Shown piece by piece: positions 1 through 64,000 of a stretch of 64,000 bases of DNA. A program made the translations under genes and the position numbers. Below the pieces are notes generated by a model that worked only from the letters and a program-made list of their open reading frames with translations, ran no database searches and had not been told where the DNA came from. The stretch comes from an uncultured virus (IMG/VR IMGVR_UViG_3300025723_000028) (Duplodnaviria; Heunggongvirae; Uroviricota; Caudoviricetes), in IMG/VR virus record IMGVR_UViG_3300025723_000028. The stretch is one strand, 5' to 3'. Positions within the stretch are counted from its first letter, which is position 1. Each line of letters begins with the position of its first letter.

Positions 1-606
1 CTGCTGTATGGAGTATACTCAAGTAAAAAATTGTTTATACTAACTTGTAACGATAAATGGCGTGTTGATCAACACATGCGTAATCGTCCGGGTCGTATCT
101 TCTACATGATCGACTTTACAGGGCTGTCGCAAGAATTTATTGTTGAATACTGTGAAGATAACCTTAACCACAAGGAGCACATTGAGCGTATTTGCTCAAT
201 GGCCAATTTGTTTGCAGAGTTTAACTTTGATATGCTCAAGGCACTTGTTGAAGAAATGAACCGTTACGGTGAAACACCACAAGAAGCAATGAAGCTGCTA
301 AATGCCAAACCTGAGTTTGATTCAGGATGTCAGTATGATGTTGAACTAATTATTAATGGGAAACCACTCAAAGGTAAACCACATCCTTCAATTTTTGAAG
401 GCAATCCACTTGCCAATGTTGTACAGATTGGCTATGATTCAGAAGAAGATGAAGACAATGACTCAGGATGGATTACTAATCGCTTTAATCCACATGATTT
501 AGTAAAAGTGGATAACAAAGGCGCCCGTTTTGTTTTTGAGAATAAAGATGCTCGTTTAGTATTAACACGCATTAAGGCAAAAATCTACAACCCGTATGCG
601 TTTTAA
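1..606 (+). CDS. AAA+ ATPase, C-terminal part (5' truncated by the window)
   Basis: Frame is open from base 1; LFILTCN...MRNRPGRIFYMIDF matches the AAA sensor-1/arginine-finger region. Confidence 0.75.
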   Translation: MLYGVYSSKKLFILTCNDKWRVDQHMRNRPGRIFYMIDFTGLSQEFIVEYCEDNLNHKEHIERICSMANLFAEFNFDMLKALVEEMNRYGETPQEAMKLLNAKPEFDSGCQYDVELIINGKPLKGKPHPSIFEGNPLANVVQIGYDSEEDEDNDSGWITNRFNPHDLVKVDNKGARFVFENKDARLVLTRIKAKIYNPYAF

Positions 607-689
607 TAAATAGCTACGTGGGAAGGTCCCACAACCTACAGACTTTAAATATATGCGCTTAGTCTGTGCGCAGTAACAAGGAGAAGTAA

Positions 690-1496
690 ATGATGTATAA
701 TAACAAGCTAGTTGCGAGCCTAAAAGCTAATGGCAAGATCCTTAGAGAATTTAAGGACACAGTCTATATTCCATTCGGTTCTGAATATAGTTTTCTAATC
801 AAAAATCTACATACAACACGAGCGTTGATCAATATTTATATTGACGGCGATGATGTGACTGAGGGTGGACTAGTTGTCAATGCCGGGCAAGAAGTTAATT
901 TAGAACGCTATATCAGAAATGGTAACCTCAAAGAAGGTAATTGTTTTAAGTTTATCGAACGCTCAGAAGGTATTGAACAGCATCGTGGTATTAAACTTGA
1001 GGATGGTATTGTTCGTATTGAATTCCAATTTGAATTGCCACCAGCAAAAATTAGCGATTTACCACAATGGCAGCAAGATAATTTATTTAAGAATATGGGT
1101 CCGATATCAGGCGCAGCGGGAATTTATAATTCTAGTAACATGCATACTCTTACCAGAAATATTGATTCCGTAATTACCACTAATAATGTTAGCATCGGAT
1201 CGTTAGCCTCTGCCGTCCCAACAGCATCATACGCGGCACCTACGTATAATGATGCTGGTATTACAGTGGCAGGCAGTAAAAGTACGCAGTCATTTAGCAC
1301 AACTTATATGGGTTCATTGGATCCAGAAAAACATAGTATTGTGTTGAAATTATTAGGCGAAACCCCTGATAATAAACCGGTGTTATCGCCGGTTACTGTG
1401 AAATCAAAACCAAAGTGTACCACGTGTGGGCATGTTAACAAAGCTACTGCACAATTTTGCAATAAGTGTGGAACATCTTTGACTATCTTTGCATGA
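690..1496 (+). CDS. hypothetical protein with C-terminal zinc ribbon
   Basis: AGGAG RBS; CxxC...CxxC at the C-terminus. Confidence 0.7.
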   Translation: MMYNNKLVASLKANGKILREFKDTVYIPFGSEYSFLIKNLHTTRALINIYIDGDDVTEGGLVVNAGQEVNLERYIRNGNLKEGNCFKFIERSEGIEQHRGIKLEDGIVRIEFQFELPPAKISDLPQWQQDNLFKNMGPISGAAGIYNSSNMHTLTRNIDSVITTNNVSIGSLASAVPTASYAAPTYNDAGITVAGSKSTQSFSTTYMGSLDPEKHSIVLKLLGETPDNKPVLSPVTVKSKPKCTTCGHVNKATAQFCNKCGTSLTIFA

Positions 1497-1570
1497 TGTA
1501 GATAATGTTGGTCCTACGCCAGGATCCTGGCGTAGTTGACATTATGTTAATGGTATGTTAACATAACAGT

Positions 1571-2017
1571 ATGATGAAAAATACACTCTGGATTCAAAAT
1601 GTGTCGATGGCAGATATTGTCAAAGGACACCACAACTTACCAGATAAACGTACTGTCTTGATACAAATTCAAGATTTCGGAACATGGCAATTTGCCATTC
1701 CAAAATATAAAGATGAATTTGTTGACATACATCAATTTCGATTTGATGACATAGAAGTTGAAAACGGCACTGCTATACAAGATGAGCAAGCTGTAAAACT
1801 GGTTGAAATTTTACAACAAGCACAAGCGGATGGTCATAATGTAATCGTTCATTGCCATGCTGGAATATGTCGAAGTGGTGCGGTTGTAGAAATTGGCGTA
1901 GCAATGGGTTTTACAGAACCAGACCGCCATAGAATTCCTAATCTGTTGGTTAAACGCAAGATGATGAAAGTATTAGTATGGACCTACAGTGAAAGCGATA
2001 TAGAAGGAAACATATGA
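1571..2017 (+). CDS. protein tyrosine/dual-specificity phosphatase family
   Basis: VHCHAGICRS = HCxxGxxRS motif. Confidence 0.85.
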   Translation: MMKNTLWIQNVSMADIVKGHHNLPDKRTVLIQIQDFGTWQFAIPKYKDEFVDIHQFRFDDIEVENGTAIQDEQAVKLVEILQQAQADGHNVIVHCHAGICRSGAVVEIGVAMGFTEPDRHRIPNLLVKRKMMKVLVWTYSESDIEGNI

Positions 2018-2796
2018 AATTTTTAGTTCAGATGAATCTCATACATGAAATGGGATTGTCACAAGTGCGCAATGCGATCGAATCATATCCGCATCAGTAT
2101 GTAAGCGTGATCCCATTTTCCAATGAGTTGATATCCGAAGAGCCAGTTGAAGGCACCGACTATCTTGCCTATGGAAGTACACTGTTTATCAAAATTGGGC
2201 ATGAGCTTGGTTGGCAGGGTGTTTACTTTGACTATGATAACTTTAACTACGAAACCGCAGTTAAGTATCGTAGTGATATGCTGAATGATGATATTATACT
2301 TCCTGCTAGTGAAGTAATTCCATACCTTGAATCATCCACAGTAGATACATGGTTTATTCGGCCTGCGCTTGATCTAAAACATTTTAATGGACAGGTTATT
2401 GAAAGGGAAGAATGTATTACGTGGTTGAAAGATGCCATGGCGTGTGCATCAAGCGGGTCTTATCAAATCACCCCGGATCTTAAAATTGTATTGGCTCGAC
2501 CAAAAAACATTCAAGCAGAATGGCGTTGGTTCATAGTTAATGGGAAGATTATTTCCGGAGCAATGTATCGCTGTCGTGGACAACTTGTTAAGTATCGTGA
2601 GCTAGACCAAACTGTTATTGACGAGGCTCAAAAAATGGCAGATGGTTGGTTACCGCATCTTAATTGTGTCATGGATACTGCATTAGTCGATGACAAACTT
2701 TCAGTAGTTGAATTCAATTGTATCAATGGCAGCGGATTCTATGGACACGATGTCACTGCTATTTTTACAGCACTAGCGGAAGATTATAGTGTTTAA
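2014..2796 (+). CDS. ATP-grasp domain protein
   Basis: WFIRP, EWRWFIVNG, VMD...VVEFNCINGSGFY ATP-grasp pattern. Confidence 0.7.
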   Translation: MKFLVQMNLIHEMGLSQVRNAIESYPHQYVSVIPFSNELISEEPVEGTDYLAYGSTLFIKIGHELGWQGVYFDYDNFNYETAVKYRSDMLNDDIILPASEVIPYLESSTVDTWFIRPALDLKHFNGQVIEREECITWLKDAMACASSGSYQITPDLKIVLARPKNIQAEWRWFIVNGKIISGAMYRCRGQLVKYRELDQTVIDEAQKMADGWLPHLNCVMDTALVDDKLSVVEFNCINGSGFYGHDVTAIFTALAEDYSV

Positions 2797-2889
2797 CAAT
2801 TATTTTTACCAAAATGGTTGATTATGCGTACTTATTTGCGTATAATTTTTATATTAACTAAATAACTTTATAACTTCGTAAAAAAGAAG

Positions 2890-2918
2890 TTGACAAGGAT
2901 ACTAAATAGTAGTACAAT
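2890..2918 (+). promoter_or_regulatory. sigma70-type promoter upstream of leader peptide and tRNA locus
   Basis: TTGACA-17 nt-TACAAT. Confidence 0.75.
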
Positions 2919-2926
2919 TACATATC

Positions 2927-3085
2927 ATGAAAAACACAAGACTTTCCATATCGTATCAGTTACTCCAAACCTCAGCATTATGCTGGAGTCCGGTAGCCAC
3001 TCTACGCTCAGAAAGTCATATTGCGTTTAATATGATTGATACAGGCAAAGAGTATAGTAGGGTCCGAGAAGGATGGGATGGTTAA
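2927..3085 (+). CDS. putative 52-aa leader peptide (attenuator)
   Basis: ATG just after the promoter; MKNTRLSISYQLLQTSALCWSPVATLRSESHIAFNMIDTGKEYSRVREGWDG; followed by a terminator. Confidence 0.55.
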   Translation: MKNTRLSISYQLLQTSALCWSPVATLRSESHIAFNMIDTGKEYSRVREGWDG

Positions 3086-3111
3086 GCAATAGCTAACATC
3101 ATAAACTTTAA

Positions 3112-3145
3112 GGACCCTGGACTAGAAATATGCCAGGGTTTTTTT
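3112..3145 (+). terminator. intrinsic terminator / attenuator
   Basis: GGACCCTGG...CCAGGGTTT stem followed by a T-run. Confidence 0.8.
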
Positions 3146-3362
3146 ATTTTTGCAGTAAGTGTGATAGGCAACGCGAGCCTGTGGCGCACTATAAACATGC
3201 TACTATTAATGAGGGCGGCGTACCGGATGATAAGTTCCTGGCGATAACTGGAATGTGTAAAATGGTATAGTATTAAAGCATATTGGGATCGGCTCTAACG
3301 AGACTCCATAAGATGAGGAACGAAATATGTTTTAATACCGACATTCGTAAGAGTGTCGTAAT

Positions 3363-3439
3363 GTACGTGTGTAGCTGAACGGTTAGGCCACGGATTGCAA
3401 ATCCGTATTATGCAGGTTCGATCCCTGTCACGTACTCCA
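3363..3439 (+). tRNA. tRNA-Cys(GCA)
   Basis: GTACGTG/CACGTAC acceptor, ACGGA-TTGCAAA-TCCGT, T-loop, CCA. Confidence 0.85.
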
Positions 3440-3481
3440 TTTTGCGAACTTACGCTAAATATATATAAAGCGAGGGTTCAA

Positions 3482-4141
3482 ATGTTTTGTCAAAATTGTA
3501 ATATAGAGCACACTGGTATATATGGGTCAGGTAGATTTTGTGGCGTTAAATGTGCGAGAGGGTTTTCTACGAAAGCTAAACGAGAGGAAATTAATAAAAA
3601 AGTTTCCGCTAGCCAAACTGGCAGAAAATTATCTGAAGCGCATAAGAAAAATATAGAATCAGGTAACAATTTTAATAGAGTTGAAAAAGTTACAAAAACT
3701 TGTATTGGATGCTCAACAGAAATAATTTGTCGCATTACATCAAAAAAGAAATTTTGTACTGTTAAATGCTGGGCAACTTACACAGAACAATACAAAGAAC
3801 CTTTTTTATTATATAGAAAAAAATCTAATTTTGATTTTAATATAACAGACTACGAAGATAAATTTGATTTAACGTTGGTAGAGCAGTATGGCTGGTATAG
3901 TCCATCTAACAAAGGAAACAATCTAAATGGAGTTTCTAAAGATCATATGCTAAGTGTCAAAGATGGATTCATATTAGGGGTGGACCCTGAAATTATTAAG
4001 CATCCAGCGAATTGCCAACTCATTCTACATAGACAAAATCAAAGTAAAAGAGAAAAAAGTTCAATAACTTTAGAAGAATTAATGGAAAGAATAGACAACT
4101 GGTTGACAATTAACTCATCCGCTACTATAATACTTGTATAG
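3482..4141 (+). CDS. HNH-type homing endonuclease with Zn-finger and NUMOD3-like segments
   Basis: CxxC motifs, GRKLSEAHKK, SKDH...HPANCQLILHRQN; ATG at 3482 follows TAAATA and an RBS. Confidence 0.75.
   Translation: MFCQNCNIEHTGIYGSGRFCGVKCARGFSTKAKREEINKKVSASQTGRKLSEAHKKNIESGNNFNRVEKVTKTCIGCSTEIICRITSKKKFCTVKCWATYTEQYKEPFLLYRKKSNFDFNITDYEDKFDLTLVEQYGWYSPSNKGNNLNGVSKDHMLSVKDGFILGVDPEIIKHPANCQLILHRQNQSKREKSSITLEELMERIDNWLTINSSATIILV
4103..4131 (+). promoter_or_regulatory. consensus sigma70 promoter upstream of the non-coding array
   Basis: TTGACA-17 nt-TATAAT. Confidence 0.85.
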
Positions 4142-4160
4142 TAAATGTTCTTTAACAAAA

Positions 4161-5898
4161 CGACGTAATATTGAAGCATACCAAGGCGTAAGCCGATATA
4201 GGGATATAGCCGGGCCCCAAGAGCCTCAGGGTTGGCAGGTTCAAGTCCTGCGCAGTGTGTTTCAATATTACGTTGTAGTATGTATAAAGCGTGGGTTCTC
4301 AACGAGTCCCTGTGCAGAGAACTGCTGTCCCGACATTTGTAGCGCCTGATGATAGAGTAACGCCTTGAAACCTTAGGGTAGCGCGGAGTGATCACAGTCG
4401 GGGAATAACTGATCACCAGGGGACTCACTCTTTATACATACTACTGTCCATATTGAAGTACATTACTCTGGGTCGCTCTCAGGTAGGTACATAGGGATTG
4501 ATCACCCGGGTAGGTTCGAATCCTACAGTAGTGTATTTCAATATGGTAATGTGTAGGCTGATACACAATCGTTGAAGTAAGCTCTCAACGAAATGACTGA
4601 GGGGCTAACTATGGGCAAATTTGAACAAACATAGGAGCCGCATACAATTCTAGATATGTATGTGGGTTGTCAAGTCGGAGATCAGCACCGACACCATATT
4701 GAAGTACATTGACAAGCAAGATAGTTGGGCAAACAATTATCTCGCACAGTTGGTATTTGCCATCCAAGGGCCCTATGGACCTTCAGTGTATTTCAATATG
4801 GTAATATCAGTTGTTAGTGGGTCATATGCGGGACTGACACTAAGGGGTACATCGAGGCTCGGAATCTCGGACACTATCAACACAATAGCACAAAGGTTGT
4901 TGCAACAATCTCTCGTGGTCGCAGACTGTACTACGGTCCTTTCCGTTCGATTCGGAGTGTTATTGGATATGCCATATTGAAGTACACTTAACACCTTCAG
5001 GACCCAGTGGTCGCCATGTAGTCGGTTGTGTGCGCACCTAGTGTATTTCAATATGGTTAATAACCATAGTCGGCCCGTGTTCCCACCGTGCGATACCCGA
5101 CTTAAAAAAGCCGATAGCTATATGTGACGAGCAGGCAGTGATCAACGGTGGGGCTATATTGAAGTACATTACTCTCCAGGGTGGGAACCTGAGCGTTAAG
5201 GTGTAGGTAGTAGATTGAAAAATCGAACCTGTATATATCTCGTATTGCTAAACCTCCCAGGTTATACGGACGTAACATCGGTAGTGTATTTCAATATGGT
5301 ATAAACTATATCAAGCGACTGCAATCAATTGATATAGGTTGTGTAGGTGTACTGGCTGGCACACGGAACCGTAGTAGGCAAAGTTGAAACCCTTGCAGGG
5401 GTGAATGAAATGCCGAAGTGGGACTGGGGGTAGGGTTCGAATCCCTAACACATTTGAATTAAGAGCGAAGGGTTCGCTGGTCTTGTGAAGAGGGGTTCGA
5501 CTCCCTGAGCCGTCTGGTTCGATTCCTGGCGGGGCAGGTGCAATAACAAGACACCATATTGAAGCATACTGTACACAAACGCCAATGGTGAGCGACTCGT
5601 CGAGGGACAGGTATAGTGGGTTCGAACCCCACTGTGTATGAAATGACGATTTCAACAGTGTGTTTCAATATGGTACTCGGGTATACGTCAAAACAAAAGT
5701 AGGAAAAAGAATGGGGAATAATGTACTGTTTAAGGACACCCTGGTCGCCACGTCATCCTTGTGGTCGAAGATATTACCTACTACCTGATTGAAAGAGTAA
5801 CCATATTAAAATACATTAACCGGTGTTGGTATGTCGCACACTGATCGCCTGGACTACGAACCTAGGTAAGACAGAGGTACTAGTGTATTTTAATATGG
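4161..5898 (+). repeat. array of stem-bounded non-coding cassettes (units 4161-4275, 4448-4546, 4693-4802, 4972-5056, 5154-5299, 5553-5674, 5801-5898)
   Basis: Recurrent inverted pair CCATATTGAAGTACATT / AGTGTATTTCAATATGG around unique GC-richer inserts. Confidence 0.9.
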
Positions 5899-5974
5899 CC
5901 AATGGGACTGCATGGTGTGGTCGCCGCACTGTCACTGCGGATATCGATGGGATCGTTACCCATATTGGTCGCCA
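5897..5974 (+). tRNA. tRNA-Asp(GTC), atypical T-loop
   Basis: CCGCA-CTGTCAC-TGCGG; GGCCAAT/ATTGGTC G CCA; T-loop ATCGTTA. Confidence 0.75.
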
Positions 5975-5993
5975 AATTATTAATACAAGTTAT

Positions 5994-6063
5994 GCCCCAG
6001 CCTGGGTTGCAAACTGGATTTGAGGCCAGATGTAGACGGGTTCGATTTCCGTTAGGGGCACTA
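5994..6063 (+). pseudogene. degenerate tRNA-like element
   Basis: GCCCC/GGGGC acceptor-like stem and T-arm; irregular D and anticodon arms; ends ACTA. Confidence 0.45.
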
Positions 6064-6071
6064 AGTTTTAA

Positions 6072-6103
6072 GGGTCAGTAGTTCAATTGGCAGAATAGCG
6101 GTT
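6072..6103 (+). pseudogene. 5' half of a tRNA (Trp-like)
   Basis: GGGTCAG TA GTTC AATTGGCA GAAT resembles tRNA-Trp at 9242; stops before the anticodon. Confidence 0.55.
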
Positions 6104-6117
6104 TTGTATAAATAAAG

Positions 6118-6163
6118 TATAAACTACTTAATCTATAAAACTACCAATTTACTAAAACGAAAG
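6118..6163 (+). pseudogene. relic N-terminus of a GIY-YIG (Seg-like) endonuclease
   Basis: Translates as NYLIYKTTNLL, resembling the YxIYKTTNLINGK start of Seg-like enzymes; no ATG. Confidence 0.5.
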
Positions 6164-6171
6164 AAAAAAAT

Positions 6172-6246
6172 GTCTCGATAGTGTAATTGGCAACACTTTG
6201 GTCTCCAAAACCAACATTCTAGGTTCGAGTCCTAGTCGGGACGCCA
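6172..6246 (+). tRNA. tRNA-Trp(CCA)
   Basis: Full cloverleaf, TTGGT-CTCCAAA-ACCAA. Confidence 0.9.
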
Positions 6247-6382
6247 TATATTGCCTCGTAGTAAAGGCGGCGACGATAGCAACGATAATCTAACATTAGT
6301 TTGTCCGAACTGTCATCGTTTAGCACACGAGGGAAAGATTACAGAATTTGTTTCATTGACTACACAAATAGGCGATGAATGA
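6245..6382 (+). pseudogene. relic C-terminus of an HNH endonuclease
   Basis: HILPRSKGGDDSNDNLTLVCPNCHRLAH HNH core without a start codon. Confidence 0.75.
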
Positions 6383-6398
6383 TAGGATGTGAAGATTT

Positions 6399-6485
6399 GG
6401 ATTGGTATACCTCTAAGGACGGGGCCGTGACTGTAAATCACGTGGTTTTATACCTGGCAAGGATCGTTACCTTGACAATCCACCA
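6399..6485 (+). tRNA. tRNA-Tyr(GTA), atypical T-loop
   Basis: CGTGA-CTGTAAA-TCACG, long variable arm, T-loop ATCGTTA, ACCA. Confidence 0.75.
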
Positions 6486-6493
6486 AGTTTTAT

Positions 6494-6569
6494 CTCCGTA
6501 TGGCGTAATCTGGTAGCGTAGCTGGTCTGGAGCCAGGCGGTCCAAGTTCAAATCTTGGTATGGAGACCA
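6494..6569 (+). tRNA. tRNA-Pro(TGG)
   Basis: C1-G72/A73 acceptor; loop TCTGGAG. Confidence 0.75.
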
Positions 6570-6577
6570 AATGTTTT

Positions 6578-6701
6578 GTGTAGATTCTGGAATTGGCAAA
6601 CAGCTGGACGAGCAGTTCAGCCAATGGGTTCGAGTCCCATGGAAGACCGCAAGTCTTTTAGTATGGTACTGTTGGAGGTTCGAATCCTTCTCTACGCACC
6701 A
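6578..6701 (+). ncRNA. extended tRNA-like RNA with two T-arms and no clear anticodon
   Basis: GTGTAGA/TCTACGC ACCA, D-arm, internal ATGGG-TTCGAGT-CCCAT plus terminal T-arm. Confidence 0.6.
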
Positions 6702-6709
6702 AGTTTTTT

Positions 6710-6784
6710 AGCCTTGACGCTGAAATGGTTTCAGCCCGTCACGACATGGCGAGTTAGGTGGTTCGATTCCACACTAGGCCACCA
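6710..6784 (+). tRNA. atypical tRNA, possibly Val(GAC)
   Basis: T-arm and ACCA; CGTC-ACGACAT-GGCG; acceptor mismatches. Confidence 0.45.
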
Positions 6785-6791
6785 GAGCAGA

Positions 6792-6927
6792 GGATAGATC
6801 GCATTATCCAGTATGAGTTGAGCGGGTAGGTACCTAATCCCGACAGCAGGCAATAGTACAGAACTACAATGCGATAGGTGCCAGTATTGTCTGGTATGGG
6901 CGGAGACCTCAAAAACGCTGTCCACCA
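6792..6927 (+). ncRNA. structured RNA with acceptor-like stem ending in ACCA
   Basis: GGATAG/CTGTCC-ACCA closing a GC-richer 136-nt segment between tRNAs. Confidence 0.4.
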
Positions 6928-6933
6928 ATTAAC

Positions 6934-7008
6934 ACAGCTATCGTCTATCGGTTAGGACACCAGGTTTTCATCCTGGCGAGCGGGGTTCGATTCCCCGTAG
7001 CTGTACCA
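6934..7008 (+). tRNA. tRNA-Glu(TTC)
   Basis: Cloverleaf, CCAGG-TTTTCAT-CCTGG. Confidence 0.9.
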
Positions 7009-7050
7009 AAAATTTTTACAGCAAACAAATTTTGCTTAAATAATATCAAC

Positions 7051-7126
7051 GCCCTCATAGCTCATTTGGTAGAGCACCGCATTAGTAATGCGGTGGTGGT
7101 CAGTTCGAATCCGACTGAGGGCACCA
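7051..7126 (+). tRNA. tRNA-Thr(AGT)
   Basis: CCGCA-TTAGTAA-TGCGG; near copy of tRNA-Thr(TGT) at 29111. Confidence 0.85.
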
Positions 7127-7131
7127 GTAAT

Positions 7132-7221
7132 GGGTAAGTGGCCGAGTGGTTGATGGCTCTAGTCTTGAAAACTAGCGATCCTGAAAGGGGTCCGTGAGTT
7201 CGAATCTCACCTTGCCCTCCA
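7132..7221 (+). tRNA. tRNA-Ser(TGA)
   Basis: CTAGT-CTTGAAA-ACTAG, long variable arm. Confidence 0.9.
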
Positions 7222-7234
7222 AATTGTAATATAC

Positions 7235-7324
7235 GGAGCGTGGGCCGGATGGTAAGGCAGCAGATTGCTAATCTGTACAGCGGCTCATACCGCTGATAGG
7301 GTTCGACTCCCTAACGCTCCGCCA
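7235..7324 (+). tRNA. tRNA-Ser(GCT)
   Basis: GCAGA-TTGCTAA-TCTGT, long variable arm. Confidence 0.9.
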
Positions 7325-7333
7325 AAAATTTAT

Positions 7334-7411
7334 TCCGCAGAACCCGAGTATGGACATGGGCGTGGCTGTTAACCACTGTATAAATTGGTTCGATTCCAAT
7401 GTGCGGAGCCA
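7334..7411 (+). tRNA. tRNA-Asn(GTT)
   Basis: GTGG-CTGTTAA-CCAC; TCCGCA/TGCGGA G CCA. Confidence 0.75.
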
Positions 7412-7419
7412 AAAAAAAT

Positions 7420-7514
7420 AGTAGCGAGCATTGGTATGCGGCTGTGTTTTATAAACACGGGAGACTGGTCAGATGGGCTGGAACGATAGAGTTCGAATCT
7501 CTACGCTACTACCA
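7420..7514 (+). tRNA. atypical tRNA with TAT anticodon (Ile) and long variable arm
   Basis: AGTAGCG/CGCTACT ACCA; TGTGT-TTTATAA-ACACG. Confidence 0.6.
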
Positions 7515-7520
7515 GATATT

Positions 7521-7545
7521 GCGTCCGTAACTCAACTGTATAGAA
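7521..7545 (+). pseudogene. 5' fragment of tRNA-Arg
   Basis: GCGTCCGTAACTCAACTGTATAGA vs GCGTCTGTAGCTCAACTGGATAGA at 8330. Confidence 0.6.
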
Positions 7546-7670
7546 AAACAAGTCTTATGTAACATCAATAACAAACAATTAGTGCATACATCCACTTGTT
7601 GGCTCTAAATTCTATATTGCTAAATATTAAAAATACAACGTGTATTATCAAAAATTTACAAGGAATTGGA

Positions 7671-8324
7671 ATGAAAATAATTTCATTGGATTTACAACAT
7701 GACGCTGATGTGGTAAAAGAAGAAATAGCAAATGATCCCAATGAATGGTTTTGGCCTTATTCAGATGAACATCATATATTTGAACAAGCTCACATGAAAT
7801 TTATAAACAGAAATTTAAATTATTTCAACTTTGCTTCAATGGTAGCACAAACTACCGAGCCTGACGATTTCAATCCTAACCTTCAAAAAACACTAAATTT
7901 TTGTAATAAAATTCGAACATTAACTGGAGATAATGGTCCGTTTGGTCGAATGTGTGTATGGGATTTGCCTTCTCAATCACAATTATTACCCCATACAGAT
8001 AGATACTGGTATCATTTTAATATAATTAGAAATATATTTGTAATCAGCGATAATCCTGAAAATAAATTAAAAATCAATATCAATAATGTTCCAGTCATAT
8101 GCAAAAAAGGAACATTATTTCAATTTAATCCTGCTACTGAATTACATGAATTTATCAATCATAGTAATGGGAATTTTTATTTTTTAGGGTTTGACTTTTG
8201 GAAAGTTGAAAATTTGTCAAGACACCTTTCAATTTTAAATATAATGGAAATTATTAATAATCCATCTCGTCTCAATGGGTTTGGAGCAAATGGTACGCCA
8301 TGCAAATATATATCAAAGCATTAG
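7671..8324 (+). CDS. 2OG-Fe(II)/Asp-Asn beta-hydroxylase-like oxygenase
   Basis: LLPHTD...LHEFIN (HxD...H); AGGA RBS before ATG 7671. Confidence 0.6.
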   Translation: MKIISLDLQHDADVVKEEIANDPNEWFWPYSDEHHIFEQAHMKFINRNLNYFNFASMVAQTTEPDDFNPNLQKTLNFCNKIRTLTGDNGPFGRMCVWDLPSQSQLLPHTDRYWYHFNIIRNIFVISDNPENKLKININNVPVICKKGTLFQFNPATELHEFINHSNGNFYFLGFDFWKVENLSRHLSILNIMEIINNPSRLNGFGANGTPCKYISKH

Positions 8325-8329
8325 ATCAT

Positions 8330-8406
8330 GCGTCTGTAGCTCAACTGGATAGAGTTCTGGTCTTCGAAACCAGCTGTTGGGAGTTCGAATCTCTCCAGAC
8401 GCACCA
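8330..8406 (+). tRNA. tRNA-Arg(TCG)
   Basis: CTGGT-CTTCGAA-ACCAG, full cloverleaf. Confidence 0.9.
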
Positions 8407-8412
8407 AATAAT

Positions 8413-8447
8413 ACCTTTGTAGTTAAATGGTATAACAGCCGCTTGAT
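8413..8447 (+). pseudogene. 5' half of disrupted tRNA-Ile(GAT)
   Basis: ACCTTTG acceptor strand, D-arm, ends at CTTGAT anticodon; partner half at 9192-9219. Confidence 0.75.
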
Positions 8448-8477
8448 CTGACTAAATAATCTCATAGGAGATATTTA

Positions 8478-9122
8478 ATGAAAAGAAATACGACTACTTG
8501 TTCAAAATGTAATAGTGAAGTATCATTATCAAACTATACAAAGCATTTTTTAAGTAAAAAATGTTTGTCTGGTGGTAAACAAATTGCTAACTCATCATTA
8601 TCGTGTATTTATTGTAATGCCGTATTCTTACGTTCTTCTGGACGAGGAGTTCACGAAGTTCAATGTGAATTTAATCCGCAAAGAAGAATTCTAAATCTAG
8701 GGAAAGTTGCATGGAATCTTGGTAATAGAAATACACCTGATATGAGAAACCCAGAGTTTATGGGAAAACGGGGTGGATATCGCCCCAACTCCGGAAGAAG
8801 TAAAAAATTTAGAGTATTAGATTCATTCGGAAAAGAAACTGTGTTACAGAGTACTTACGAATTAAGATGTAGTGAAATATTGAAGGAACTTCAAATAAAA
8901 TGGCTTAGACCAAAAGCACTAAAGTATGACAATAGAAACTATTTTGCTGATTTTTATTTACCAGATTATGATATCTGGTTAGATCCTAAAAATAGTTACA
9001 AAGCAAAACAAGACGAAGAGAAAATAGCAAAAGTAATAGAACAAAATAAAATTAAGTTATACATTCTTTTAGACGAACATCTGACTAAAGATTACATTGC
9101 CCGATTAGCTCAGTTGGTTTAG
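8478..9122 (+). CDS. putative homing endonuclease (Zn fingers plus PD-(D/E)XK-like domain)
   Basis: CxxC/H motifs; QSTYE...YFADFYLPDYDIWLDPK; stop codon lies inside the following tRNA. Confidence 0.7.
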   Translation: MKRNTTTCSKCNSEVSLSNYTKHFLSKKCLSGGKQIANSSLSCIYCNAVFLRSSGRGVHEVQCEFNPQRRILNLGKVAWNLGNRNTPDMRNPEFMGKRGGYRPNSGRSKKFRVLDSFGKETVLQSTYELRCSEILKELQIKWLRPKALKYDNRNYFADFYLPDYDIWLDPKNSYKAKQDEEKIAKVIEQNKIKLYILLDEHLTKDYIARLAQLV

Positions 9123-9177
9123 TAGCGCCATCTTGATAAGGTGGAGGTCCCTGGTTCAAGCCCAGGATCGGGTACCA
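9099..9177 (+). tRNA. tRNA-Ile(GAT)
   Basis: CCAT-CTTGATAA-GGTGG region with GAT anticodon; GCCCGAT/ATCGGGT ACCA. Confidence 0.85.
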
Positions 9178-9191
9178 AAATATATACCATT

Positions 9192-9219
9192 ACAAGTTCA
9201 ATTCTTGTCGAAGGTACCA
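9192..9219 (+). pseudogene. 3' half of disrupted tRNA-Ile
   Basis: ACAAG-TTCAATT-CTTGT T-arm, then CGAAGGT ACCA which pairs with ACCTTTG at 8413. Confidence 0.75.
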
Positions 9220-9241
9220 GTAACGTAGTAAATAGTAACAT

Positions 9242-9316
9242 GGGTCAATAGTGTAATTGGCAACACCGCAGTCTCCAAAACTGCTATTCTAGATTCGAGT
9301 TCTAGTTGGCCCGCCA
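9242..9316 (+). tRNA. tRNA-Trp(CCA), second copy
   Basis: GCAGT-CTCCAAA-ACTGC. Confidence 0.85.
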
Positions 9317-9336
9317 AATTAACCTGAGAGGTCGCA

Positions 9337-9807
9337 ATGAAGTTCAACATACCACAAATTAAAGAGTTTATAGACAGTCAAGGTCCCAACACTAAAATTT
9401 ATATTGGTGTGGATTCGGAACGAGTTAAAAAAGGTACACAATGGTTTGCTGACTATACAGCGGCTATCGTTGTTCACTTAGATGGAAAACATGGTTGCAA
9501 ACTGTTTGGCGAGGTAACTCGTGAAAGAGATTATGATCGAGTTGACAAACCAAATACACGCTTAATGACTGAAGTATTCAAAGTGTCGGAATTATATTTA
9601 AAATTATCTGAAGTATTAGAAGGACGTGAAGTTGAAGTTCATCTTGATCTTAATCCAGATGATGAGTTCAAAAGTTCTAATGTGGTAGCGCAAGCTATTG
9701 GATATATACGAGGTACTTGTAACGTTGAACCACGTGTTAAGCCTTTCGGGTTTGCTGCATCGTATGCTGCCGACAGATTCAGAAGTTTGAAGGCGGTTAA
9801 CGAGTAA
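9337..9807 (+). CDS. RNase H-like YkuK/DUF458 family protein
   Basis: IYIGVDS...EVHLDLN...AASYAADR. Confidence 0.7.
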   Translation: MKFNIPQIKEFIDSQGPNTKIYIGVDSERVKKGTQWFADYTAAIVVHLDGKHGCKLFGEVTRERDYDRVDKPNTRLMTEVFKVSELYLKLSEVLEGREVEVHLDLNPDDEFKSSNVVAQAIGYIRGTCNVEPRVKPFGFAASYAADRFRSLKAVNE

Positions 9808-10034
9808 TGTCACAGGATAATTTAATTTATTCTGGACCAATGTTTAGGGCGATGGCCTGGGGAAGAATGTTTGCTGTATTACCTCATCGCTGCATTAGAA
9901 GCCGCAAGATAATATGGTTTAAATATGCTAGATCAGGTTACCTTATAACTGGTCTAGGACAAGGCGATTCAGTATGGGTGTGGATGACTGAACAAGAGTA
10001 CTTAATACATTGTTTAAAGGCTGGCGATGAGTAA
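9807..10034 (+). CDS. hypothetical protein
   Basis: ORF coupled to its neighbours by overlapping stop/start. Confidence 0.55.
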   Translation: MSQDNLIYSGPMFRAMAWGRMFAVLPHRCIRSRKIIWFKYARSGYLITGLGQGDSVWVWMTEQEYLIHCLKAGDE

Positions 10035-10488
10035 TAGCGCAAAAGGACGTAAAAGTTATGACAGTACTATGGGTAATACCATAGTACCGTTCTTCAATCG
10101 CAATGTAACACCTTATCCAACAGAAGCAGGTGGTCCAAAGTTTGAGTTAATTCCTGTTACTAAACAAAAAGACATTATGATTAATAATGCTCGATTGTTT
10201 GCACAACAAGAGTATGATCGTATTATGGAATTGGTTTCGGTATTAGAACGACAAGCTGCTGATATTAAACGCAGATTGGATATGACTGATTTAATACATA
10301 GTTGTGTATATGATTTTCAATTGACTATGGGTCAGACCTACTGGGTAATAAAAGATACACGCAAAGATACAGTAATATTATCAGGAATGTCACCCACAGA
10401 TTGGACCAGTGGTATTCCAGTAGATTATGAATACTTAATAAAGGTACGTTACATGGGTGATCACTCATGGATGGAATTAAATGAATAA
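10027..10488 (+). CDS. hypothetical protein (DUF2452-like)
   Basis: PYPTEAGGPKF...QQEYDRIMEL...LSPxDW-like pattern. Confidence 0.55.
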   Translation: MSNSAKGRKSYDSTMGNTIVPFFNRNVTPYPTEAGGPKFELIPVTKQKDIMINNARLFAQQEYDRIMELVSVLERQAADIKRRLDMTDLIHSCVYDFQLTMGQTYWVIKDTRKDTVILSGMSPTDWTSGIPVDYEYLIKVRYMGDHSWMELNE

Positions 10489-10489
10489 T

Positions 10490-10520
10490 GCCCCGGTGGT
10501 GTAATGGTAGCCACGTTAAT
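10490..10520 (+). pseudogene. 5' half of disrupted tRNA-Leu
   Basis: GCCCCGG TGGTGTAATGGTAGCCACG; acceptor partner CTGGGGC ACCA at 11122-11132. Confidence 0.7.
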
Positions 10521-10565
10521 TTGTTTTTCAACACGTTTAGCATAAATAAATGCGGAGGCAAAAAT

Positions 10566-11024
10566 ATGTTATTAATTGAAAATTATATTACACAATCTAA
10601 AGAACAAAGGCAACGGCACATAGATTTAACTGATCCATGTATAGAACGAGGTGGTCCACAAAAAGGTGGATTATCAAGTTATTGTAAAGGACTAATGGCA
10701 CATTTATTAGATACTACTATTCCAAGTGGTCATAAAATACATGTGTGCCATGCCTGCAACAATGAAAAATGTAGTAACCCAAAGCATTTGTATTGGGGAA
10801 CTGCACAAGAGAATAGATTAGATCAAGGTCATAATACTTCTCCGTGGGACAGAATGGTTGAGAAATATGGTTACGAAGAAGCCTGCAGGATGAACGCTAA
10901 AGGCAAGAAAGGTAACACCAACGGTTCTGGAAACAAGGATAAGCCTAAGACTGAAGATCAAAAGAAAAAAATCTCCGAGAGCATTAAGTTGCACTGGGAG
11001 AAAAGAAAAGGGCTCGTGGCGTAA
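10566..11024 (+). CDS. HNH homing endonuclease with NUMOD3-like tail
   Basis: VCHACNNEKCSNPKHLYWGTAQEN; KPKTEDQKKKISES; stop codon inside tRNA-Leu. Confidence 0.85.
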   Translation: MLLIENYITQSKEQRQRHIDLTDPCIERGGPQKGGLSSYCKGLMAHLLDTTIPSGHKIHVCHACNNEKCSNPKHLYWGTAQENRLDQGHNTSPWDRMVEKYGYEEACRMNAKGKKGNTNGSGNKDKPKTEDQKKKISESIKLHWEKRKGLVA

Positions 11025-11092
11025 TTGGTAGCCGCACTGGATTTAGGTTCCAGCGAGAAATCGTGAGAGTTCGAGTCTCTCCGAGCCCACCA
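11010..11092 (+). tRNA. tRNA-Leu(TAG)
   Basis: CTGGA-TTTAGGT-TCCAG, variable arm, ACCA. Confidence 0.9.
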
Positions 11093-11097
11093 AACTT

Positions 11098-11132
11098 GCC
11101 CCGATAGAGTTCGAGTCTCTCCTGGGGCACCA
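11098..11132 (+). pseudogene. 3' half / minihelix of disrupted tRNA-Leu
   Basis: AGAG-TTCGAGT-CTCT C CTGGGGC ACCA. Confidence 0.7.
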
Positions 11133-11139
11133 AAACAAA

Positions 11140-11685
11140 ATGATAAACATATTAGAAATCAATGATTTAAGTAATACTAAAATAGTTGACTTGTTAAAGT
11201 TTTCGTTTGAAGAAATTAATGATGACAAAATTATTAAAAATTATCATCCTGATTTCCACAATGAACCTGGAAATATATTTTATATACTTGACCAAGGTAG
11301 ATATCGTAAGGGTTTCGGGAAATATTTTGTGGTTACAATTGATAACAAATATGCATGTAGTGCCGGATGGAATGAATATGAACTTAATAATAATGTAGCA
11401 TTACTATTAACTCGTATGTATGTTGCACCTCAATATCGAAGAAAATATATAATCGGTAATAACATATTACCGCAGTGTATAGCCGAAGCTGATAATTATA
11501 AACATCTGTGGATTACAGCCAATGACTATAATAAATCTATATACACATATTTTGAAAGATCATCACAAAATAAAAGAACAACTTTATTTGATGATTGGCC
11601 AGATATCTACCGTAAATTTACTCCTATAGGTAAAAAAACTGTATACTATACAGAACAGTGGGTAGCTGAGTATAATAAAATTTAA
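11140..11685 (+). CDS. GNAT-like acyltransferase
   Basis: ACSAGW...LLTRMYVAPQYRRK acyl-CoA-binding-like motif. Confidence 0.55.
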   Translation: MINILEINDLSNTKIVDLLKFSFEEINDDKIIKNYHPDFHNEPGNIFYILDQGRYRKGFGKYFVVTIDNKYACSAGWNEYELNNNVALLLTRMYVAPQYRRKYIIGNNILPQCIAEADNYKHLWITANDYNKSIYTYFERSSQNKRTTLFDDWPDIYRKFTPIGKKTVYYTEQWVAEYNKI

Positions 11686-11731
11686 TTCATTGCTACGTAA
11701 TAGTAAATATGTCCATACACTTAAGGTTATT

Positions 11732-11953
11732 ATGACAGAAAAAGAAAAAATTGAATTCTTAGAGAAATCTATGGCAAAGTTATTTAACATAACATTCAAA
11801 CTTAATATGGGAGACAATCTATACGATCTTGGTATTGATTCTCTTGATATTGTTGAATTGCAATTAAATTACGAAGAAACTTTTAATGTTGAACTACCAC
11901 ACACTGATGAGCCAATTGTATATGTATCAGACATTATTAAGTTAATGGTGTAA
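11732..11953 (+). CDS. acyl carrier protein
   Basis: DLGIDSLDIVEL phosphopantetheine-site motif; small and acidic. Confidence 0.85.
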   Translation: MTEKEKIEFLEKSMAKLFNITFKLNMGDNLYDLGIDSLDIVELQLNYEETFNVELPHTDEPIVYVSDIIKLMV

Positions 11954-12885
11954 TGTTCAATTTTACACACAACAATCATTTAAAGTATACCGTCGGCAAT
12001 CGACTATACGGGTTTCGAGAGACACCTTATGAAAAATTTGTTGTTTCATGTGGGACAATTGACCATGACTATTACAAATCTAGCTCGTGGTTACAAGAAC
12101 AATATCGTACTGCTGAATTGGTATATAAAGATTTCGGATCAGATTTTGCGGTTATGTTTAGTGGCGGAACCGACAGTGAAATAGTTATTAGAGCCTTTAA
12201 ACATATAGGTATTACCCCAAGATCCGTTTTTATTAAATTTAAAAATGACTATAATATCAATGATTTAATAGTGGCAACAGAGATTGCCAAGCAATTAGAT
12301 ATTAATCTTGAAATTATTGAATTTGATGTTAAAGACTTTTATCATAGCGGCGCAGCATTTGACTTAGCAGAATCTATACAGTGTCGTCAAATTGCATACT
12401 TGACCGTTTATCATCATATTAATAAATTACAATGTCCTTCTGTCATGGGCGGGGAAATGTTATTACGTCGACATGTAGATACCACCGGCGGGCGTTGGTA
12501 TTATTGCTTTCGAGAAAACGAAGATGCTTCTGCCATGCGATTCAGTAATAAATATAGAATTCCATTAGTCAATGAATGGTTTAGTTATACACCAGAAATG
12601 ATGGCATATTACTTAGAACATCCTGGAATACAACATCTTATTAATACTAGATTTAATTATAAATTATCCAGCGTTAGTAGCAAAAATCAAATTTTAATGC
12701 AGTTAATGCCAGGTATCGTTGACAAACACAAAACACATGGATACGAACAATTGTTAGGATTCAATGGTGAAACTTACAATATGTTATACAAAAGTCATAT
12801 CAAGAGATTAGAATCTAGTTTAGATGGTATATTTGTAGACAAGCTAACAACAATCTTATTTGGAGATGATAATGTCAGTAATTAA
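11953..12885 (+). CDS. PP-loop (adenine nucleotide alpha-hydrolase-like) protein
   Basis: VMFSGGTDSE. Confidence 0.7.
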   Translation: MFNFTHNNHLKYTVGNRLYGFRETPYEKFVVSCGTIDHDYYKSSSWLQEQYRTAELVYKDFGSDFAVMFSGGTDSEIVIRAFKHIGITPRSVFIKFKNDYNINDLIVATEIAKQLDINLEIIEFDVKDFYHSGAAFDLAESIQCRQIAYLTVYHHINKLQCPSVMGGEMLLRRHVDTTGGRWYYCFRENEDASAMRFSNKYRIPLVNEWFSYTPEMMAYYLEHPGIQHLINTRFNYKLSSVSSKNQILMQLMPGIVDKHKTHGYEQLLGFNGETYNMLYKSHIKRLESSLDGIFVDKLTTILFGDDNVSN

Positions 12886-13465
12886 ATTAACTAGTCAGCA
12901 TATTGACCAAATAAAAGGTTTGTTTACTCATAAAAAATATATGGGTAAAGATATTAATGATGATGCGTTTAAATTAGAAAGTGCCAGTATCAATAAAATA
13001 ACATATGATATATTTTGTGCCAACTATTTAAGCGACTTAAATAATTTCCATGCATATGGATATATCGAAAATGATGAGATCAAATCATTGATTTCTTTTT
13101 ACGAAAGTGCAGAAGAACCAGCATGGTACTACACAGTATATCGTAGCAGTGGCAACAATGAATTACTGAGACCTGTGTTAGATAAAGTCATTGAATACAA
13201 TGAATCAAATGGACGACTTAAATTTTATACATTAGTGCATCAACGTCATAGTAAATTATTGAGACGGTTTCATTGGAGCAAATATAACGATGAACGATAC
13301 GGGTATTTCGATGAATACATTGTCCCATCCAAATTTAAATGCTATTATACAAATGCATGGGAATTATTATACAAAAGATTGCTTTTGCCAGAAGATAGTA
13401 TTGTACGCTGCAATTTTTTGAAACAGGAATATAGAACGCAATTACCACAAGGTGGAAATCTATGA
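12872..13465 (+). CDS. hypothetical protein (possibly GNAT-like fold)
   Basis: Coupled ORF; fold call is weak. Confidence 0.55.
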   Translation: MSVIKLTSQHIDQIKGLFTHKKYMGKDINDDAFKLESASINKITYDIFCANYLSDLNNFHAYGYIENDEIKSLISFYESAEEPAWYYTVYRSSGNNELLRPVLDKVIEYNESNGRLKFYTLVHQRHSKLLRRFHWSKYNDERYGYFDEYIVPSKFKCYYTNAWELLYKRLLLPEDSIVRCNFLKQEYRTQLPQGGNL

Positions 13466-14283
13466 ATAAACTATCTAAATATTTAACTACTATATCGAAA
13501 TCATTTTGGTTTCAATGGATACCAAGTGTGTTATTGGGGTTAACAACCATTTTACTATTAGCAGTAGGAGTTATACCTTTATACTATCTTTGCTATACTT
13601 TTATTATGTGGATGTTAGTCTGCGGACTAGGTATAGCTGTAGGCTATCATCGTATATTTTCCCATAAAACACATAATTTACCAACATGGAAAGAAAATAT
13701 CATTTTGTTTTTAGCTACATTTGCAGGACAGGGAGCCAGTATTTTTTGGGTCGCATTACATCGTGGTTACCATCATAGATACAGTGACAAAGAACAAGAT
13801 TTGCATAGTCCAATACATGGTAAATGGAATGCATTTGTCGGATGGGAACACAAAATAACTGAAGCTAACAATCCAATAAATCTCAAATATGCTGTTGATT
13901 TGCTACGCAAATCTAATCACATTTGGTTTCACAAAAATTATCTTAGAATATTATGGGGAGTTCCTGTACTAGTTGCATTATTTGATTGGAAGTTATCATT
14001 GACGGCATTCTGGCTTGTGACATTTGTTGGCACAACACAGGACAATTTAGTTAATTTATTTGGACATGTTAAAACATGTATAAGCTATAGAAATTTTGAA
14101 ACTGATGACAATAGTCAAAATAATTTTATTTTAGGATATCTATGCTGGGGTCAAGGATGGCATAATAACCATCACTATGCCCCAGGAAACTTTGATTTTG
14201 GCACTGAAACTAGCGGTAAATGGTGGGAACTAGATCTGTGCAAGATTTTTTTACCATTATTAGGTAAAAAACGTATTACTTAG
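13462..14283 (+). CDS. membrane fatty-acid desaturase (delta-9-like)
   Basis: His boxes GYHRIFSH, HRGYHH, WHNNHH; hydrophobic segments. Confidence 0.9.
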   Translation: MNKLSKYLTTISKSFWFQWIPSVLLGLTTILLLAVGVIPLYYLCYTFIMWMLVCGLGIAVGYHRIFSHKTHNLPTWKENIILFLATFAGQGASIFWVALHRGYHHRYSDKEQDLHSPIHGKWNAFVGWEHKITEANNPINLKYAVDLLRKSNHIWFHKNYLRILWGVPVLVALFDWKLSLTAFWLVTFVGTTQDNLVNLFGHVKTCISYRNFETDDNSQNNFILGYLCWGQGWHNNHHYAPGNFDFGTETSGKWWELDLCKIFLPLLGKKRIT

Positions 14284-14581
14284 TTACTGAAGTAAATGTA
14301 TCAGTAATTCCAACTGATTTATTATAATCATCGCGTTGTTTAAAATAAGCGATATTCTGTGAATCATTATAGTGTGTATCTGCACTAGCTTGATCTACCC
14401 AAGCAATAACTACAGTAATAGTCAAGTCAGTTGGAGTAACTGTTCTTAAAACAATTTTATGTGTATCTATAAAATCATGTAATAATCTGTTATAAAAATC
14501 TGCGCTAGCTGTAGGGTTGTGTTCATTCCACCATTGCACAGATGTAGATGGTCTTGTAAATACTCTAGTTGTTAATATCAT
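14276..14581 (-). CDS. hypothetical protein
   Basis: GAGGAG RBS and TAAATA upstream. Confidence 0.65.
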   Translation of the reverse strand: MILTTRVFTRPSTSVQWWNEHNPTASADFYNRLLHDFIDTHKIVLRTVTPTDLTITVVIAWVDQASADTHYNDSQNIAYFKQRDDYNKSVGITDTFTSVTK

Positions 14582-14605
14582 AATTATCTCCTCAGATATA
14601 TTTAT

Positions 14606-15289
14606 TTATTGATTGATTTTATTAGCAGGAGTGCTAATACCATTTATTGGCATATAAGTTCTATTTAACAGGGTATGATCATGATCAGTTGGGCCCCAAT
14701 CGCCATCAGGATGGAATGATATAACTATCAACCCAGTATCTTCAGTTACGAATCTATGTACTTCCTGTTCCTCCATACAAAATACAGCTCCAGGAATTAG
14801 ATCATGCTTAGTTGTTGTAGATTCAGCATATCCTTTGCCAAATATAACGATACCTAATCTAAATGATGGATGAGTATGAAATGTTTGATTAATTCCCGGG
14901 GGAAAATGTAATGAACTTAAACTAGGATCGCCCATACGTGGGGGATAGACTAGTAAACTGTCACTGCAATGATCTATATAACATAGACGTCCTCGTGGTT
15001 CGATTGGTCCGCCAAATACATTTTGTCCATTAAATCCGAATTTAACGATACATACTCCTACTCCATCAATAACTATCGTATCACTTGAGTATCTACTGCT
15101 AATCGAAAAGAATTCATTTGGTAATACAGTTTTTGAATCTGAAACTTTCATTGATCCACTAATACAAAATCCGTAGATAGTGGAATTTTTAGGTACAGTA
15201 AATGTTCCATTGGTAATCTTATGGACCTCGCATGGATACATGCTATCAGTTCTGTCTAATACCACATTATCGTTATTACTTATAAACAT
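14606..15289 (-). CDS. cupin-domain protein
   Basis: QTFHTHPS...EVHRF cupin metal motif. Confidence 0.7.
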   Translation of the reverse strand: MFISNNDNVVLDRTDSMYPCEVHKITNGTFTVPKNSTIYGFCISGSMKVSDSKTVLPNEFFSISSRYSSDTIVIDGVGVCIVKFGFNGQNVFGGPIEPRGRLCYIDHCSDSLLVYPPRMGDPSLSSLHFPPGINQTFHTHPSFRLGIVIFGKGYAESTTTKHDLIPGAVFCMEEQEVHRFVTEDTGLIVISFHPDGDWGPTDHDHTLLNRTYMPINGISTPANKINQ

Positions 15290-15317
15290 TGTCTGTTCCT
15301 TTTTATAGTACGGATAT

Positions 15318-15767
15318 TTATATACGTTGTATACTACGATAAAATTCTAAGTTTGCGCCACGTTTTCTTGCCGCACTTAACATTTTTTCGTTGTTAATTG
15401 ATATAACACTACCTATTGTAACGCCCCCGAGATTTTTGATAATTTCAATTAAACATTTGTGGCATATTTGATTTAATCCTTGTCCTCGATATTTCTCATC
15501 AGTAAAACTAAGATTAATCCAACATTCTTGTCTATCTGTTATATAATCATATACTTGCCCTGTTACAACAGTTTTGTCTGAATTCTCTAACCATATAACT
15601 GATGTGTTATTTCTAAATGGTATACCAGGGGTATTAAAATTATTTTCTAGTAGTTCTAAATAACAACTAGTCATTAGTTTAATAGGAGGAACTGATATGC
15701 AATTATCACTGTGCCATACCGTTAAAATTTCATTTTTATGCGTAATTTCTTTCAATAATTTCATCAT
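15318..15767 (-). CDS. GNAT acetyltransferase
   Basis: FTDEKYRGQGLN motif A; N...M motif B. Confidence 0.7.
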   Translation of the reverse strand: MMKLLKEITHKNEILTVWHSDNCISVPPIKLMTSCYLELLENNFNTPGIPFRNNTSVIWLENSDKTVVTGQVYDYITDRQECWINLSFTDEKYRGQGLNQICHKCLIEIIKNLGGVTIGSVISINNEKMLSAARKRGANLEFYRSIQRI

Positions 15768-16957
15768 TATTTGCAAACCATTTTTTTCCATGTATTGATA
15801 ACGTTCATATCATTAGTATATCTATCTAAATTGTTATTATGTATCATAATCATTCCCATAACTGACGGAAAGTTTTTAGTTACTGGAATTATACCAGGAA
15901 ATAAATTATGTCGTTCTTCGTAATAATCAAATGAATCTAATTTTTTAATGTTACTCATGTCTAAATTTTCTATGTATCTTTCAGTATAATTGTTAATACA
16001 TATTTTGTTAAAATCTCCTAATTTCTTATACATCATATTATTTTTATTGTGTGTATTAATGTTTAGGTAGCTTTTCAAACTATCTAATGCCCAATTATTA
16101 TTAGTAACTGCATGTATTGGACCAACTACCGCTCTTCCCTGGCTTCGGAAATTTATCTCAACCAAATGCGGAGTTCCATTTTTAATCTTTACTTGTGTCC
16201 ATGTTAACCCAATTCTAACACCTAGTGCATCTAGGATAGTAACTACATATTCATACAATATTTTCATATAAGGATGAGTACTATCTATTAATTCATTTTC
16301 TTCTCGCCAAGGAAATATGTTATCAACCAAATATTCACCTTTATACACACTAGCCATTGTGCATTTATGTAGTCCCATATAACTAGACATTTCAATACAA
16401 AATTCTTCTCCATCTACATAGTCTTGAACCATATATATAGTGTCAGAATTAACCAAATTACTGATGGTATTAAAATCTGGCTTGATATGGACATCAATAT
16501 TGCCTGCACCATTAACTGGCTTAACTACTAATGTTTGGTTACGGCATTGATCAAGTGTGTCTTGAGTTAACAGAAATTGTGTAGTATCTACAATGCTTTT
16601 AGTCTTTAAATAATTAAGATAGTCAAATTTACTATTTCGATATACTTGTTTATCTGGATCATTACATAATTCTGGAAAAAAATAAGATTGTAATTTATCA
16701 GCCAACGGAAATGCTGCACAATCGCCAACCAAAAAACACTGTACATTGTATTTTTGTAATAAATTAACGGTATCGTCAAAATTACTATGAACTATTTCTT
16801 CGTCTAATAAATGCAATGCACGATTATATCCACTGAGTTTATGATTATCACTTGGCCAAAGTCCAATCAGATAATAATCTTTAAAAAAGTTTTTGATTAT
16901 ATTAATATAACCATATCCAGTATACCTAACAGGATTTACAATAACGATAGATTTCAT
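15767..16957 (-). CDS. ATP-grasp ligase
   Basis: VVKPVNGAGN, VQDYVDGEEF, LVEINFR. Confidence 0.8.
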   Translation of the reverse strand: MKSIVIVNPVRYTGYGYINIIKNFFKDYYLIGLWPSDNHKLSGYNRALHLLDEEIVHSNFDDTVNLLQKYNVQCFLVGDCAAFPLADKLQSYFFPELCNDPDKQVYRNSKFDYLNYLKTKSIVDTTQFLLTQDTLDQCRNQTLVVKPVNGAGNIDVHIKPDFNTISNLVNSDTIYMVQDYVDGEEFCIEMSSYMGLHKCTMASVYKGEYLVDNIFPWREENELIDSTHPYMKILYEYVVTILDALGVRIGLTWTQVKIKNGTPHLVEINFRSQGRAVVGPIHAVTNNNWALDSLKSYLNINTHNKNNMMYKKLGDFNKICINNYTERYIENLDMSNIKKLDSFDYYEERHNLFPGIIPVTKNFPSVMGMIMIHNNNLDRYTNDMNVINTWKKMVCK

Positions 16958-17904
16958 ATAGGCATTAACTGCTGTAACAATTCATTGTAATCAATGATGA
17001 TTTCTGTTTCACCATATTCTTCGACGTCTTCTATTATTTTTTTAATATCATCATCAACTTGGTTACTTCTGTATAATTCATAAAATTTTTCTAGTCCTGT
17101 ATATTTTGGTCTAATAGCCATATCAGGCCAATGTCTATACATAGCAAAAGGTTTAATACTAAAGTAATTCATATTGGTCCATGCACTTGCAAGCGCATAT
17201 TCATACTTAATCCAATGTTGAATATCAGGATCAAGCAACCATGCTAACATTATTTCCGGAGTTTGCATAAAGAATCTGTGACTAATGTCGTTGCCAATTT
17301 CTCTAGCAGATTCAATTAGTGCTATCGAGACTACTTCTTCTTCTAAATACAAACCCGTTAAATTCGGTCTACCATTGTATCTATGTCGTTGCAATTGTAT
17401 GTCCCCTCCGCCTAATACACAATGATAATCTTGAAAATGCTTAATCATTTCTCGATGTAATAAAATACCAACGTAGTCAATATTGTATCGCTTTGCATTG
17501 TTCAATAATTGATTTCGCAAGAAATATTCAAAATCAATGTTGACTATAGTGTGTTTTATGTTATGCTGTGTAACATAGTCTAATGCATATTGAATATCAT
17601 GCTTATTAATACTTGGATCATCGAGATAAGTTAAATTCATAATGCCAACTTCAAACTCAACATTAGCTGATTGAAAAGACCGAATTACAACTTCGCTGTC
17701 GATTCCTCCACTAAAACATATTAGTATTGGTTTTGTCGCATTTTCAGAAATTAATTTAGCTGCTCTAGTACATTCGTATTTAAATGACGTTGGCATATAT
17801 TCGCAACGTCCAAATTTTACCCAATAATTACCGATTTTATTATCAAAATTAAATAGACTGTCGCCCCAGCCAAATTGAAAATGATTGTTATGTGTAGTAT
17901 ACAT
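16954..17904 (-). CDS. PP-loop protein, paralogue of 11953-12885
   Basis: ICFSGGIDSE; shares THNNH start and TPExM motif with the paralogue. Confidence 0.7.
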   Translation of the reverse strand: MYTTHNNHFQFGWGDSLFNFDNKIGNYWVKFGRCEYMPTSFKYECTRAAKLISENATKPILICFSGGIDSEVVIRSFQSANVEFEVGIMNLTYLDDPSINKHDIQYALDYVTQHNIKHTIVNIDFEYFLRNQLLNNAKRYNIDYVGILLHREMIKHFQDYHCVLGGGDIQLQRHRYNGRPNLTGLYLEEEVVSIALIESAREIGNDISHRFFMQTPEIMLAWLLDPDIQHWIKYEYALASAWTNMNYFSIKPFAMYRHWPDMAIRPKYTGLEKFYELYRSNQVDDDIKKIIEDVEEYGETEIIIDYNELLQQLMPI

Positions 17905-17971
17905 ATTAATTTAATAACCTAACAATATTTAGCACTAAATATTAACGTTGATATAATAGTAAAAATTATTC

Positions 17972-18000
17972 TTGACAACATATAATAAAGAATATACAAT
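17972..18000 (+). promoter_or_regulatory. sigma70-type promoter
   Basis: TTGACA-17-TACAAT before tRNA-Leu. Confidence 0.75.
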
Positions 18001-18023
18001 AGTAACATAGTAAGAAATTAAAT

Positions 18024-18108
18024 GGGAGTGTGGAGAAATTGGTAAACTCAATTGACTTAAAATCAATCGGCGCAAGCCTTGGCGGTTCAAGTCCGCCCAT
18101 TCCTACCA
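18024..18108 (+). tRNA. tRNA-Leu(TAA)
   Basis: ATTGA-CTTAAAA-TCAAT. Confidence 0.9.
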
Positions 18109-18128
18109 AGAATTAATTGAAGTACAAT

Positions 18129-18203
18129 GCGGGTATAACTCAGTGGTAGAGTGTCAGCCTTCCAAGCTGTTCGTCGCAGGTTCGAATCCTGTTACCCGCT
18201 CCA
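18129..18203 (+). tRNA. tRNA-Gly(TCC)
   Basis: CAGC-CTTCCAA-GCTG. Confidence 0.9.
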
Positions 18204-18225
18204 AATTTAGTATAAATAATAATAT

Positions 18226-18301
18226 GCGGGTGTATCTCAGTTGGTAGAGAGCTTGCTTGCCAAGCAAGATGTCGTCGGTTCGAACCCGATCACCCGCTCC
18301 A
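18226..18301 (+). tRNA. tRNA-Gly(GCC)
   Basis: CTTGC-TTGCCAA-GCAAG. Confidence 0.9.
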
Positions 18302-18307
18302 GAGTAC

Positions 18308-18364
18308 TCCTTATATGACAGTTGAACATAGTCATATAAGGGAAGGGCAGCGTTCAACCTGCCC
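18308..18364 (+). ncRNA. two hairpins with complementary loops (kissing-loop candidate)
   Basis: CCTTATATGAC/GTCATATAAGG loop contains GTTGAAC; GGGCAG/CTGCCC loop contains GTTCAAC. Confidence 0.55.
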
Positions 18365-18375
18365 GAGAGTTTTTA

Positions 18376-18453
18376 GGGGGATGGGTCTGCTCGGAGTGGA
18401 CACCTGCTTTGCAAGCAGGAATCAGAACGGTTCGAATCCGTTATCCTCCACCA
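18376..18453 (+). tRNA. tRNA-Ala(TGC)
   Basis: G3-U70 pair; CCTGC-TTTGCAA-GCAGG. Confidence 0.85.
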
Positions 18454-18471
18454 AAATAATTATTTTAAAAT

Positions 18472-19086
18472 ATGATCAACACAAATTACTTAAAAATAGC
18501 AAATGATATTGAGTTTAATAGTTGGAATATTGAAGAAATAGAAAAATCATTTATCGATGTTGCTATACCAAATGAATCGACGGTTTATATACATCCTTCT
18601 GGTATGCCACATTGGCAATTATTTAAAAATACAAACATTGCATTTTCTAGAAACTTTTATTATAATTTTAAAGAACAATGTATAGAAGTTTCTGAAAAAT
18701 TAATAAATTTACAAAAATCTATGCAGTACGAAGATAACGCATTAGTAAAAAAATTTATAAATCATAAAATTACTCCACATAGGGTAGTACTTATGAAAGC
18801 AATAGCAGGATATGATGTATTACCGCATTGTGATGTAACTAGAAATATCAGTATTAATATAGGATTAAAAAATTCCAATATAGGTACTACTTATATTAGT
18901 GAAAATAAAGATTTTACAAATTTTTGGGCATATCCCAATTCGTCATTCACAATGCAAGATGGAGATGTATATTTGTTACAGGTAGAAAATGCGCATACAG
19001 TTACATCTAATGTGCCAAAAAGCGACAATTTAGCTAGATATATTATCAGTTATCATTTGGAGTTTAATTCCTGCCAAAATGCTTGA
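18472..19086 (+). CDS. 2OG-Fe(II) oxygenase-like protein
   Basis: VLPHCD...AHTV...R. Confidence 0.6.
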   Translation: MINTNYLKIANDIEFNSWNIEEIEKSFIDVAIPNESTVYIHPSGMPHWQLFKNTNIAFSRNFYYNFKEQCIEVSEKLINLQKSMQYEDNALVKKFINHKITPHRVVLMKAIAGYDVLPHCDVTRNISINIGLKNSNIGTTYISENKDFTNFWAYPNSSFTMQDGDVYLLQVENAHTVTSNVPKSDNLARYIISYHLEFNSCQNA

Positions 19087-19120
19087 TAATAAGTAATATG
19101 TGTACTATAATAAAGTTTGA

Positions 19121-19200
19121 TGCGGGATAGGGGAGTCTGGTCGTCCCCGCTAGTCTCATAAGCTAGAGATCGTGTGGTTCAAATCCCACTCCCGCTACCA
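19121..19200 (+). tRNA. tRNA-Met(CAT), initiator-like
   Basis: CTCATAA loop; unpaired 1-72. Confidence 0.8.
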
Positions 19201-19222
19201 GTTTTAAATTCAAAGGAAAATA

Positions 19223-19441
19223 ATGTTTATCAAAGTAACCAATGCAAGTCCCGCCCACAAAGGCAAGGCACTACTGCTTAAAGCTGATCTTATTCTAACT
19301 GTGTACGAAGGTACTGCAACCAGAGAAAATGACGTAACTGAAGAAGTAACCTTTGTCTTTAGTCCTGAACACGGGACTTGGGAAGTAGAAGACAGTGTTG
19401 AAAGCGTACTACAACAGTTAAACGAAATTTACCGTAATTAA
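19223..19441 (+). CDS. hypothetical protein
   Basis: AAGGA RBS, 72 aa. Confidence 0.65.
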   Translation: MFIKVTNASPAHKGKALLLKADLILTVYEGTATRENDVTEEVTFVFSPEHGTWEVEDSVESVLQQLNEIYRN

Positions 19442-19463
19442 TATTATAGTGTAATCAATATTT

Positions 19464-19538
19464 GCGTTTGAAGCTAAACGGACAAGCAAGAGCCTCTAAA
19501 ACTCCGAATAGTGGGTTCAACTCCCACCAAGCGCACCA
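19464..19538 (+). tRNA. tRNA with CTA anticodon (amber suppressor candidate, Arg-like body)
   Basis: GCGTTTG/CAAGCGC ACCA; AGAGC-CTCTAAA-ACTCC; T-arm GTGGG-TTCAACT-CCCAC. Confidence 0.7.
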
Positions 19539-19559
19539 AATTTTTAAAAGGAAAGTAGC

Positions 19560-19916
19560 ATGAAAAAATAGATTGGAAGTTCATCATTAAGACTGTGGAA
19601 GTGGGGCAATGACACTTATCATACTGGATACAGAATATTTACGCTGTGTTTTAGTAAGTTCTTTGATTGTTATATTTTTCACTATAAATTAGGTAGTTAC
19701 ATACCAAAGCACAAAGATCCAAGTGCTGGTCGTAAAATTTATAGATTAAACATAGAATTAGTTAAAGCAAAGAAAGGTGGGCAATTTGTTTGTAATAAAA
19801 TGATATGGTCTTTATGGAATAGAATCTATTTATTTCGTGCAGATGACTCTTATCACTATGTAACTTCGATTGAGCAAGGTTCAAGATGGGTTTTTAGTAT
19901 AGGAGTCAAATTGTAA
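19560..19916 (+). CDS. 2OG-Fe(II) oxygenase with in-frame TAG at codon 4 (not in the ORF track)
   Basis: AAGGA RBS, ATG AAA AAA TAG, then 114 open codons with YIPKHKD...GGQF...YHYVT...SRWVFSIG. Confidence 0.7.
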
Positions 19917-19925
19917 AGTTTTTAT

Positions 19926-20001
19926 CTGGGAGTAGTTCAATTGGTAGAATGCGTGCTTTGGGAGCATGTGGTTGCAGGTTCGAGACCTGTCTCCCAGACC
20001 A
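19926..20001 (+). tRNA. tRNA-Pro(TGG), second copy
   Basis: CGTGC-TTTGGGA-GCATG. Confidence 0.9.
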
Positions 20002-20032
20002 ATTTTAATGTAGTCTTAACTTTAGGAAACAC

Positions 20033-20251
20033 ATGCAAGTAAAAACAGCAGCAAGCCTTATCGATGTCAATATTTGTACCGAACAAGTTGGTAATAAACG
20101 CTATGATTTAGTTTTAATCGCCGCTGCCAAAATGCGAGAGATGAGATTTCATCGTACCGGATCAGGCAAGATTACAAGATTATCTGAAGCATTACTGGAA
20201 ATTCAAGAGGGGCGTGTTGACCCTGCTGAATATCTAAGAAAAATAAAATAA
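20033..20251 (+). CDS. RNA polymerase omega-subunit-like protein
   Basis: VGNKRYDLVLIAAAKMRE...ALLEIQEG resembles RpoZ. Confidence 0.7.
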   Translation: MQVKTAASLIDVNICTEQVGNKRYDLVLIAAAKMREMRFHRTGSGKITRLSEALLEIQEGRVDPAEYLRKIK

Positions 20252-20257
20252 GTTAGT

Positions 20258-20334
20258 TGGAGATTCGCCAAGCTGGTTAAGGCATCGGGTTTTGATCCCG
20301 ACATGCGTAGGTTCGAATCCTACATCTCCTGCCA
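20258..20334 (+). tRNA. tRNA-Gln(TTG)
   Basis: TCGGG-TTTTGAT-CCCGA. Confidence 0.9.
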
Positions 20335-20371
20335 TAAATTTAAATAAATACAGTATTAGTGAGGTTATCAC

Positions 20372-20992
20372 ATGAGATTCAAAGAGTTGTTTGAAATGCC
20401 AACATTTATCAATAAAGAATTGCCAGTCACAGATGTTAAGGTGCATGTTGCTAGCGTTGACACGTTGGACCGCGAATATGACTTATTAGGTTCTATCCCA
20501 GTTAGGAATAAAAAAATCATTGCAGCACTTAAAAAAGATAAATCCAGTGCTGTTATTGGACCTGCAGTTCTACGAGATGATGGTAAACCTTCTATAGAAG
20601 TAATTGTTACTCTTACCTTTCATGAAGCACCAAATTTGGGCGAGGCTAATAGTAACAAAACCTTGCAAGTTGATACTGTAACTTCAACTGATGAAGCTAG
20701 AGGGTTTGGATATGGATATCAGCTTTATAAAATGATTTTAAATCATGGATATACACTGGTTAGCGACAATATACAATGGAAAGCTGGTAAAGAGTTATGG
20801 TTAAAGATTATACGTAAAAGTGCAGCGGATCGACATAATGTTTTTATTTTGCAAGATGGTAAATACATGCGTGATGCTGAAGGGAAAGTTATAGTGTTCG
20901 ATGGAGTTAATATTTCACCTGAGGATATTTGGAGTGAAAAAAGGACAAGCGTAAAGCATTATCACACATTATTAGTAGCAAAAAATATTTAA
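20372..20992 (+). CDS. hypothetical protein
   Basis: TAAATA and GAGG RBS; ARGFGYGYQLY is GNAT-like. Confidence 0.65.
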   Translation: MRFKELFEMPTFINKELPVTDVKVHVASVDTLDREYDLLGSIPVRNKKIIAALKKDKSSAVIGPAVLRDDGKPSIEVIVTLTFHEAPNLGEANSNKTLQVDTVTSTDEARGFGYGYQLYKMILNHGYTLVSDNIQWKAGKELWLKIIRKSAADRHNVFILQDGKYMRDAEGKVIVFDGVNISPEDIWSEKRTSVKHYHTLLVAKNI

Positions 20993-20998
20993 AGTTTT

Positions 20999-21074
20999 AG
21001 GGGGTTAGCTCAGTTGGTAGAGCATCACGCCTACACCGTGAATGTCGTCGGTTCGAACCCGGCACCCCCTACCA
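20999..21074 (+). tRNA. tRNA-Val(TAC)
   Basis: TCACG-CCTACAC-CGTGA. Confidence 0.85.
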
Positions 21075-21121
21075 AATCAATATCAATATTATTGTCGAAA
21101 AAGACAAGTATGAAAAATATT

Positions 21122-21200
21122 GCGTGGTGAGCTAGTCTGGTGATTTCAGCGTATCCCTGAAGAGGATAAGAACCTGGTTCGATTCCGGGACCACGCACCA
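21122..21200 (+). tRNA. tRNA-Phe(GAA)
   Basis: TATCC-CTGAAGA-GGATA. Confidence 0.85.
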
Positions 21201-21218
21201 ATTTTATAAGAGAAAATC

Positions 21219-21524
21219 ATGAAAATGTATATCGCAATACGCGAGTCCGTTCCTGTTGGCTTTGCTATTAACAGCGCCAGTCATGGTAGCTTGATGGCCT
21301 ATCTCAAATGGCACATGGATGATGTTGACTTTCAAAACTGGATGCTGTATAGTTTTAAAAAAGTAACTTGTCGTGTTACCGATGAGGAATTTGAACAACT
21401 TAAACAGTTGGATAAATCACTTGTGGTGACCGAAAGTGCGTTAAAGGGTAACGAAGTAGCAGTTGTATTAGCTCCAAGAAAGGAATGGCCCGAAATTGTT
21501 CGGCAACTGAAATTATATAAATGA
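21219..21524 (+). CDS. peptidyl-tRNA hydrolase (Pth2-like)
   Basis: KMYIAIR...G...ASH...W...KKVTCRV...VAVVLAP pattern. Confidence 0.7.
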   Translation: MKMYIAIRESVPVGFAINSASHGSLMAYLKWHMDDVDFQNWMLYSFKKVTCRVTDEEFEQLKQLDKSLVVTESALKGNEVAVVLAPRKEWPEIVRQLKLYK

Positions 21525-21530
21525 TCGGCA

Positions 21531-21770
21531 ATGAAGACATTGTATTTTGAATTAAATGAAGAAACAGCCGGCAGACTCAATCTGCCTAGATATGTCTTTT
21601 ATAATAATACTCACCCTAGATATTATTATTTGATGTTCCCTGCTGATCGTGCTTGGCTTGAGGACGAACAGGGAGTTGTTTTTGCAAAGAATAGGCTGGT
21701 GGATATCAACCAGGCAGTGGTTGATATGAAGGAATTTTTAATGGTTAAATTGAGAAGTGTAGGAGCGTAA
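21531..21770 (+). CDS. hypothetical protein
   Basis: ORF track; operon context. Confidence 0.55.
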   Translation: MKTLYFELNEETAGRLNLPRYVFYNNTHPRYYYLMFPADRAWLEDEQGVVFAKNRLVDINQAVVDMKEFLMVKLRSVGA

Positions 21771-21994
21771 TGTATAAAATATATTGGACCAGAGCAGATG
21801 GTCAAGCGTGCAGTAAAGATTATATAGAAATGATGGAAGCATTAACCCAAACTAATCATTTACGTAGCATAGGACTTACTTATGTTACTATGGTTAGTGA
21901 AAATCCCAATAACGTCGGTAAAATGGGAGTGGATAGTATCACCGATGGTAAACTTCCCAATGGCGAAGATTATCTTTGGAAAAAGCGTAGGTAA
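21770..21994 (+). CDS. hypothetical protein
   Basis: AGGAG RBS, coupled ORF. Confidence 0.65.
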   Translation: MYKIYWTRADGQACSKDYIEMMEALTQTNHLRSIGLTYVTMVSENPNNVGKMGVDSITDGKLPNGEDYLWKKRR

Positions 21995-22000
21995 TACAAT

Positions 22001-22076
22001 GGCGGAGGTAGCTCAATGGTAGAGCCCAGGATTGTGATTCCTGTGGTTGCGGGTTCGAGTCCCGTCCTTCGCCCCA
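22001..22076 (+). tRNA. tRNA-His(GTG)
   Basis: G-1; CAGGA-TTGTGAT-TCCTG. Confidence 0.9.
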
Positions 22077-22077
22077 T

Positions 22078-22106
22078 TTGACAATTAATTGAAGTTCAAC
22101 TATAAT
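22078..22106 (+). promoter_or_regulatory. sigma70 promoter
   Basis: TTGACA-17-TATAAT. Confidence 0.85.
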
Positions 22107-22133
22107 AAGTACTTGTTAAACAAAGGAGCAGTT

Positions 22134-22262
22134 ATGAAAGCGTTCGGATCTAAGCGTTGCTACCACGACTGCCGTGTTGTTCAGGCAGGCAACGGTAAGA
22201 AAATCAAATTTACCGTTGGCGTGAAGTCACGCAAAAGCGGTCGTAAAATTGAAAAGGAGTAG
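22134..22262 (+). CDS. small basic protein (42 aa)
   Basis: AAGGAG RBS; MKAFGSKRCYHDCRVV... Confidence 0.55.
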   Translation: MKAFGSKRCYHDCRVVQAGNGKKIKFTVGVKSRKSGRKIEKE

Positions 22263-22264
22263 TT

Positions 22265-22399
22265 ATGAAAGCTCTTTATCGTAAACACAATGATCGTACT
22301 CATAATTCCAGTACATATCATAAAAAGGATGGCACCCCTGTACGTGCTCGTTTTAAAGAAATGTTACAACAACTTTTAAGGAGAAGTGATGAAGTCTAA
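22265..22399 (+). CDS. small basic protein (44 aa)
   Basis: AAGGAG RBS; MKALYRKHNDRTH... Confidence 0.55.
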   Translation: MKALYRKHNDRTHNSSTYHKKDGTPVRARFKEMLQQLLRRSDEV

Positions 22400-22598
22400 G
22401 ATGATCGTGCCAACACTGAATCCACGAAACCCGTTCGTGATGCTGGCACATAAAAGAAGTGCGGGAAGTCACGCTAAGCCACACAAGGCTCAGCGCAAGT
22501 TAGATAAGCAGAGGGGGTATAGCTCAATAGCAGAGCATCCGGCTTTTAACCGGTCGACCACGGAGCGTTACCGTGTGCCCCTACCATTATTATATTAA
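22386..22598 (+). CDS. small basic protein whose frame runs through tRNA-Lys
   Basis: AAGGAG RBS; RNPFVMLAHKRSAGSH. Confidence 0.5.
   Translation: MMKSKMIVPTLNPRNPFVMLAHKRSAGSHAKPHKAQRKLDKQRGYSSIAEHPAFNRSTTERYRVPLPLLY
22513..22586 (+). tRNA. tRNA-Lys(TTT), atypical D- and T-loops
   Basis: CCGG-CTTTTAA-CCGG; T-loop AGCGTTA; D-loop lacks GG. Confidence 0.75.
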
Positions 22599-22683
22599 AA
22601 CACACTAACCGGTGTTGGTATGTCGCACACTAGGACGGTCTTAAACACGGTCACTAGCAGTATAGTGTGTTTTAATATAATAA
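22587..22683 (+). repeat. outlying copy of the stem-bounded cassette
   Basis: TTATTATATTAAAACACACTA/TAGTGTGTTTTAATATAATAA; insert starts AACCGGTGTTGGTATGTCGCACACT as in unit 5801-5898. Confidence 0.85.
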
Positions 22684-22684
22684 T

Positions 22685-22759
22685 CCGGCTATAATTCAAC
22701 GGATAGAATAGAGGATTTCTACTCCTCCGATGTGGGTTCGATTCCTACTGGCCGGACCA
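22685..22759 (+). tRNA. tRNA-Arg(TCT)
   Basis: GAGGA-TTTCTAC-TCCTC. Confidence 0.8.
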
Positions 22760-22760
22760 A

Positions 22761-22836
22761 GGTAGTATAGCTCAGTTGGTAGAGCGGTGTCTTCATACGG
22801 CAATGGTCGGGAGTTCAAATCTCTCTACTACCACCA
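22761..22836 (+). tRNA. tRNA-Met/Ile2(CAT)
   Basis: TGTC-TTCATAC-GGCA; GGTAGTA/TACTACC ACCA. Confidence 0.8.
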
Positions 22837-22849
22837 CATAAATACAATA

Positions 22850-23548
22850 ATGAGAGCAACAGAATTCTTATCCGAACTAATTAGCCAAAAGCTCGCTCAA
22901 CCGATAATATGGGTTAATTCAAGTATAGCTAGATCTAGATTACCGTCTGGTGATGAGATTGAAGTACAATTTGCGCCTGTGGCTCCCGGGTATGATGACA
23001 TATCGTTTAGCGTGAATCGTAAATTTACAATAACTAGTGGCGGAAATGCAAATCAAGTATTTGCAACAGTTATACAAGCAATAAAAGAATATATAGCCAA
23101 CAATCCCAAATTACACACAATTACCTTTGCTGCAAACGAAAAAAGCCGTGCTAGGGCATATGATGCGTTAATTAAACGAATAACTCCCGGGTTAGGATGG
23201 CATGTAGTACCGCATGATGATATAATAAAAGATCCCAAATATATAAATTCCATGGGGCGTGGTGGATATTTATTTGCTATGGAAAAAGGAGTGGCACCGG
23301 ATCATAGACAGCCTGAACAAAAACCAAAGCATGGAAAATTTAAAAATGTGTGGTATATAAACAATATACAAGATAAGACATTGCCCCAATACAAAGTTAC
23401 TGGCGGTGAAAAAGCATGGCATGCTATGAAATATGTACTTGATAATATAGAAGAATACAAACAACTAAACCCTCAAGCTATTATCATTAAACATTATCCT
23501 AGTCCAGGACAACAAATTATTGACTTAGGCGAATATAACCCATCATGA
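22850..23548 (+). CDS. hypothetical protein
   Basis: TAAATA upstream; starts MRATEFLSE. Confidence 0.65.
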   Translation: MRATEFLSELISQKLAQPIIWVNSSIARSRLPSGDEIEVQFAPVAPGYDDISFSVNRKFTITSGGNANQVFATVIQAIKEYIANNPKLHTITFAANEKSRARAYDALIKRITPGLGWHVVPHDDIIKDPKYINSMGRGGYLFAMEKGVAPDHRQPEQKPKHGKFKNVWYINNIQDKTLPQYKVTGGEKAWHAMKYVLDNIEEYKQLNPQAIIIKHYPSPGQQIIDLGEYNPS

Positions 23549-24546
23549 GATTACATGAAATAACACAAAATGTTAACGAAGCAGTGAACTTCACTAGATA
23601 TATTCACGATGTCGAAAATGCTATCAAACAAGGTATTTTAAAGTCTGTCGATACGCTTCCGAAAATAAAAATTACTTCTGAAATGCAGGACGAAATCGAC
23701 ACAACTAATAGCTTTGGGTCTGTTAAGAAAAAAGCTAATTTGGCGAAATTAATGTCAACTTATTGTTCGGTTAATTTAAAAAATCTAGCAGTAAAACAAA
23801 TGCAAGTACCTGTTAAGAGTGTTATTTTTGCTGCATTGGAAAATAATCATAATGGCGAATGTACGGGATTAGACATTGGCCTAAACATTAATTATATAAA
23901 TTCCATAAGCAATAAAATTTGGCATCACTGGTCCGATACATTACATAGACTATATGACAGATACAATCAAGATGACAATGATGACGATTCGTATGATGAT
24001 AATTACATAGATGATTATCCCATGGACTATAATGAACTGGCATCTGATGCAATAGCTACGTTCAAAAATAATTTATTTCTTCCCAATATAGAAGACACTA
24101 TTGACAAATGTGCCAGTACTTTTATACACGAAATAGTTCATGCACGACAGCATCAAGCTCAGTATGCCCTTGGCAAAGACGATGATTATAGAAGTTATTT
24201 AAAAAATAAAGATATACAGACAAAACAAGAATTTCAAGATATGATATCCACATCTGGCGCATTAGATAATCCCGAAAATTATAAATTATATCGTGCTAGT
24301 CCACAAGAAATGGCTGCATTCGCTAATCAAGAAGCTGCAAAATTTATTAAAGTTAATGGATTAAATAAACCCGGCGTCAAGCCTAATGCAGCAATTATGT
24401 CAAGACTTGAAACGCATCTCGGAAATTTGTTTAGAGATAGGTCTAATTATAAAGAGTATCAACTACTAAAACGGTACGGAACATTGATATATAAGGCAGT
24501 TGCTGACTATCTCAATCGAAAAGCTGAATTAGAAAAAAATCAATAA
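23545..24546 (+). CDS. putative zinc metallopeptidase-like protein
   Basis: FIHEIVHARQ (HExxH)...PQEMAAF. Confidence 0.6.
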   Translation: MRLHEITQNVNEAVNFTRYIHDVENAIKQGILKSVDTLPKIKITSEMQDEIDTTNSFGSVKKKANLAKLMSTYCSVNLKNLAVKQMQVPVKSVIFAALENNHNGECTGLDIGLNINYINSISNKIWHHWSDTLHRLYDRYNQDDNDDDSYDDNYIDDYPMDYNELASDAIATFKNNLFLPNIEDTIDKCASTFIHEIVHARQHQAQYALGKDDDYRSYLKNKDIQTKQEFQDMISTSGALDNPENYKLYRASPQEMAAFANQEAAKFIKVNGLNKPGVKPNAAIMSRLETHLGNLFRDRSNYKEYQLLKRYGTLIYKAVADYLNRKAELEKNQ

Positions 24547-24638
24547 TTAATAAATTTTAATAAGTCAATGTCAACCCTTTGGTTGACGTATTCATTTGAC
24601 TTGTGTTACAATATGTTTTTAGTTAACAAGGAAAGAAA

Positions 24639-25835
24639 ATGTACCCAATAGACAACGTAAAAATGTGGTCCGGCGATATGGAAGTCGAACAGGCTGCTAT
24701 GGATCAACTGCGTAATATCAGTGCTTTGCCAATTTTAGCAGGTCATGTGGCAGTTATGCCCGATGTCCATATGGGCAAAGGTGCCACCGTGGGATCAGTT
24801 ATCCCAACCCGCAGTGCAATTATTCCTGCCGCAGTTGGTGTGGATATTGGGTGTGGAATGTGTGCGGCTATGACTAATCTAACCGCATCTGATTTGCCAG
24901 ATAGCCTAGTCAGCTTGCGTAATCAAATTGAACGTGACGTACCTGTGGGGTTTAACGAACACAAGCAGGGTATTCCCAGTGTAACAGGTCCATATGCTGA
25001 TGTATTGCGTAAGAACTTACGCAATACCATGGATCGTTTTGAACATTTAGCCCTAGTGCCACATTTGAACCGTGCTGACTTTAACAAGATTGGACGGCAA
25101 GTTGGTACTCTTGGTGGCGGAAATCACTTTATCGAGCTGTGTTTAGATAGCGAAGATCGAGTGTGGATCATGTTACATAGCGGCAGTCGTGGTATTGGTA
25201 ATCAAATTGGTTCTGTTGCTATCGAATTAGCTAAGGAGCAAGCATTGAAGCGAGATTACAGTCTTGCTGATCGAGACTTGGCTTGGCTTGACGAAGGAAC
25301 CGCAGAGTTTGATGCTTACATTGAAGCTATGTTATGGGCGCAAGATTATGCACGTTTTAACCGTGATACTATGATGAATTTAGTTACCTCACTGATGCTA
25401 CGTCGATTTCCACAAATGAAAATTGTAGGAGAAGTTGTTAATTGTCATCATAACTTTACCTCCATCGAAGAACATTTCGGTGAAAAAATGTGGGTCACAC
25501 GTAAAGGTGCAGTGTCAGCGCAAGCAGGACAAATGGGAATTATTCCTGGATCAATGGGTGCTAAATCATTCATTGTACAAGGAAAAGGCAATGCCGATTC
25601 TTACTGTTCGTGCTCACATGGTGCTGGGCGTAAACACAGCCGTAATGGTGCAAAACGTCTATTTTCATTAGATGATCTAGCATCGCAGACTGCTGGTGTT
25701 GAGTGCCGCAAAGACTCAGGTGTACTGGACGAAATTCCAGGTGCTTATAAGAACATAGACGACGTTATGAGTGCTCAAAGAGACCTTGTTGAGATCGTTC
25801 ATACGCTAAAACAAGTATTATGTGTCAAAGGTTAA
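24639..25835 (+). CDS. rtcB: RNA 2',3'-cyclic phosphate/5'-OH ligase RtcB
   Basis: VMPDVHMGKG, VGVDIGCG, GTLGGGNHFIE, HSGSRG, SHGAGR, DEIPGAYK. Confidence 0.95.
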   Translation: MYPIDNVKMWSGDMEVEQAAMDQLRNISALPILAGHVAVMPDVHMGKGATVGSVIPTRSAIIPAAVGVDIGCGMCAAMTNLTASDLPDSLVSLRNQIERDVPVGFNEHKQGIPSVTGPYADVLRKNLRNTMDRFEHLALVPHLNRADFNKIGRQVGTLGGGNHFIELCLDSEDRVWIMLHSGSRGIGNQIGSVAIELAKEQALKRDYSLADRDLAWLDEGTAEFDAYIEAMLWAQDYARFNRDTMMNLVTSLMLRRFPQMKIVGEVVNCHHNFTSIEEHFGEKMWVTRKGAVSAQAGQMGIIPGSMGAKSFIVQGKGNADSYCSCSHGAGRKHSRNGAKRLFSLDDLASQTAGVECRKDSGVLDEIPGAYKNIDDVMSAQRDLVEIVHTLKQVLCVKG

Positions 25836-25892
25836 AGATATTATTATTGTAATGGCAGCACAAATGATAAATACTTTAAAGGAACATATACA

Positions 25893-26741
25893 ATGAAAGA
25901 ACTAACTTTAAAGGAATGGACAAAACTAAGCGAGCAATATCATTTACTTGAAATTGCTCGCATTATAGGCTCTAACAAAAGCACCGTGCGAAGAAAGTTA
26001 AATGAGTTGGGGCTAAATCCACTGCCATATAAACAGAGCCAAGAAACCAGAAATAAACGAAGTAAAACTCTTCTTGAATTTGCCAAAGACAATCCAGGAG
26101 CAGTAGCCGAAAGATGTGAAAGTATGATCATTTCCAATAAGGATAAAAAAGGCAAGACGCTACACGAGATTTACGGGAAGGATGCTGAAGAAGTTCGTGC
26201 TAATTTAAAGGCAGGGCATTCTTACCGTATTGGCAAAACTTTTGAAGAAATATTTGGTGAAGGAAATGCTACTACCATAAGAAATAAGATGAGCGATTCC
26301 CACAATGGCCGTATTCATTCTGTCGAAGCAATCAAAAAGATGTCACAAACTCGTAAAAGAAAAATCGCTTCTGGGGAAATAAAACTATCGCCAAAAGCAG
26401 GATGTGGCAAGGGTGGATTTAAGGAAGATATCGGGCATTATATCAGAAGTAGGTATGAACATTATTTTGCGAGAGAACTGAAAAAACAAAATATCAAATA
26501 CAAGTATGAACCAGAAGTGTTTGATATTGTAGTTGATGATATACAAACAACCTATACCCCAGATTTTTTGATAGATAGCGTTTATTACGAAATAAAAAAT
26601 TCCTACAATGCTACATTAGAGACTTTTATAAAAAAATTAAATGCGTTTAGGGAAAAATATCCAGAAAAAAAAGTCATAGTTGTAATAGGCAGTAAAAAAG
26701 AATCTGATTATTCAGAGATCATAGATAATATTTTTAATTGA
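25893..26741 (+). CDS. putative homing endonuclease (NUMOD3-like plus PD-(D/E)XK)
   Basis: HSVEAIKKMS; RSRYE...YEPE...YTPDFLI...EIK. Confidence 0.75.
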   Translation: MKELTLKEWTKLSEQYHLLEIARIIGSNKSTVRRKLNELGLNPLPYKQSQETRNKRSKTLLEFAKDNPGAVAERCESMIISNKDKKGKTLHEIYGKDAEEVRANLKAGHSYRIGKTFEEIFGEGNATTIRNKMSDSHNGRIHSVEAIKKMSQTRKRKIASGEIKLSPKAGCGKGGFKEDIGHYIRSRYEHYFARELKKQNIKYKYEPEVFDIVVDDIQTTYTPDFLIDSVYYEIKNSYNATLETFIKKLNAFREKYPEKKVIVVIGSKKESDYSEIIDNIFN

Positions 26742-26753
26742 AAGGAGGCATTT

Positions 26754-27359
26754 ATGCCGGCAAGTTTTTTGTATTCAGACCCGCATTTCTCACATGCGGG
26801 AGTTTGTAAATTTCTCAGAGCAGATGGCGTAACTAAGTTACGTCCATTTGATGATATTACTGAGATGGACGAACATTTGATTGAACGGTTTAATGAAACT
26901 GTTCGGCCCAGTGATAAAGTCTATTTCCTCGGTGATGTTGTTATTAACCGTAAGGCCTTGGCAGCAATTATGCCTAGGCTGAACGGCGATAAAGTTCTTA
27001 TTCGTGGCAATCACGATATCTTTAAATTGTCGGATTATACTCCGTACTTTAGAGATATTCGTGCATATCATGTATTCAATGGTATGATTCTTAGCCACAT
27101 TCCGGTCCATGCTGCAAGCATTGGTCGGTTTGGGGTGAACATACACGGCCATTTGCACGAAAAACGTGTGAAGAAACCCACGGGCGTTGATGCATGGACT
27201 GGCGAAATTATCTATGGCGATGAAATTGATCCTCGCTACCACTGCGTTTGCGTAGAAGCCACAGACTTTGCTCCAATACTCTTTGAAGACGTTATCAAAC
27301 GGATTGAAGCAGAGGGAGGCACAGTGGGCTTCCGTAATGGAAACGGTCCTACTATGTAA
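26754..27359 (+). CDS. calcineurin-like metallophosphoesterase
   Basis: SDPHF, LGDV, RGNHD, HGHLH. Confidence 0.9.
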
Positions 27360-27915
27360 GCGTTCTGCCTCGGGTCCAATCAGGTCCGGGGCAGTCTTTT
27401 ACTACTTTGTTGATTGTGCCATCGGTCCACCAAATGGCACCAATGCGTCTTGCTCCAATAAGTTGTTTGGTAGATTCAGATAACTTTTGACCTGTTTTAC
27501 TTTTACCACCTCGAGCATTTTGATTGCCTATAGCACGAATTGATCTTGCTTTACACATATCTTCTGTATATACAGTATTCTTTCCGAGTTGATTTCCTAA
27601 CAAACGAACAGCCGATTGTTGCCTGTGTTTAATTGATGGAATCCATCCAGATACACCATCTCCACCATCTGTTTTGTTGTGTAGTATTCCGGTTCCTAAA
27701 TCCTTGCGTCCGTACCAAGATATCATTCTGCGTTCGAGTGCCAGGGCACCAACTTCGGATAGATTAGATTCAAGTATGACTATTTTGGTTTGGTCTTTCG
27801 GTACTGATACATTGTGTCGCCGATCCCAAGCCCGTTTTCCCGAACCTTTTCCGATATAATATGGAGAGTTATCCGATTTTCTCAGATAGGCGTAGACATA
27901 GAAGTGTAAATACAT
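27352..27915 (-). CDS. GIY-YIG homing endonuclease with NUMOD3-like tail
   Basis: FYVYAYLR...PYYIGKG...[22 protein letters not shown]. Confidence 0.85.
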
Positions 27916-28086
27916 TGCTGGTGCTCCTCATAGCATTAGAGTCAGTGGATATTGGCGTATCGCGACTGGCACTTTTATTTATACTTTTGGTTAAAAAGAT
28001 CCAGATAATTTTTTCTACATAAAATAAACAGTATGACTAAACTCGATACTTTAGAGACATCTTCGAACAGGATAGAAATCAGCGTT

Positions 28087-28143
28087 ATTGAAGCAGAAGG
28101 TGGGCAAGTTGGTTTTAAAAATGGTAATGGGCCTACTATGTAA
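28087..28143 (+). pseudogene. duplicate 3' end of the phosphoesterase gene
   Basis: IEAEGGQVGFKNGNGPTM* vs [18 protein letters not shown]. Confidence 0.85.
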
Positions 28144-28160
28144 TTAATAAATAAAATACT

Positions 28161-28781
28161 ATGATTATAAACTGTGGGCCCGACTTTGATCAACGTACTT
28201 TATCACTGATACTTCCAGAAAAAAGAAGTGTCATAGCAGTTCTTATTAGTGGCGGAATCGACAGTGCTATACTATATTATTTGCTGTTGACTGAAAATAA
28301 TAATACAGGAAACAAGCATAACATATTACCCATATCCATAATGAGATCAGAAGGATCTGAATATTTTAGTAAATTAGTAGTGGCGAATATGAATGAAAAA
28401 TTTGATTTGCCTAAACATGATGCTATTATAGTCGGCGATCCATTATTGCCTGATAATGAACAGGTTAAGTCAGGTGTGCTAGAAGCTTTTAATATAGGAT
28501 TTAATATGGTGTACTGCGGTATTATTGATCAACACCCAGATCATATGGTTGGATGGACTCCGGCTGCTATAACAGAAAGTCACAAATTTAAAATCCCATT
28601 AAAAAATCTTAATAAATCACACATAATAGATCTTGTAATTAAATGCAATCAACAGGATTTATTTTATATTACGCATACTTGTGTTAAATTTAAAATTGGC
28701 AGATGCCATGCGTGTAATGGGTGTAATGAGAGAGCGTGGGGATTTGAGAAATTGGGATTGGTTGATCCTGGTAACATATAA
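28161..28781 (+). CDS. QueC-like PP-loop ATPase
   Basis: ISGGIDSA; THTC...CHACNGCNER zinc motif. Confidence 0.7.
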   Translation: MIINCGPDFDQRTLSLILPEKRSVIAVLISGGIDSAILYYLLLTENNNTGNKHNILPISIMRSEGSEYFSKLVVANMNEKFDLPKHDAIIVGDPLLPDNEQVKSGVLEAFNIGFNMVYCGIIDQHPDHMVGWTPAAITESHKFKIPLKNLNKSHIIDLVIKCNQQDLFYITHTCVKFKIGRCHACNGCNERAWGFEKLGLVDPGNI

Positions 28782-28833
28782 AAATTTAATGTGTACTAAA
28801 ATTTATAATAAGTAAGTTAGTAAAGGAAATTAC

Positions 28834-29061
28834 ATGGCAAAGAAATCATTAAAATCATCCCTTCAAACTAAAACTGGTAAGACCCTGTTGGGCCCATTAA
28901 GTATTAAGCAGTTAGAAGAAATGTTAGAAAAATCAAGTCGTCCTAAAGATAAAGCAAAGATTCAAAATCGTATTCGTATTCTTACATCACGCAAAAATTT
29001 TATCAAAGCAGTACCTGTAGTTTCCTCGCAAGAGGTGGTGGAGCCGGCAGAGTCAAACTAG
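28834..29061 (+). CDS. small basic hypothetical protein
   Basis: AAGGA RBS. Confidence 0.65.
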   Translation: MAKKSLKSSLQTKTGKTLLGPLSIKQLEEMLEKSSRPKDKAKIQNRIRILTSRKNFIKAVPVVSSQEVVEPAESN

Positions 29062-29110
29062 TCACTTGACTCTGTTTTTATTTTGTAGTACAATAGTAAG
29101 AGTAATAAAT

Positions 29111-29186
29111 GCCCTCATAGCTCATTTGGTAGAGCACCGCACTTGTAATGCGGGGGTGGTCAGTTCGAATCCGACTGAGGGCACCA
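29111..29186 (+). tRNA. tRNA-Thr(TGT)
   Basis: CCGCA-CTTGTAA-TGCGG. Confidence 0.9.
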
Positions 29187-29203
29187 TAGTTTTGTAGCAC
29201 AAT

Positions 29204-29279
29204 TGGCCAGTAGCTCAGTTGGTAGAGCAACAGACTGTTAATCTGTGGGTCGCAGGATCGTGCCCTGCCTGGCCAGCCA
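29204..29279 (+). tRNA. tRNA-Asn(GTT), T-loop ATCGTGC
   Basis: ACAGA-CTGTTAA-TCTGT. Confidence 0.85.
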
Positions 29280-29296
29280 TTTAAAAAGGAATTACA

Positions 29297-29464
29297 ATGA
29301 GTAAAATGTCAGATATACTTAAACAAGCATTAGATAAGAAAAAAGGTATACATCACATTGAACCCGATGGAACTCCAGTAATAGAAAAGAAACCCAAGGG
29401 TAACACATCTTCTACTACCCCGGGTAAAAAGCCCCCAACACGTTCAGCTGGACGCGGCAGATAA
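29297..29464 (+). CDS. small basic protein (55 aa)
   Basis: AAGGA RBS; MSKMSDILKQALDKKKG... Confidence 0.55.
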   Translation: MSKMSDILKQALDKKKGIHHIEPDGTPVIEKKPKGNTSSTTPGKKPPTRSAGRGR

Positions 29465-29478
29465 TTTAAAATTAATCA

Positions 29479-29606
29479 TTGACAATTAATCCCTACATGT
29501 TTATAATAGATATGTAGGGTTTATTTTTGATTAAAATTTGATACTGTTGTAAAAATACACAGCAACAAATTATATAGTTGACAATTAACCTTATACACAC
29601 TACAAT
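29479..29606 (+). promoter_or_regulatory. two tandem sigma70 promoters
   Basis: TTGACA-17-TATAAT (29479) and TTGACA-17-TACAAT (29578). Confidence 0.75.
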
Positions 29607-29664
29607 AACTATGCATTAATAAATTATATAACTTTTATTTTAAACTTTTTAAGGAACACAGCCC

Positions 29665-30750
29665 ATGTCAGATACTAGACAAGTTACTACAGTACAAGCC
29701 CGTCGCTCATTGCTTACGGCATTTAAACTTCAACGCCCGTTGTTTTTGTGGGGTCCTCCAGGAATTGGTAAATCAGACTTAGTAGCTGATATTACTGCTG
29801 ACCTAGGTGGTTTTATGATTGACTTGCGATTAGGTCAAATGGAACCGACAGATATTCGTGGTATTCCGTTTTATAATCGTGATATTGGCAAAATGGATTG
29901 GGCTCCTCCAATTGATTTGCCAGACGAAGAGTTAGCAAGTCAATATCCAATCATCGTATTGTTCTTGGACGAAATGAATTCGGCAGCTCCATCTGTACAA
30001 TCAGCAGCTTATCAACTGGTACTTAACCGTCGCATTGGTAAGTATGTATTGCCTAAAAACGTTGTTATGGTTGCAGCAGGTAATCGTGAAAGCGACAAAG
30101 GTGTAACCTATCGTATGCCTACTCCATTGGCAAATCGTTTCATTCACCAAGAATTAAAAGTAGATTTTGATGCTTGGCAAGATTGGGCTGTTATGCACAA
30201 AGAACACAAAGACGTTATTGGTTATTTAGGTTCTAACAAACAGGACTTAAACGAGCGTGATGCTAAATCAGCAAGTCGTGCATTTCCTACTCCGCGCAGC
30301 TGGCATTTTGTAAGTCAACTTTTGTCAGATGATTCTGTCGACGAAGAAACCCTTACTAACTTGATTTCAGGTACTATTGGTGAAGGACTTGCTATTAAGT
30401 TCAACGCTCACCGTAAGATTGCTGGTCGCATGCCTAAGCCAGAAGATATTTTGTCAGGCAAAGTAACCACGCTTGATGTTAAGGAAGTATCGGCTATGTA
30501 CTCATTGGTTATTTCAATGTGTTACGAGTTGAAAGAAGCTGTAGACAAAAAGATTCCCGACAAAGACTTCCATTCTATGTCAGATTACTTTTTTGCTTAC
30601 ATGATGAAAAACTTTGAAGTTGAATTGGTAGTTATGGGTGCTCGTATTGCGCTTACCGTATATAACTTGCCATTCCAGCCAACTAAGTTGAAAAACTTCG
30701 ACGAATTCCATAAGAAATTCGGCAAGTATATTTTGAACGCATCAGCTTAA
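29665..30750 (+). CDS. MoxR-like AAA+ ATPase
   Basis: GPPGIGKS, LFLDEMN, AAGNR, PLANRF, TPRSW. Confidence 0.9.
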   Translation: MSDTRQVTTVQARRSLLTAFKLQRPLFLWGPPGIGKSDLVADITADLGGFMIDLRLGQMEPTDIRGIPFYNRDIGKMDWAPPIDLPDEELASQYPIIVLFLDEMNSAAPSVQSAAYQLVLNRRIGKYVLPKNVVMVAAGNRESDKGVTYRMPTPLANRFIHQELKVDFDAWQDWAVMHKEHKDVIGYLGSNKQDLNERDAKSASRAFPTPRSWHFVSQLLSDDSVDEETLTNLISGTIGEGLAIKFNAHRKIAGRMPKPEDILSGKVTTLDVKEVSAMYSLVISMCYELKEAVDKKIPDKDFHSMSDYFFAYMMKNFEVELVVMGARIALTVYNLPFQPTKLKNFDEFHKKFGKYILNASA

Positions 30751-30780
30751 CGGCAACGGAGGGTTGTGCGGTTGTAATAC

Positions 30781-30802
30781 AGGGCTGTGTTCGCACAGCC
30801 CT
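30781..30802 (+). terminator. stable hairpin after the AAA gene
   Basis: AGGGCTGTG-TTCG-CACAGCCCT; weak U-tract. Confidence 0.45.
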
Positions 30803-30815
30803 CCAATACTTTTAT

Positions 30816-33337
30816 ATGAAATATAGCATACATACTTTTACCGAAAATAAAAACTTTAAACATGGTATTTTGTTTAATACTATGTTAGACTATCATTACG
30901 CCAGACAATGGATAACAAAAACCTATGGTGATGGTGTAAATGCAAGGTTACTACTGGATGCTGAATATAGCCAAATAAAATGGGGTTATGTTTTAGAACG
31001 TTATTCATATATGATTTATCTTCGAGATGATAGTATGCTTAGTTGGTTTATATTGAAGTACGGAGAATCTACTATATGAAAACACTGCGTCGGCAAATTA
31101 TCATCAGAGAAAACGAATATATAACTCTATGTGCCAAGTTTGCTAGAACTAAACTTTATGATCGTGCTGATTGTGATACAATGATCTATTCACGTATTCA
31201 ACATGAAAATTTGTTGGCTGTATTGAAAAATCCCGATCTTATCTACAGAGAGGCATATCAACGTAATGCATCAGCTTACCAAATTTTAACTGATCGCAGA
31301 GCTATACTATATAATCAAAGATATTTAGATTGGATGTCGTACATTGATTCTGTCACTGGCGAGTTTTGGATTCAACCCAACCGCTACAATGCAGAAGAGG
31401 ATCGTCTGGTACTGGCTACATTTGAAAAAGATTTACCATGAAAGCATCGTTATCAACCAATCGATTCCAATTAATATCAGGTTCGTATAGTAGCTTGATG
31501 CTAGCGGTTACGGATTATGTATGGTGGTCCAAAAATGAACGTGAAATAATGAACTGGATGGTTGAAAGTTTGCCCAGGGGAATTGATCATTTAGAAGGAT
31601 CGATATTGGTATTCGATAACGATTTTGATCGTATAAATTTTTTAATGCGATGGGGACCATAATGGCACGAGATTTAGAAGAAGATATTAAAAATGATGCC
31701 ATCATAATGGCTAAACTACGAAACAACTCTTATGCTCAGAATGTCTACGCCGCTATGTGTAACATGCAGTGGCAAGCTCAAGAAGTATGGCCTATTTTAA
31801 AAGAAGAATTGTGGCGTACTAGTTGGCGGGGTGCCGGTGGAATAGTGGCTGATCTTCGTGACTGTAATGAAGATTATATAGATTGGTATGCTAGTGGAAT
31901 GGGCGGGGTAGCTACCTATGACGAAAATGAAGGGCGAGAATCTATGTCACGCCAAGGGTACGTACCGGAAGGTGTAGTAACCGATGAAATACGCGAAGAC
32001 TTTGCACGAATTGGATGGCGACCTGTACCATATCCCAGCGACAAATAAAAAGTTAATGACTAACCAAGAGATAACCGACTATTTCGACGAAGCTTCGACA
32101 ATAGCAAAGATACGTTATGCTGCCAAAAATGATCCAGCCTTGCGAGAAATGCTGGACCAATTGATAGTTTTCTATAAGCTAAAATATAGTGACATCGCAG
32201 ACACATTGAAAGAAGAGTGGGAAGAAGAAGACGATGACAGTGAATTATACAACCCGTGGTGGGATGACGGAGATGAATAATGTCATTAACTGCTGATCGA
32301 GTTAAAAAGAAATGGTACAACGATGCAACCGGAGAATGGGTTGATTATACGTTATATCGAATTGATTATGACAAAAAGGTGCATGCTTGGCTTTCTAAAA
32401 GTTTTGCAGGAACCGAGTATAATTTAGAATCAGGAGTGGGATGGAGTTGGTTAATGAACCGAATTTTTATGGATGAATCAATTTATATGATGTGTCAGTT
32501 AAAATTTGGTTCAACATGAAAGACGAGTACTATAATTCGCATAAGGCGAGATTAGATACAATAACCGGCAGAAATTTGTATTGGATAAGGTTAATATCTG
32601 CTAAAAAAGAATTTGATGATCTCTATTTAAATAATATGGATGACCCATCATTAGTCAGCTTTAATAATTACATGCATAATACTTATGGCATAGATATAAA
32701 TTCAGATTCATCTGGTAAAATACTACCAACTTATAATATAATAGATGAACACAAATATCTTATATTTTTATTGAAACACGGAAACAAATGAAAACCAAAA
32801 TCAAATATAATACCATTATCTTTGAAAAAGAATCAGAGTGGAACTATATTCGTGATCGAATTAAACAGGATTTTGGACGAACTATTTTTACTATATCATG
32901 GAAACTAAAACGCGAACTGGGGTTTACAGTTAGATATCACAAAGGATTGGTCCCATGGAATGACGACGAAACTAAAATGTACTATCAGAATCAAGTTCAT
33001 CTTGATTTTTATACAGAATCAGCACAATCTTGGTTCCTATTAAAGTATGTAAATATCGATGAACAGTAACAAATACAAAATCACAAAATTAGATAAACGA
33101 TATGCAGGACATTATTATTATAAATGTTTTGTTACACCATACGCAACTTCGGGCGATGCATATCTCAAGGATTTTATTGATTTTAGAATTTGGTGTTGGG
33201 AAACTTGGGGGCCATCGACTGAATTAGACATATCATTCCGTAACAAATTTTGGGCATGGGATACTAAAGATAGTCATTTTCGTATATACTTAAATGATGA
33301 AGCATACACTTTTTTTATTTTAAAATTTACTGCTTGA
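30816..33337 (+). other. run of small hypothetical CDS (30816-31079, 31076-31441, 31438-31662, 31662-32048, 32056-32280, 32280-32519, 32516-32791, 32788-33069, 33059-33337)
   Basis: Tightly coupled ORFs with overlapping stop/start codons. Confidence 0.7.
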
Positions 33338-33362
33338 CAATAAATTTAATTGACATTATAAT
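33334..33362 (+). promoter_or_regulatory. sigma70 promoter
   Basis: TTGACA-17-TATAAT. Confidence 0.8.
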
Positions 33363-33392
33363 ATTTTTACATTAACAATTTAGGACTGTATT

Positions 33393-34679
33393 ATGGCAAC
33401 CTCCGGTACAACTACCAACAAAAAAGAAAGCGACAAATTAAAAAATCTGTTAGGACCTACAGATCCTAAACTTGATTCTATTGTACGCGAAAAACTTATT
33501 ACTGCTCGTGTGGGGCTTTTGCTTCGTGCTAGCTTTTTCGGTAACTTGGCAACACGCCTTAAGTTAGTAAATGCAGACGAATGGCTTACTACTGCTGCAA
33601 CTGATGGACGTCATTTTTATTACAATAGTCGTTTTATTGATATGTTGCGTCCTAAGGAAATCGAATTCTTGTTCGGACATGAAGTATTGCATTGTGTTTA
33701 TGACCATATGGGTCGACGTGTTGATCGAGATCCACAACTGTGGAACATCGCTGATGACTATTGTGTAAATTCCGATTTGATCAAACATCGCATTGGTGAA
33801 AAGATCACTACTGTGCCATGCTTGTATGACTCGAAATACGACGGCATGAGTGCTGAACAAGTGTATGATATTTTGTACGAAAACGCTGAAAAAATTAACA
33901 TCCAACAATTGATTGATCAATTGCTTGATGATCACTTGGACGGTGAAGGTGACGACGAGGGTGACGGCGAAGAAGTTGACGGCAGTGGCAAAGGCAAAGG
34001 TCGTCCTAAACTAAGCCAAGCTGAAAAAGATGCTATTCGCGATGAAATTAAAGAAGCTGTGCTAGCAGCCGCATCCGCATCCGACAATGCTGGAAATATT
34101 CCAGCAGGTGTTAAACGTCTTATTGAAAATATGACACAGCCTAAGATGAATTGGCGTGAATTGCTACGTATGCAACTTGAGTCTACTATCAAATCAGACT
34201 TTACTTGGATGCGTACTAGCCGTAAAGGTTGGGATATGGATGCAGTCATGCCTGGCATGAAATTAGATCCTATGATTGATATTGCAATTAGCATTGACGC
34301 ATCTGGTTCTATTAGTCATAAAATGCTTAATGACTTTTTAAGTGAAGTGCAAGGTATTATGGATTCTTTCCCAGCGTATAAAATTCATATTGTGACTTTT
34401 GACACTTGTACTTACAATCCACAACAGTACAATAGTGATAATTTAGATACTATTTGTGATTACGAAATTGTAGGCGGCGGCGGAACTGATTTTGACTGCG
34501 TATTTGAATATTTCAAACGTGAAGAAATTGAACCTAAACGTCACATTATGTTTACCGATGGTTACCCTTGTGGTAGTTGGGGTGACGAAAATTATTGCGA
34601 TACTGTGTTTATTATTCACGGTAACGACAGTATTATTCCTCCGTTCGGACAACATGCGTATTACAATGAGAATGCATAA
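33393..34679 (+). CDS. VWA-like domain / HExxH metallopeptidase (MoxR partner)
   Basis: TAATDG, HEVLH, IDASGS (MIDAS), GGGGTDF, FTDGY. Confidence 0.85.
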   Translation: MATSGTTTNKKESDKLKNLLGPTDPKLDSIVREKLITARVGLLLRASFFGNLATRLKLVNADEWLTTAATDGRHFYYNSRFIDMLRPKEIEFLFGHEVLHCVYDHMGRRVDRDPQLWNIADDYCVNSDLIKHRIGEKITTVPCLYDSKYDGMSAEQVYDILYENAEKINIQQLIDQLLDDHLDGEGDDEGDGEEVDGSGKGKGRPKLSQAEKDAIRDEIKEAVLAAASASDNAGNIPAGVKRLIENMTQPKMNWRELLRMQLESTIKSDFTWMRTSRKGWDMDAVMPGMKLDPMIDIAISIDASGSISHKMLNDFLSEVQGIMDSFPAYKIHIVTFDTCTYNPQQYNSDNLDTICDYEIVGGGGTDFDCVFEYFKREEIEPKRHIMFTDGYPCGSWGDENYCDTVFIIHGNDSIIPPFGQHAYYNENA

Positions 34680-34859
34680 TGAAAAAATTTAAATTTTGGT
34701 ATTTTAAGAATCGAACAAAAATTACCTGGTTTATTATCGGTTGGTTAGCTCTTAATTCATTAGACGAATTGGCAAAAGGGAATTATATTAGTATGCTAAT
34801 AAGTTTAGGATTAATCTGGGTTAATGTAAGTATGCAGTAATTATAGTTCAATATTACCA

Positions 34860-34890
34860 AATGCCCCTTAAATGGGGCATTTTTATTTTT
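34860..34890 (+). terminator. intrinsic terminator
   Basis: AATGCCCC-TTAAAT-GGGGCATT then T-run. Confidence 0.8.
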
Positions 34891-34920
34891 AACAGTAATT
34901 AATTTACATTAAATAGTTGT

Positions 34921-35160
34921 ATGGAAAATACAACACATACAATTACTGTAGCAGATTTAGATGCACTAAGAATCATCGTTAATCTTGCAGCTACCCGTGG
35001 TGCATTTCAAGGACCTGAACTATCCCAAGTTGGGGCAATCTTTGATAAACTCACTGCTTTTCTTAATTCGGTAGTTGAACAAGCACAATCTGCAAACAAC
35101 GAACCCACTGAGCCACTCAGTGATACAACTCAAGGAGTACAAAATGGCACAAATGATTAA
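34921..35160 (+). CDS. hypothetical protein
   Basis: 79 aa; TAAATA upstream. Confidence 0.65.
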   Translation: MENTTHTITVADLDALRIIVNLAATRGAFQGPELSQVGAIFDKLTAFLNSVVEQAQSANNEPTEPLSDTTQGVQNGTND

Positions 35161-35902
35161 ACACGTAGGTAAACACGGGGACCGAAAAGTCTTAGTATTA
35201 TATCGCGAAGTACCAAACGAAGAACACATGTGTTTGGTAATTTATCCAGAAGTATTAAATGCAACATGGCAAGATGCAATTCAACGTGTTGTCGAAAGTT
35301 CTGTAGGACAATCAGAAAACAGCTTGGCAAACGCTTTGCATCGTTCATTACTTCCTGACGGGCGTCCTATTTTAGAAACATTACACAATGAAAGAATGAT
35401 TAAAAAGATTCGTTGTGCCGATGTCATTATGACTCCGGGCGGCAATGCAACAGTTCGTTTAGATGAAATGAATAAATTAGTTAACGAAATGAACAAGGGT
35501 GACGAAGCACGTAAAAAAATGGAAGAAGCTGAAGCTACTCGTGGCATGGTTGATCCATCAGTTAAACGTGCAGCAGAAGCTCGTTATAAAGAAGAGCAAT
35601 TAGCTAAACAAGATGCAGCACAAAATCGTTATATTGAACCAATGGAAAACTTGATTGCACCAACTGATGGTGTTTTAAGTGACCGAGCTATTGCAGCCAA
35701 CATGCTGACCCAAGCTAAACGTATGGAAACCGAAGCAAACTCTATGATTGCAGAAGCTGCACGTATGAAGAAAGATGCTGAGCGTATGGTACCTGGAGTT
35801 AATCCTGCTGAGGCCACATGGACTCCTCCTGTCGCAGAAGCACCAAAGCGTCGTGGTCGTCCTCCTAAAGCAGAAACAGTAGCAAATGATGCAACCAATT
35901 GA
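35144..35902 (+). CDS. hypothetical protein with C-terminal AT-hook-like motif
   Basis: AAGGAG RBS; KRRGRPPK. Confidence 0.7.
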   Translation: MAQMIKHVGKHGDRKVLVLYREVPNEEHMCLVIYPEVLNATWQDAIQRVVESSVGQSENSLANALHRSLLPDGRPILETLHNERMIKKIRCADVIMTPGGNATVRLDEMNKLVNEMNKGDEARKKMEEAEATRGMVDPSVKRAAEARYKEEQLAKQDAAQNRYIEPMENLIAPTDGVLSDRAIAANMLTQAKRMETEANSMIAEAARMKKDAERMVPGVNPAEATWTPPVAEAPKRRGRPPKAETVANDATN

Positions 35903-36191
35903 TGAGATGTTAGATCAGTGGGAAACGATAGTCGATGAAGTAAATAAGACTGACGTCCCACTTGAATGCATTAAAAAAATTGTATTCAAATTAACAAACA
36001 ATCGTCAACGCACCATCAATATTCATACCCTAGCTAAACAGGGGCTGAATATTGATGATATCGAACAAATAGTTACTAGAACATTTAATGATTTAGATTC
36101 TGAAATCAAAGATGTTGAATTTATTGTCGATATTAAAAGTGTGGCGGCTCTAGTACAACCCGAAACCGATAAACTATTAGGTAAACTTTGA
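35886..36191 (+). CDS. hypothetical protein
   Basis: Coupled ORF. Confidence 0.65.
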   Translation: MMQPIDEMLDQWETIVDEVNKTDVPLECIKKIVFKLTNNRQRTINIHTLAKQGLNIDDIEQIVTRTFNDLDSEIKDVEFIVDIKSVAALVQPETDKLLGKL

Positions 36192-36865
36192 AAGTAACAT
36201 TAATATCATCAAGTCAACCCAGTAAGGAACTAGTAGAACAGGGCATTGTAAATGCTCAAGAACTAGTTGCTTACTGTGCAAGAGTTAGTAATCGTGACAA
36301 TCAAACAAATACAGACACTAGCGAAAAACTTATACGCTATCTTATCAAGCACCAGCACTGGTCTCCTCTCGAGATGGTCTCAGCCTGTTTAGAGATCGAA
36401 ACAACTAGAGATATTGCTCGACAAATTTTGAGACATCGTTCATTTAGTTTCCAAGAATTTAGTCAGCGTTATGCAGTTGCTGACCTCGGGTTCGATATTA
36501 GAGAAACTAGATTGCAGGATACAAAGAATCGACAAAACAGTATCGAAGTAGGTGGATTATCTATATCCGATCAAAATTTAATAGAACAATGGCGTTGGAA
36601 ACAAGAAGCAGTTATTGCTGCGGCTGAACATTCTTATGAATGGGCATTGAAAAACGGTATTGCAAAAGAACAAGCTCGCGCTGTATTACCCGAAGGATTA
36701 ACCGTGAGTCGACTGTATATGCAGGGTACATTACGAAGTTGGCTGCATTACATTACACTCCGTAGTGGTCCCGAGACACAGAAAGAGCATAGATTAGTAG
36801 CTCAATTATGTGCAGTAGAACTCGAATCAATATTTCCAATGATCAACGAATTTATTGTAAAATAA
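36188..36865 (+). CDS. thyX: FAD-dependent thymidylate synthase
   Basis: HWSPLE, RQILRHRSFSFQEFSQRY, EQARAVLP. Confidence 0.95.
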   Translation: MKVTLISSSQPSKELVEQGIVNAQELVAYCARVSNRDNQTNTDTSEKLIRYLIKHQHWSPLEMVSACLEIETTRDIARQILRHRSFSFQEFSQRYAVADLGFDIRETRLQDTKNRQNSIEVGGLSISDQNLIEQWRWKQEAVIAAAEHSYEWALKNGIAKEQARAVLPEGLTVSRLYMQGTLRSWLHYITLRSGPETQKEHRLVAQLCAVELESIFPMINEFIVK

Positions 36866-36893
36866 TATCTGTTTATGTTATATTATATAATAC

Positions 36894-37220
36894 ATGGACC
36901 TATATAAAAATAAGAATGACTTCCTTAGTAATTTAACCGAATGGCGCCTAATTAACGGTGCGCCGGTAAAAATCTCAGGGGTAGTGGTACACACATTTAC
37001 CATGGGCGATGTTAGCGACCCAGATATCTATGCAGCTGAACCTTTATGGCAATGGCAACAGACAGAAATGGGTAAATGGGTTATGGAAAATGCTGTTGGC
37101 CCGCCTGAATGGAACCGTATTGTAGATCCGATAACATATGGCTACAAGTATTATATTGTTGCCAGACTTAAAGAACAGGATAAGACTTTCTGGACACTAA
37201 AATGGAAAAAATCTGAATGA
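36894..37220 (+). CDS. hypothetical protein
   Basis: Coupled to the next gene. Confidence 0.6.
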   Translation: MDLYKNKNDFLSNLTEWRLINGAPVKISGVVVHTFTMGDVSDPDIYAAEPLWQWQQTEMGKWVMENAVGPPEWNRIVDPITYGYKYYIVARLKEQDKTFWTLKWKKSE

Positions 37221-38161
37221 AAATATTAGTTACTGGTGGACTGGGATTTATTGGACATAACATAGTTCGTATGTTAGAAAATTTAGGGCATGATGTCAGT
37301 ATTATAGATAATCAAACAGATTACGGAATCATACCTGAAACAGAGTTGAATTACGTAATGGCAGAACGCGGCAAAAAAATTCTTACTCGAAATATCGTGT
37401 TGTCAGACATCACCCACCCATTAGATGATCAACTATTCCTCGGTGTCGACATTGTTATACATTTGGCTAGCTTTCCCAGACAAAAAGTCGTAAATAAAAA
37501 TCCTGTGGCGGGAAGCAGAGTAATGAGTGAAGGATTACTCAATTTATTAGAAATGTCAGTCAAACATAAAATAAAACGTTTTGTTTATGCTAGTTCAAGT
37601 ATGGTATACGGAGATTTTAATCATACTAGTATTAAAGAAGATGCGGTATGTAACCCCATTGGGCAATACGGTATAATGAAACTAGCTGGAGAATGGTTAG
37701 TGAAAGATTACAGCCGTCAATATGGATTAAATTATACTATTGTACGCCCAAGTGCCGTGTATGGTCCATGTGATGTGACTGATCGTGTTATAAGTAAATT
37801 TTTTGCTGCTGCTATGAACGGTGAAGATATTCAAGTACATGGGATAGAAGAGCAATTAGATTTTACCTATGTTGACGATGCAGCTATGGGAATCGTATTA
37901 GCTGCGACAAATAAGAAATCTGCAAACTCTACTTACAATATATCCCGAGGCCAATCACATTCATTAATGTCAGCCGCTATGTTAATAACTGATATAGTAG
38001 GTGAAGGAACTATATTCATAGGTAAACGTGATTTATCATATCCTGTACGTGGACAATTGAGTGTGAAAAAAGCTAAAAAAGATTTTGGTTATTTGCCCGA
38101 AGTTGATCTAAAGCAGGGACTAATAAAATACTATGAATGGCTTACACAAATAAAAAAATAA
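37217..38161 (+). CDS. NAD-dependent epimerase/dehydratase
   Basis: VTGGLGFIG, SSSMVYG, YGIMK. Confidence 0.9.
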   Translation: MKILVTGGLGFIGHNIVRMLENLGHDVSIIDNQTDYGIIPETELNYVMAERGKKILTRNIVLSDITHPLDDQLFLGVDIVIHLASFPRQKVVNKNPVAGSRVMSEGLLNLLEMSVKHKIKRFVYASSSMVYGDFNHTSIKEDAVCNPIGQYGIMKLAGEWLVKDYSRQYGLNYTIVRPSAVYGPCDVTDRVISKFFAAAMNGEDIQVHGIEEQLDFTYVDDAAMGIVLAATNKKSANSTYNISRGQSHSLMSAAMLITDIVGEGTIFIGKRDLSYPVRGQLSVKKAKKDFGYLPEVDLKQGLIKYYEWLTQIKK

Positions 38162-38163
38162 AA

Positions 38164-40194
38164 ATGCTGAATATACCCATAATACCACGCGAACAAGTTG
38201 AACAAATTGAATGGCAAAATGATTATTTAGAATATGATCATCAGTTAAGACAATTAGGGCAAGCCCATGAAGAATTTTTAGTAATAAATCCCATATACGA
38301 GGGAACTGCTTTACTAGACACCATTGACAAAATACCACCAACTCCCGGATTAAAATGTATAGTATGGAAATTTAATGACAACTGGGTCGCAAAGTATTTC
38401 AATAAAAATTGGAAACTTGGCATGGGCTATTGGGCAGTTGATATTAAGATGATGTGGGAAAGGAATCCAGATATTCCTGACACAATTCCCTTTGCCGATG
38501 ATCCATCTAAAATTCCTTTCAATAATTTATATGATTTGAAATACGAAAACATATGGTATTTAGACCCTACATATAATCCTACTAAAGATAAAGTATGGGT
38601 GTTTCGATGCCGATTGCCAAATTATAATGTAGAAGGTACTAAAGACATGGGCTATATTAGTCCAAAAGTTAAGATAAAATATAACAAAGATTTGCCCGAT
38701 TTAACTTTTGATAAAAATTTATCGATTCCTTGGTATGATTTAAAATATGAACATGTATGGTACTTAGATCCTAAATTCAATCCCACTGATGATAAAGTAT
38801 GGGCAGTTAAAGTTAAATTATTAGACGGGAATCCCAAATCCACAAAAGACATGGGCTATGTTTCTCCAAAATTAATATGGGAGAGAAATCCTGCAATACC
38901 AGAAGATATTACACTATTAAATGATCCGTCGAAGATTCCCCTGAATAATTTATATGATTTAAAATATGAACATGTATGGTACTTAGATCCTAAATTCAAT
39001 CCCACTGATGATAAAGTATGGGTTTTACGTTGTCATTTAGACAATAGTACTATACTGGGAACTAAAGACATGGGCTATATTAGTCCAAAAATAAAAATAA
39101 AATACAATAGTGATATTCCTAAAATAGATTTTGATTTTAATTTAGCTATTCCTTGGCATGAATTAAAATACGAACATGTATGGTACTTAGATCCTAAATT
39201 CAATCCCACTGATGATAAAGTATGGGCAATCAAAGTTAAATTATTGAATGGCATGCCTAAGCCTGTTAAAGATATGGGTTATGTTAGCCCTAAAATAATT
39301 TATAATCCAGCATTGCCTAAACTAGAATATACTATTGACGATCATATACCCTATTATGATTTATCTTACGAACATGTATGGATGGTAGACAAAAAATTAT
39401 CAGTCACTTATCAGGATGTATGGGCAGCAAAAATTACTCCACACGAACCTAAGGGTACTAAAATTGTAGGTAACGCTAAATTTAATCTTCCTGTACGGTT
39501 AGATGTTGTGTTTATAAGCTACAATGAACCTAACGCAGAAACCAACTGGCAAAAAGTATTGACCAAAGCACCATATGCTAAACGTATTGATAACATAAAA
39601 GGTATTGTATCTGCACATAAACAAGCTGCATCCATAGTAAAGACTGACATGTTTTATGTGGTAGACGGCGATGCTGAGTTAGACGATAATTGGGATTTTA
39701 ACTTTCAACCTGATATCTTTGATCGAGATTGCGTGCATGTTTGGCGTAGTATCAATCCCGTCAATGGGTTAAAATATGGTTATGGAGGAGTGAAATTATT
39801 CCCAACAGACTTAGTATTATCAGCTGATGAAAATAATACCGATATGACTACCAGTTTAAGTGACAAATTTAAATTGATGCCTAAGATTAGTAATACTACT
39901 TCGTTTAATAGTGACGAGTTTAGTGCTTGGCGTAGTGCTTTTAGAGAATGTGCTAAATTATCCAGCAAGATAGTAAATCGACAACTAAGCCGCGAAACTG
40001 AAAAACGGTTAGACATTTGGTGTACCGCAGGTGACGACAAACCTTTTGGCAAATATGCTATTGCCGGTGCAATAGCTGGAAGAAAATTCGGCAAAGAAAA
40101 TATAGATAATGTCAAGGTATTGCAATTAATAAATGATTACGATTGGCTTAATACACAATTTAAAAATTTATACATTGAATCTGTACTAGAGTAA
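38164..40194 (+). CDS. repeat-containing glycosyltransferase-like protein
   Basis: Five ~70-aa repeats, then VVFISYNEP...VVDGDA (DxD)...AWRSAFRE. Confidence 0.7.
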   Translation: MLNIPIIPREQVEQIEWQNDYLEYDHQLRQLGQAHEEFLVINPIYEGTALLDTIDKIPPTPGLKCIVWKFNDNWVAKYFNKNWKLGMGYWAVDIKMMWERNPDIPDTIPFADDPSKIPFNNLYDLKYENIWYLDPTYNPTKDKVWVFRCRLPNYNVEGTKDMGYISPKVKIKYNKDLPDLTFDKNLSIPWYDLKYEHVWYLDPKFNPTDDKVWAVKVKLLDGNPKSTKDMGYVSPKLIWERNPAIPEDITLLNDPSKIPLNNLYDLKYEHVWYLDPKFNPTDDKVWVLRCHLDNSTILGTKDMGYISPKIKIKYNSDIPKIDFDFNLAIPWHELKYEHVWYLDPKFNPTDDKVWAIKVKLLNGMPKPVKDMGYVSPKIIYNPALPKLEYTIDDHIPYYDLSYEHVWMVDKKLSVTYQDVWAAKITPHEPKGTKIVGNAKFNLPVRLDVVFISYNEPNAETNWQKVLTKAPYAKRIDNIKGIVSAHKQAASIVKTDMFYVVDGDAELDDNWDFNFQPDIFDRDCVHVWRSINPVNGLKYGYGGVKLFPTDLVLSADENNTDMTTSLSDKFKLMPKISNTTSFNSDEFSAWRSAFRECAKLSSKIVNRQLSRETEKRLDIWCTAGDDKPFGKYAIAGAIAGRKFGKENIDNVKVLQLINDYDWLNTQFKNLYIESVLE

Positions 40195-40197
40195 AAA

Positions 40198-41259
40198 TTA
40201 AGATTGATTAAATGATAAAATTTGTGATAACTCTTCATCAGTATATTCAGATTTAACATTTCCAGATTCACTTCCCAATCCTCTTATCGGCACCATATCA
40301 ATTGATAATAAATTAGGTGGCAGATTGTATAATTGTATAACTTTTTTAATTTCATTGGATAATTCAATAGACTGATTAATAGTACCAGGTTTGGTCATTA
40401 ATTTAACAATGAACTTGGTTAAATTTTTTGTTCCTTTTGATAATGTATTAGCCACTGCATCAACATTTTTCATAAACAATTCTTTTTTCATAAATTCAAA
40501 ATGAGCACTGAATATTAGTATACTATAATTGTCGCAATTTTTTTCCCAGTATTTAGGACCCTGGCTTCCATTTGATACTAACATAGTCCATTGATTTTTA
40601 CTGCTAAGATATTGTATAAAAGGTTCAAAATCAGGATTCAATGTTGGTTCGCCTCCGCCAAAATACCAACGTATGCGATGTCCTTCGCTCCAATTTTCAA
40701 TCATATAATCAGCTGTTTTGATTAATAAATCTAAACTTTTATGAGGATCTGTTGTATTATGTACATCTGGCCAACAATAGCTACAATTATAATTGCATTG
40801 TCGTCCTATATCCCATAAAATTTGTTTAGGAACTTCATGATTAAATTTCAAAGCAGTGATATTAGTAACAGTATCAAATATTTGATTGGAATTCAAAGGT
40901 TTAGAATTTATAAAATCGATACTATTAACATCATCTTTTTTATATTTTGTCACTGTTATATCAGATCCACATCCACAAGTTTTATATGGACATATAACTG
41001 TTTCTTTAGGCAAGGTAAATCCGTCATTGATGTTGCCCAATTTGCCCCAAGCCGGCTTATTATTTTTTAAAAGCCATTTTCCTGCACTACCTGAACAATT
41101 TCCGTTCCAAACATTACCATCAAAGTCTATATATAAATTCTGCAATCCAGTATTACATACCCAGCCTTGAAATTTATTTAATTTAGCTGTAACTATATCT
41201 TCTATACTGGCCATTATTCTGCGATTATCATCAGACAATACTACTAATTGCTTAGACAT
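40198..41259 (-). CDS. radical SAM protein with N-terminal SPASM/twitch-like Cys domain
   Basis: CNYNCSYC and GGEPT; N-terminal C...C...CPYKTCGC. Confidence 0.8.
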   Translation of the reverse strand: MSKQLVVLSDDNRRIMASIEDIVTAKLNKFQGWVCNTGLQNLYIDFDGNVWNGNCSGSAGKWLLKNNKPAWGKLGNINDGFTLPKETVICPYKTCGCGSDITVTKYKKDDVNSIDFINSKPLNSNQIFDTVTNITALKFNHEVPKQILWDIGRQCNYNCSYCWPDVHNTTDPHKSLDLLIKTADYMIENWSEGHRIRWYFGGGEPTLNPDFEPFIQYLSSKNQWTMLVSNGSQGPKYWEKNCDNYSILIFSAHFEFMKKELFMKNVDAVANTLSKGTKNLTKFIVKLMTKPGTINQSIELSNEIKKVIQLYNLPPNLLSIDMVPIRGLGSESGNVKSEYTDEELSQILSFNQS

Positions 41260-42208
41260 CTTTGTATTCCTTAGTGCTCATAATGTCAAAATTACAATGA
41301 CACATAGTCTTAGTACAAAGTATCGGATCAGTGGGTAAAACTAAATTTTCGTCAAATATACTACCTATTGCCCCACCTTCTAAACACCATCCTCGAGAAA
41401 TCGTTCCACGTTGATCTACAATTAGCTGCTCAACACCAGCATAGCAGTTCCACCCGGACCAATCATTTGCTTTTTCATTAATAAAACGATGAGCACTGGA
41501 TACTGCTGATGTCCCGTTAGGATATAGCATTCGCATCGCACCTCTATAATATTCAAAAGTTCGATCAAATTTAATATGTTGACTAATTAAACTATGTTGA
41601 TCATCAATAATTTTCTTTTGTTCAGGTGTATAATCATACAATACTTCGCCAAAATCATGTATAAGTGGCTGTAGTGCCATTGATATATTGCCTAAATCTT
41701 TTATTTTGTTGGCTATATCGAAACAATAATCAAATTTTTCAGGACTCATCATTATATTAACATGAGTACGTACATCATTGTTTAAAATTTTTACAACCTC
41801 AATAAAATGATCAGCATCACCAAACTCAGGATGAAAACTCAAACATACGTGATCAAAATATTGTTTGTTTTCATTCCAATATCTTAATGTTCGTGATCCA
41901 TTAGATATTAATCCTACTTTCACACCTTGTTCTGTACAATATTGACAAATGTCTATAAAATGTTTGTACAGCGTAACTTCTCCGCCTGTGAATTCGAAAT
42001 AAAGTTTTTTGTTAGGATGTGTTTCTTTAATTTTTGAAATAAAATTCTTAATGGTATCTGGGGTTGGCCATGGATTAGTACCATTGTGTAAATTATCTGG
42101 GCAATAGCTGCAACTGAAATTGCAAGTATTACCCAGACACCAGTTAACTACAAACCAATCAGTATTAACGGGGTTAGCATGTTCTAGTTTGAAATATTTT
42201 TTTTGCAT
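41252..42208 (-). CDS. radical SAM protein with C-terminal SPASM/twitch-like domain
   Basis: CNFSCSYC, TGGEV, C...C...CTKTMCHC. Confidence 0.85.
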   Translation of the reverse strand: MQKKYFKLEHANPVNTDWFVVNWCLGNTCNFSCSYCPDNLHNGTNPWPTPDTIKNFISKIKETHPNKKLYFEFTGGEVTLYKHFIDICQYCTEQGVKVGLISNGSRTLRYWNENKQYFDHVCLSFHPEFGDADHFIEVVKILNNDVRTHVNIMMSPEKFDYCFDIANKIKDLGNISMALQPLIHDFGEVLYDYTPEQKKIIDDQHSLISQHIKFDRTFEYYRGAMRMLYPNGTSAVSSAHRFINEKANDWSGWNCYAGVEQLIVDQRGTISRGWCLEGGAIGSIFDENLVLPTDPILCTKTMCHCNFDIMSTKEYKDV

Positions 42209-42260
42209 TGTAAGCCTATGAAATTTTATATGGTGAATTATTTATACTAATAAGTACACG

Positions 42261-42803
42261 ATGTTTAACAAAGATGCTTTTTCAAATGGGCAAATAGATA
42301 GCAAATTATGGTTATGTCGAGAGCTTGAAAATCTAAATTGGCATAGCAAATTAACTCGAATCTATGCAGGCTGGTACGGTATTACTGGATTTCTATTATT
42401 AAGTAGAGAACGATTTAATGTAGATCGAATTGAAAGTTACGACATAGATCCCACTTGTGAATCTATGGCCGATACAGTAAATGAAAATTGGGTCTTTAAA
42501 GAATGGCAATTCAAAGCATACACAGGTGATTGTAACTTGCTATTGCCTGGTAATCCTGATTTAATAATCAATACCAGCACTGAGCATTTTGATTCTATGG
42601 ATTGGTTCAACAATATCCCAATAGGTACTAGGGTTATATTACAGGGAAATGATATGCCACACGATGATCACGTGGTACATTCATCAACTTTAGATGATTT
42701 TATTGACCATTATCCATTAACTAGTATTTCTTACCACGGTAGTTTAGATTTTATATATCCCGATTCGCAATTTACTAGATATATGCTAATTGGAACAAAA
42801 TAA
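42261..42803 (+). CDS. SAM-dependent methyltransferase-like protein
   Basis: YAGWYG, SYDIDP, IINTSTEH. Confidence 0.6.
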   Translation: MFNKDAFSNGQIDSKLWLCRELENLNWHSKLTRIYAGWYGITGFLLLSRERFNVDRIESYDIDPTCESMADTVNENWVFKEWQFKAYTGDCNLLLPGNPDLIINTSTEHFDSMDWFNNIPIGTRVILQGNDMPHDDHVVHSSTLDDFIDHYPLTSISYHGSLDFIYPDSQFTRYMLIGTK

Positions 42804-43748
42804 TTACCATCCCTCTTGTCTACGTATTACATCTATTTCACGAATCATTATGCCTTGATTATACCAATTATTTCGATAATGCCTCTTAAAAAATTTGCTT
42901 GCATTTTCATCTAACATTGTAATTGGCAAGTCTAGTTGGTTTTGCAAATCAGGTGCAATACGTGCAGCAATGACTTCGGGATTATGCCCATCTACAGTGT
43001 CGTATATAAGTTTTAACGCATTGAAATCTTGTACTTGTTTATAATCCCATGTAGGATTAATCATAAGCATATATGTACCCATACGAGCACCTAAAATAGC
43101 CCATACCCCATTCTCAATGTCTCTTCCTACATTATGCCATACTGTTAAATGATCAAGATTACGATGGTGTACATTTTGTTTAAAATTTTTAATTGTAGGC
43201 TTAACACCACGATCTAAACACATCTTTACTCCTTCCCGAAATCCAGCACGCCATGCTTGAAATGGAGAACCGTTTGGATATGTTGTACTATAGCAATCGT
43301 GCATAGCCCAATAATTAGAATAAAAACAAAATTCTACATCATTTTCTGCTGTGCCATCAGTGTTTTCGTGTGTCTGCATATTATTCACAAAGGTACGTGT
43401 CCATGAACTAATACCGCCATTGCCATACATTAATCCGTTAATCTCATTTCGAGCACGCCAACGATATACAGCATTCTCCCATTCTGTATCAGGAAATTCC
43501 AATGTTAAATCAAAGAAATCTTCCTCAGGCATGTTATCGCCATCGATCAATATAAATCTTTCAGTTTCACTTGCAGCAGCAGCGGCTTTATGTGCTGCAT
43601 CAGAACCTGCTACTCCATCAACTCGTTTAGCCCACGGTATCATATTCTTAATTTCAACCCAAAAATTTTCCTTTTGTGGCTCGTCGTAGGTTAAAAATAT
43701 TACATCTAAGTCTGCTACATCTATCCTTGTTGTCATACTAAATTCCAT
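42804..43748 (-). CDS. glycosyltransferase-like protein
   Basis: VIFLTYDEP...IDGDN...AWRAGFREG; homologous to the C-terminus of 38164-40194. Confidence 0.65.
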   Translation of the reverse strand: MEFSMTTRIDVADLDVIFLTYDEPQKENFWVEIKNMIPWAKRVDGVAGSDAAHKAAAAASETERFILIDGDNMPEEDFFDLTLEFPDTEWENAVYRWRARNEINGLMYGNGGISSWTRTFVNNMQTHENTDGTAENDVEFCFYSNYWAMHDCYSTTYPNGSPFQAWRAGFREGVKMCLDRGVKPTIKNFKQNVHHRNLDHLTVWHNVGRDIENGVWAILGARMGTYMLMINPTWDYKQVQDFNALKLIYDTVDGHNPEVIAARIAPDLQNQLDLPITMLDENASKFFKRHYRNNWYNQGIMIREIDVIRRQEGW

Positions 43749-44050
43749 TTTTTGTGTGGGAGATTTTCTTCTACTACTATACTGATATCAGTTGGATGAC
43801 AAGCAACACCACAATTAGTTGGCATTAATCTTGTTACTACACAAGTATCGATTATAGTTAATTTACCGTCAATTACTCTTATATGAGTAGGTGGATTAAA
43901 AAATGTCTCTGCGTCGACATTTATATAATTACCTGATAATTCTTCCTGACTAAAAAATAATGGCAAACCTTGATCATTGTAATATAATCTATGTATTACT
44001 GGTTTTATTACTACCGGTTGAATGGCATTCCAAAATTCTTGTTCATTCAT
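43733..44050 (-). CDS. hypothetical protein
   Basis: Coupled ORF. Confidence 0.6.
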   Translation of the reverse strand: MNEQEFWNAIQPVVIKPVIHRLYYNDQGLPLFFSQEELSGNYINVDAETFFNPPTHIRVIDGKLTIIDTCVVTRLMPTNCGVACHPTDISIVVEENLPHKKWNLV

Positions 44051-44348
44051 CTTCAGGTAATGTTCCGTTACTATGTCTTTCGCGAAATGTATCTAAATCC
44101 TGTATAGCCCGCTGTTCTTGTAATGTAAGCTCTCCGAAAAACTTACGAGGATTGCCACACATTACACAGTTTGCATCACCGCATGTCATTCCCGATACTT
44201 TATGATAACGATGAGGGCTATCATTTGCAGAATCAATCCCGCCTACTCCAAATGAATGTGCTTTGCGAATATTCATTTGTCTGTTAATATGATTTTCCTT
44301 CTGCTGTTGTCGCTTACTATGTTTTAATTTATCTTGTTCGTCACTCAT
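44043..44348 (-). CDS. hypothetical protein
   Basis: CGDANCVMCGNPRK. Confidence 0.6.
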   Translation of the reverse strand: MSDEQDKLKHSKRQQQKENHINRQMNIRKAHSFGVGGIDSANDSPHRYHKVSGMTCGDANCVMCGNPRKFFGELTLQEQRAIQDLDTFRERHSNGTLPEDE

Positions 44349-45105
44349 TAGCTAACTCCTTGATATAATAATGTACAAAACCCCACTGTGCGACAGTGTT
44401 AATTCTAACCCCAGGGTTAGTTTTTTCAAAAACTAATTCCTTACTCCAATCATTTGATTCGATAGGTATCATATTTTTTTTCATATGAACTATCTTTGGT
44501 CCAATGTCTTTAGGCAAAGTTACATTTTCAATGCCTATGGTAACAGCAGCTATAGCATATACTACATCTGTAGTTGGAATTTCATCGGGAAATTTCAATA
44601 AAGTCTTATATATTTCCCAATTCTCAAATATGTTGCGAACTAATATAAAAAATTGTTCAGCTGTATCGCTTACTTTCCAGTATGTGATAGCATTATACAC
44701 ATCAGGCAAGTTATTGTTATCAAATATCTTACGATAAAATCTTGACTTACCAGTATTGTCATAAAAATCTCTGCATCCTTGACTTATGACTATATCCCGG
44801 GTAGAAAATAAATCCCACCAATGATTAATCGGACTAGCACACCACATATCAGCTTCTAATTTAATAGTATGTCGATAAGGACTCACCAAATAGCATTGCC
44901 AATCATTAGCAAATCCATTGAGATTTCCATATGGCAACATATCTTCAGTCAATATAGTGATTTCAGCATCAGGATGCCATTCCAATATACTATTGCGCAA
45001 TTTTTCAGCACACTTAATATACACATCGCCTATCGCAGGAATTAAATATCCTTGATCAGCAGTCACTTGCAATAATATCTCCCAAATGTCTTTTACCCAT
45101 AGCAT
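44341..45105 (-). CDS. glycosyltransferase-like protein (start may be downstream)
   Basis: SPYRHTIKLEAD, PDVYNA, HMK. Confidence 0.6.
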   Translation of the reverse strand: MLWVKDIWEILLQVTADQGYLIPAIGDVYIKCAEKLRNSILEWHPDAEITILTEDMLPYGNLNGFANDWQCYLVSPYRHTIKLEADMWCASPINHWWDLFSTRDIVISQGCRDFYDNTGKSRFYRKIFDNNNLPDVYNAITYWKVSDTAEQFFILVRNIFENWEIYKTLLKFPDEIPTTDVVYAIAAVTIGIENVTLPKDIGPKIVHMKKNMIPIESNDWSKELVFEKTNPGVRINTVAQWGFVHYYIKELANE

Positions 45106-45856
45106 GAAAATCCTGTTTGCATATAGTTATATAGCGTGATTTTTGATCATGTGTTAGAAAATCTACACGATATTCATCCACTGCTATTTTTGTCAAGGAA
45201 CGGGAGGGAGTTAAAGATGCTAATTTCCAGGGTATATCATTATGATCAAGAGTGTGACCATTAACAATACCTAATGCTATACTCAACGCAAAATCGTTAC
45301 GATAGGTAGGTGTTAAAATTTTATATAAATTTTTGTAATGTTCCCAATTTTTTTTGATCATATTCATACAATCAAAAATCATTTCAACTTCGGGACTTTT
45401 TCTAAACATCATTACGGTAGCCCACCACATGGGCATTTTAAAATTACCAAAACTATTAAGATTGTCAAAATTATCTTGATGTAGTATATCATATGCTGTT
45501 TTATGGGCTGCAAAATTACAATTCATTGTCAACACTTTCTTTAATTGATTACTAGCTACAACATAGTCAGCATCTAAAACTAAAGTTTGATCCCAGGGAG
45601 ATAGACGATAAGCATCTACGCGATTACCATTATACCAAGTTACATCATTTTCTTGATCTGCAAATTTTCTTGTATACTTTCCTTCAGGATTTGCATATAT
45701 GCATTGCTCATAATCTTTAGAAACAAATGTGTTGTCTGTTATTATAGCAGTGGGAATATCTAGACAACGCTGAATATTCCCTGCCGACCAACGAGCCATA
45801 GATAGATAGTCTATATGTTCGTTATTAAAGGCAAAAATCAACGCACCTGTTGTCAT
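45056..45856 (-). CDS. glycosyltransferase-like protein
   Basis: SPWDQTLVLDAD (DxD), RNDFALS, HAMGK. Confidence 0.65.
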   Translation of the reverse strand: MTTGALIFAFNNEHIDYLSMARWSAGNIQRCLDIPTAIITDNTFVSKDYEQCIYANPEGKYTRKFADQENDVTWYNGNRVDAYRLSPWDQTLVLDADYVVASNQLKKVLTMNCNFAAHKTAYDILHQDNFDNLNSFGNFKMPMWWATVMMFRKSPEVEMIFDCMNMIKKNWEHYKNLYKILTPTYRNDFALSIALGIVNGHTLDHNDIPWKLASLTPSRSLTKIAVDEYRVDFLTHDQKSRYITICKQDFHAMGKRHLGDIIASDC

Positions 45857-46161
45857 CTTTTCTTAATGAGTTCTTCGTATTCTTCTAACCAATCCCGCAT
45901 TGTATCATGCCAGAGATCCGTTGCTAGACTTTTTACTGGATATACATCGATCCTCACTGGGTTTCCATATAAATCTACTAGAACAAGTTCTGATTTATTC
46001 GAAAAACTCGTAAGAGTATTGATGAGTTCCGGGCCAGCACGAAACATTCCGTCATTATAAGTAAAGATTAATTTTGCTTCGTATTTTTCTTTAAGTGTGC
46101 GTTTTGCTGCCGCGTGTTCGAATCGTGCTCGTGAGTGCGAAACTAATTTATCAGTATCCAT
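45853..46161 (-). CDS. hypothetical protein
   Basis: Coupled ORF. Confidence 0.65.
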   Translation of the reverse strand: MDTDKLVSHSRARFEHAAAKRTLKEKYEAKLIFTYNDGMFRAGPELINTLTSFSNKSELVLVDLYGNPVRIDVYPVKSLATDLWHDTMRDWLEEYEELIKKR

Positions 46162-46227
46162 GATTTTATTTTACAGTAGTATAGTAACAATGTCAAGGGC
46201 ATAATGCCCTTTTGACAAAATATTATA

Positions 46228-47184
46228 TTAAACTACCGTAGATGATATAGTCGGGGAACCCCAGGAATTTGAAATATAAGTTGTTTCTGGGGAAAAGTAA
46301 GTAACTAGTGTAGTTGGTGCAGTGCCAAATATAATACCACTAGTTGGAGTACCACCTGATATAACTGATCCGTATAAATCACCATTATCGTACCAAGTAG
46401 TGTTTATAGTTATAGTCGAACCATTTAATGAAGCTTGGACTAGTACATAATTGCTGGAATAAGCATATACCCCACCATCAAATTGCTTATAAATGGCAGT
46501 TGGGGTTGATGATAGTTGTTGAAACCCTATACCAGTTGCTAAAATTGTAGGTGCACCTGATCCACCAATCTTAGTTGTGCCCGTATATGTATACCCACTA
46601 ATTGTCTTACTAGCACCAGTGCTGGACAAATAAATTGCACCGCAAATACCATTAACAAAATTATTCCACATATTATCTGAAGAATTACCTGTACTGGTTT
46701 TACTAAACTGAATTTTAAGCAATCCGCCAGAATTGAAGAAATAATTAGCGGCTGCAACACTGGCAAAACTTATAGTACTTGAATAATTGATTGACCAAGA
46801 CGATGTACCCGCGCCGGTAGTCGAAGTTTTACTAACTGCACCTGTCCAATTTGTAAATTGTGAACCTAATGTACTTGCATTATGTAAATTATTATAACAA
46901 TTTGTAATGTCAGTGCCTAAGTTACTCAATACTGAAACAACACCGCCTGTAGTAGGGTTAGTTCTTGCTGTAATAGATGTACCCTGGTGTGCTGCCATTG
47001 AACTTATCGTTGAATTTAGCGAGGCCCATTGTGCAGCAGTTACAGTTGTGCCCGTTGATACTGTGGGTAATAAAGTCTGTCCGTAGGCAGTATTCCAAGT
47101 AGCATTGATATTTCCGCCAGGCGTAGTTGAAACAAATCCATTATAATCTGTAGCTTGTACTATACCTCCAGTAGAGTATGTCAT
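46228..47184 (-). CDS. virion structural protein (tail-associated)
   Basis: Thr/Ser/Gly-rich; structural gene block. Confidence 0.6.
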   Translation of the reverse strand: MTYSTGGIVQATDYNGFVSTTPGGNINATWNTAYGQTLLPTVSTGTTVTAAQWASLNSTISSMAAHQGTSITARTNPTTGGVVSVLSNLGTDITNCYNNLHNASTLGSQFTNWTGAVSKTSTTGAGTSSWSINYSSTISFASVAAANYFFNSGGLLKIQFSKTSTGNSSDNMWNNFVNGICGAIYLSSTGASKTISGYTYTGTTKIGGSGAPTILATGIGFQQLSSTPTAIYKQFDGGVYAYSSNYVLVQASLNGSTITINTTWYDNGDLYGSVISGGTPTSGIIFGTAPTTLVTYFSPETTYISNSWGSPTISSTVV

Positions 47185-47204
47185 TGGTGGTGTTCCGTTA
47201 TAAT

Positions 47205-48497
47205 TTATTTAATAGTAACAATAGCTTCGACTATTCCTACTTCAGAATCTAATTTTTCAGTCAGTGAACGACCAATAACATTAAATGCTGTAGCTTCTCC
47301 AGTCTGTGCAGCTCTTGCCATACCATTACCAGCAGAAACTAAGCGATCGCCACGACGAACAATACCTGTAACTTGTACTGGAACACGTCCTGTCATAGCA
47401 ACAGGAGGATGTGTTACGTTATTGCCTGCTCCATTATTCATTAAATATGCAGCATTAGTGCTTATCACGCCAAATACTGATTCACTTAACTCAGTATTTG
47501 ATATAGTAATTTCGTTAATACCCCCTAACTCAACAACAGTACCGGGAGCATATTCTGCATCAGCAGCAAAGCGTTCGGCTACGTCTGCATAATTAGCAGT
47601 AATACCATATGCACCACTGACAATGCCTGTTGCCCCGTTAATTGTCATTGCAGTTACAGGGGTACCAGATTTATTAATAATAAAATTAACATTTCCATTT
47701 GGATCATGGTTAGTTAAATTTACATCAGCACCTGAGACACCGACTGTAAAATCAGCATTTGTACCAACTGATAATCCAGTATTATTAATTACACTCAATG
47801 TACCTGTTGTCGATGTATTTGATCCTGATGTCATAAATCCGGATGCAGCAACACCGCCCAATGCTTGAGAATTAGTAGCGGTACCTTGAAACAATGGCAC
47901 CTGACTTGGATTTCCAACTGATGTAGCTAGTGTGATTCCTGGACGAATTGTAGTAAACCCTGAAACTACAGTTTGTGGAGTAAATGCTGCATCCTCAGAA
48001 ATAAACCCAACTATTGTATTATTTACATATAATTCAACAACGATATGGGAAGAACCAGTATTATCGAGAATTACGGCCGGAACAGCACCAGTTGTGCCAG
48101 TTGCAGCACTGTAAACTGGACCAACTAATAACCAATTTGAACCAGTCCATACACTTACTTGTTGATTAGTAGTGCTGTACCACAAATCGCCTATTGCGTT
48201 GTTTGTAGGGGCTACTGATGTAGCTTGTGCGCTACATAAAGTTTTAAATCCCACCCCATTGTATACTTGTAACACGCCAGTTGTTGTGTTAAACCAAAGT
48301 TGACCCGTCAATGGAGCACTAGGAGCAGTACTATTAGCAGCATTTTCTAGTAAATGAACAAAATTATCATCTAAAAATTGACCGTATCCGGGATAATTTT
48401 TACCTACTAACACTTGCGAACAAGCAGTAGTATTGACGGTACCGTCAGGAACTGTAACTAGTAAATTACCGTTCGTTAAATTAATTGTATATGACAT
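47205..48497 (-). CDS. tail fibre-like protein with C-terminal autoproteolytic chaperone-like domain
   Basis: GQLWFN repeats; YADVAERF...GTVV...GVIST...VAMTGRVPV. Confidence 0.7.
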   Translation of the reverse strand: MSYTINLTNGNLLVTVPDGTVNTTACSQVLVGKNYPGYGQFLDDNFVHLLENAANSTAPSAPLTGQLWFNTTTGVLQVYNGVGFKTLCSAQATSVAPTNNAIGDLWYSTTNQQVSVWTGSNWLLVGPVYSAATGTTGAVPAVILDNTGSSHIVVELYVNNTIVGFISEDAAFTPQTVVSGFTTIRPGITLATSVGNPSQVPLFQGTATNSQALGGVAASGFMTSGSNTSTTGTLSVINNTGLSVGTNADFTVGVSGADVNLTNHDPNGNVNFIINKSGTPVTAMTINGATGIVSGAYGITANYADVAERFAADAEYAPGTVVELGGINEITISNTELSESVFGVISTNAAYLMNNGAGNNVTHPPVAMTGRVPVQVTGIVRRGDRLVSAGNGMARAAQTGEATAFNVIGRSLTEKLDSEVGIVEAIVTIK

Positions 48498-48545
48498 TTA
48501 GGTTACTCCATCCTTTTATTATTTATTGCCGTTTAATATATGTAT

Positions 48546-49151
48546 TTATGCAGCACTTAAATTAGTAAGAGTCTGTATTCTCAAAGTGTAATCTATTTGA
48601 ATTTGTCGATTCAAACTTTTTTGAACTGGATGAAAAATAACATGTGTAATTAAAAATAGATTAGACGCAGATCCATTCCAACACTGTAATCCTAATTCAT
48701 CAAATACATACTCGCCATTAAAATTGGTACTATTATCAAATGCTTGTTGTCCTGCTGGTTGTCCATAATCTAGCAAACAAGATACCAATATATCTGTATA
48801 TGGATTGCCTGATGTGTGCAGCACCGTCATATTATTATTAGCAGGATCTAAATTACTAGCTGAATTTTGATCCACTATCTGCGCATACGTTTCGTTATAT
48901 AAACTAGCATTTTGACCTACAACATTCGGTGGCAAATAAGTAATGACACCAGTGGGATCTACTGCTGATCCGCCGTTACCAAAAGCCATAGTATAAATCC
49001 AGCCCTTACCTTGATCAGCAAGTGTATTTGCCATAGCAATTGAAATATTTTCATAATTAACTGCGTTCTTTTTATCTATCAAAATTTCACCAGTATTTGG
49101 ATCAGTAATTTTGATAAACCCTTCTATTTTTGCTAAACCTGGTTGTATCAT
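48546..49151 (-). CDS. virion structural protein (baseplate/tail-associated)
   Basis: MAFGNGG...FDELGL...HPVQKSLNR; structural context. Confidence 0.6.
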   Translation of the reverse strand: MIQPGLAKIEGFIKITDPNTGEILIDKKNAVNYENISIAMANTLADQGKGWIYTMAFGNGGSAVDPTGVITYLPPNVVGQNASLYNETYAQIVDQNSASNLDPANNNMTVLHTSGNPYTDILVSCLLDYGQPAGQQAFDNSTNFNGEYVFDELGLQCWNGSASNLFLITHVIFHPVQKSLNRQIQIDYTLRIQTLTNLSAA

Positions 49152-49285
49152 GCTTTTTGCTCCACAAATACCTTGCGTGTTTTTGGATCGGAAATCTTTA
49201 AAAAAGACTCAAAAGATACAGTTCCAGTATCATTAGGAGTTTTTTCGGGTTTAGATTGCGATTGAGTAGTGTTATTATTTTCCAT
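49148..49285 (-). CDS. 45-aa protein resembling the N-terminus of the next gene
   Basis: FFKISDPKTRKVFVEQK vs FIKITDPNTGEILIDKK; TAAATA upstream. Confidence 0.55.
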   Translation of the reverse strand: MENNNTTQSQSKPEKTPNDTGTVSFESFLKISDPKTRKVFVEQKA

Positions 49286-49332
49286 TGTTCTTTATTTATT
49301 GTAATTTATACCTATACTAAACCTTACAGATA

Positions 49333-52300
49333 TTAATTAACTCCCCTTAAAAAGAGCGCCGATGAAGTTGTAGTATCTTGCAATGGGGTGCCATTCGATG
49401 CTGTTTGTGGGCTCGTACCTTGAGCATACCATGTTACGCCACGACGTACTAAAATAGTTACTTCTTCTCCGACAGCTGGGGCAGTTATAAATGTCACTGA
49501 AACTGGTGTTTCATTAGTTATAGTGTACCCAGTGGTTTGCAATATACCACCGAGATATACTTCTACTTGTCTATTTAAAGATTGCCAATAAGTTGTATTA
49601 GTAATAGCAGTATTATTAGGAACCGTAATAATCGCACGGTAGTAAAATCCATTATCAACTACTACTGTGCCTTCTGTATAACTATTTGCTGCTACCCATG
49701 TGATTGCATCGGTAAATGCTAATGAAATATCTACTGCTTCAAATACTGTAGTTACTCCATTTCCTATCATTCTATCACTAACGATATAGTTTTGAGATGC
49801 AGCAGGCAGTAAATTGCTTCTACCCATGTCATAAACAGTCGACCCTATTGTATGCGATGCCGCTGCGGTGCCAGCTGTGCCACGTAATAAACTACTGACC
49901 GTATTAGCTACCATATCAATTTCACGATACATAATGCGTTCGCCATTTATAGTTATAATTCCCCATGTATTGGTAGAAAAATTAGGAATTGTTAATGCAC
50001 TAGCATTAGCTACATGTATAATATCATCAGTTTGTGCTAAATTTTGAGTCAATAATGTAGTAGAGTCTATGGTCATACGATAAGTTGCTTGAACCCCGCG
50101 CATATCCTGGAATATTCTAAATTCCATAGCTTCAGGTACCACTGAACAAGTAACATTCGTCACTACCACAACATCAGTTGTCTGTATTGTGCCACTATTT
50201 AAACTCAATACATTTCCATTAATTGTATAATCAATATTTGGAGATAATACTTTTCCATTTTTAGAAACCCATGGGCGTGAAATATCTGTATAAGATTGAT
50301 ATAATACAAAATTATTGATGTAAATTGTTTCTCCTACGGTAGCATCAAATTCACCTGGTAATGATGATGCAGCGCCAGGCGGATTATCGAAGTCTGTTGT
50401 ATCAAACGCTTCATAAACTGATATTCCTTCACTATCTGGCCCGACAAAAATTTGCGTTGACAGTCTTTGTTCTCGTGTATCATTAAATGATGTAATCGAA
50501 ATAATTTGACCAACTTGCGGAACGAGTCCTTTGCCTGTTATAAAGGTTAAAGTATGTGCTATAGGATCAATTATATACTGCGCTGTCGCATTTACTGCAA
50601 TATAAATTTGTGCATTATCTGCAGGTGTGTTAGTCAGTATTACAAATACAGTATCAATATTTGGATCAAACGGTACAGTTGAATAATAATCTGCTTTCAT
50701 ATTTCCACTAAATCCAGTATATATCGATATGTCATATAATGCAGGATCTAATAATATACCGTCAACATAAACACTTACCATAGATTTAGTTATTGCTGCT
50801 GAATTGATTCCTATTCTCGATGGTAATGGGAATCCAGTATTTCCATTTTGTACTATGTAGCTGGCCCCAGCAGAACCTTGTGCAACAACCCCGCCCACTG
50901 TTACAATTGCAACCACTGGATTAGTATATTCTAAACTAAATGCTGGATCCAGATCAAATACAGTTTGTCCTGGTGTTGCTACACTAAAACTCTGAGTCAC
51001 AGGTAAACTCCAACTGTAATTTGTAGTTACATTTTGAATTGTAGTAGGTTGAATTACTACTAAACTTATAAAATCAGTTGAATTATATACATTAGTAAAT
51101 GTTACTTGTGTCGAGGACAATGAATAAGGAGCGTAGGAATAATTTGAATTAGCCAAATATACGCCATTAACAAAAATAACAAATTCTTGTATTGCTGGTG
51201 TAATACCATCATTTTGGTAGTATGCTACAGGAACTATCAATGAATTTCCTACTTGACTGCCATTATAAGTATTTTTATATACTTGATTGCCGCCACCCAA
51301 TTCATACACATAAATTGCAATTTGATCACCTTGTGCAACCAAAATAGATGTATTTAAAATTGTAACTGTTTGGACAGTCCAATCTATTGTATAATCAACT
51401 CCTAGAGTTAAATCATACCCTTGAGTTACATCAGTAACTTCCACGATAAATGGATATGGTAATGCACCTGCAAAACTAATAGTTGCATTGCTGCTTTCAT
51501 AAATGAATTGTATTACTGCTTGCGGAAAGCTGTGTCCTAACCCTTGCCAATCAGCCCCAGGAGTCGTATAAACTCGCATGTCTAATGTATCAAATTCAAT
51601 TCCTGGCACTAATTCTTCTGGTGCATGACTTTCGTATACATCTACATACTTACCACCATCGATATTGATATCAGTAGGGCGTGTTCCAAGGTACGGATCT
51701 AAATAACTGCTTGCAAAAATTGTGTCCAATACCCCTATGTCATATGTTGGTAATCCATTTGCATCATAAGATATGTTATCAAAAGGATTAATATCAAAAT
51801 TATCTCGGGCATATCCAGTGTCTTGGCTGAAATTTAATCCAGAAACTTGTACTCCAGGATAGTCAACACCATCTATAAGCAATGGTAAAGATAATCCAGG
51901 AGAATTTACGGTGCTGACATAATAGCCCATAGTACGGTTAACACCGCTTAATTCACTGGCTGAAACCATTGTCCATTGCGACGGGTCAAATACTGAATTA
52001 GATTCCGTATTATTAGAGCTCCAAACTATATTGTCGTATCGTACCTGAGTCCCAGTTTCATAAGTTATATTTGATTCCCAGTCAACGATTGTTGATTCAT
52101 ATTCATAGCGATCATATTTTAATGTAAGATTAAATGTACGAGATAATGTATGTCCAGACGGATTGCCCATTATTACACTGGCCTGAGCTGGTTGACCAAC
52201 AAACAATAATGATGCTGTACCGTTAATTTGATCGTTGTGTCCAATTGGAGCAACATTTCCTAATATTCCTGCTTCGGCAACTTCAAATATATTGCCGTTC

Positions 52301-55300
52301 GGAGCAATAATATAACTATTCGAAACTACTGCCAACCCTGCACTCCATTCAATAGTAACTCCAGGTAATCCACCACCTGTGATATTTATAAATGCATCTG
52401 TAATATAGCCACTACCTGGATTAGTTATTGTAATCGAAATAATATTTCCAGTCGTATTAATTATACTGGTTCCAGTAGCAGGGTATCCAGCATACATTAA
52501 CGTAGCACTACCATCAATCGCTGAACCAGACATGAATGTAGGAGGAGTAGACCCTGATGTACCCGGAACTGTAATGGTATATAAGTTATTTGCATAATAT
52601 ACTTGTTGTCCAATACTATAAGCGGTGTTTGGATACCACATCGTACCGAATGTTATAATAGGAGCATTTCTATATCCTGTTCCTGCATTAGTAATATTGA
52701 CACCTTGCACGTTCAACAGATAATTATTAAACCATTGACTATATAAACTTGGATATTGCCAAATTTGTGCATTAGGCGCAGTATTGCTTACTAAAGAATT
52801 ATGAGGGGTTATAGCTTGATTGTACGGAGTCAATATAGGGCTTACAAATTGTGGACTTTTCAGCAATGAATTCCAATATGCAGGTAAGTCAAAATCAGTT
52901 AAATCTCCTAAGAAATTATCCTCTCCGCTATAAGTTAAATTAAACTGTCGCACCTGAACATGATAAGGTTTAACTTCTTGGAAATAATTTACTACAAAAT
53001 CTTGATTATCTGAAAGATAAGTTTGATAAGGTAATAATGAACGAATCTTATGATTGACATCGACATAACTTGTTTTAATTAACCAAGATGGATCAGTAAA
53101 CTCACTGTATACAAAATTAAACATTAATATTAAACTACTATTACGTTCAATTAGTAAATCTTCAATATAGATTTCCTCATTCAACGCACGTATAATATAA
53201 CGGGTTTCAATCTGTGCAGTTTCATCAAAATATTGTGAATCATAAGTTTGTGCATCAAACCCAAAATCAGCAACTGCGTAATTCCATAATTCTTCTTTAA
53301 AGGCTATAGTGCCATCTTCTAACCCGACACGTTGCCAGTCACTGACAGGATTAACACCTGTACGTAAATAAATTTCCCATTTGCCCGAACCATTAGAAAT
53401 AACACGCACAGACGACCCTACTGGTGCTGTTGTATAACTTAATGTTGCCAATTGCCCATAATTTTGAACCGCAGCAACTGGTGCAATAGTCGAATTATAT
53501 CCTGGTAAATACCAATTGACATAATACCAATATAATGGAGTATCATAACTTTGTACTTGTGTTAACAACAATGTTCGAGTAGCACTAACCGTATAAATTG
53601 TCCATCGGCCGTTTTCGGTACTATCATTTAATACAAGATACTTGTATCCAACTGGAACTACATACAGATCTTGATAGCCTAAAACTTCTAAGTTAGGTAC
53701 TTCAAAATTCCATGCTCCAGATCCAGCAGAAGGAATCGGATCTGCTGCATTCAATAAATTAAAACTACGTGTTTCGGAAATAGGATACTGCAATAAAACT
53801 GAATTTGCTCTACCTAAATAATTTTCTAATGCAGTAAATCTATCTGCAAACATTGACTGTCTGGGACGGAACTGTACACCAAAACGCATACCTGGACTTA
53901 AAGTTGGATCTGGTACTGCATTACCTGCTGTATCAATACCACATAAACTATCTATAAACTTTCGATATAACTGAGTATTAAGGAATGATTTTGCAATGCC
54001 ATCTGTAACTATTTGATATTCTTGATGTACTACAGAATCTGTTAATTTTCTTGAAAAACTAACATTCAATATAGTATTAGTAGCATTTAACAAACGCTGT
54101 GCATTATAAATCGCAATCGTTGATGCATTTAATCCAGCAATGAAAGGTAATCCACTGCTACGAGGATCAAAAATATAGCTGGCAACTCCTGCTGCACTTA
54201 ATGTTTTTCCGGAACCTGAAGCAATTGTTGTAATTCCCTTGACCCAAAAATAATAAATTGTTGTAAAAATATTATTTGATCCCAATGATGTTGCTACACA
54301 ATAACTAGTAGGACTCAATGGTGTGCCTGATCCAGTGTAGTTAGATGGTGGGGTAGTACTTGATATCCATTGGTAAACATCAATACTACTGCCTGGGAAA
54401 GTCGTACCCCAACGACGACTAGCATATACTATGTCATCTTGACTAGGATCGATGAATCTTACTGTATCAGTATCCCACCACATTTCACCGATGTGTTCTG
54501 CGCCCCAGAATTGACCATTATTATGAACTGTACCCTGATTATATTGTGCTGGGTCAACTGATCCAATATAATCAATGTTACTACGAGCAATTCCAAGTAT
54601 TTTACCTTGTAATGGATCAAAGAAGTCGAAGTATGTTTGATACGCACCATTTAACGTATCGTTAACTCCAATAGCTTGTCCACCATTGTAACTAAACACT
54701 CCATCGATCGCATGTACATCTACAACTGGTTGTTGTACACGTATAGGCGCCCATGCAGGAGTATTGTTTGGATTATTAAAAATTACTATATATCCATTAC
54801 CATTAGTAGAAGTATTTGTTCCGCCTGGAGCGCCTACCATTAATCTACCATTTGTATAATTTACTGCGGTGCCAAAGAAATTACCAGATTCAATGACATT
54901 ATTGTAAATTTGTTGCCCAAATGCAAATTGTCCAGGATTTTTGATATTATTTGTACTACTTGGGAAGAAATCATATGTATATGCCACCCCTCCGTTGTTA
55001 ATCGGATTATAAAAAGTGGTACTATTTTCATCAAAGTAAGTTTGATTAGCATCAAAAGTTGTTGGCTCGTAAACGTTTCCATTTGGTGCACCAACAATTA
55101 AATTAACTGCGCTAGAATCAATACTTAGACTTGCACCAAATTGAGCATTGAATGCTGGAGATGGGCTTAAAATTTGCTGAGTAAAGACTAAAGTATCAAA
55201 TCCCAATTGACCAAATACCGATGTTACTGTCCCAGGAAGTACTGTAATTAAATTGTTTGGTGTTCCTGCTTTGGAGTTTTTAATAGATAATGTTAATCTT

Positions 55301-58300
55301 CCAGAAACAACAATTATTTTTACACCAGGTAAAGGTGCAAATACAAAATTAATAGTTTCCGCAGAAGGATCATAGGAGTAATCTATCCCAGCAATTTGCA
55401 ACACATTATTCAAATAGACAACAGTAGTATATGAACTAGCAACCGTATATAAAGATCCAATATAAAAAACTTTAGTTGTACTATCGCCTGTAAATGTTAA
55501 ATCTGGAGTAGTTGATGCTATTACATTCGGTATAGCCATTTCATTGATTGCTTTCGCAAAACCTGCTACTGTATTGTTAGGTTGCGCTGGCACAGTTACT
55601 ATTGAATTATTAATACGCAATGTACCAGAAGGAGTTAGAACAGGATTAGCTATTGTAGATGTGGTAACCCCGTATACCCTCGATTGATTAACTTGGTGAT
55701 CAACTGACCCAGCTAAATCAATATAAGTGCTATCGTATGGTGCACCGATATAAAGACTGCAATTCAATGGACATGAATCAAGTACTAGCCCGTATTCTGC
55801 TGATTTTACTGGTGTGCTACTTGATAATTCTTGAATTTGTGTAATTTGATTAGTACCAATTTCAATTATATCTCCGTAATTAAACGTTATATTAGAAAAT
55901 ATGATATTATTTCCGCTTATACTATATTGTCCTTCGATTGACTGGCTAGTAGTTAATAAAAATGTTTCGTTGACGCTTACTGTCACAGGATTTGTAACAT
56001 TACCAGGTATTGTATATGTTAGTTGAGAAGGATTCGAAACTATATAACGAATTACGCTTCTGTCAAACATATACACTACCCCGGAATTATTTAAATTATC
56101 ACGTGTAGTATTAGGTGCTCCTACGTATATTTGTGCTCCATCCGTTGTTGTTGCAACTGATGATCCGAAATTATCTCCGGATATCGAATCTGTAGACGTA
56201 ATAGTAGTAACATATTGCCAATATGTCGGTGTTGTTACTATAATATCTGCTCCAACTGGCGGAATAGTAATAAATGTCAACTCAGTAGTTTCATTATTAA
56301 ATGTATAATCAAAATAGGGACGTTGTATTACTTTATTTACAGTCACTGCAAAAGTTTCGATAGTGGTTGCATTATACAAATATGTGTTTAATGCAAAGGT
56401 ATTAGTTTGATTTATACCAATACCAGTATACGTATACCCGCTTATTGCACCGCCTACTGCAATTCCAGTAACAGTTATTGTTAAATCATTGGCAGTAGTA
56501 GTTCCTCCTAATCTTGATCCAGAAATAACTAACGTATCATTAATAGCATAAGACTGTCCGCCAGTTATTAGATTTATTACATATTCGCCGCGTACATTTT
56601 GAATTGTAAAAATTGAATTATATCCAGCGCCTGAGGTTGAACTTTGTCTCAGATTGTAATAAGTCGTAGCATCTAATTGTTTACTCAAATTGCGAGTCAA
56701 CGTAAGTGTTTGTCCTGACACTGTTGGGTGAACTAATGTTACAAAATTTTGATCTACAGTATAATCTTTTCCGTAAACTAACTCAATTCCACTTAATGCA
56801 ACTGATAATTGTTCAGGATGCAAGTAATTAATCTGTATTGCGTTTGAATATTCGTAACTAGTTACACTATAGTTTGTAGTATATGTAATAGTTTGATTTA
56901 CTACATCTATTTTTTCATAGGCATAAACTGAATTAGCTGCCGGTGCTCCGATATACATCCATTTTTCGTCTGCACTAATTACTCCCGATGTTCCAAATTT
57001 AATAGGATTAAAATTTTGTGTCGGCGGAACTAATAATTGAGTAATAGTGAAGGAATTTACATCTGAATTTCTATAAATTACTACAGCATAGCCCATGTTT
57101 GATGCACTGGTATTAGCTCCTGCTATAGCCCAATTAGAACTACCAAAGGATACCATATTACCAAAATTACTTGAATCAATAGTTTCCAGTATTAATGTGC
57201 TGTTAAATTGATAGTCAGTAAAATTTCCTCTAATATAAGTCAGTATAGAATTGGCTCCAGGTGCACCTACCATAGCGCCAAAGTTAGATGCTGATTGTGT
57301 TATACTTACACCATATCGATCACTAGGAGTAAATCCCGTGGAAATAACAGAATCGGTAATAAATGGAGTTTGTTTTTGTACAGTTTCCCAATGTCCACTG
57401 CCGTTATTATCTATCCAAGCAATCGAACCCGGTACTAAATTATTAACATAAGGTAAGTTTGAAATGTCACTAGCTTGTGATACTCGAGCACTTTGTAAAT
57501 GAAAGACTAACCCAGTACCTGTTATATTAGTTACATTTGTGTTTACGAAACTAAAGGCGATAATAACGGTAGTTGGAGTTGGTGCTGCTAAAACACGATA
57601 AACCCCGTTAACCCCATTATTAAAATATTTAATAATAATTAAATCATATAATGATAACCCATGTGCCGCGTTAAATTGTACAACACTAGTACCATTGAGA
57701 TTATCAGTTAACCGTATCATTTGCCCTGGCACACTGGCTACACGATATACACCCCAGTCATGCGTGTTGGTTTTAGCAATCCAGATATAAGTGCCAATTC
57801 CAATATTGTTGATATCAGCTTCAATTGCCGCAGGATCTTCAATACTGAATACCGTAACATCAACATCATCTAAACATACATAACCTGCAGACGGTAATGC
57901 ATCTGGCAAACTACCTGATTCATATATAGTAGGAAGAATGTTAATATTATTAATAGAATAACTTTCTTTCCATAAATTGCTCAAATAAACCTGCTGATTA
58001 GCTTGACTTACATCGCCTGGGTTTGTAATTTGTATAGTTGACGGATTGTAAGATAATAGAGCTTCGTTTAATTGAATTTCAAAGTAACTCTTATTAGCAT
58101 TTGCCCCGTACACTCCGGATAATATGCCCCAGTTTTCATAGATATTATAATCGCCGCTTTCTTTGCCGTTAAGTTTTGCTAAGTTGAATATTTCAGCAGC
58201 TTGTAATGTACCTTTGGTACCAATAAATTGTTGATATAACTGAACTTGTGTTACACCATTAAGATTCATGTCTGTCATATATGGACGAGGACGGAATCCA

Positions 58301-61300
58301 ATCAATCCAAATGCAAATAAATCGTTATCACTGGTTAAATTAGCTTGGTATACATCGTATGAGCTTACTAATTGATCTGCTTTATTAGCCAAGTTAGGCA
58401 ATAATCCAGTGTCAATTGCTTGATAATCACTTTTTATCCACTCACTATAATTAAAGGTTTCTTGTGGCTCACTAATAACCAATGCTTGCCAGTAGGTATT
58501 TTTGTATAATACCATATCTCCCTTGGTATATTTTTGATAAGATTGCCATTGCTTTACATTGTTTAAGTTAAGAATAAATCCTTGTGCATTTAATTGCCCA
58601 TCCCATTCAGTTGTCGTAGATGCGATTAAACTTAAACGAACTTGTCTTGCGGCTGTAATTGGATCATATATCAAATCTCTAAATTGTGTAGTATTATCTA
58701 GCACAATCATATCTTCGTAATTTGTGAATTTCAATGTAAGATAATTGATAGTTTGTCCGTTTGTAGATGTAATCGAAAATTGATTACCATCACGATTAAC
58801 TATCATTGAGCTAACATCCAACACAGTACGATTTTGATCCAGTAACATATTTTCCGGAGTTATGCTGGCAATAGTATCTACAATACTGATAGGTTGACTT
58901 GCTTTAATTGTAGTGGCAGCTGGATTTAGATTAATCATTGTACCTGCTTGCCACCCTTGTTCTCCAAAGTATAAAAACTCTTGAGACATCTGTAACCAAT
59001 TTAATGTGTACCCATTGTATGTATTATCAAATATTAATCCTTGAGATGTTAGCCATGCTCCATAACTCATTAAGAAATCGCAGACACTAGATGGACTGGT
59101 AAAAACATATCCATACGGAATTTGTTTTATATTATTTGTATATTGTGATGGAACTTGAACTGTGGTATTACCAGCGGTAATAGTCTGGTATAACCCTACT
59201 GGACTACTTTCTAATATTTCAAAATAAGGTTGTACATTGCTATAACCATAAACACTATATCCTATTCCACCTGAGCCTAAACGTTCTACTTGTACAATAA
59301 CAGAACTATATGTAATTTGATCAAATGGTTGATTTTTATAAAAAATCAAACTATAACTGCTTGGGGGAATTTGTAAACTATTATTCGTAGAACTTGGTCC
59401 GGCTCTTTCAGTAGATATTTGAACATACGCAGAATCACTGAATGAAGCCATACGGTAGCATAGACGCACATCTAAGTTTGCTAATTCGTTAGTCAATGCC
59501 GTAGTACTATTAACTCCTGTTTGTTGATTATAGTCAACAATCCAATTGATATAACTTGCTTTGCTTACACCATTACCATATACTTGTACACCTGAAGCAT
59601 TTAAACGGTAGCGACTATTTAACAAGTATTGACCTAGTGCATTATTGTATCGATATAAATCTCTATCAGCAAATAATGAGAAAAATTGTGCTGGTTTTGT
59701 CAGTGCTAATAATCGCATAATAGCAAATGGATACGAACTACTATTCCACCAAGATGCCTGAACTGGACCACCGTCACCAGATACCCATGATTGTTGGAAC
59801 CCATACGGATCATTACGACCCATTACGCATTCAGACGGAGGCAGAAGATAACCTTCTGAACTAGCAGGAATAATTTTTGATAAACCAGGTCTTATATATT
59901 CAGGAAGAACATATGGACCAACAGGATCTGCAACAATACCAGCTTCTAAATCATCCCAAAGTACTGTATTTCCTGATGTATATGGACCTGGACCATAACG
60001 TGTCGCCCACCATGCAGGTTCTTCAGAAAATCCAACCATTTCCCAAGGTGTAGTATTTGGGGTTTCAGTATCATAAAAATAACGATATATGCCTCTCCAG
60101 TTACCCTGTAAGAATTGTGTTTGGTCGATACGATTAGCGGCTTGGCTATAGTTATAAGTAAACGGATTGTCTGTAATATAATTTTGTTGAGTATAATCTA
60201 CACGATTTTGCCCAACCCATGTTAAGAAATCCTCGCTCATTATTTGATTCACTTCCGAATATGTGTAAGGCGTTTTTCGAAAGAATCCAGGTAATAAAGC
60301 AGTAGTTTGCGCTGGGTAAAAAGTAGGATCTACTTGATCTGATGTCAATGGAATTGGATTATCATCGACTTTAATGTTATCATAAATTCGCTTTTCAAAT
60401 TCAAGTAATACTTGATCTCGAATATCACCAAAAGCAATAGTAGTTGATCCGTCGTGTCCTTGAATTACTACAGTAGGCTCTGAGTACGTATCGTCAATAT
60501 AAATTGACGGAGTAAATTTAGGATATAACCCCATTTTACTAGGTGTATTTGGACACCAGCTGGCCACAGTAGTTGGATATTCGTTAATAGTAACCACATC
60601 GCCAACATGTAGTGGTACTAAAATTGTTAATTTCTGTGCATCAACTGACACAGTATATTGACTATTGCGCAATAATAATATATCATTGACATATACCAAT
60701 AACCCAAGATAATTACTTGACGTAAAGTTATACATTTGACTTGTGTTAAAAGTCGCTGATGTAATTGGATTAACTACCGTTGTCGTCGATGTATAATTTG
60801 TGCCAATCGGAAGCATATCTGACCAATAAAACGAATTTGACTTTGTCAAACTTTTTGTTATATTACTGATTCCCAGATCAAGTACTTGCGATACCGTTTC
60901 ATTTCCAGTAAGATTTAATTGTGTTACTGCGGTTAGCAATTTATTTTTATACTTGATGTATTCTCTGCTGTTATAATCTAAAGCAGCAAATAAATCGTAA
61001 TTAATGTTACGTAGGAAAAATCCAGCTAATGTTAATGGCGAAGATTGTTGTAATATTAACTGACCATAAGGAATAATATTTCCCAAATCTCGTGTATTAT
61101 TACGTCCATTTATTGGCCCAGCTAGATTAACTAAATTTTCACAAATAGTAGTATAATGTTGTCGAACTGTACCAAGACTAAATTTTGCACTATTACCATT
61201 AAACGGATTATTTTCTAAATTAATAGGAATTTGATAAAATGCAGTAGCACTCACTTGCTGACTATATGCCAATATTTCAACTATGTCACCAATAACCATA

Positions 61301-63999
61301 GTAGGACTATTAAGCGCAACCACTGAAGTGTTAGACTGTGAATTAATTGATAACGTATACATCGTTGGAAGCTGATACACATTATTAACAAAAACCTGTA
61401 CTGGAGGAACATCCAGAGCTGTTTCGACTAATACATCTAATTGTAAAGGTGTGCCACTATACGTGAATTGAAATTGTTGTCTAGGCAATGATGGTATAGC
61501 AGCAGTTTGCCATCCGATTTCAGGAGTAAATGCAATCCTATCTGAATACTGATATACAAATCCGGTGCTGACGTTAACAGTAATTCCTGTTGTACCTGCT
61601 GGAGTGTAAATAAAGGAGTCAGTATATAAATTATTGTCGAATAAAATATCACCAATATTGTCTACACTAAAAAAATCCAATGGTATACCTAGCACTGAAT
61701 CAACTGGATTATCAGGATTTTCTGCATAGCTTAATAATTTACAACCTGTAAAATTAGTACTTGGATACTGGGAAGCATCTCCAAAGCTATAACCATTACT
61801 ATCAAAAACATCAAATAATGGAGCTTGGTTAACCGCTATTTTTTGTTGTGAATCTATCCAAGATGTGCCGTTATAATAAAAACTTTGTCCTTGTATTCCG
61901 ATTGTGCCGCCTGAGATATAAGCAGCAGTAGTAGTACTGGAAAATGTTACCGATGTTGTTGTACATTTGGTTACAATAAAACTGCCATTATACGATGCAG
62001 GGGACACTCCTGTTACTGTAATTGCTTGTCCTATTGTATAAGGTATCGAAGATCTTGGCGTAAAATATAAAGTTACCGCAGTTCCAGTACTACCAATTGA
62101 ATGTATTGGTAAAGTGAGTCCATTAAGACACACAGTAGTTTGATTGACCAATGCTGGGCTATAATTAGTAGGAACCAAATCAATAACAGGAGTAGTTGAT
62201 ATTGAAGGATCCGGTACGATAAAATTAACAAGATAAATTTGAGTGCGTACCACTGGGTCATTATCGGCAGCAAAAATTACTAAGCTACCCTGTTCTAACG
62301 TATATCCGTTAATTCCATACCCTATTTTTCCATTTACATTTAATAATGCATCAGTTTGTGTAAAATCAATAACATTAACTGCTGGGAGGCCTTGTGTACC
62401 AAAATTATATAATTTTAGTCCAGAACGGAATTCTAAGATAGGACGATTAGCACGTTGAGCATTAGTATAAGTAGGACTTATGTCATTGAATGCCGCGGCA
62501 TATTCGATAACATCGATATGGAACCATCGATTACTACGTGTCCATGGATTAAGATCAGGACTGGCCATATTGATAGTAATGTAGTCAGGTACAATAGGCT
62601 GCCCGTTGACATCTGTTGAATATGGTTCTACTACTATTAATTCTGAGGCAGGGACCAATTTAATGCTAGTTCCGACTCCCTGCACATAGTAAGTATTATT
62701 TACATAATTAGTAGGGTAAACATTTCCTTCGAATACAATTTTCAATCCATTTGTAAATATTACGCCGTTTGGACTTGTGTAATTTTTATTTCCTAAAATA
62801 TCCGTATTAACATTAATATAAGAATTAATGCTTATTGAATTTATCACGCCTCCACTGACATACGCTCCTGAATATGTACCATTATATGTTACTGACGATG
62901 TGGTACAAGATAAAACCGTATAATTACCGTTATAGTTCGATGGATTAACTCCAGATACAATAATGGTATCACCGATTGAATATAGTACCGATGTCTGGTC
63001 ATCAAAATGTAAAGTTACTGCGGTACCTGATGCGCTAATGCCATTAACTGCCAACGGAGGGACTGGGGAATTGGTATTTTCGTTAATTAAATTGATTGTA
63101 CCAAAAATAGTTGGATCTTCACTATCTTGATAATACAATTGGGATGCTGATGCTGTGAGTAATGGCATCTGTGTAAAATACCCAGCTGAACTTTTATACC
63201 ACTGAGTATTAACGTATTCTGTACCAGATGTAATAATAAATTGTGTTGAGTTAGGAATCGTTAATATATTATTAAGTTGTATATACAATGCACCAACGTT
63301 GTCTGGAATATACTGTATTTGCCATAAATTTATTTGTGTAGATAAATCTGTTGGATTTGATGTAAATACTAATGTTTTGCCGTTAAGATCAGTGACTCCG
63401 TCGATTCCATTTGTATAAGTTGTTAAAAATTGATCAACATATACTCCATTAATTTGGTTAAATTGTAAAGACGAACAAATTAAATCTACTTCTCCTGTGG
63501 AAGATGTTGGATATCCGATATATGGTAATGAATAATAAAAATCTTGCGCATTAGAATTAGGCACGCTAAATGATACCGTACCGAGATCTGTTCCGTTATT
63601 AGATACACCCAAGATATCTCGACTGCTAATGTTTTTTGACCAAGGTAATTTACCATCTGCCCCAGGCGCAAGTTGAATCCAGAAATCAGGGCCAGTGCCA
63701 GGAGTAGCACTAACAATATCAAATTGTCCACGTAAATTAAATTCTATATCATTACAATAGTAAAGTGTGTCTGGAGCATCTTGTGGAACAGTAAAAGTAA
63801 CTAAACCCTGTGTTCCCCCATTATTAACTACCCCTTCGGACCATAAATTAGTAGTACCAAAGCTTTCTTGAGTCTTAATATAAAATGCATGACTTCCCGT
63901 TTGTACTAAATTAAATTCATAAGTGTTACCGCGAATAAGCGTTAGTGTTGGGTTATTTTGAGAATCGATAATCCAGCTACTGGTTCCATTGTTATTAAC
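49333..63999 (-). CDS. giant virion structural protein (baseplate/tail), >4,800 aa, 5' end outside the window
   Basis: Frame stays open upstream of the 63612 TTG; FG-GAP-like GAP repeats and EVKPYHVQVR motif. Confidence 0.8.
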   Translation of the reverse strand, partial: VNNNGTSSWIIDSQNNPTLTLIRGNTYEFNLVQTGSHAFYIKTQESFGTTNLWSEGVVNNGGTQGLVTFTVPQDAPDTLYYCNDIEFNLRGQFDIVSATPGTGPDFWIQLAPGADGKLPWSKNISSRDILGVSNNGTDLGTVSFSVPNSNAQDFYYSLPYIGYPTSSTGEVDLICSSLQFNQINGVYVDQFLTTYTNGIDGVTDLNGKTLVFTSNPTDLSTQINLWQIQYIPDNVGALYIQLNNILTIPNSTQFIITSGTEYVNTQWYKSSAGYFTQMPLLTASASQLYYQDSEDPTIFGTINLINENTNSPVPPLAVNGISASGTAVTLHFDDQTSVLYSIGDTIIVSGVNPSNYNGNYTVLSCTTSSVTYNGTYSGAYVSGGVINSISINSYINVNTDILGNKNYTSPNGVIFTNGLKIVFEGNVYPTNYVNNTYYVQGVGTSIKLVPASELIVVEPYSTDVNGQPIVPDYITINMASPDLNPWTRSNRWFHIDVIEYAAAFNDISPTYTNAQRANRPILEFRSGLKLYNFGTQGLPAVNVIDFTQTDALLNVNGKIGYGINGYTLEQGSLVIFAADNDPVVRTQIYLVNFIVPDPSISTTPVIDLVPTNYSPALVNQTTVCLNGLTLPIHSIGSTGTAVTLYFTPRSSIPYTIGQAITVTGVSPASYNGSFIVTKCTTTSVTFSSTTTAAYISGGTIGIQGQSFYYNGTSWIDSQQKIAVNQAPLFDVFDSNGYSFGDASQYPSTNFTGCKLLSYAENPDNPVDSVLGIPLDFFSVDNIGDILFDNNLYTDSFIYTPAGTTGITVNVSTGFVYQYSDRIAFTPEIGWQTAAIPSLPRQQFQFTYSGTPLQLDVLVETALDVPPVQVFVNNVYQLPTMYTLSINSQSNTSVVALNSPTMVIGDIVEILAYSQQVSATAFYQIPINLENNPFNGNSAKFSLGTVRQHYTTICENLVNLAGPINGRNNTRDLGNIIPYGQLILQQSSPLTLAGFFLRNINYDLFAALDYNSREYIKYKNKLLTAVTQLNLTGNETVSQVLDLGISNITKSLTKSNSFYWSDMLPIGTNYTSTTTVVNPITSATFNTSQMYNFTSSNYLGLLVYVNDILLLRNSQYTVSVDAQKLTILVPLHVGDVVTINEYPTTVASWCPNTPSKMGLYPKFTPSIYIDDTYSEPTVVIQGHDGSTTIAFGDIRDQVLLEFEKRIYDNIKVDDNPIPLTSDQVDPTFYPAQTTALLPGFFRKTPYTYSEVNQIMSEDFLTWVGQNRVDYTQQNYITDNPFTYNYSQAANRIDQTQFLQGNWRGIYRYFYDTETPNTTPWEMVGFSEEPAWWATRYGPGPYTSGNTVLWDDLEAGIVADPVGPYVLPEYIRPGLSKIIPASSEGYLLPPSECVMGRNDPYGFQQSWVSGDGGPVQASWWNSSSYPFAIMRLLALTKPAQFFSLFADRDLYRYNNALGQYLLNSRYRLNASGVQVYGNGVSKASYINWIVDYNQQTGVNSTTALTNELANLDVRLCYRMASFSDSAYVQISTERAGPSSTNNSLQIPPSSYSLIFYKNQPFDQITYSSVIVQVERLGSGGIGYSVYGYSNVQPYFEILESSPVGLYQTITAGNTTVQVPSQYTNNIKQIPYGYVFTSPSSVCDFLMSYGAWLTSQGLIFDNTYNGYTLNWLQMSQEFLYFGEQGWQAGTMINLNPAATTIKASQPISIVDTIASITPENMLLDQNRTVLDVSSMIVNRDGNQFSITSTNGQTINYLTLKFTNYEDMIVLDNTTQFRDLIYDPITAARQVRLSLIASTTTEWDGQLNAQGFILNLNNVKQWQSYQKYTKGDMVLYKNTYWQALVISEPQETFNYSEWIKSDYQAIDTGLLPNLANKADQLVSSYDVYQANLTSDNDLFAFGLIGFRPRPYMTDMNLNGVTQVQLYQQFIGTKGTLQAAEIFNLAKLNGKESGDYNIYENWGILSGVYGANANKSYFEIQLNEALLSYNPSTIQITNPGDVSQANQQVYLSNLWKESYSINNINILPTIYESGSLPDALPSAGYVCLDDVDVTVFSIEDPAAIEADINNIGIGTYIWIAKTNTHDWGVYRVASVPGQMIRLTDNLNGTSVVQFNAAHGLSLYDLIIIKYFNNGVNGVYRVLAAPTPTTVIIAFSFVNTNVTNITGTGLVFHLQSARVSQASDISNLPYVNNLVPGSIAWIDNNGSGHWETVQKQTPFITDSVISTGFTPSDRYGVSITQSASNFGAMVGAPGANSILTYIRGNFTDYQFNSTLILETIDSSNFGNMVSFGSSNWAIAGANTSASNMGYAVVIYRNSDVNSFTITQLLVPPTQNFNPIKFGTSGVISADEKWMYIGAPAANSVYAYEKIDVVNQTITYTTNYSVTSYEYSNAIQINYLHPEQLSVALSGIELVYGKDYTVDQNFVTLVHPTVSGQTLTLTRNLSKQLDATTYYNLRQSSTSGAGYNSIFTIQNVRGEYVINLITGGQSYAINDTLVISGSRLGGTTTANDLTITVTGIAVGGAISGYTYTGIGINQTNTFALNTYLYNATTIETFAVTVNKVIQRPYFDYTFNNETTELTFITIPPVGADIIVTTPTYWQYVTTITSTDSISGDNFGSSVATTTDGAQIYVGAPNTTRDNLNNSGVVYMFDRSVIRYIVSNPSQLTYTIPGNVTNPVTVSVNETFLLTTSQSIEGQYSISGNNIIFSNITFNYGDIIEIGTNQITQIQELSSSTPVKSAEYGLVLDSCPLNCSLYIGAPYDSTYIDLAGSVDHQVNQSRVYGVTTSTIANPVLTPSGTLRINNSIVTVPAQPNNTVAGFAKAINEMAIPNVIASTTPDLTFTGDSTTKVFYIGSLYTVASSYTTVVYLNNVLQIAGIDYSYDPSAETINFVFAPLPGVKIIVVSGRLTLSIKNSKAGTPNNLITVLPGTVTSVFGQLGFDTLVFTQQILSPSPAFNAQFGASLSIDSSAVNLIVGAPNGNVYEPTTFDANQTYFDENSTTFYNPINNGGVAYTYDFFPSSTNNIKNPGQFAFGQQIYNNVIESGNFFGTAVNYTNGRLMVGAPGGTNTSTNGNGYIVIFNNPNNTPAWAPIRVQQPVVDVHAIDGVFSYNGGQAIGVNDTLNGAYQTYFDFFDPLQGKILGIARSNIDYIGSVDPAQYNQGTVHNNGQFWGAEHIGEMWWDTDTVRFIDPSQDDIVYASRRWGTTFPGSSIDVYQWISSTTPPSNYTGSGTPLSPTSYCVATSLGSNNIFTTIYYFWVKGITTIASGSGKTLSAAGVASYIFDPRSSGLPFIAGLNASTIAIYNAQRLLNATNTILNVSFSRKLTDSVVHQEYQIVTDGIAKSFLNTQLYRKFIDSLCGIDTAGNAVPDPTLSPGMRFGVQFRPRQSMFADRFTALENYLGRANSVLLQYPISETRSFNLLNAADPIPSAGSGAWNFEVPNLEVLGYQDLYVVPVGYKYLVLNDSTENGRWTIYTVSATRTLLLTQVQSYDTPLYWYYVNWYLPGYNSTIAPVAAVQNYGQLATLSYTTAPVGSSVRVISNGSGKWEIYLRTGVNPVSDWQRVGLEDGTIAFKEELWNYAVADFGFDAQTYDSQYFDETAQIETRYIIRALNEEIYIEDLLIERNSSLILMFNFVYSEFTDPSWLIKTSYVDVNHKIRSLLPYQTYLSDNQDFVVNYFQEVKPYHVQVRQFNLTYSGEDNFLGDLTDFDLPAYWNSLLKSPQFVSPILTPYNQAITPHNSLVSNTAPNAQIWQYPSLYSQWFNNYLLNVQGVNITNAGTGYRNAPIITFGTMWYPNTAYSIGQQVYYANNLYTITVPGTSGSTPPTFMSGSAIDGSATLMYAGYPATGTSIINTTGNIISITITNPGSGYITDAFINITGGGLPGVTIEWSAGLAVVSNSYIIAPNGNIFEVAEAGILGNVAPIGHNDQINGTASLLFVGQPAQASVIMGNPSGHTLSRTFNLTLKYDRYEYESTIVDWESNITYETGTQVRYDNIVWSSNNTESNSVFDPSQWTMVSASELSGVNRTMGYYVSTVNSPGLSLPLLIDGVDYPGVQVSGLNFSQDTGYARDNFDINPFDNISYDANGLPTYDIGVLDTIFASSYLDPYLGTRPTDINIDGGKYVDVYESHAPEELVPGIEFDTLDMRVYTTPGADWQGLGHSFPQAVIQFIYESSNATISFAGALPYPFIVEVTDVTQGYDLTLGVDYTIDWTVQTVTILNTSILVAQGDQIAIYVYELGGGNQVYKNTYNGSQVGNSLIVPVAYYQNDGITPAIQEFVIFVNGVYLANSNYSYAPYSLSSTQVTFTNVYNSTDFISLVVIQPTTIQNVTTNYSWSLPVTQSFSVATPGQTVFDLDPAFSLEYTNPVVAIVTVGGVVAQGSAGASYIVQNGNTGFPLPSRIGINSAAITKSMVSVYVDGILLDPALYDISIYTGFSGNMKADYYSTVPFDPNIDTVFVILTNTPADNAQIYIAVNATAQYIIDPIAHTLTFITGKGLVPQVGQIISITSFNDTREQRLSTQIFVGPDSEGISVYEAFDTTDFDNPPGAASSLPGEFDATVGETIYINNFVLYQSYTDISRPWVSKNGKVLSPNIDYTINGNVLSLNSGTIQTTDVVVVTNVTCSVVPEAMEFRIFQDMRGVQATYRMTIDSTTLLTQNLAQTDDIIHVANASALTIPNFSTNTWGIITINGERIMYREIDMVANTVSSLLRGTAGTAAASHTIGSTVYDMGRSNLLPAASQNYIVSDRMIGNGVTTVFEAVDISLAFTDAITWVAANSYTEGTVVVDNGFYYRAIITVPNNTAITNTTYWQSLNRQVEVYLGGILQTTGYTITNETPVSVTFITAPAVGEEVTILVRRGVTWYAQGTSPQTASNGTPLQDTTTSSALFLRGVN

Positions 64000-64000
64000 T

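What the first reader, a model, noticed from the sequence alone, without database searches (positions are those of the whole stretch)
19464..19916. Amber-suppressor tRNA directly followed by a gene that needs amber read-through
Seen: the tRNA anticodon loop reads CT-CTA-AA (U33, A37). 21 nt after its CCA, behind an AAGGA RBS, comes ATG AAA AAA TAG and then 114 uninterrupted codons with a full 2OG-Fe(II) oxygenase signature (HKD...H...R). No other ATG/GTG/TTG occurs before the HxD motif. Long genes here have no internal TAG, so the genome is not globally recoded. Inference: a two-part switch in which the enzyme is made only when the co-transcribed suppressor is mature and charged. Several tRNA-locus ORFs also end in TAG (4141, 8324, 9122, 22262).
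Basis: partly seen in the sequence, partly recalled or inferred. Interest (0 to 1): 0.85.

Follow-up and report, generated by a model that had tools for sequence, protein, structure and literature searches.

The report
Suppressor tRNA gating one phage gene
A phage that otherwise uses the normal genetic code keeps a UAG stop as the fourth codon of one small oxygenase gene, right next to its own UAG-reading tRNA. Every relative examined in this gene's branch does the same, so the enzyme is very probably made only when that tRNA overrides the stop.

Summary
Window 19464-19538 is a tRNA with anticodon CUA (Rfam tRNA 46.4 bits). Twenty-one nt later come AAGGA, ATG AAA AAA TAG and 114 open codons. 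These encode a minimal double-stranded beta-helix protein with an invariant HxD...H...R set.

The TAG is not an error. In 26 of 26 distinct loci of this protein clade the first in-frame stop upstream of the conserved ORF is TAG, never TAA or TGA. It sits 1-7 codons after a Shine-Dalgarno-led ATG. The codons after it are conserved as amino acids with free synonymous change.

A CUA tRNA lies within about 120 nt in 20 of the 26 loci and elsewhere on the contig in 3. The other 3 are short contigs. The tRNA sits upstream in some loci and downstream in others. It comes as a cloverleaf or as a 65-67-nt form without a D stem.

Eight more distant homologues have ordinary starts and no CUA tRNA nearby. 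The window has no second gene of this kind, so the code is not globally reassigned.

Best reading (0.8): programmed amber read-through by a dedicated, linked suppressor tRNA. Why the gate exists is unknown, and nothing has been tested at the bench. This scan noted the same module before on other DNA (e1-5749954, e1-5943236). Six full-text searches found no paper describing it.

The parts
19083..19111 (+). sigma-70-like promoter match (TTGATA-17-TATAAT) upstream of the tRNA-Met / ORF / tRNA(CUA) / oxygenase / tRNA-Pro run
   Evidence: 11 of 12 matches. No terminator-like site on the + strand from here to 21200. This is a consensus match only, and the total number of matches in the region is no higher than in shuffles.
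19464..19538 (+). amber-suppressor tRNA, anticodon CUA (C34 at 19496), discriminator A, encoded CCA; anticodon stem has only 3 standard pairs (27.43 A.C, 31.39 C.A)
   Evidence: 46.4 bits; ARAGORN at -ps85; acceptor 7/7, T stem 5/5
19548..19552 (+). Shine-Dalgarno AAGGA, 7 nt before the leader ATG
   Evidence: The loci whose upstream sequence was inspected show a purine-rich GGA/GAG motif a few nt before the leader ATG; this was judged by eye, not counted.
19560..19568 (+). three-codon leader ATG AAA AAA (M-K-K)
   Evidence: Leaders of 1-7 codons in the relatives.
19569..19571 (+). conserved in-frame amber codon TAG, followed by A (TAGA)
   Evidence: TAG in 26 of 26 distinct loci; the next base is A in 22, G in 3 and C in 1.
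19572..19916 (+). 114 codons plus TAA: small double-stranded beta-helix (cupin) protein of PHROG 13746 with invariant H47, D49, H95, R105
   Evidence: E 2e-32; pLDDT 89
19926..20001 (+). tRNA-Pro(UGG), 9 nt after the gene's stop; shows the gene is embedded in a tRNA operon
24639..25835 (+). RtcB-type tRNA/RNA ligase gene, context only (5 kb downstream in the same tRNA region)
   Evidence: phrog_1075, E 1.6e-144

Best explanation
This is a dedicated amber-suppression module. The phage tRNA operon yields a CUA-anticodon tRNA and, 21 nt later, an mRNA. On that mRNA, ribosomes start at a Shine-Dalgarno-led ATG and meet UAG at codon 4. If RF1 wins, a tripeptide is released and no enzyme is made. 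If the charged CUA tRNA wins, translation continues through 114 codons to give a small Fe(II)/2-oxoglutarate-type oxygenase. The enzyme is therefore produced only in proportion to the amount of mature, charged suppressor. In circuit terms this is an AND gate fed by one promoter (a coherent feed-forward loop), which would delay and sharpen synthesis. Shown by sequence comparison: the parts, their conservation, their linkage and the coding of the post-TAG segment. Inferred: co-transcription, charging (most likely Lys or Gln, by anticodon-driven recognition), real suppression, and the purpose of the gate.
For: 1. The tRNA is under selection as an RNA. In 22 CUA tRNAs next to homologues, the acceptor stems pair at 152 of 154 positions with 4-7 pair types per position. 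T stems pair at 109 of 110 positions. The loop is always Y/C-U/C-CUA-A-A/C.
2. TAG is retained in 26 of 26 distinct loci, with protein identity down to 45-46%. These proteins form one clade with 100/99 support, although a single base change would free the gene from the stop.
3. The 9 codons before the invariant W-G, which lie between the TAG and any start codon, keep their amino acids while codons vary (for example Leu as TTA/CTT/CTA/TTG/CTG). Pairwise there are 788 synonymous and 945 non-synonymous codon differences.
4. In the window the first ATG/GTG/TTG is codon 77, after the HxD ligands.
5. A CUA tRNA lies within about 120 nt in 20 of 26 loci, at 0.7 kb, 1.9 kb and 62 kb in 3, and is unseen only on 3 short contigs. 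Its side (upstream or downstream) and its architecture change across the tree while the pairing persists.
6. Eight homologues outside the clade have ordinary ATG/GTG starts and no CUA tRNA within 1.5 kb. Five of their complete genomes show 0 CUA among 42 ARAGORN-called tRNAs.
7. The base after TAG is A in 22 of 26 loci. From memory, this context favours amber suppression in E. coli.
8. An unpaired 27-43 raises UAG read-through by CUA tRNAs (PMC13092985, passages read).
Against: ARAGORN at default settings misses the window's tRNA, and the XaC1 copy scores only 19.3 bits on Rfam's tRNA model. Many partner tRNAs lack a D stem, and whether bacterial EF-Tu and ribosomes use such RNAs is unknown. 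Twelve of 24 loci have ATT directly after the TAG, and ATT is a rare bacterial start codon. Six of the 24 loci have an ATG a few codons after the TAG. The TAG clade has one origin, so 26 of 26 counts retention, not independent gains. Three loci show no CUA tRNA on the DNA available.
Confidence: 0.8

Rival explanations
1. The ATG-(0-6 codons)-TAG is a mini-ORF. Ribosomes terminate there and re-initiate, or initiate directly, at a non-canonical codon just after it (ATT in the window). The CUA tRNA neighbour is then incidental to life inside a tRNA cluster.
For: ATT follows the TAG in 12 of 24 loci, and six of the 24 loci have an ATG 3-7 codons after the TAG. The gene always sits among tRNA genes.
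Against: The other 12 loci have ACN, AAN, GTN, GCA or CTA after the TAG, so no start-like codon is conserved. The Shine-Dalgarno motif is spaced for the leader ATG, not for the codon after the TAG. The upstream stop is always TAG and never TAA or TGA (26 of 26), which re-initiation does not require. Among tens of tRNAs per cluster, the immediate neighbour is the CUA one in 20 of 26 loci, on either side of the gene.
Confidence: 0.07
2. The tRNA-like RNA is not a decoder. It would be a processing or stability element (an RNase P/Z entry site) for the adjoining mRNA. The TAG would then be leaky through host near-cognate tRNAs and serve simply as a strong attenuator.
For: Fifteen of the 22 RNAs lack a D stem, by length (65-67 nt). 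Two of them (L015, L016) have an atypical T loop (ATCGTGT). In 4 loci the downstream tRNA overlaps the gene's last codons or stop codon.
Against: An invariant CUA at the anticodon position with U33 (C33 in one), A37 and A/C38 in 22 of 22 has no reason in a pure processing signal. An encoded CCA is present in 18 of 22, and the discriminator is A in 17 of 22. Canonical cloverleaf versions replace the D-less form in several branches.
Confidence: 0.06
3. UAG here encodes a non-standard residue (pyrrolysine-like or new) delivered by a dedicated tRNA.
For: ARAGORN labels these tRNAs 'Pyl', but it does so purely from the CUA anticodon. The tRNA shapes are unusual.
Against: No aminoacyl-tRNA synthetase or Pyl-biosynthesis domain appeared among the window ORFs scanned (27 against PHROGs, 26 against Pfam). 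Acceptor stems are unrelated between loci, so no shared synthetase identity set exists outside the anticodon loop. The UAG lies in a variable leader where the residue's identity is unlikely to matter.
Confidence: 0.03
4. A private nonsense mutation or a sequencing error has made a pseudogene.
For: None beyond the bare presence of a stop codon.
Against: The same TAG is present in 26 of 26 distinct loci, including three isolate genomes (XaC1, nt-1, CZ01) and a bacterial chromosome. The ORF behind it is intact with invariant catalytic residues.
Confidence: 0.01

Closest known systems
Phage-encoded suppressor tRNAs of TAG-recoded phages (crAss-like, Lak and phAss-1; 'code 15')
   Same: A phage-borne CUA tRNA lets ribosomes read in-frame TAG codons in phage genes. 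For PMC10607447, PMC7886860 and PMC12386605 I saw only search listings and abstract starts.
   Different: In those phages tens to hundreds of TAGs are spread over many, mostly late, genes. Here there is exactly one client gene, with one TAG at codon 2-8, physically joined to its tRNA. TAG still serves as an ordinary stop elsewhere (8 of 72 rough gene calls in the window).
Synthetic suppressor-tRNA AND gates (amber codons in a regulator plus an inducible suppressor tRNA)
   Same: The logic is the same: output needs both the mRNA and the suppressor tRNA. For PMC11669171 I saw the title and abstract start in the listing. The 2007 supD/T7 polymerase gate is recalled from memory.
   Different: Those gates are engineered, and two different promoters feed the two inputs. 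Here the gate is natural, conserved across a deep clade, and both inputs appear to come from one operon.
Pyrrolysine system (pylT tRNA-CUA with in-frame UAG in methylamine methyltransferase genes)
   Same: A CUA tRNA is genetically linked to a few client genes with a conserved in-frame UAG, in an organism that still uses UAG as a stop (recalled).
   Different: No pylS or pylBCD-like genes were found in the window. The UAG sits in a variable N-terminal leader, not at a catalytic position.
tRNAs with shortened (4-bp) anticodon stems that promote stop-codon reading (PMC13092985, passages read)
   Same: The top pair of the anticodon stem (27-43) is unpaired in the window tRNA and in 12 of the 22 relatives.
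   Different: Here the anticodon is fully cognate to UAG. In addition, the loop-closing pair 31.39 is C.A or A.C in 14 of 22, a feature not discussed in the passages I read.
D-arm-lacking mitochondrial tRNAs (for example animal mt-tRNA-Ser(AGY); recalled)
   Same: They share the acceptor stem, a single-stranded linker in place of the D arm, an extended anticodon helix and a normal T arm.
   Different: Here they occur in phages of bacteria, carry a stop-codon anticodon, and alternate with canonical cloverleaf versions in sister lineages.

Membership tests
tRNA (Rfam RF00005) | Covariance-model score at or above the gathering score (29 bits) | tested here: met
   46.4 bits, E 2.1e-08, full model 1-71
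tRNA (Rfam RF00005) | 7-bp acceptor stem, 5-bp T stem with a T-loop, discriminator plus CCA | tested here: met
   acceptor 7/7, T stem 5/5, loop TTCAACT, discriminator A, CCA encoded
tRNA (Rfam RF00005) | Called by a standard tRNA finder at default settings | tested here: not met
   ARAGORN lists 27 tRNAs but not this one. It is called as tRNA(cta) only at -ps85. tRNAscan-SE was not available.
Amber suppressor tRNA | Anticodon CUA in a 7-nt loop with U33 and a purine at position 37 | tested here: met
   C32 U33 C34 U35 A36 A37 A38
Amber suppressor tRNA | Aminoacylated and able to suppress UAG in vivo | not testable with these tools
2OG-Fe(II) oxygenase superfamily | Double-stranded beta-helix fold | tested here: met
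   (pLDDT 89, all-beta). Foldseek matches to cupins and to 2OG oxygenases such as 6n1f, 4iw3 and AspH. VIA Z about 10 to small cupins and to PolD 9blq.
2OG-Fe(II) oxygenase superfamily | HxD/E...H metal triad and a basic residue for 2-oxoglutarate | tested here: met
   H47, D49, H95, R105 and S109 invariant in 11 of 11. The role of R105 is inferred.
2OG-Fe(II) oxygenase superfamily | Pfam model match above the curated cut-off | tested here: inconclusive
   Window protein: PF13661 at 14.9 bits against a cut-off of 27. Six of 11 relatives match PF13640, best E 4.1e-07.
PHROG 13746 (unknown function) | Profile match over most of the length | tested here: met
   E 2e-32, residues 12-117 on profile positions 9-118 of 125
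Stop-codon-recoded (code 15) phage | Many genes interrupted by in-frame TAG; TAG not used as a stop in the recoded block | tested here: not met
   only TAG 19569 precedes a long ORF that lacks a nearby start; 8 of 72 rough gene calls end in TAG.
Pyrrolysine system | pylS / pylBCD genes accompanying the CUA tRNA | tested here: not met
   no synthetase or Pyl-biosynthesis domain in the window ORFs scanned (27 against PHROGs, 26 against Pfam). The rest of the genome is not held.

The most novel reading that the evidence does not exclude
The tRNA and the oxygenase are more than lock and key: they may form a feedback circuit on translation itself. The enzyme, a minimal relative of hydroxylases that in other systems modify EF-Tu, ribosomal proteins, release factor or tRNA bases, would act on the suppressor tRNA, RF1 or the ribosome. 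It would thereby set the efficiency of the very read-through that produces it. The recurrent C.A/A.C 31.39 mismatch and the D-stem-less tRNA body would be adaptations that confine suppression to this one UAG-A context. This would be a natural, portable, single-codon orthogonal translation device carried by phages.
Probability: 0.15. Interest if true: 0.95.

Novelty: new variant of a known kind. Interest (0 to 1): 0.8.

Why it matters
Suppressor tRNAs in phages are so far discussed as tools for genome-wide or late-gene code switching, or as curiosities. This module would be a natural one-gene, one-tRNA translational gate, kept by selection across a deep clade of large phages and one bacterial chromosome.

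It would show four things:
- Stop-codon suppression is used as a gene-specific regulatory device in a standard-code genome.
- Automatic annotation systematically truncates or misses this gene family. In the nt-1 and CZ01 records it starts at an internal TTG, and in XaC1 at an internal ATG.
- 65-67-nt tRNAs without a D stem may work in bacterial translation.
- A compact natural amber-suppression part exists whose context rules (UAG-A, early position, 31.39 C.A) could inform genetic-code engineering.

It also points to an unknown substrate for a very small oxygenase tied to phage tRNA clusters and RtcB-type RNA repair genes.

Tried and rejected
- **Near-identical DNA in 50,697 phage records:** none found.
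- **Whole genome of the window:** not held.
- **Sequence profile against PDB chains:** nothing meaningful, best E 0.09 to an unrelated receptor.
- **Closest paralogue of the window's CUA tRNA among its 27 other tRNAs:** none is close. The best are the two Arg tRNAs at about 49 of 75 identities, so amino-acid identity could not be inferred. The same held for the canonical CUA tRNA of the 344-kb relative.
- **Arg(UCU) register for the anticodon loop:** rejected, because the covariance alignment puts CUA at positions 34-36.
- **Back-up stops after TAG-terminated genes:** 3 of 8 against 7 of 64 for TAA/TGA. The sample is too small to count as evidence.
- **MAFFT alignment of the D-less tRNAs:** it put the acceptor 5' strands out of register. 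Pair counts were therefore made by script on structure-parsed sequences. No covariance model was built.
- **Further client genes:** none with a short ATG leader, a TAG and a long start-less ORF in the +/-2 kb flanks of 25 loci or in the window.
- **Literature:** six full-text searches found no description of a single amber-gated gene linked to a phage suppressor tRNA. In the XaC1 genome paper the word 'suppressor' occurs 0 times. Its supplementary tables were not opened.

Full report
**1. What is in the window**

Positions 19464-19535 match Rfam's tRNA model over its full length (46.4 bits against a gathering score of 29). CCA follows at 19536-19538. The alignment puts C-U-CUA-A-A in the anticodon loop. 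It marks non-standard pairs at 27.43 (A.C) and 31.39 (C.A), leaving three standard pairs in the anticodon stem.

ARAGORN at default thresholds lists 27 other tRNAs in the window but not this one. At 85% thresholds it calls it tRNA(cta).

AAGGA lies at 19548-19552, ATG at 19560 and TAG at 19569-19571. Then 114 codons run to TAA at 19914-19916. The first ATG/GTG/TTG after the TAG is codon 77, beyond the H47-K-D49 motif.

The surroundings are a phage tRNA region:
- tRNA-Met, a 72-codon ORF, the CUA tRNA, this gene, tRNA-Pro 9 nt later, another small ORF, then tRNA-Gln, all on the + strand.
- A promoter-like match at 19083-19111, with no terminator-like site on the + strand up to 21200.
- An RtcB-type RNA ligase at 24639-25835, plus HNH endonucleases, a metallophosphoesterase and ThyX.

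No whole genome is held, and no phage record shares near-identical DNA.

**2. The protein**

It matches PHROG 13746, a family of unknown function (E 2e-32). Pfam matches of the window protein are below cut-off. However, 6 of 11 relatives match PF13640 (2OG-FeII_Oxy_3), with best E 4.1e-07.

The AlphaFold2 model, built on an 11-row alignment, has pLDDT 89 and pTM 0.80 and is all-beta. Foldseek and VIA-align place it among small cupins and 2OG oxygenases, with TM about 0.55 and Z about 10. Hits include a P4H-EF-Tu complex entry, AspH and PolD, and none stands out.

H47, D49, H95, R105 and S109 are invariant. This supports 'small Fe(II)/2OG-type oxygenase'. The substrate is unknown.

**3. The TAG is a conserved feature of a whole clade**

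I collected relatives from several sources:
- tblastn against phage records: 23 records.
- Two scans of viral contigs.
- One scan of metagenome contigs.
- One scan of species-representative bacterial genomes.

For 28 rows with a visible 5' end I walked upstream in frame to the first stop. One row is Ralstonia phage RP31, which has a plain ATG start. The other 27 rows comprise 25 distinct loci and two near-duplicates. All 27 have TAG as that stop, never TAA or TGA. The TAG comes 1-7 codons after an ATG preceded by a purine-rich motif (judged by eye).

Examples:
- XaC1: ATG AAA TAG.
- Vibrio phage nt-1: ATG TAG.
- Others: M-K-#, M-T-#, M-K-Q-#, M-H-K-S-V-#.

Two copies in the chromosome of Allohahella sp. 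A8 show ATG AAA AAG TAG in GC-rich codon usage, which makes 26 distinct loci. Phage CZ01 repeats the nt-1 layout. One locus (L013/L025) has ATG TAG and then appears to lose one base in a G run.

The public annotations of nt-1 and CZ01 start the gene at an internal TTG, and that of XaC1 at an internal ATG.

**4. The stretch after the TAG is translated**

In 24 loci the nine codons ending at the invariant W-G read roughly (P/S/A)-(T/S)-L-(R/K)-L-(W/F)-(K/R)-W-G. Many synonymous codons are used: Leu by five codons at one column, 11 distinct codons at the mainly R/K column. Pairwise there are 788 synonymous and 945 non-synonymous codon differences. That is the signature of protein coding, in a segment which in most loci has no canonical start codon before it.

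The codon right after the TAG is ATT in 12 of 24 loci but ACN, AAN, GTN, GCA or CTA in the rest. Direct initiation there therefore cannot be the general rule. The base after TAG is A in 22 of 26 loci.

**5. The partner tRNA**

A CUA-anticodon tRNA or tRNA-like RNA lies within about 120 nt of the gene in 20 of the 26 loci:
- Upstream, as in the window, in 14 loci.
- Immediately downstream in 6 loci. In 4 of these it overlaps the gene's last codons or its stop codon.

In three more loci it lies farther away on the same contig: 0.7 kb, 1.9 kb, and 62 kb in a complete 344-kb genome. The three loci without one are contigs of which only 2-2.8 kb could be seen.

Parsed by structure, the 22 RNAs show the following:
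- Acceptor stems pair at 152 of 154 positions, using 4-7 different pair types per position.
- T stems pair at 109 of 110 positions.
- The loop is CTCTAAA in 15, TTCTAAA in 4, TTCTAAC in 2 and CCCTAAA in 1.
- The discriminator is A in 17.

These are RNAs under structural selection whose only shared sequence is the anticodon loop and the T loop.

Two body plans occur. Seven are 72-73-nt cloverleaves, the window's among them. Fifteen are 65-67 nt long and lack a D stem. For most of the fifteen, the minimum-free-energy fold has a 7-9-nt linker (often AUAGGU), a 9-10-bp anticodon helix with a small bulge, and a normal T arm.

The 31.39 position is C.A in 11 and A.C in 3 of the 22, and never any other mismatch. 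Passages of PMC13092985 report that an unpaired 27-43 raises UAG read-through by CUA tRNAs.

**6. Controls**

- Eight more distant homologues (RP31, FLC9, SJSY21, Vp_R1, RVTF4, D6, Lu11, Phabio) start with ordinary ATG or GTG. Their upstream in-frame stops are mixed (TAA 5, TAG 2, TGA 1). They have no CUA tRNA within 1.5 kb and do not sit in tRNA clusters.
- In five of their complete genomes, ARAGORN finds 0 CUA among 42 distinct tRNAs at the Rfam-tRNA hits. The caveats are that D-less forms score low on that model and that 10 of 40 hits received no locus of their own.
- On a maximum-likelihood tree the TAG-bearing proteins form one clade (100/99 support, 25 rows). Within it, the tRNA's side and body plan change patchily. 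So the TAG arose once and was kept, while the partner tRNA was moved or replaced several times.
- In the window, no other TAG precedes a long ORF that lacks a nearby start. In a rough set of 72 gene calls, stops are TAA 39, TGA 25 and TAG 8. The genome therefore uses the standard code.
- No further client of this kind occurs in the +/-2 kb flanks of 25 loci.

**7. How it most likely works**

Shown by comparison: the gene needs UAG read-through to make a protein that contains its metal ligands. A CUA tRNA travels with it. Selection keeps both.

Inferred: ribosomes start at the leader ATG. At UAG, RF1 competes with the charged CUA tRNA. Release yields a peptide of one to seven residues. Suppression yields the enzyme, so output scales with the amount of mature, charged suppressor.

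If, as appears here, both parts come from one promoter, this is a feed-forward AND gate. Such a gate would delay and sharpen enzyme synthesis as stable tRNA accumulates.

Because acceptor stems are unrelated between loci, charging must rest on the anticodon loop and the discriminator. From memory of the E. coli amber-suppressor literature, that predicts Lys or Gln. This was not tested.

Where the tRNA lies downstream and overlaps the stop codon, RNase P cleavage would remove the stop from the mRNA. Each transcript could then give either an intact mRNA or a tRNA (inference).

The reason for gating is open. One hint is that two of the distant homologues sit beside RtcB or RNA-ligase genes, and the window has RtcB 5 kb away. 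This points to tRNA maintenance or translation as the field of action.

**8. Rivals**

- Re-initiation after a mini-ORF: 0.07.
- A non-decoding processing element combined with a leaky UAG: 0.06.
- A non-standard amino acid: 0.03.
- A pseudogene or sequencing error: 0.01.

The evidence for and against each is given in its own section.

**9. Comparison with what is known, and novelty**

The closest known kind is the suppressor tRNA of TAG-recoded phages. In those phages many genes carry TAGs. Here one gene carries one TAG, joined to its tRNA, in a standard-code genome.

The logic is that of engineered suppressor-tRNA AND gates. The genetics recall pylT with its client genes, but no pylS-like gene was found in the window.

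Six full-text searches and the XaC1 genome paper (passages only, supplements not opened) gave no description of this module.

Earlier notes of this same scan describe it on other genomes (e1-5749954, e1-5943236). I re-derived the counts independently here. New in this report are the two tRNA body plans, the 31.39 C.A pattern, the upstream/downstream permutation, the single-origin tree and the Allohahella copies.

I rate it a new variant of a known kind, with interest 0.8.

Noticed in passing
L002 1313-1389 and 1396-1472 (Vibrio phage nt-1); similar RNAs in the 344-kb record G001 (loci L062 and L070): tRNAs with Leu-type anticodons (UAA, CAA) but a short variable arm and an odd D region (AAUUGGCAGA). 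ARAGORN labels their relatives in G001 inconsistently as Ser, Pyl and so on. They look like an unusual tRNA family shared by distant large phages.
   Followed up: no
22 CUA tRNAs parsed (window 19494/19502 and relatives): The loop-closing position 31.39 is C.A in 11 and A.C in 3 of the 22, and never any other mismatch. This suggests selection for a C-A wobble rather than decay. No explanation.
   Followed up: partly
L036 2345-2413, L037 2333-2401, L025 2314-2381, L026 2317-2385: When the CUA tRNA lies downstream, its 5' end overlaps the gene's last codons or its stop codon. In L036 the gene's TAA overlaps the tRNA's anticodon loop. RNase P cleavage would leave an mRNA without a stop.
   Followed up: no
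window 18472-19086 (+) and 7596-8324 (+): There are two more possible beta-helix hydroxylases in the tRNA region. The 204-aa ORF has a PHCD...H...R-like pattern but no family match. The 242-aa ORF weakly matches Asp_Arg_Hydrox (E 6.7e-04) and ends in TAG.
   Followed up: no
window 24639-25835, 26754-27359, 28161-28781 (+): An RtcB-type RNA ligase (E 1.6e-144), a metallophosphoesterase and a QueC-like fragment lie within the tRNA region. Together they suggest a tRNA repair and modification toolkit.
   Followed up: no
window 49333-63999 (-): A giant ORF of at least 4,888 codons runs off the window's end. It was not analysed.
   Followed up: no
window 7420-7514 (+): ARAGORN calls a 95-nt 'tRNA-Ile(tat)' with the anticodon at position 31. 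Its size and layout are unusual.
   Followed up: no
window 4139-4144, 9120-9125, 27352-27354 region: Three of 8 TAG-terminated ORFs are followed at once by a second stop codon, against 7 of 64 TAA/TGA-terminated ORFs. This may be a back-up against read-through, but the sample is too small to tell.
   Followed up: partly
window 20033-20251 (+): A 72-aa ORF between tRNA-Pro and tRNA-Gln weakly matches RNA polymerase Rpb6/omega (E 8.5e-04, below cut-off).
   Followed up: no
L112 and L113 (Allohahella sp. A8 chromosome, about 52 kb apart): Two copies of the complete module (D-less CUA tRNA plus ATG AAA AAG TAG gene) lie in a bacterial chromosome. The two 4.3-kb loci are not identical. This could be a prophage, a repeat of an integrated large phage, or an assembly of phage DNA into the chromosome.
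   Followed up: no
L013/L025 around 1460-1500 / 1960-2000: This locus starts with ATG TAG like nt-1. The frame then shifts by one base in a run of G before the conserved G-N-D, so a second in-frame TAG appears. This is either a sequencing error or a real frameshift.
   Followed up: no
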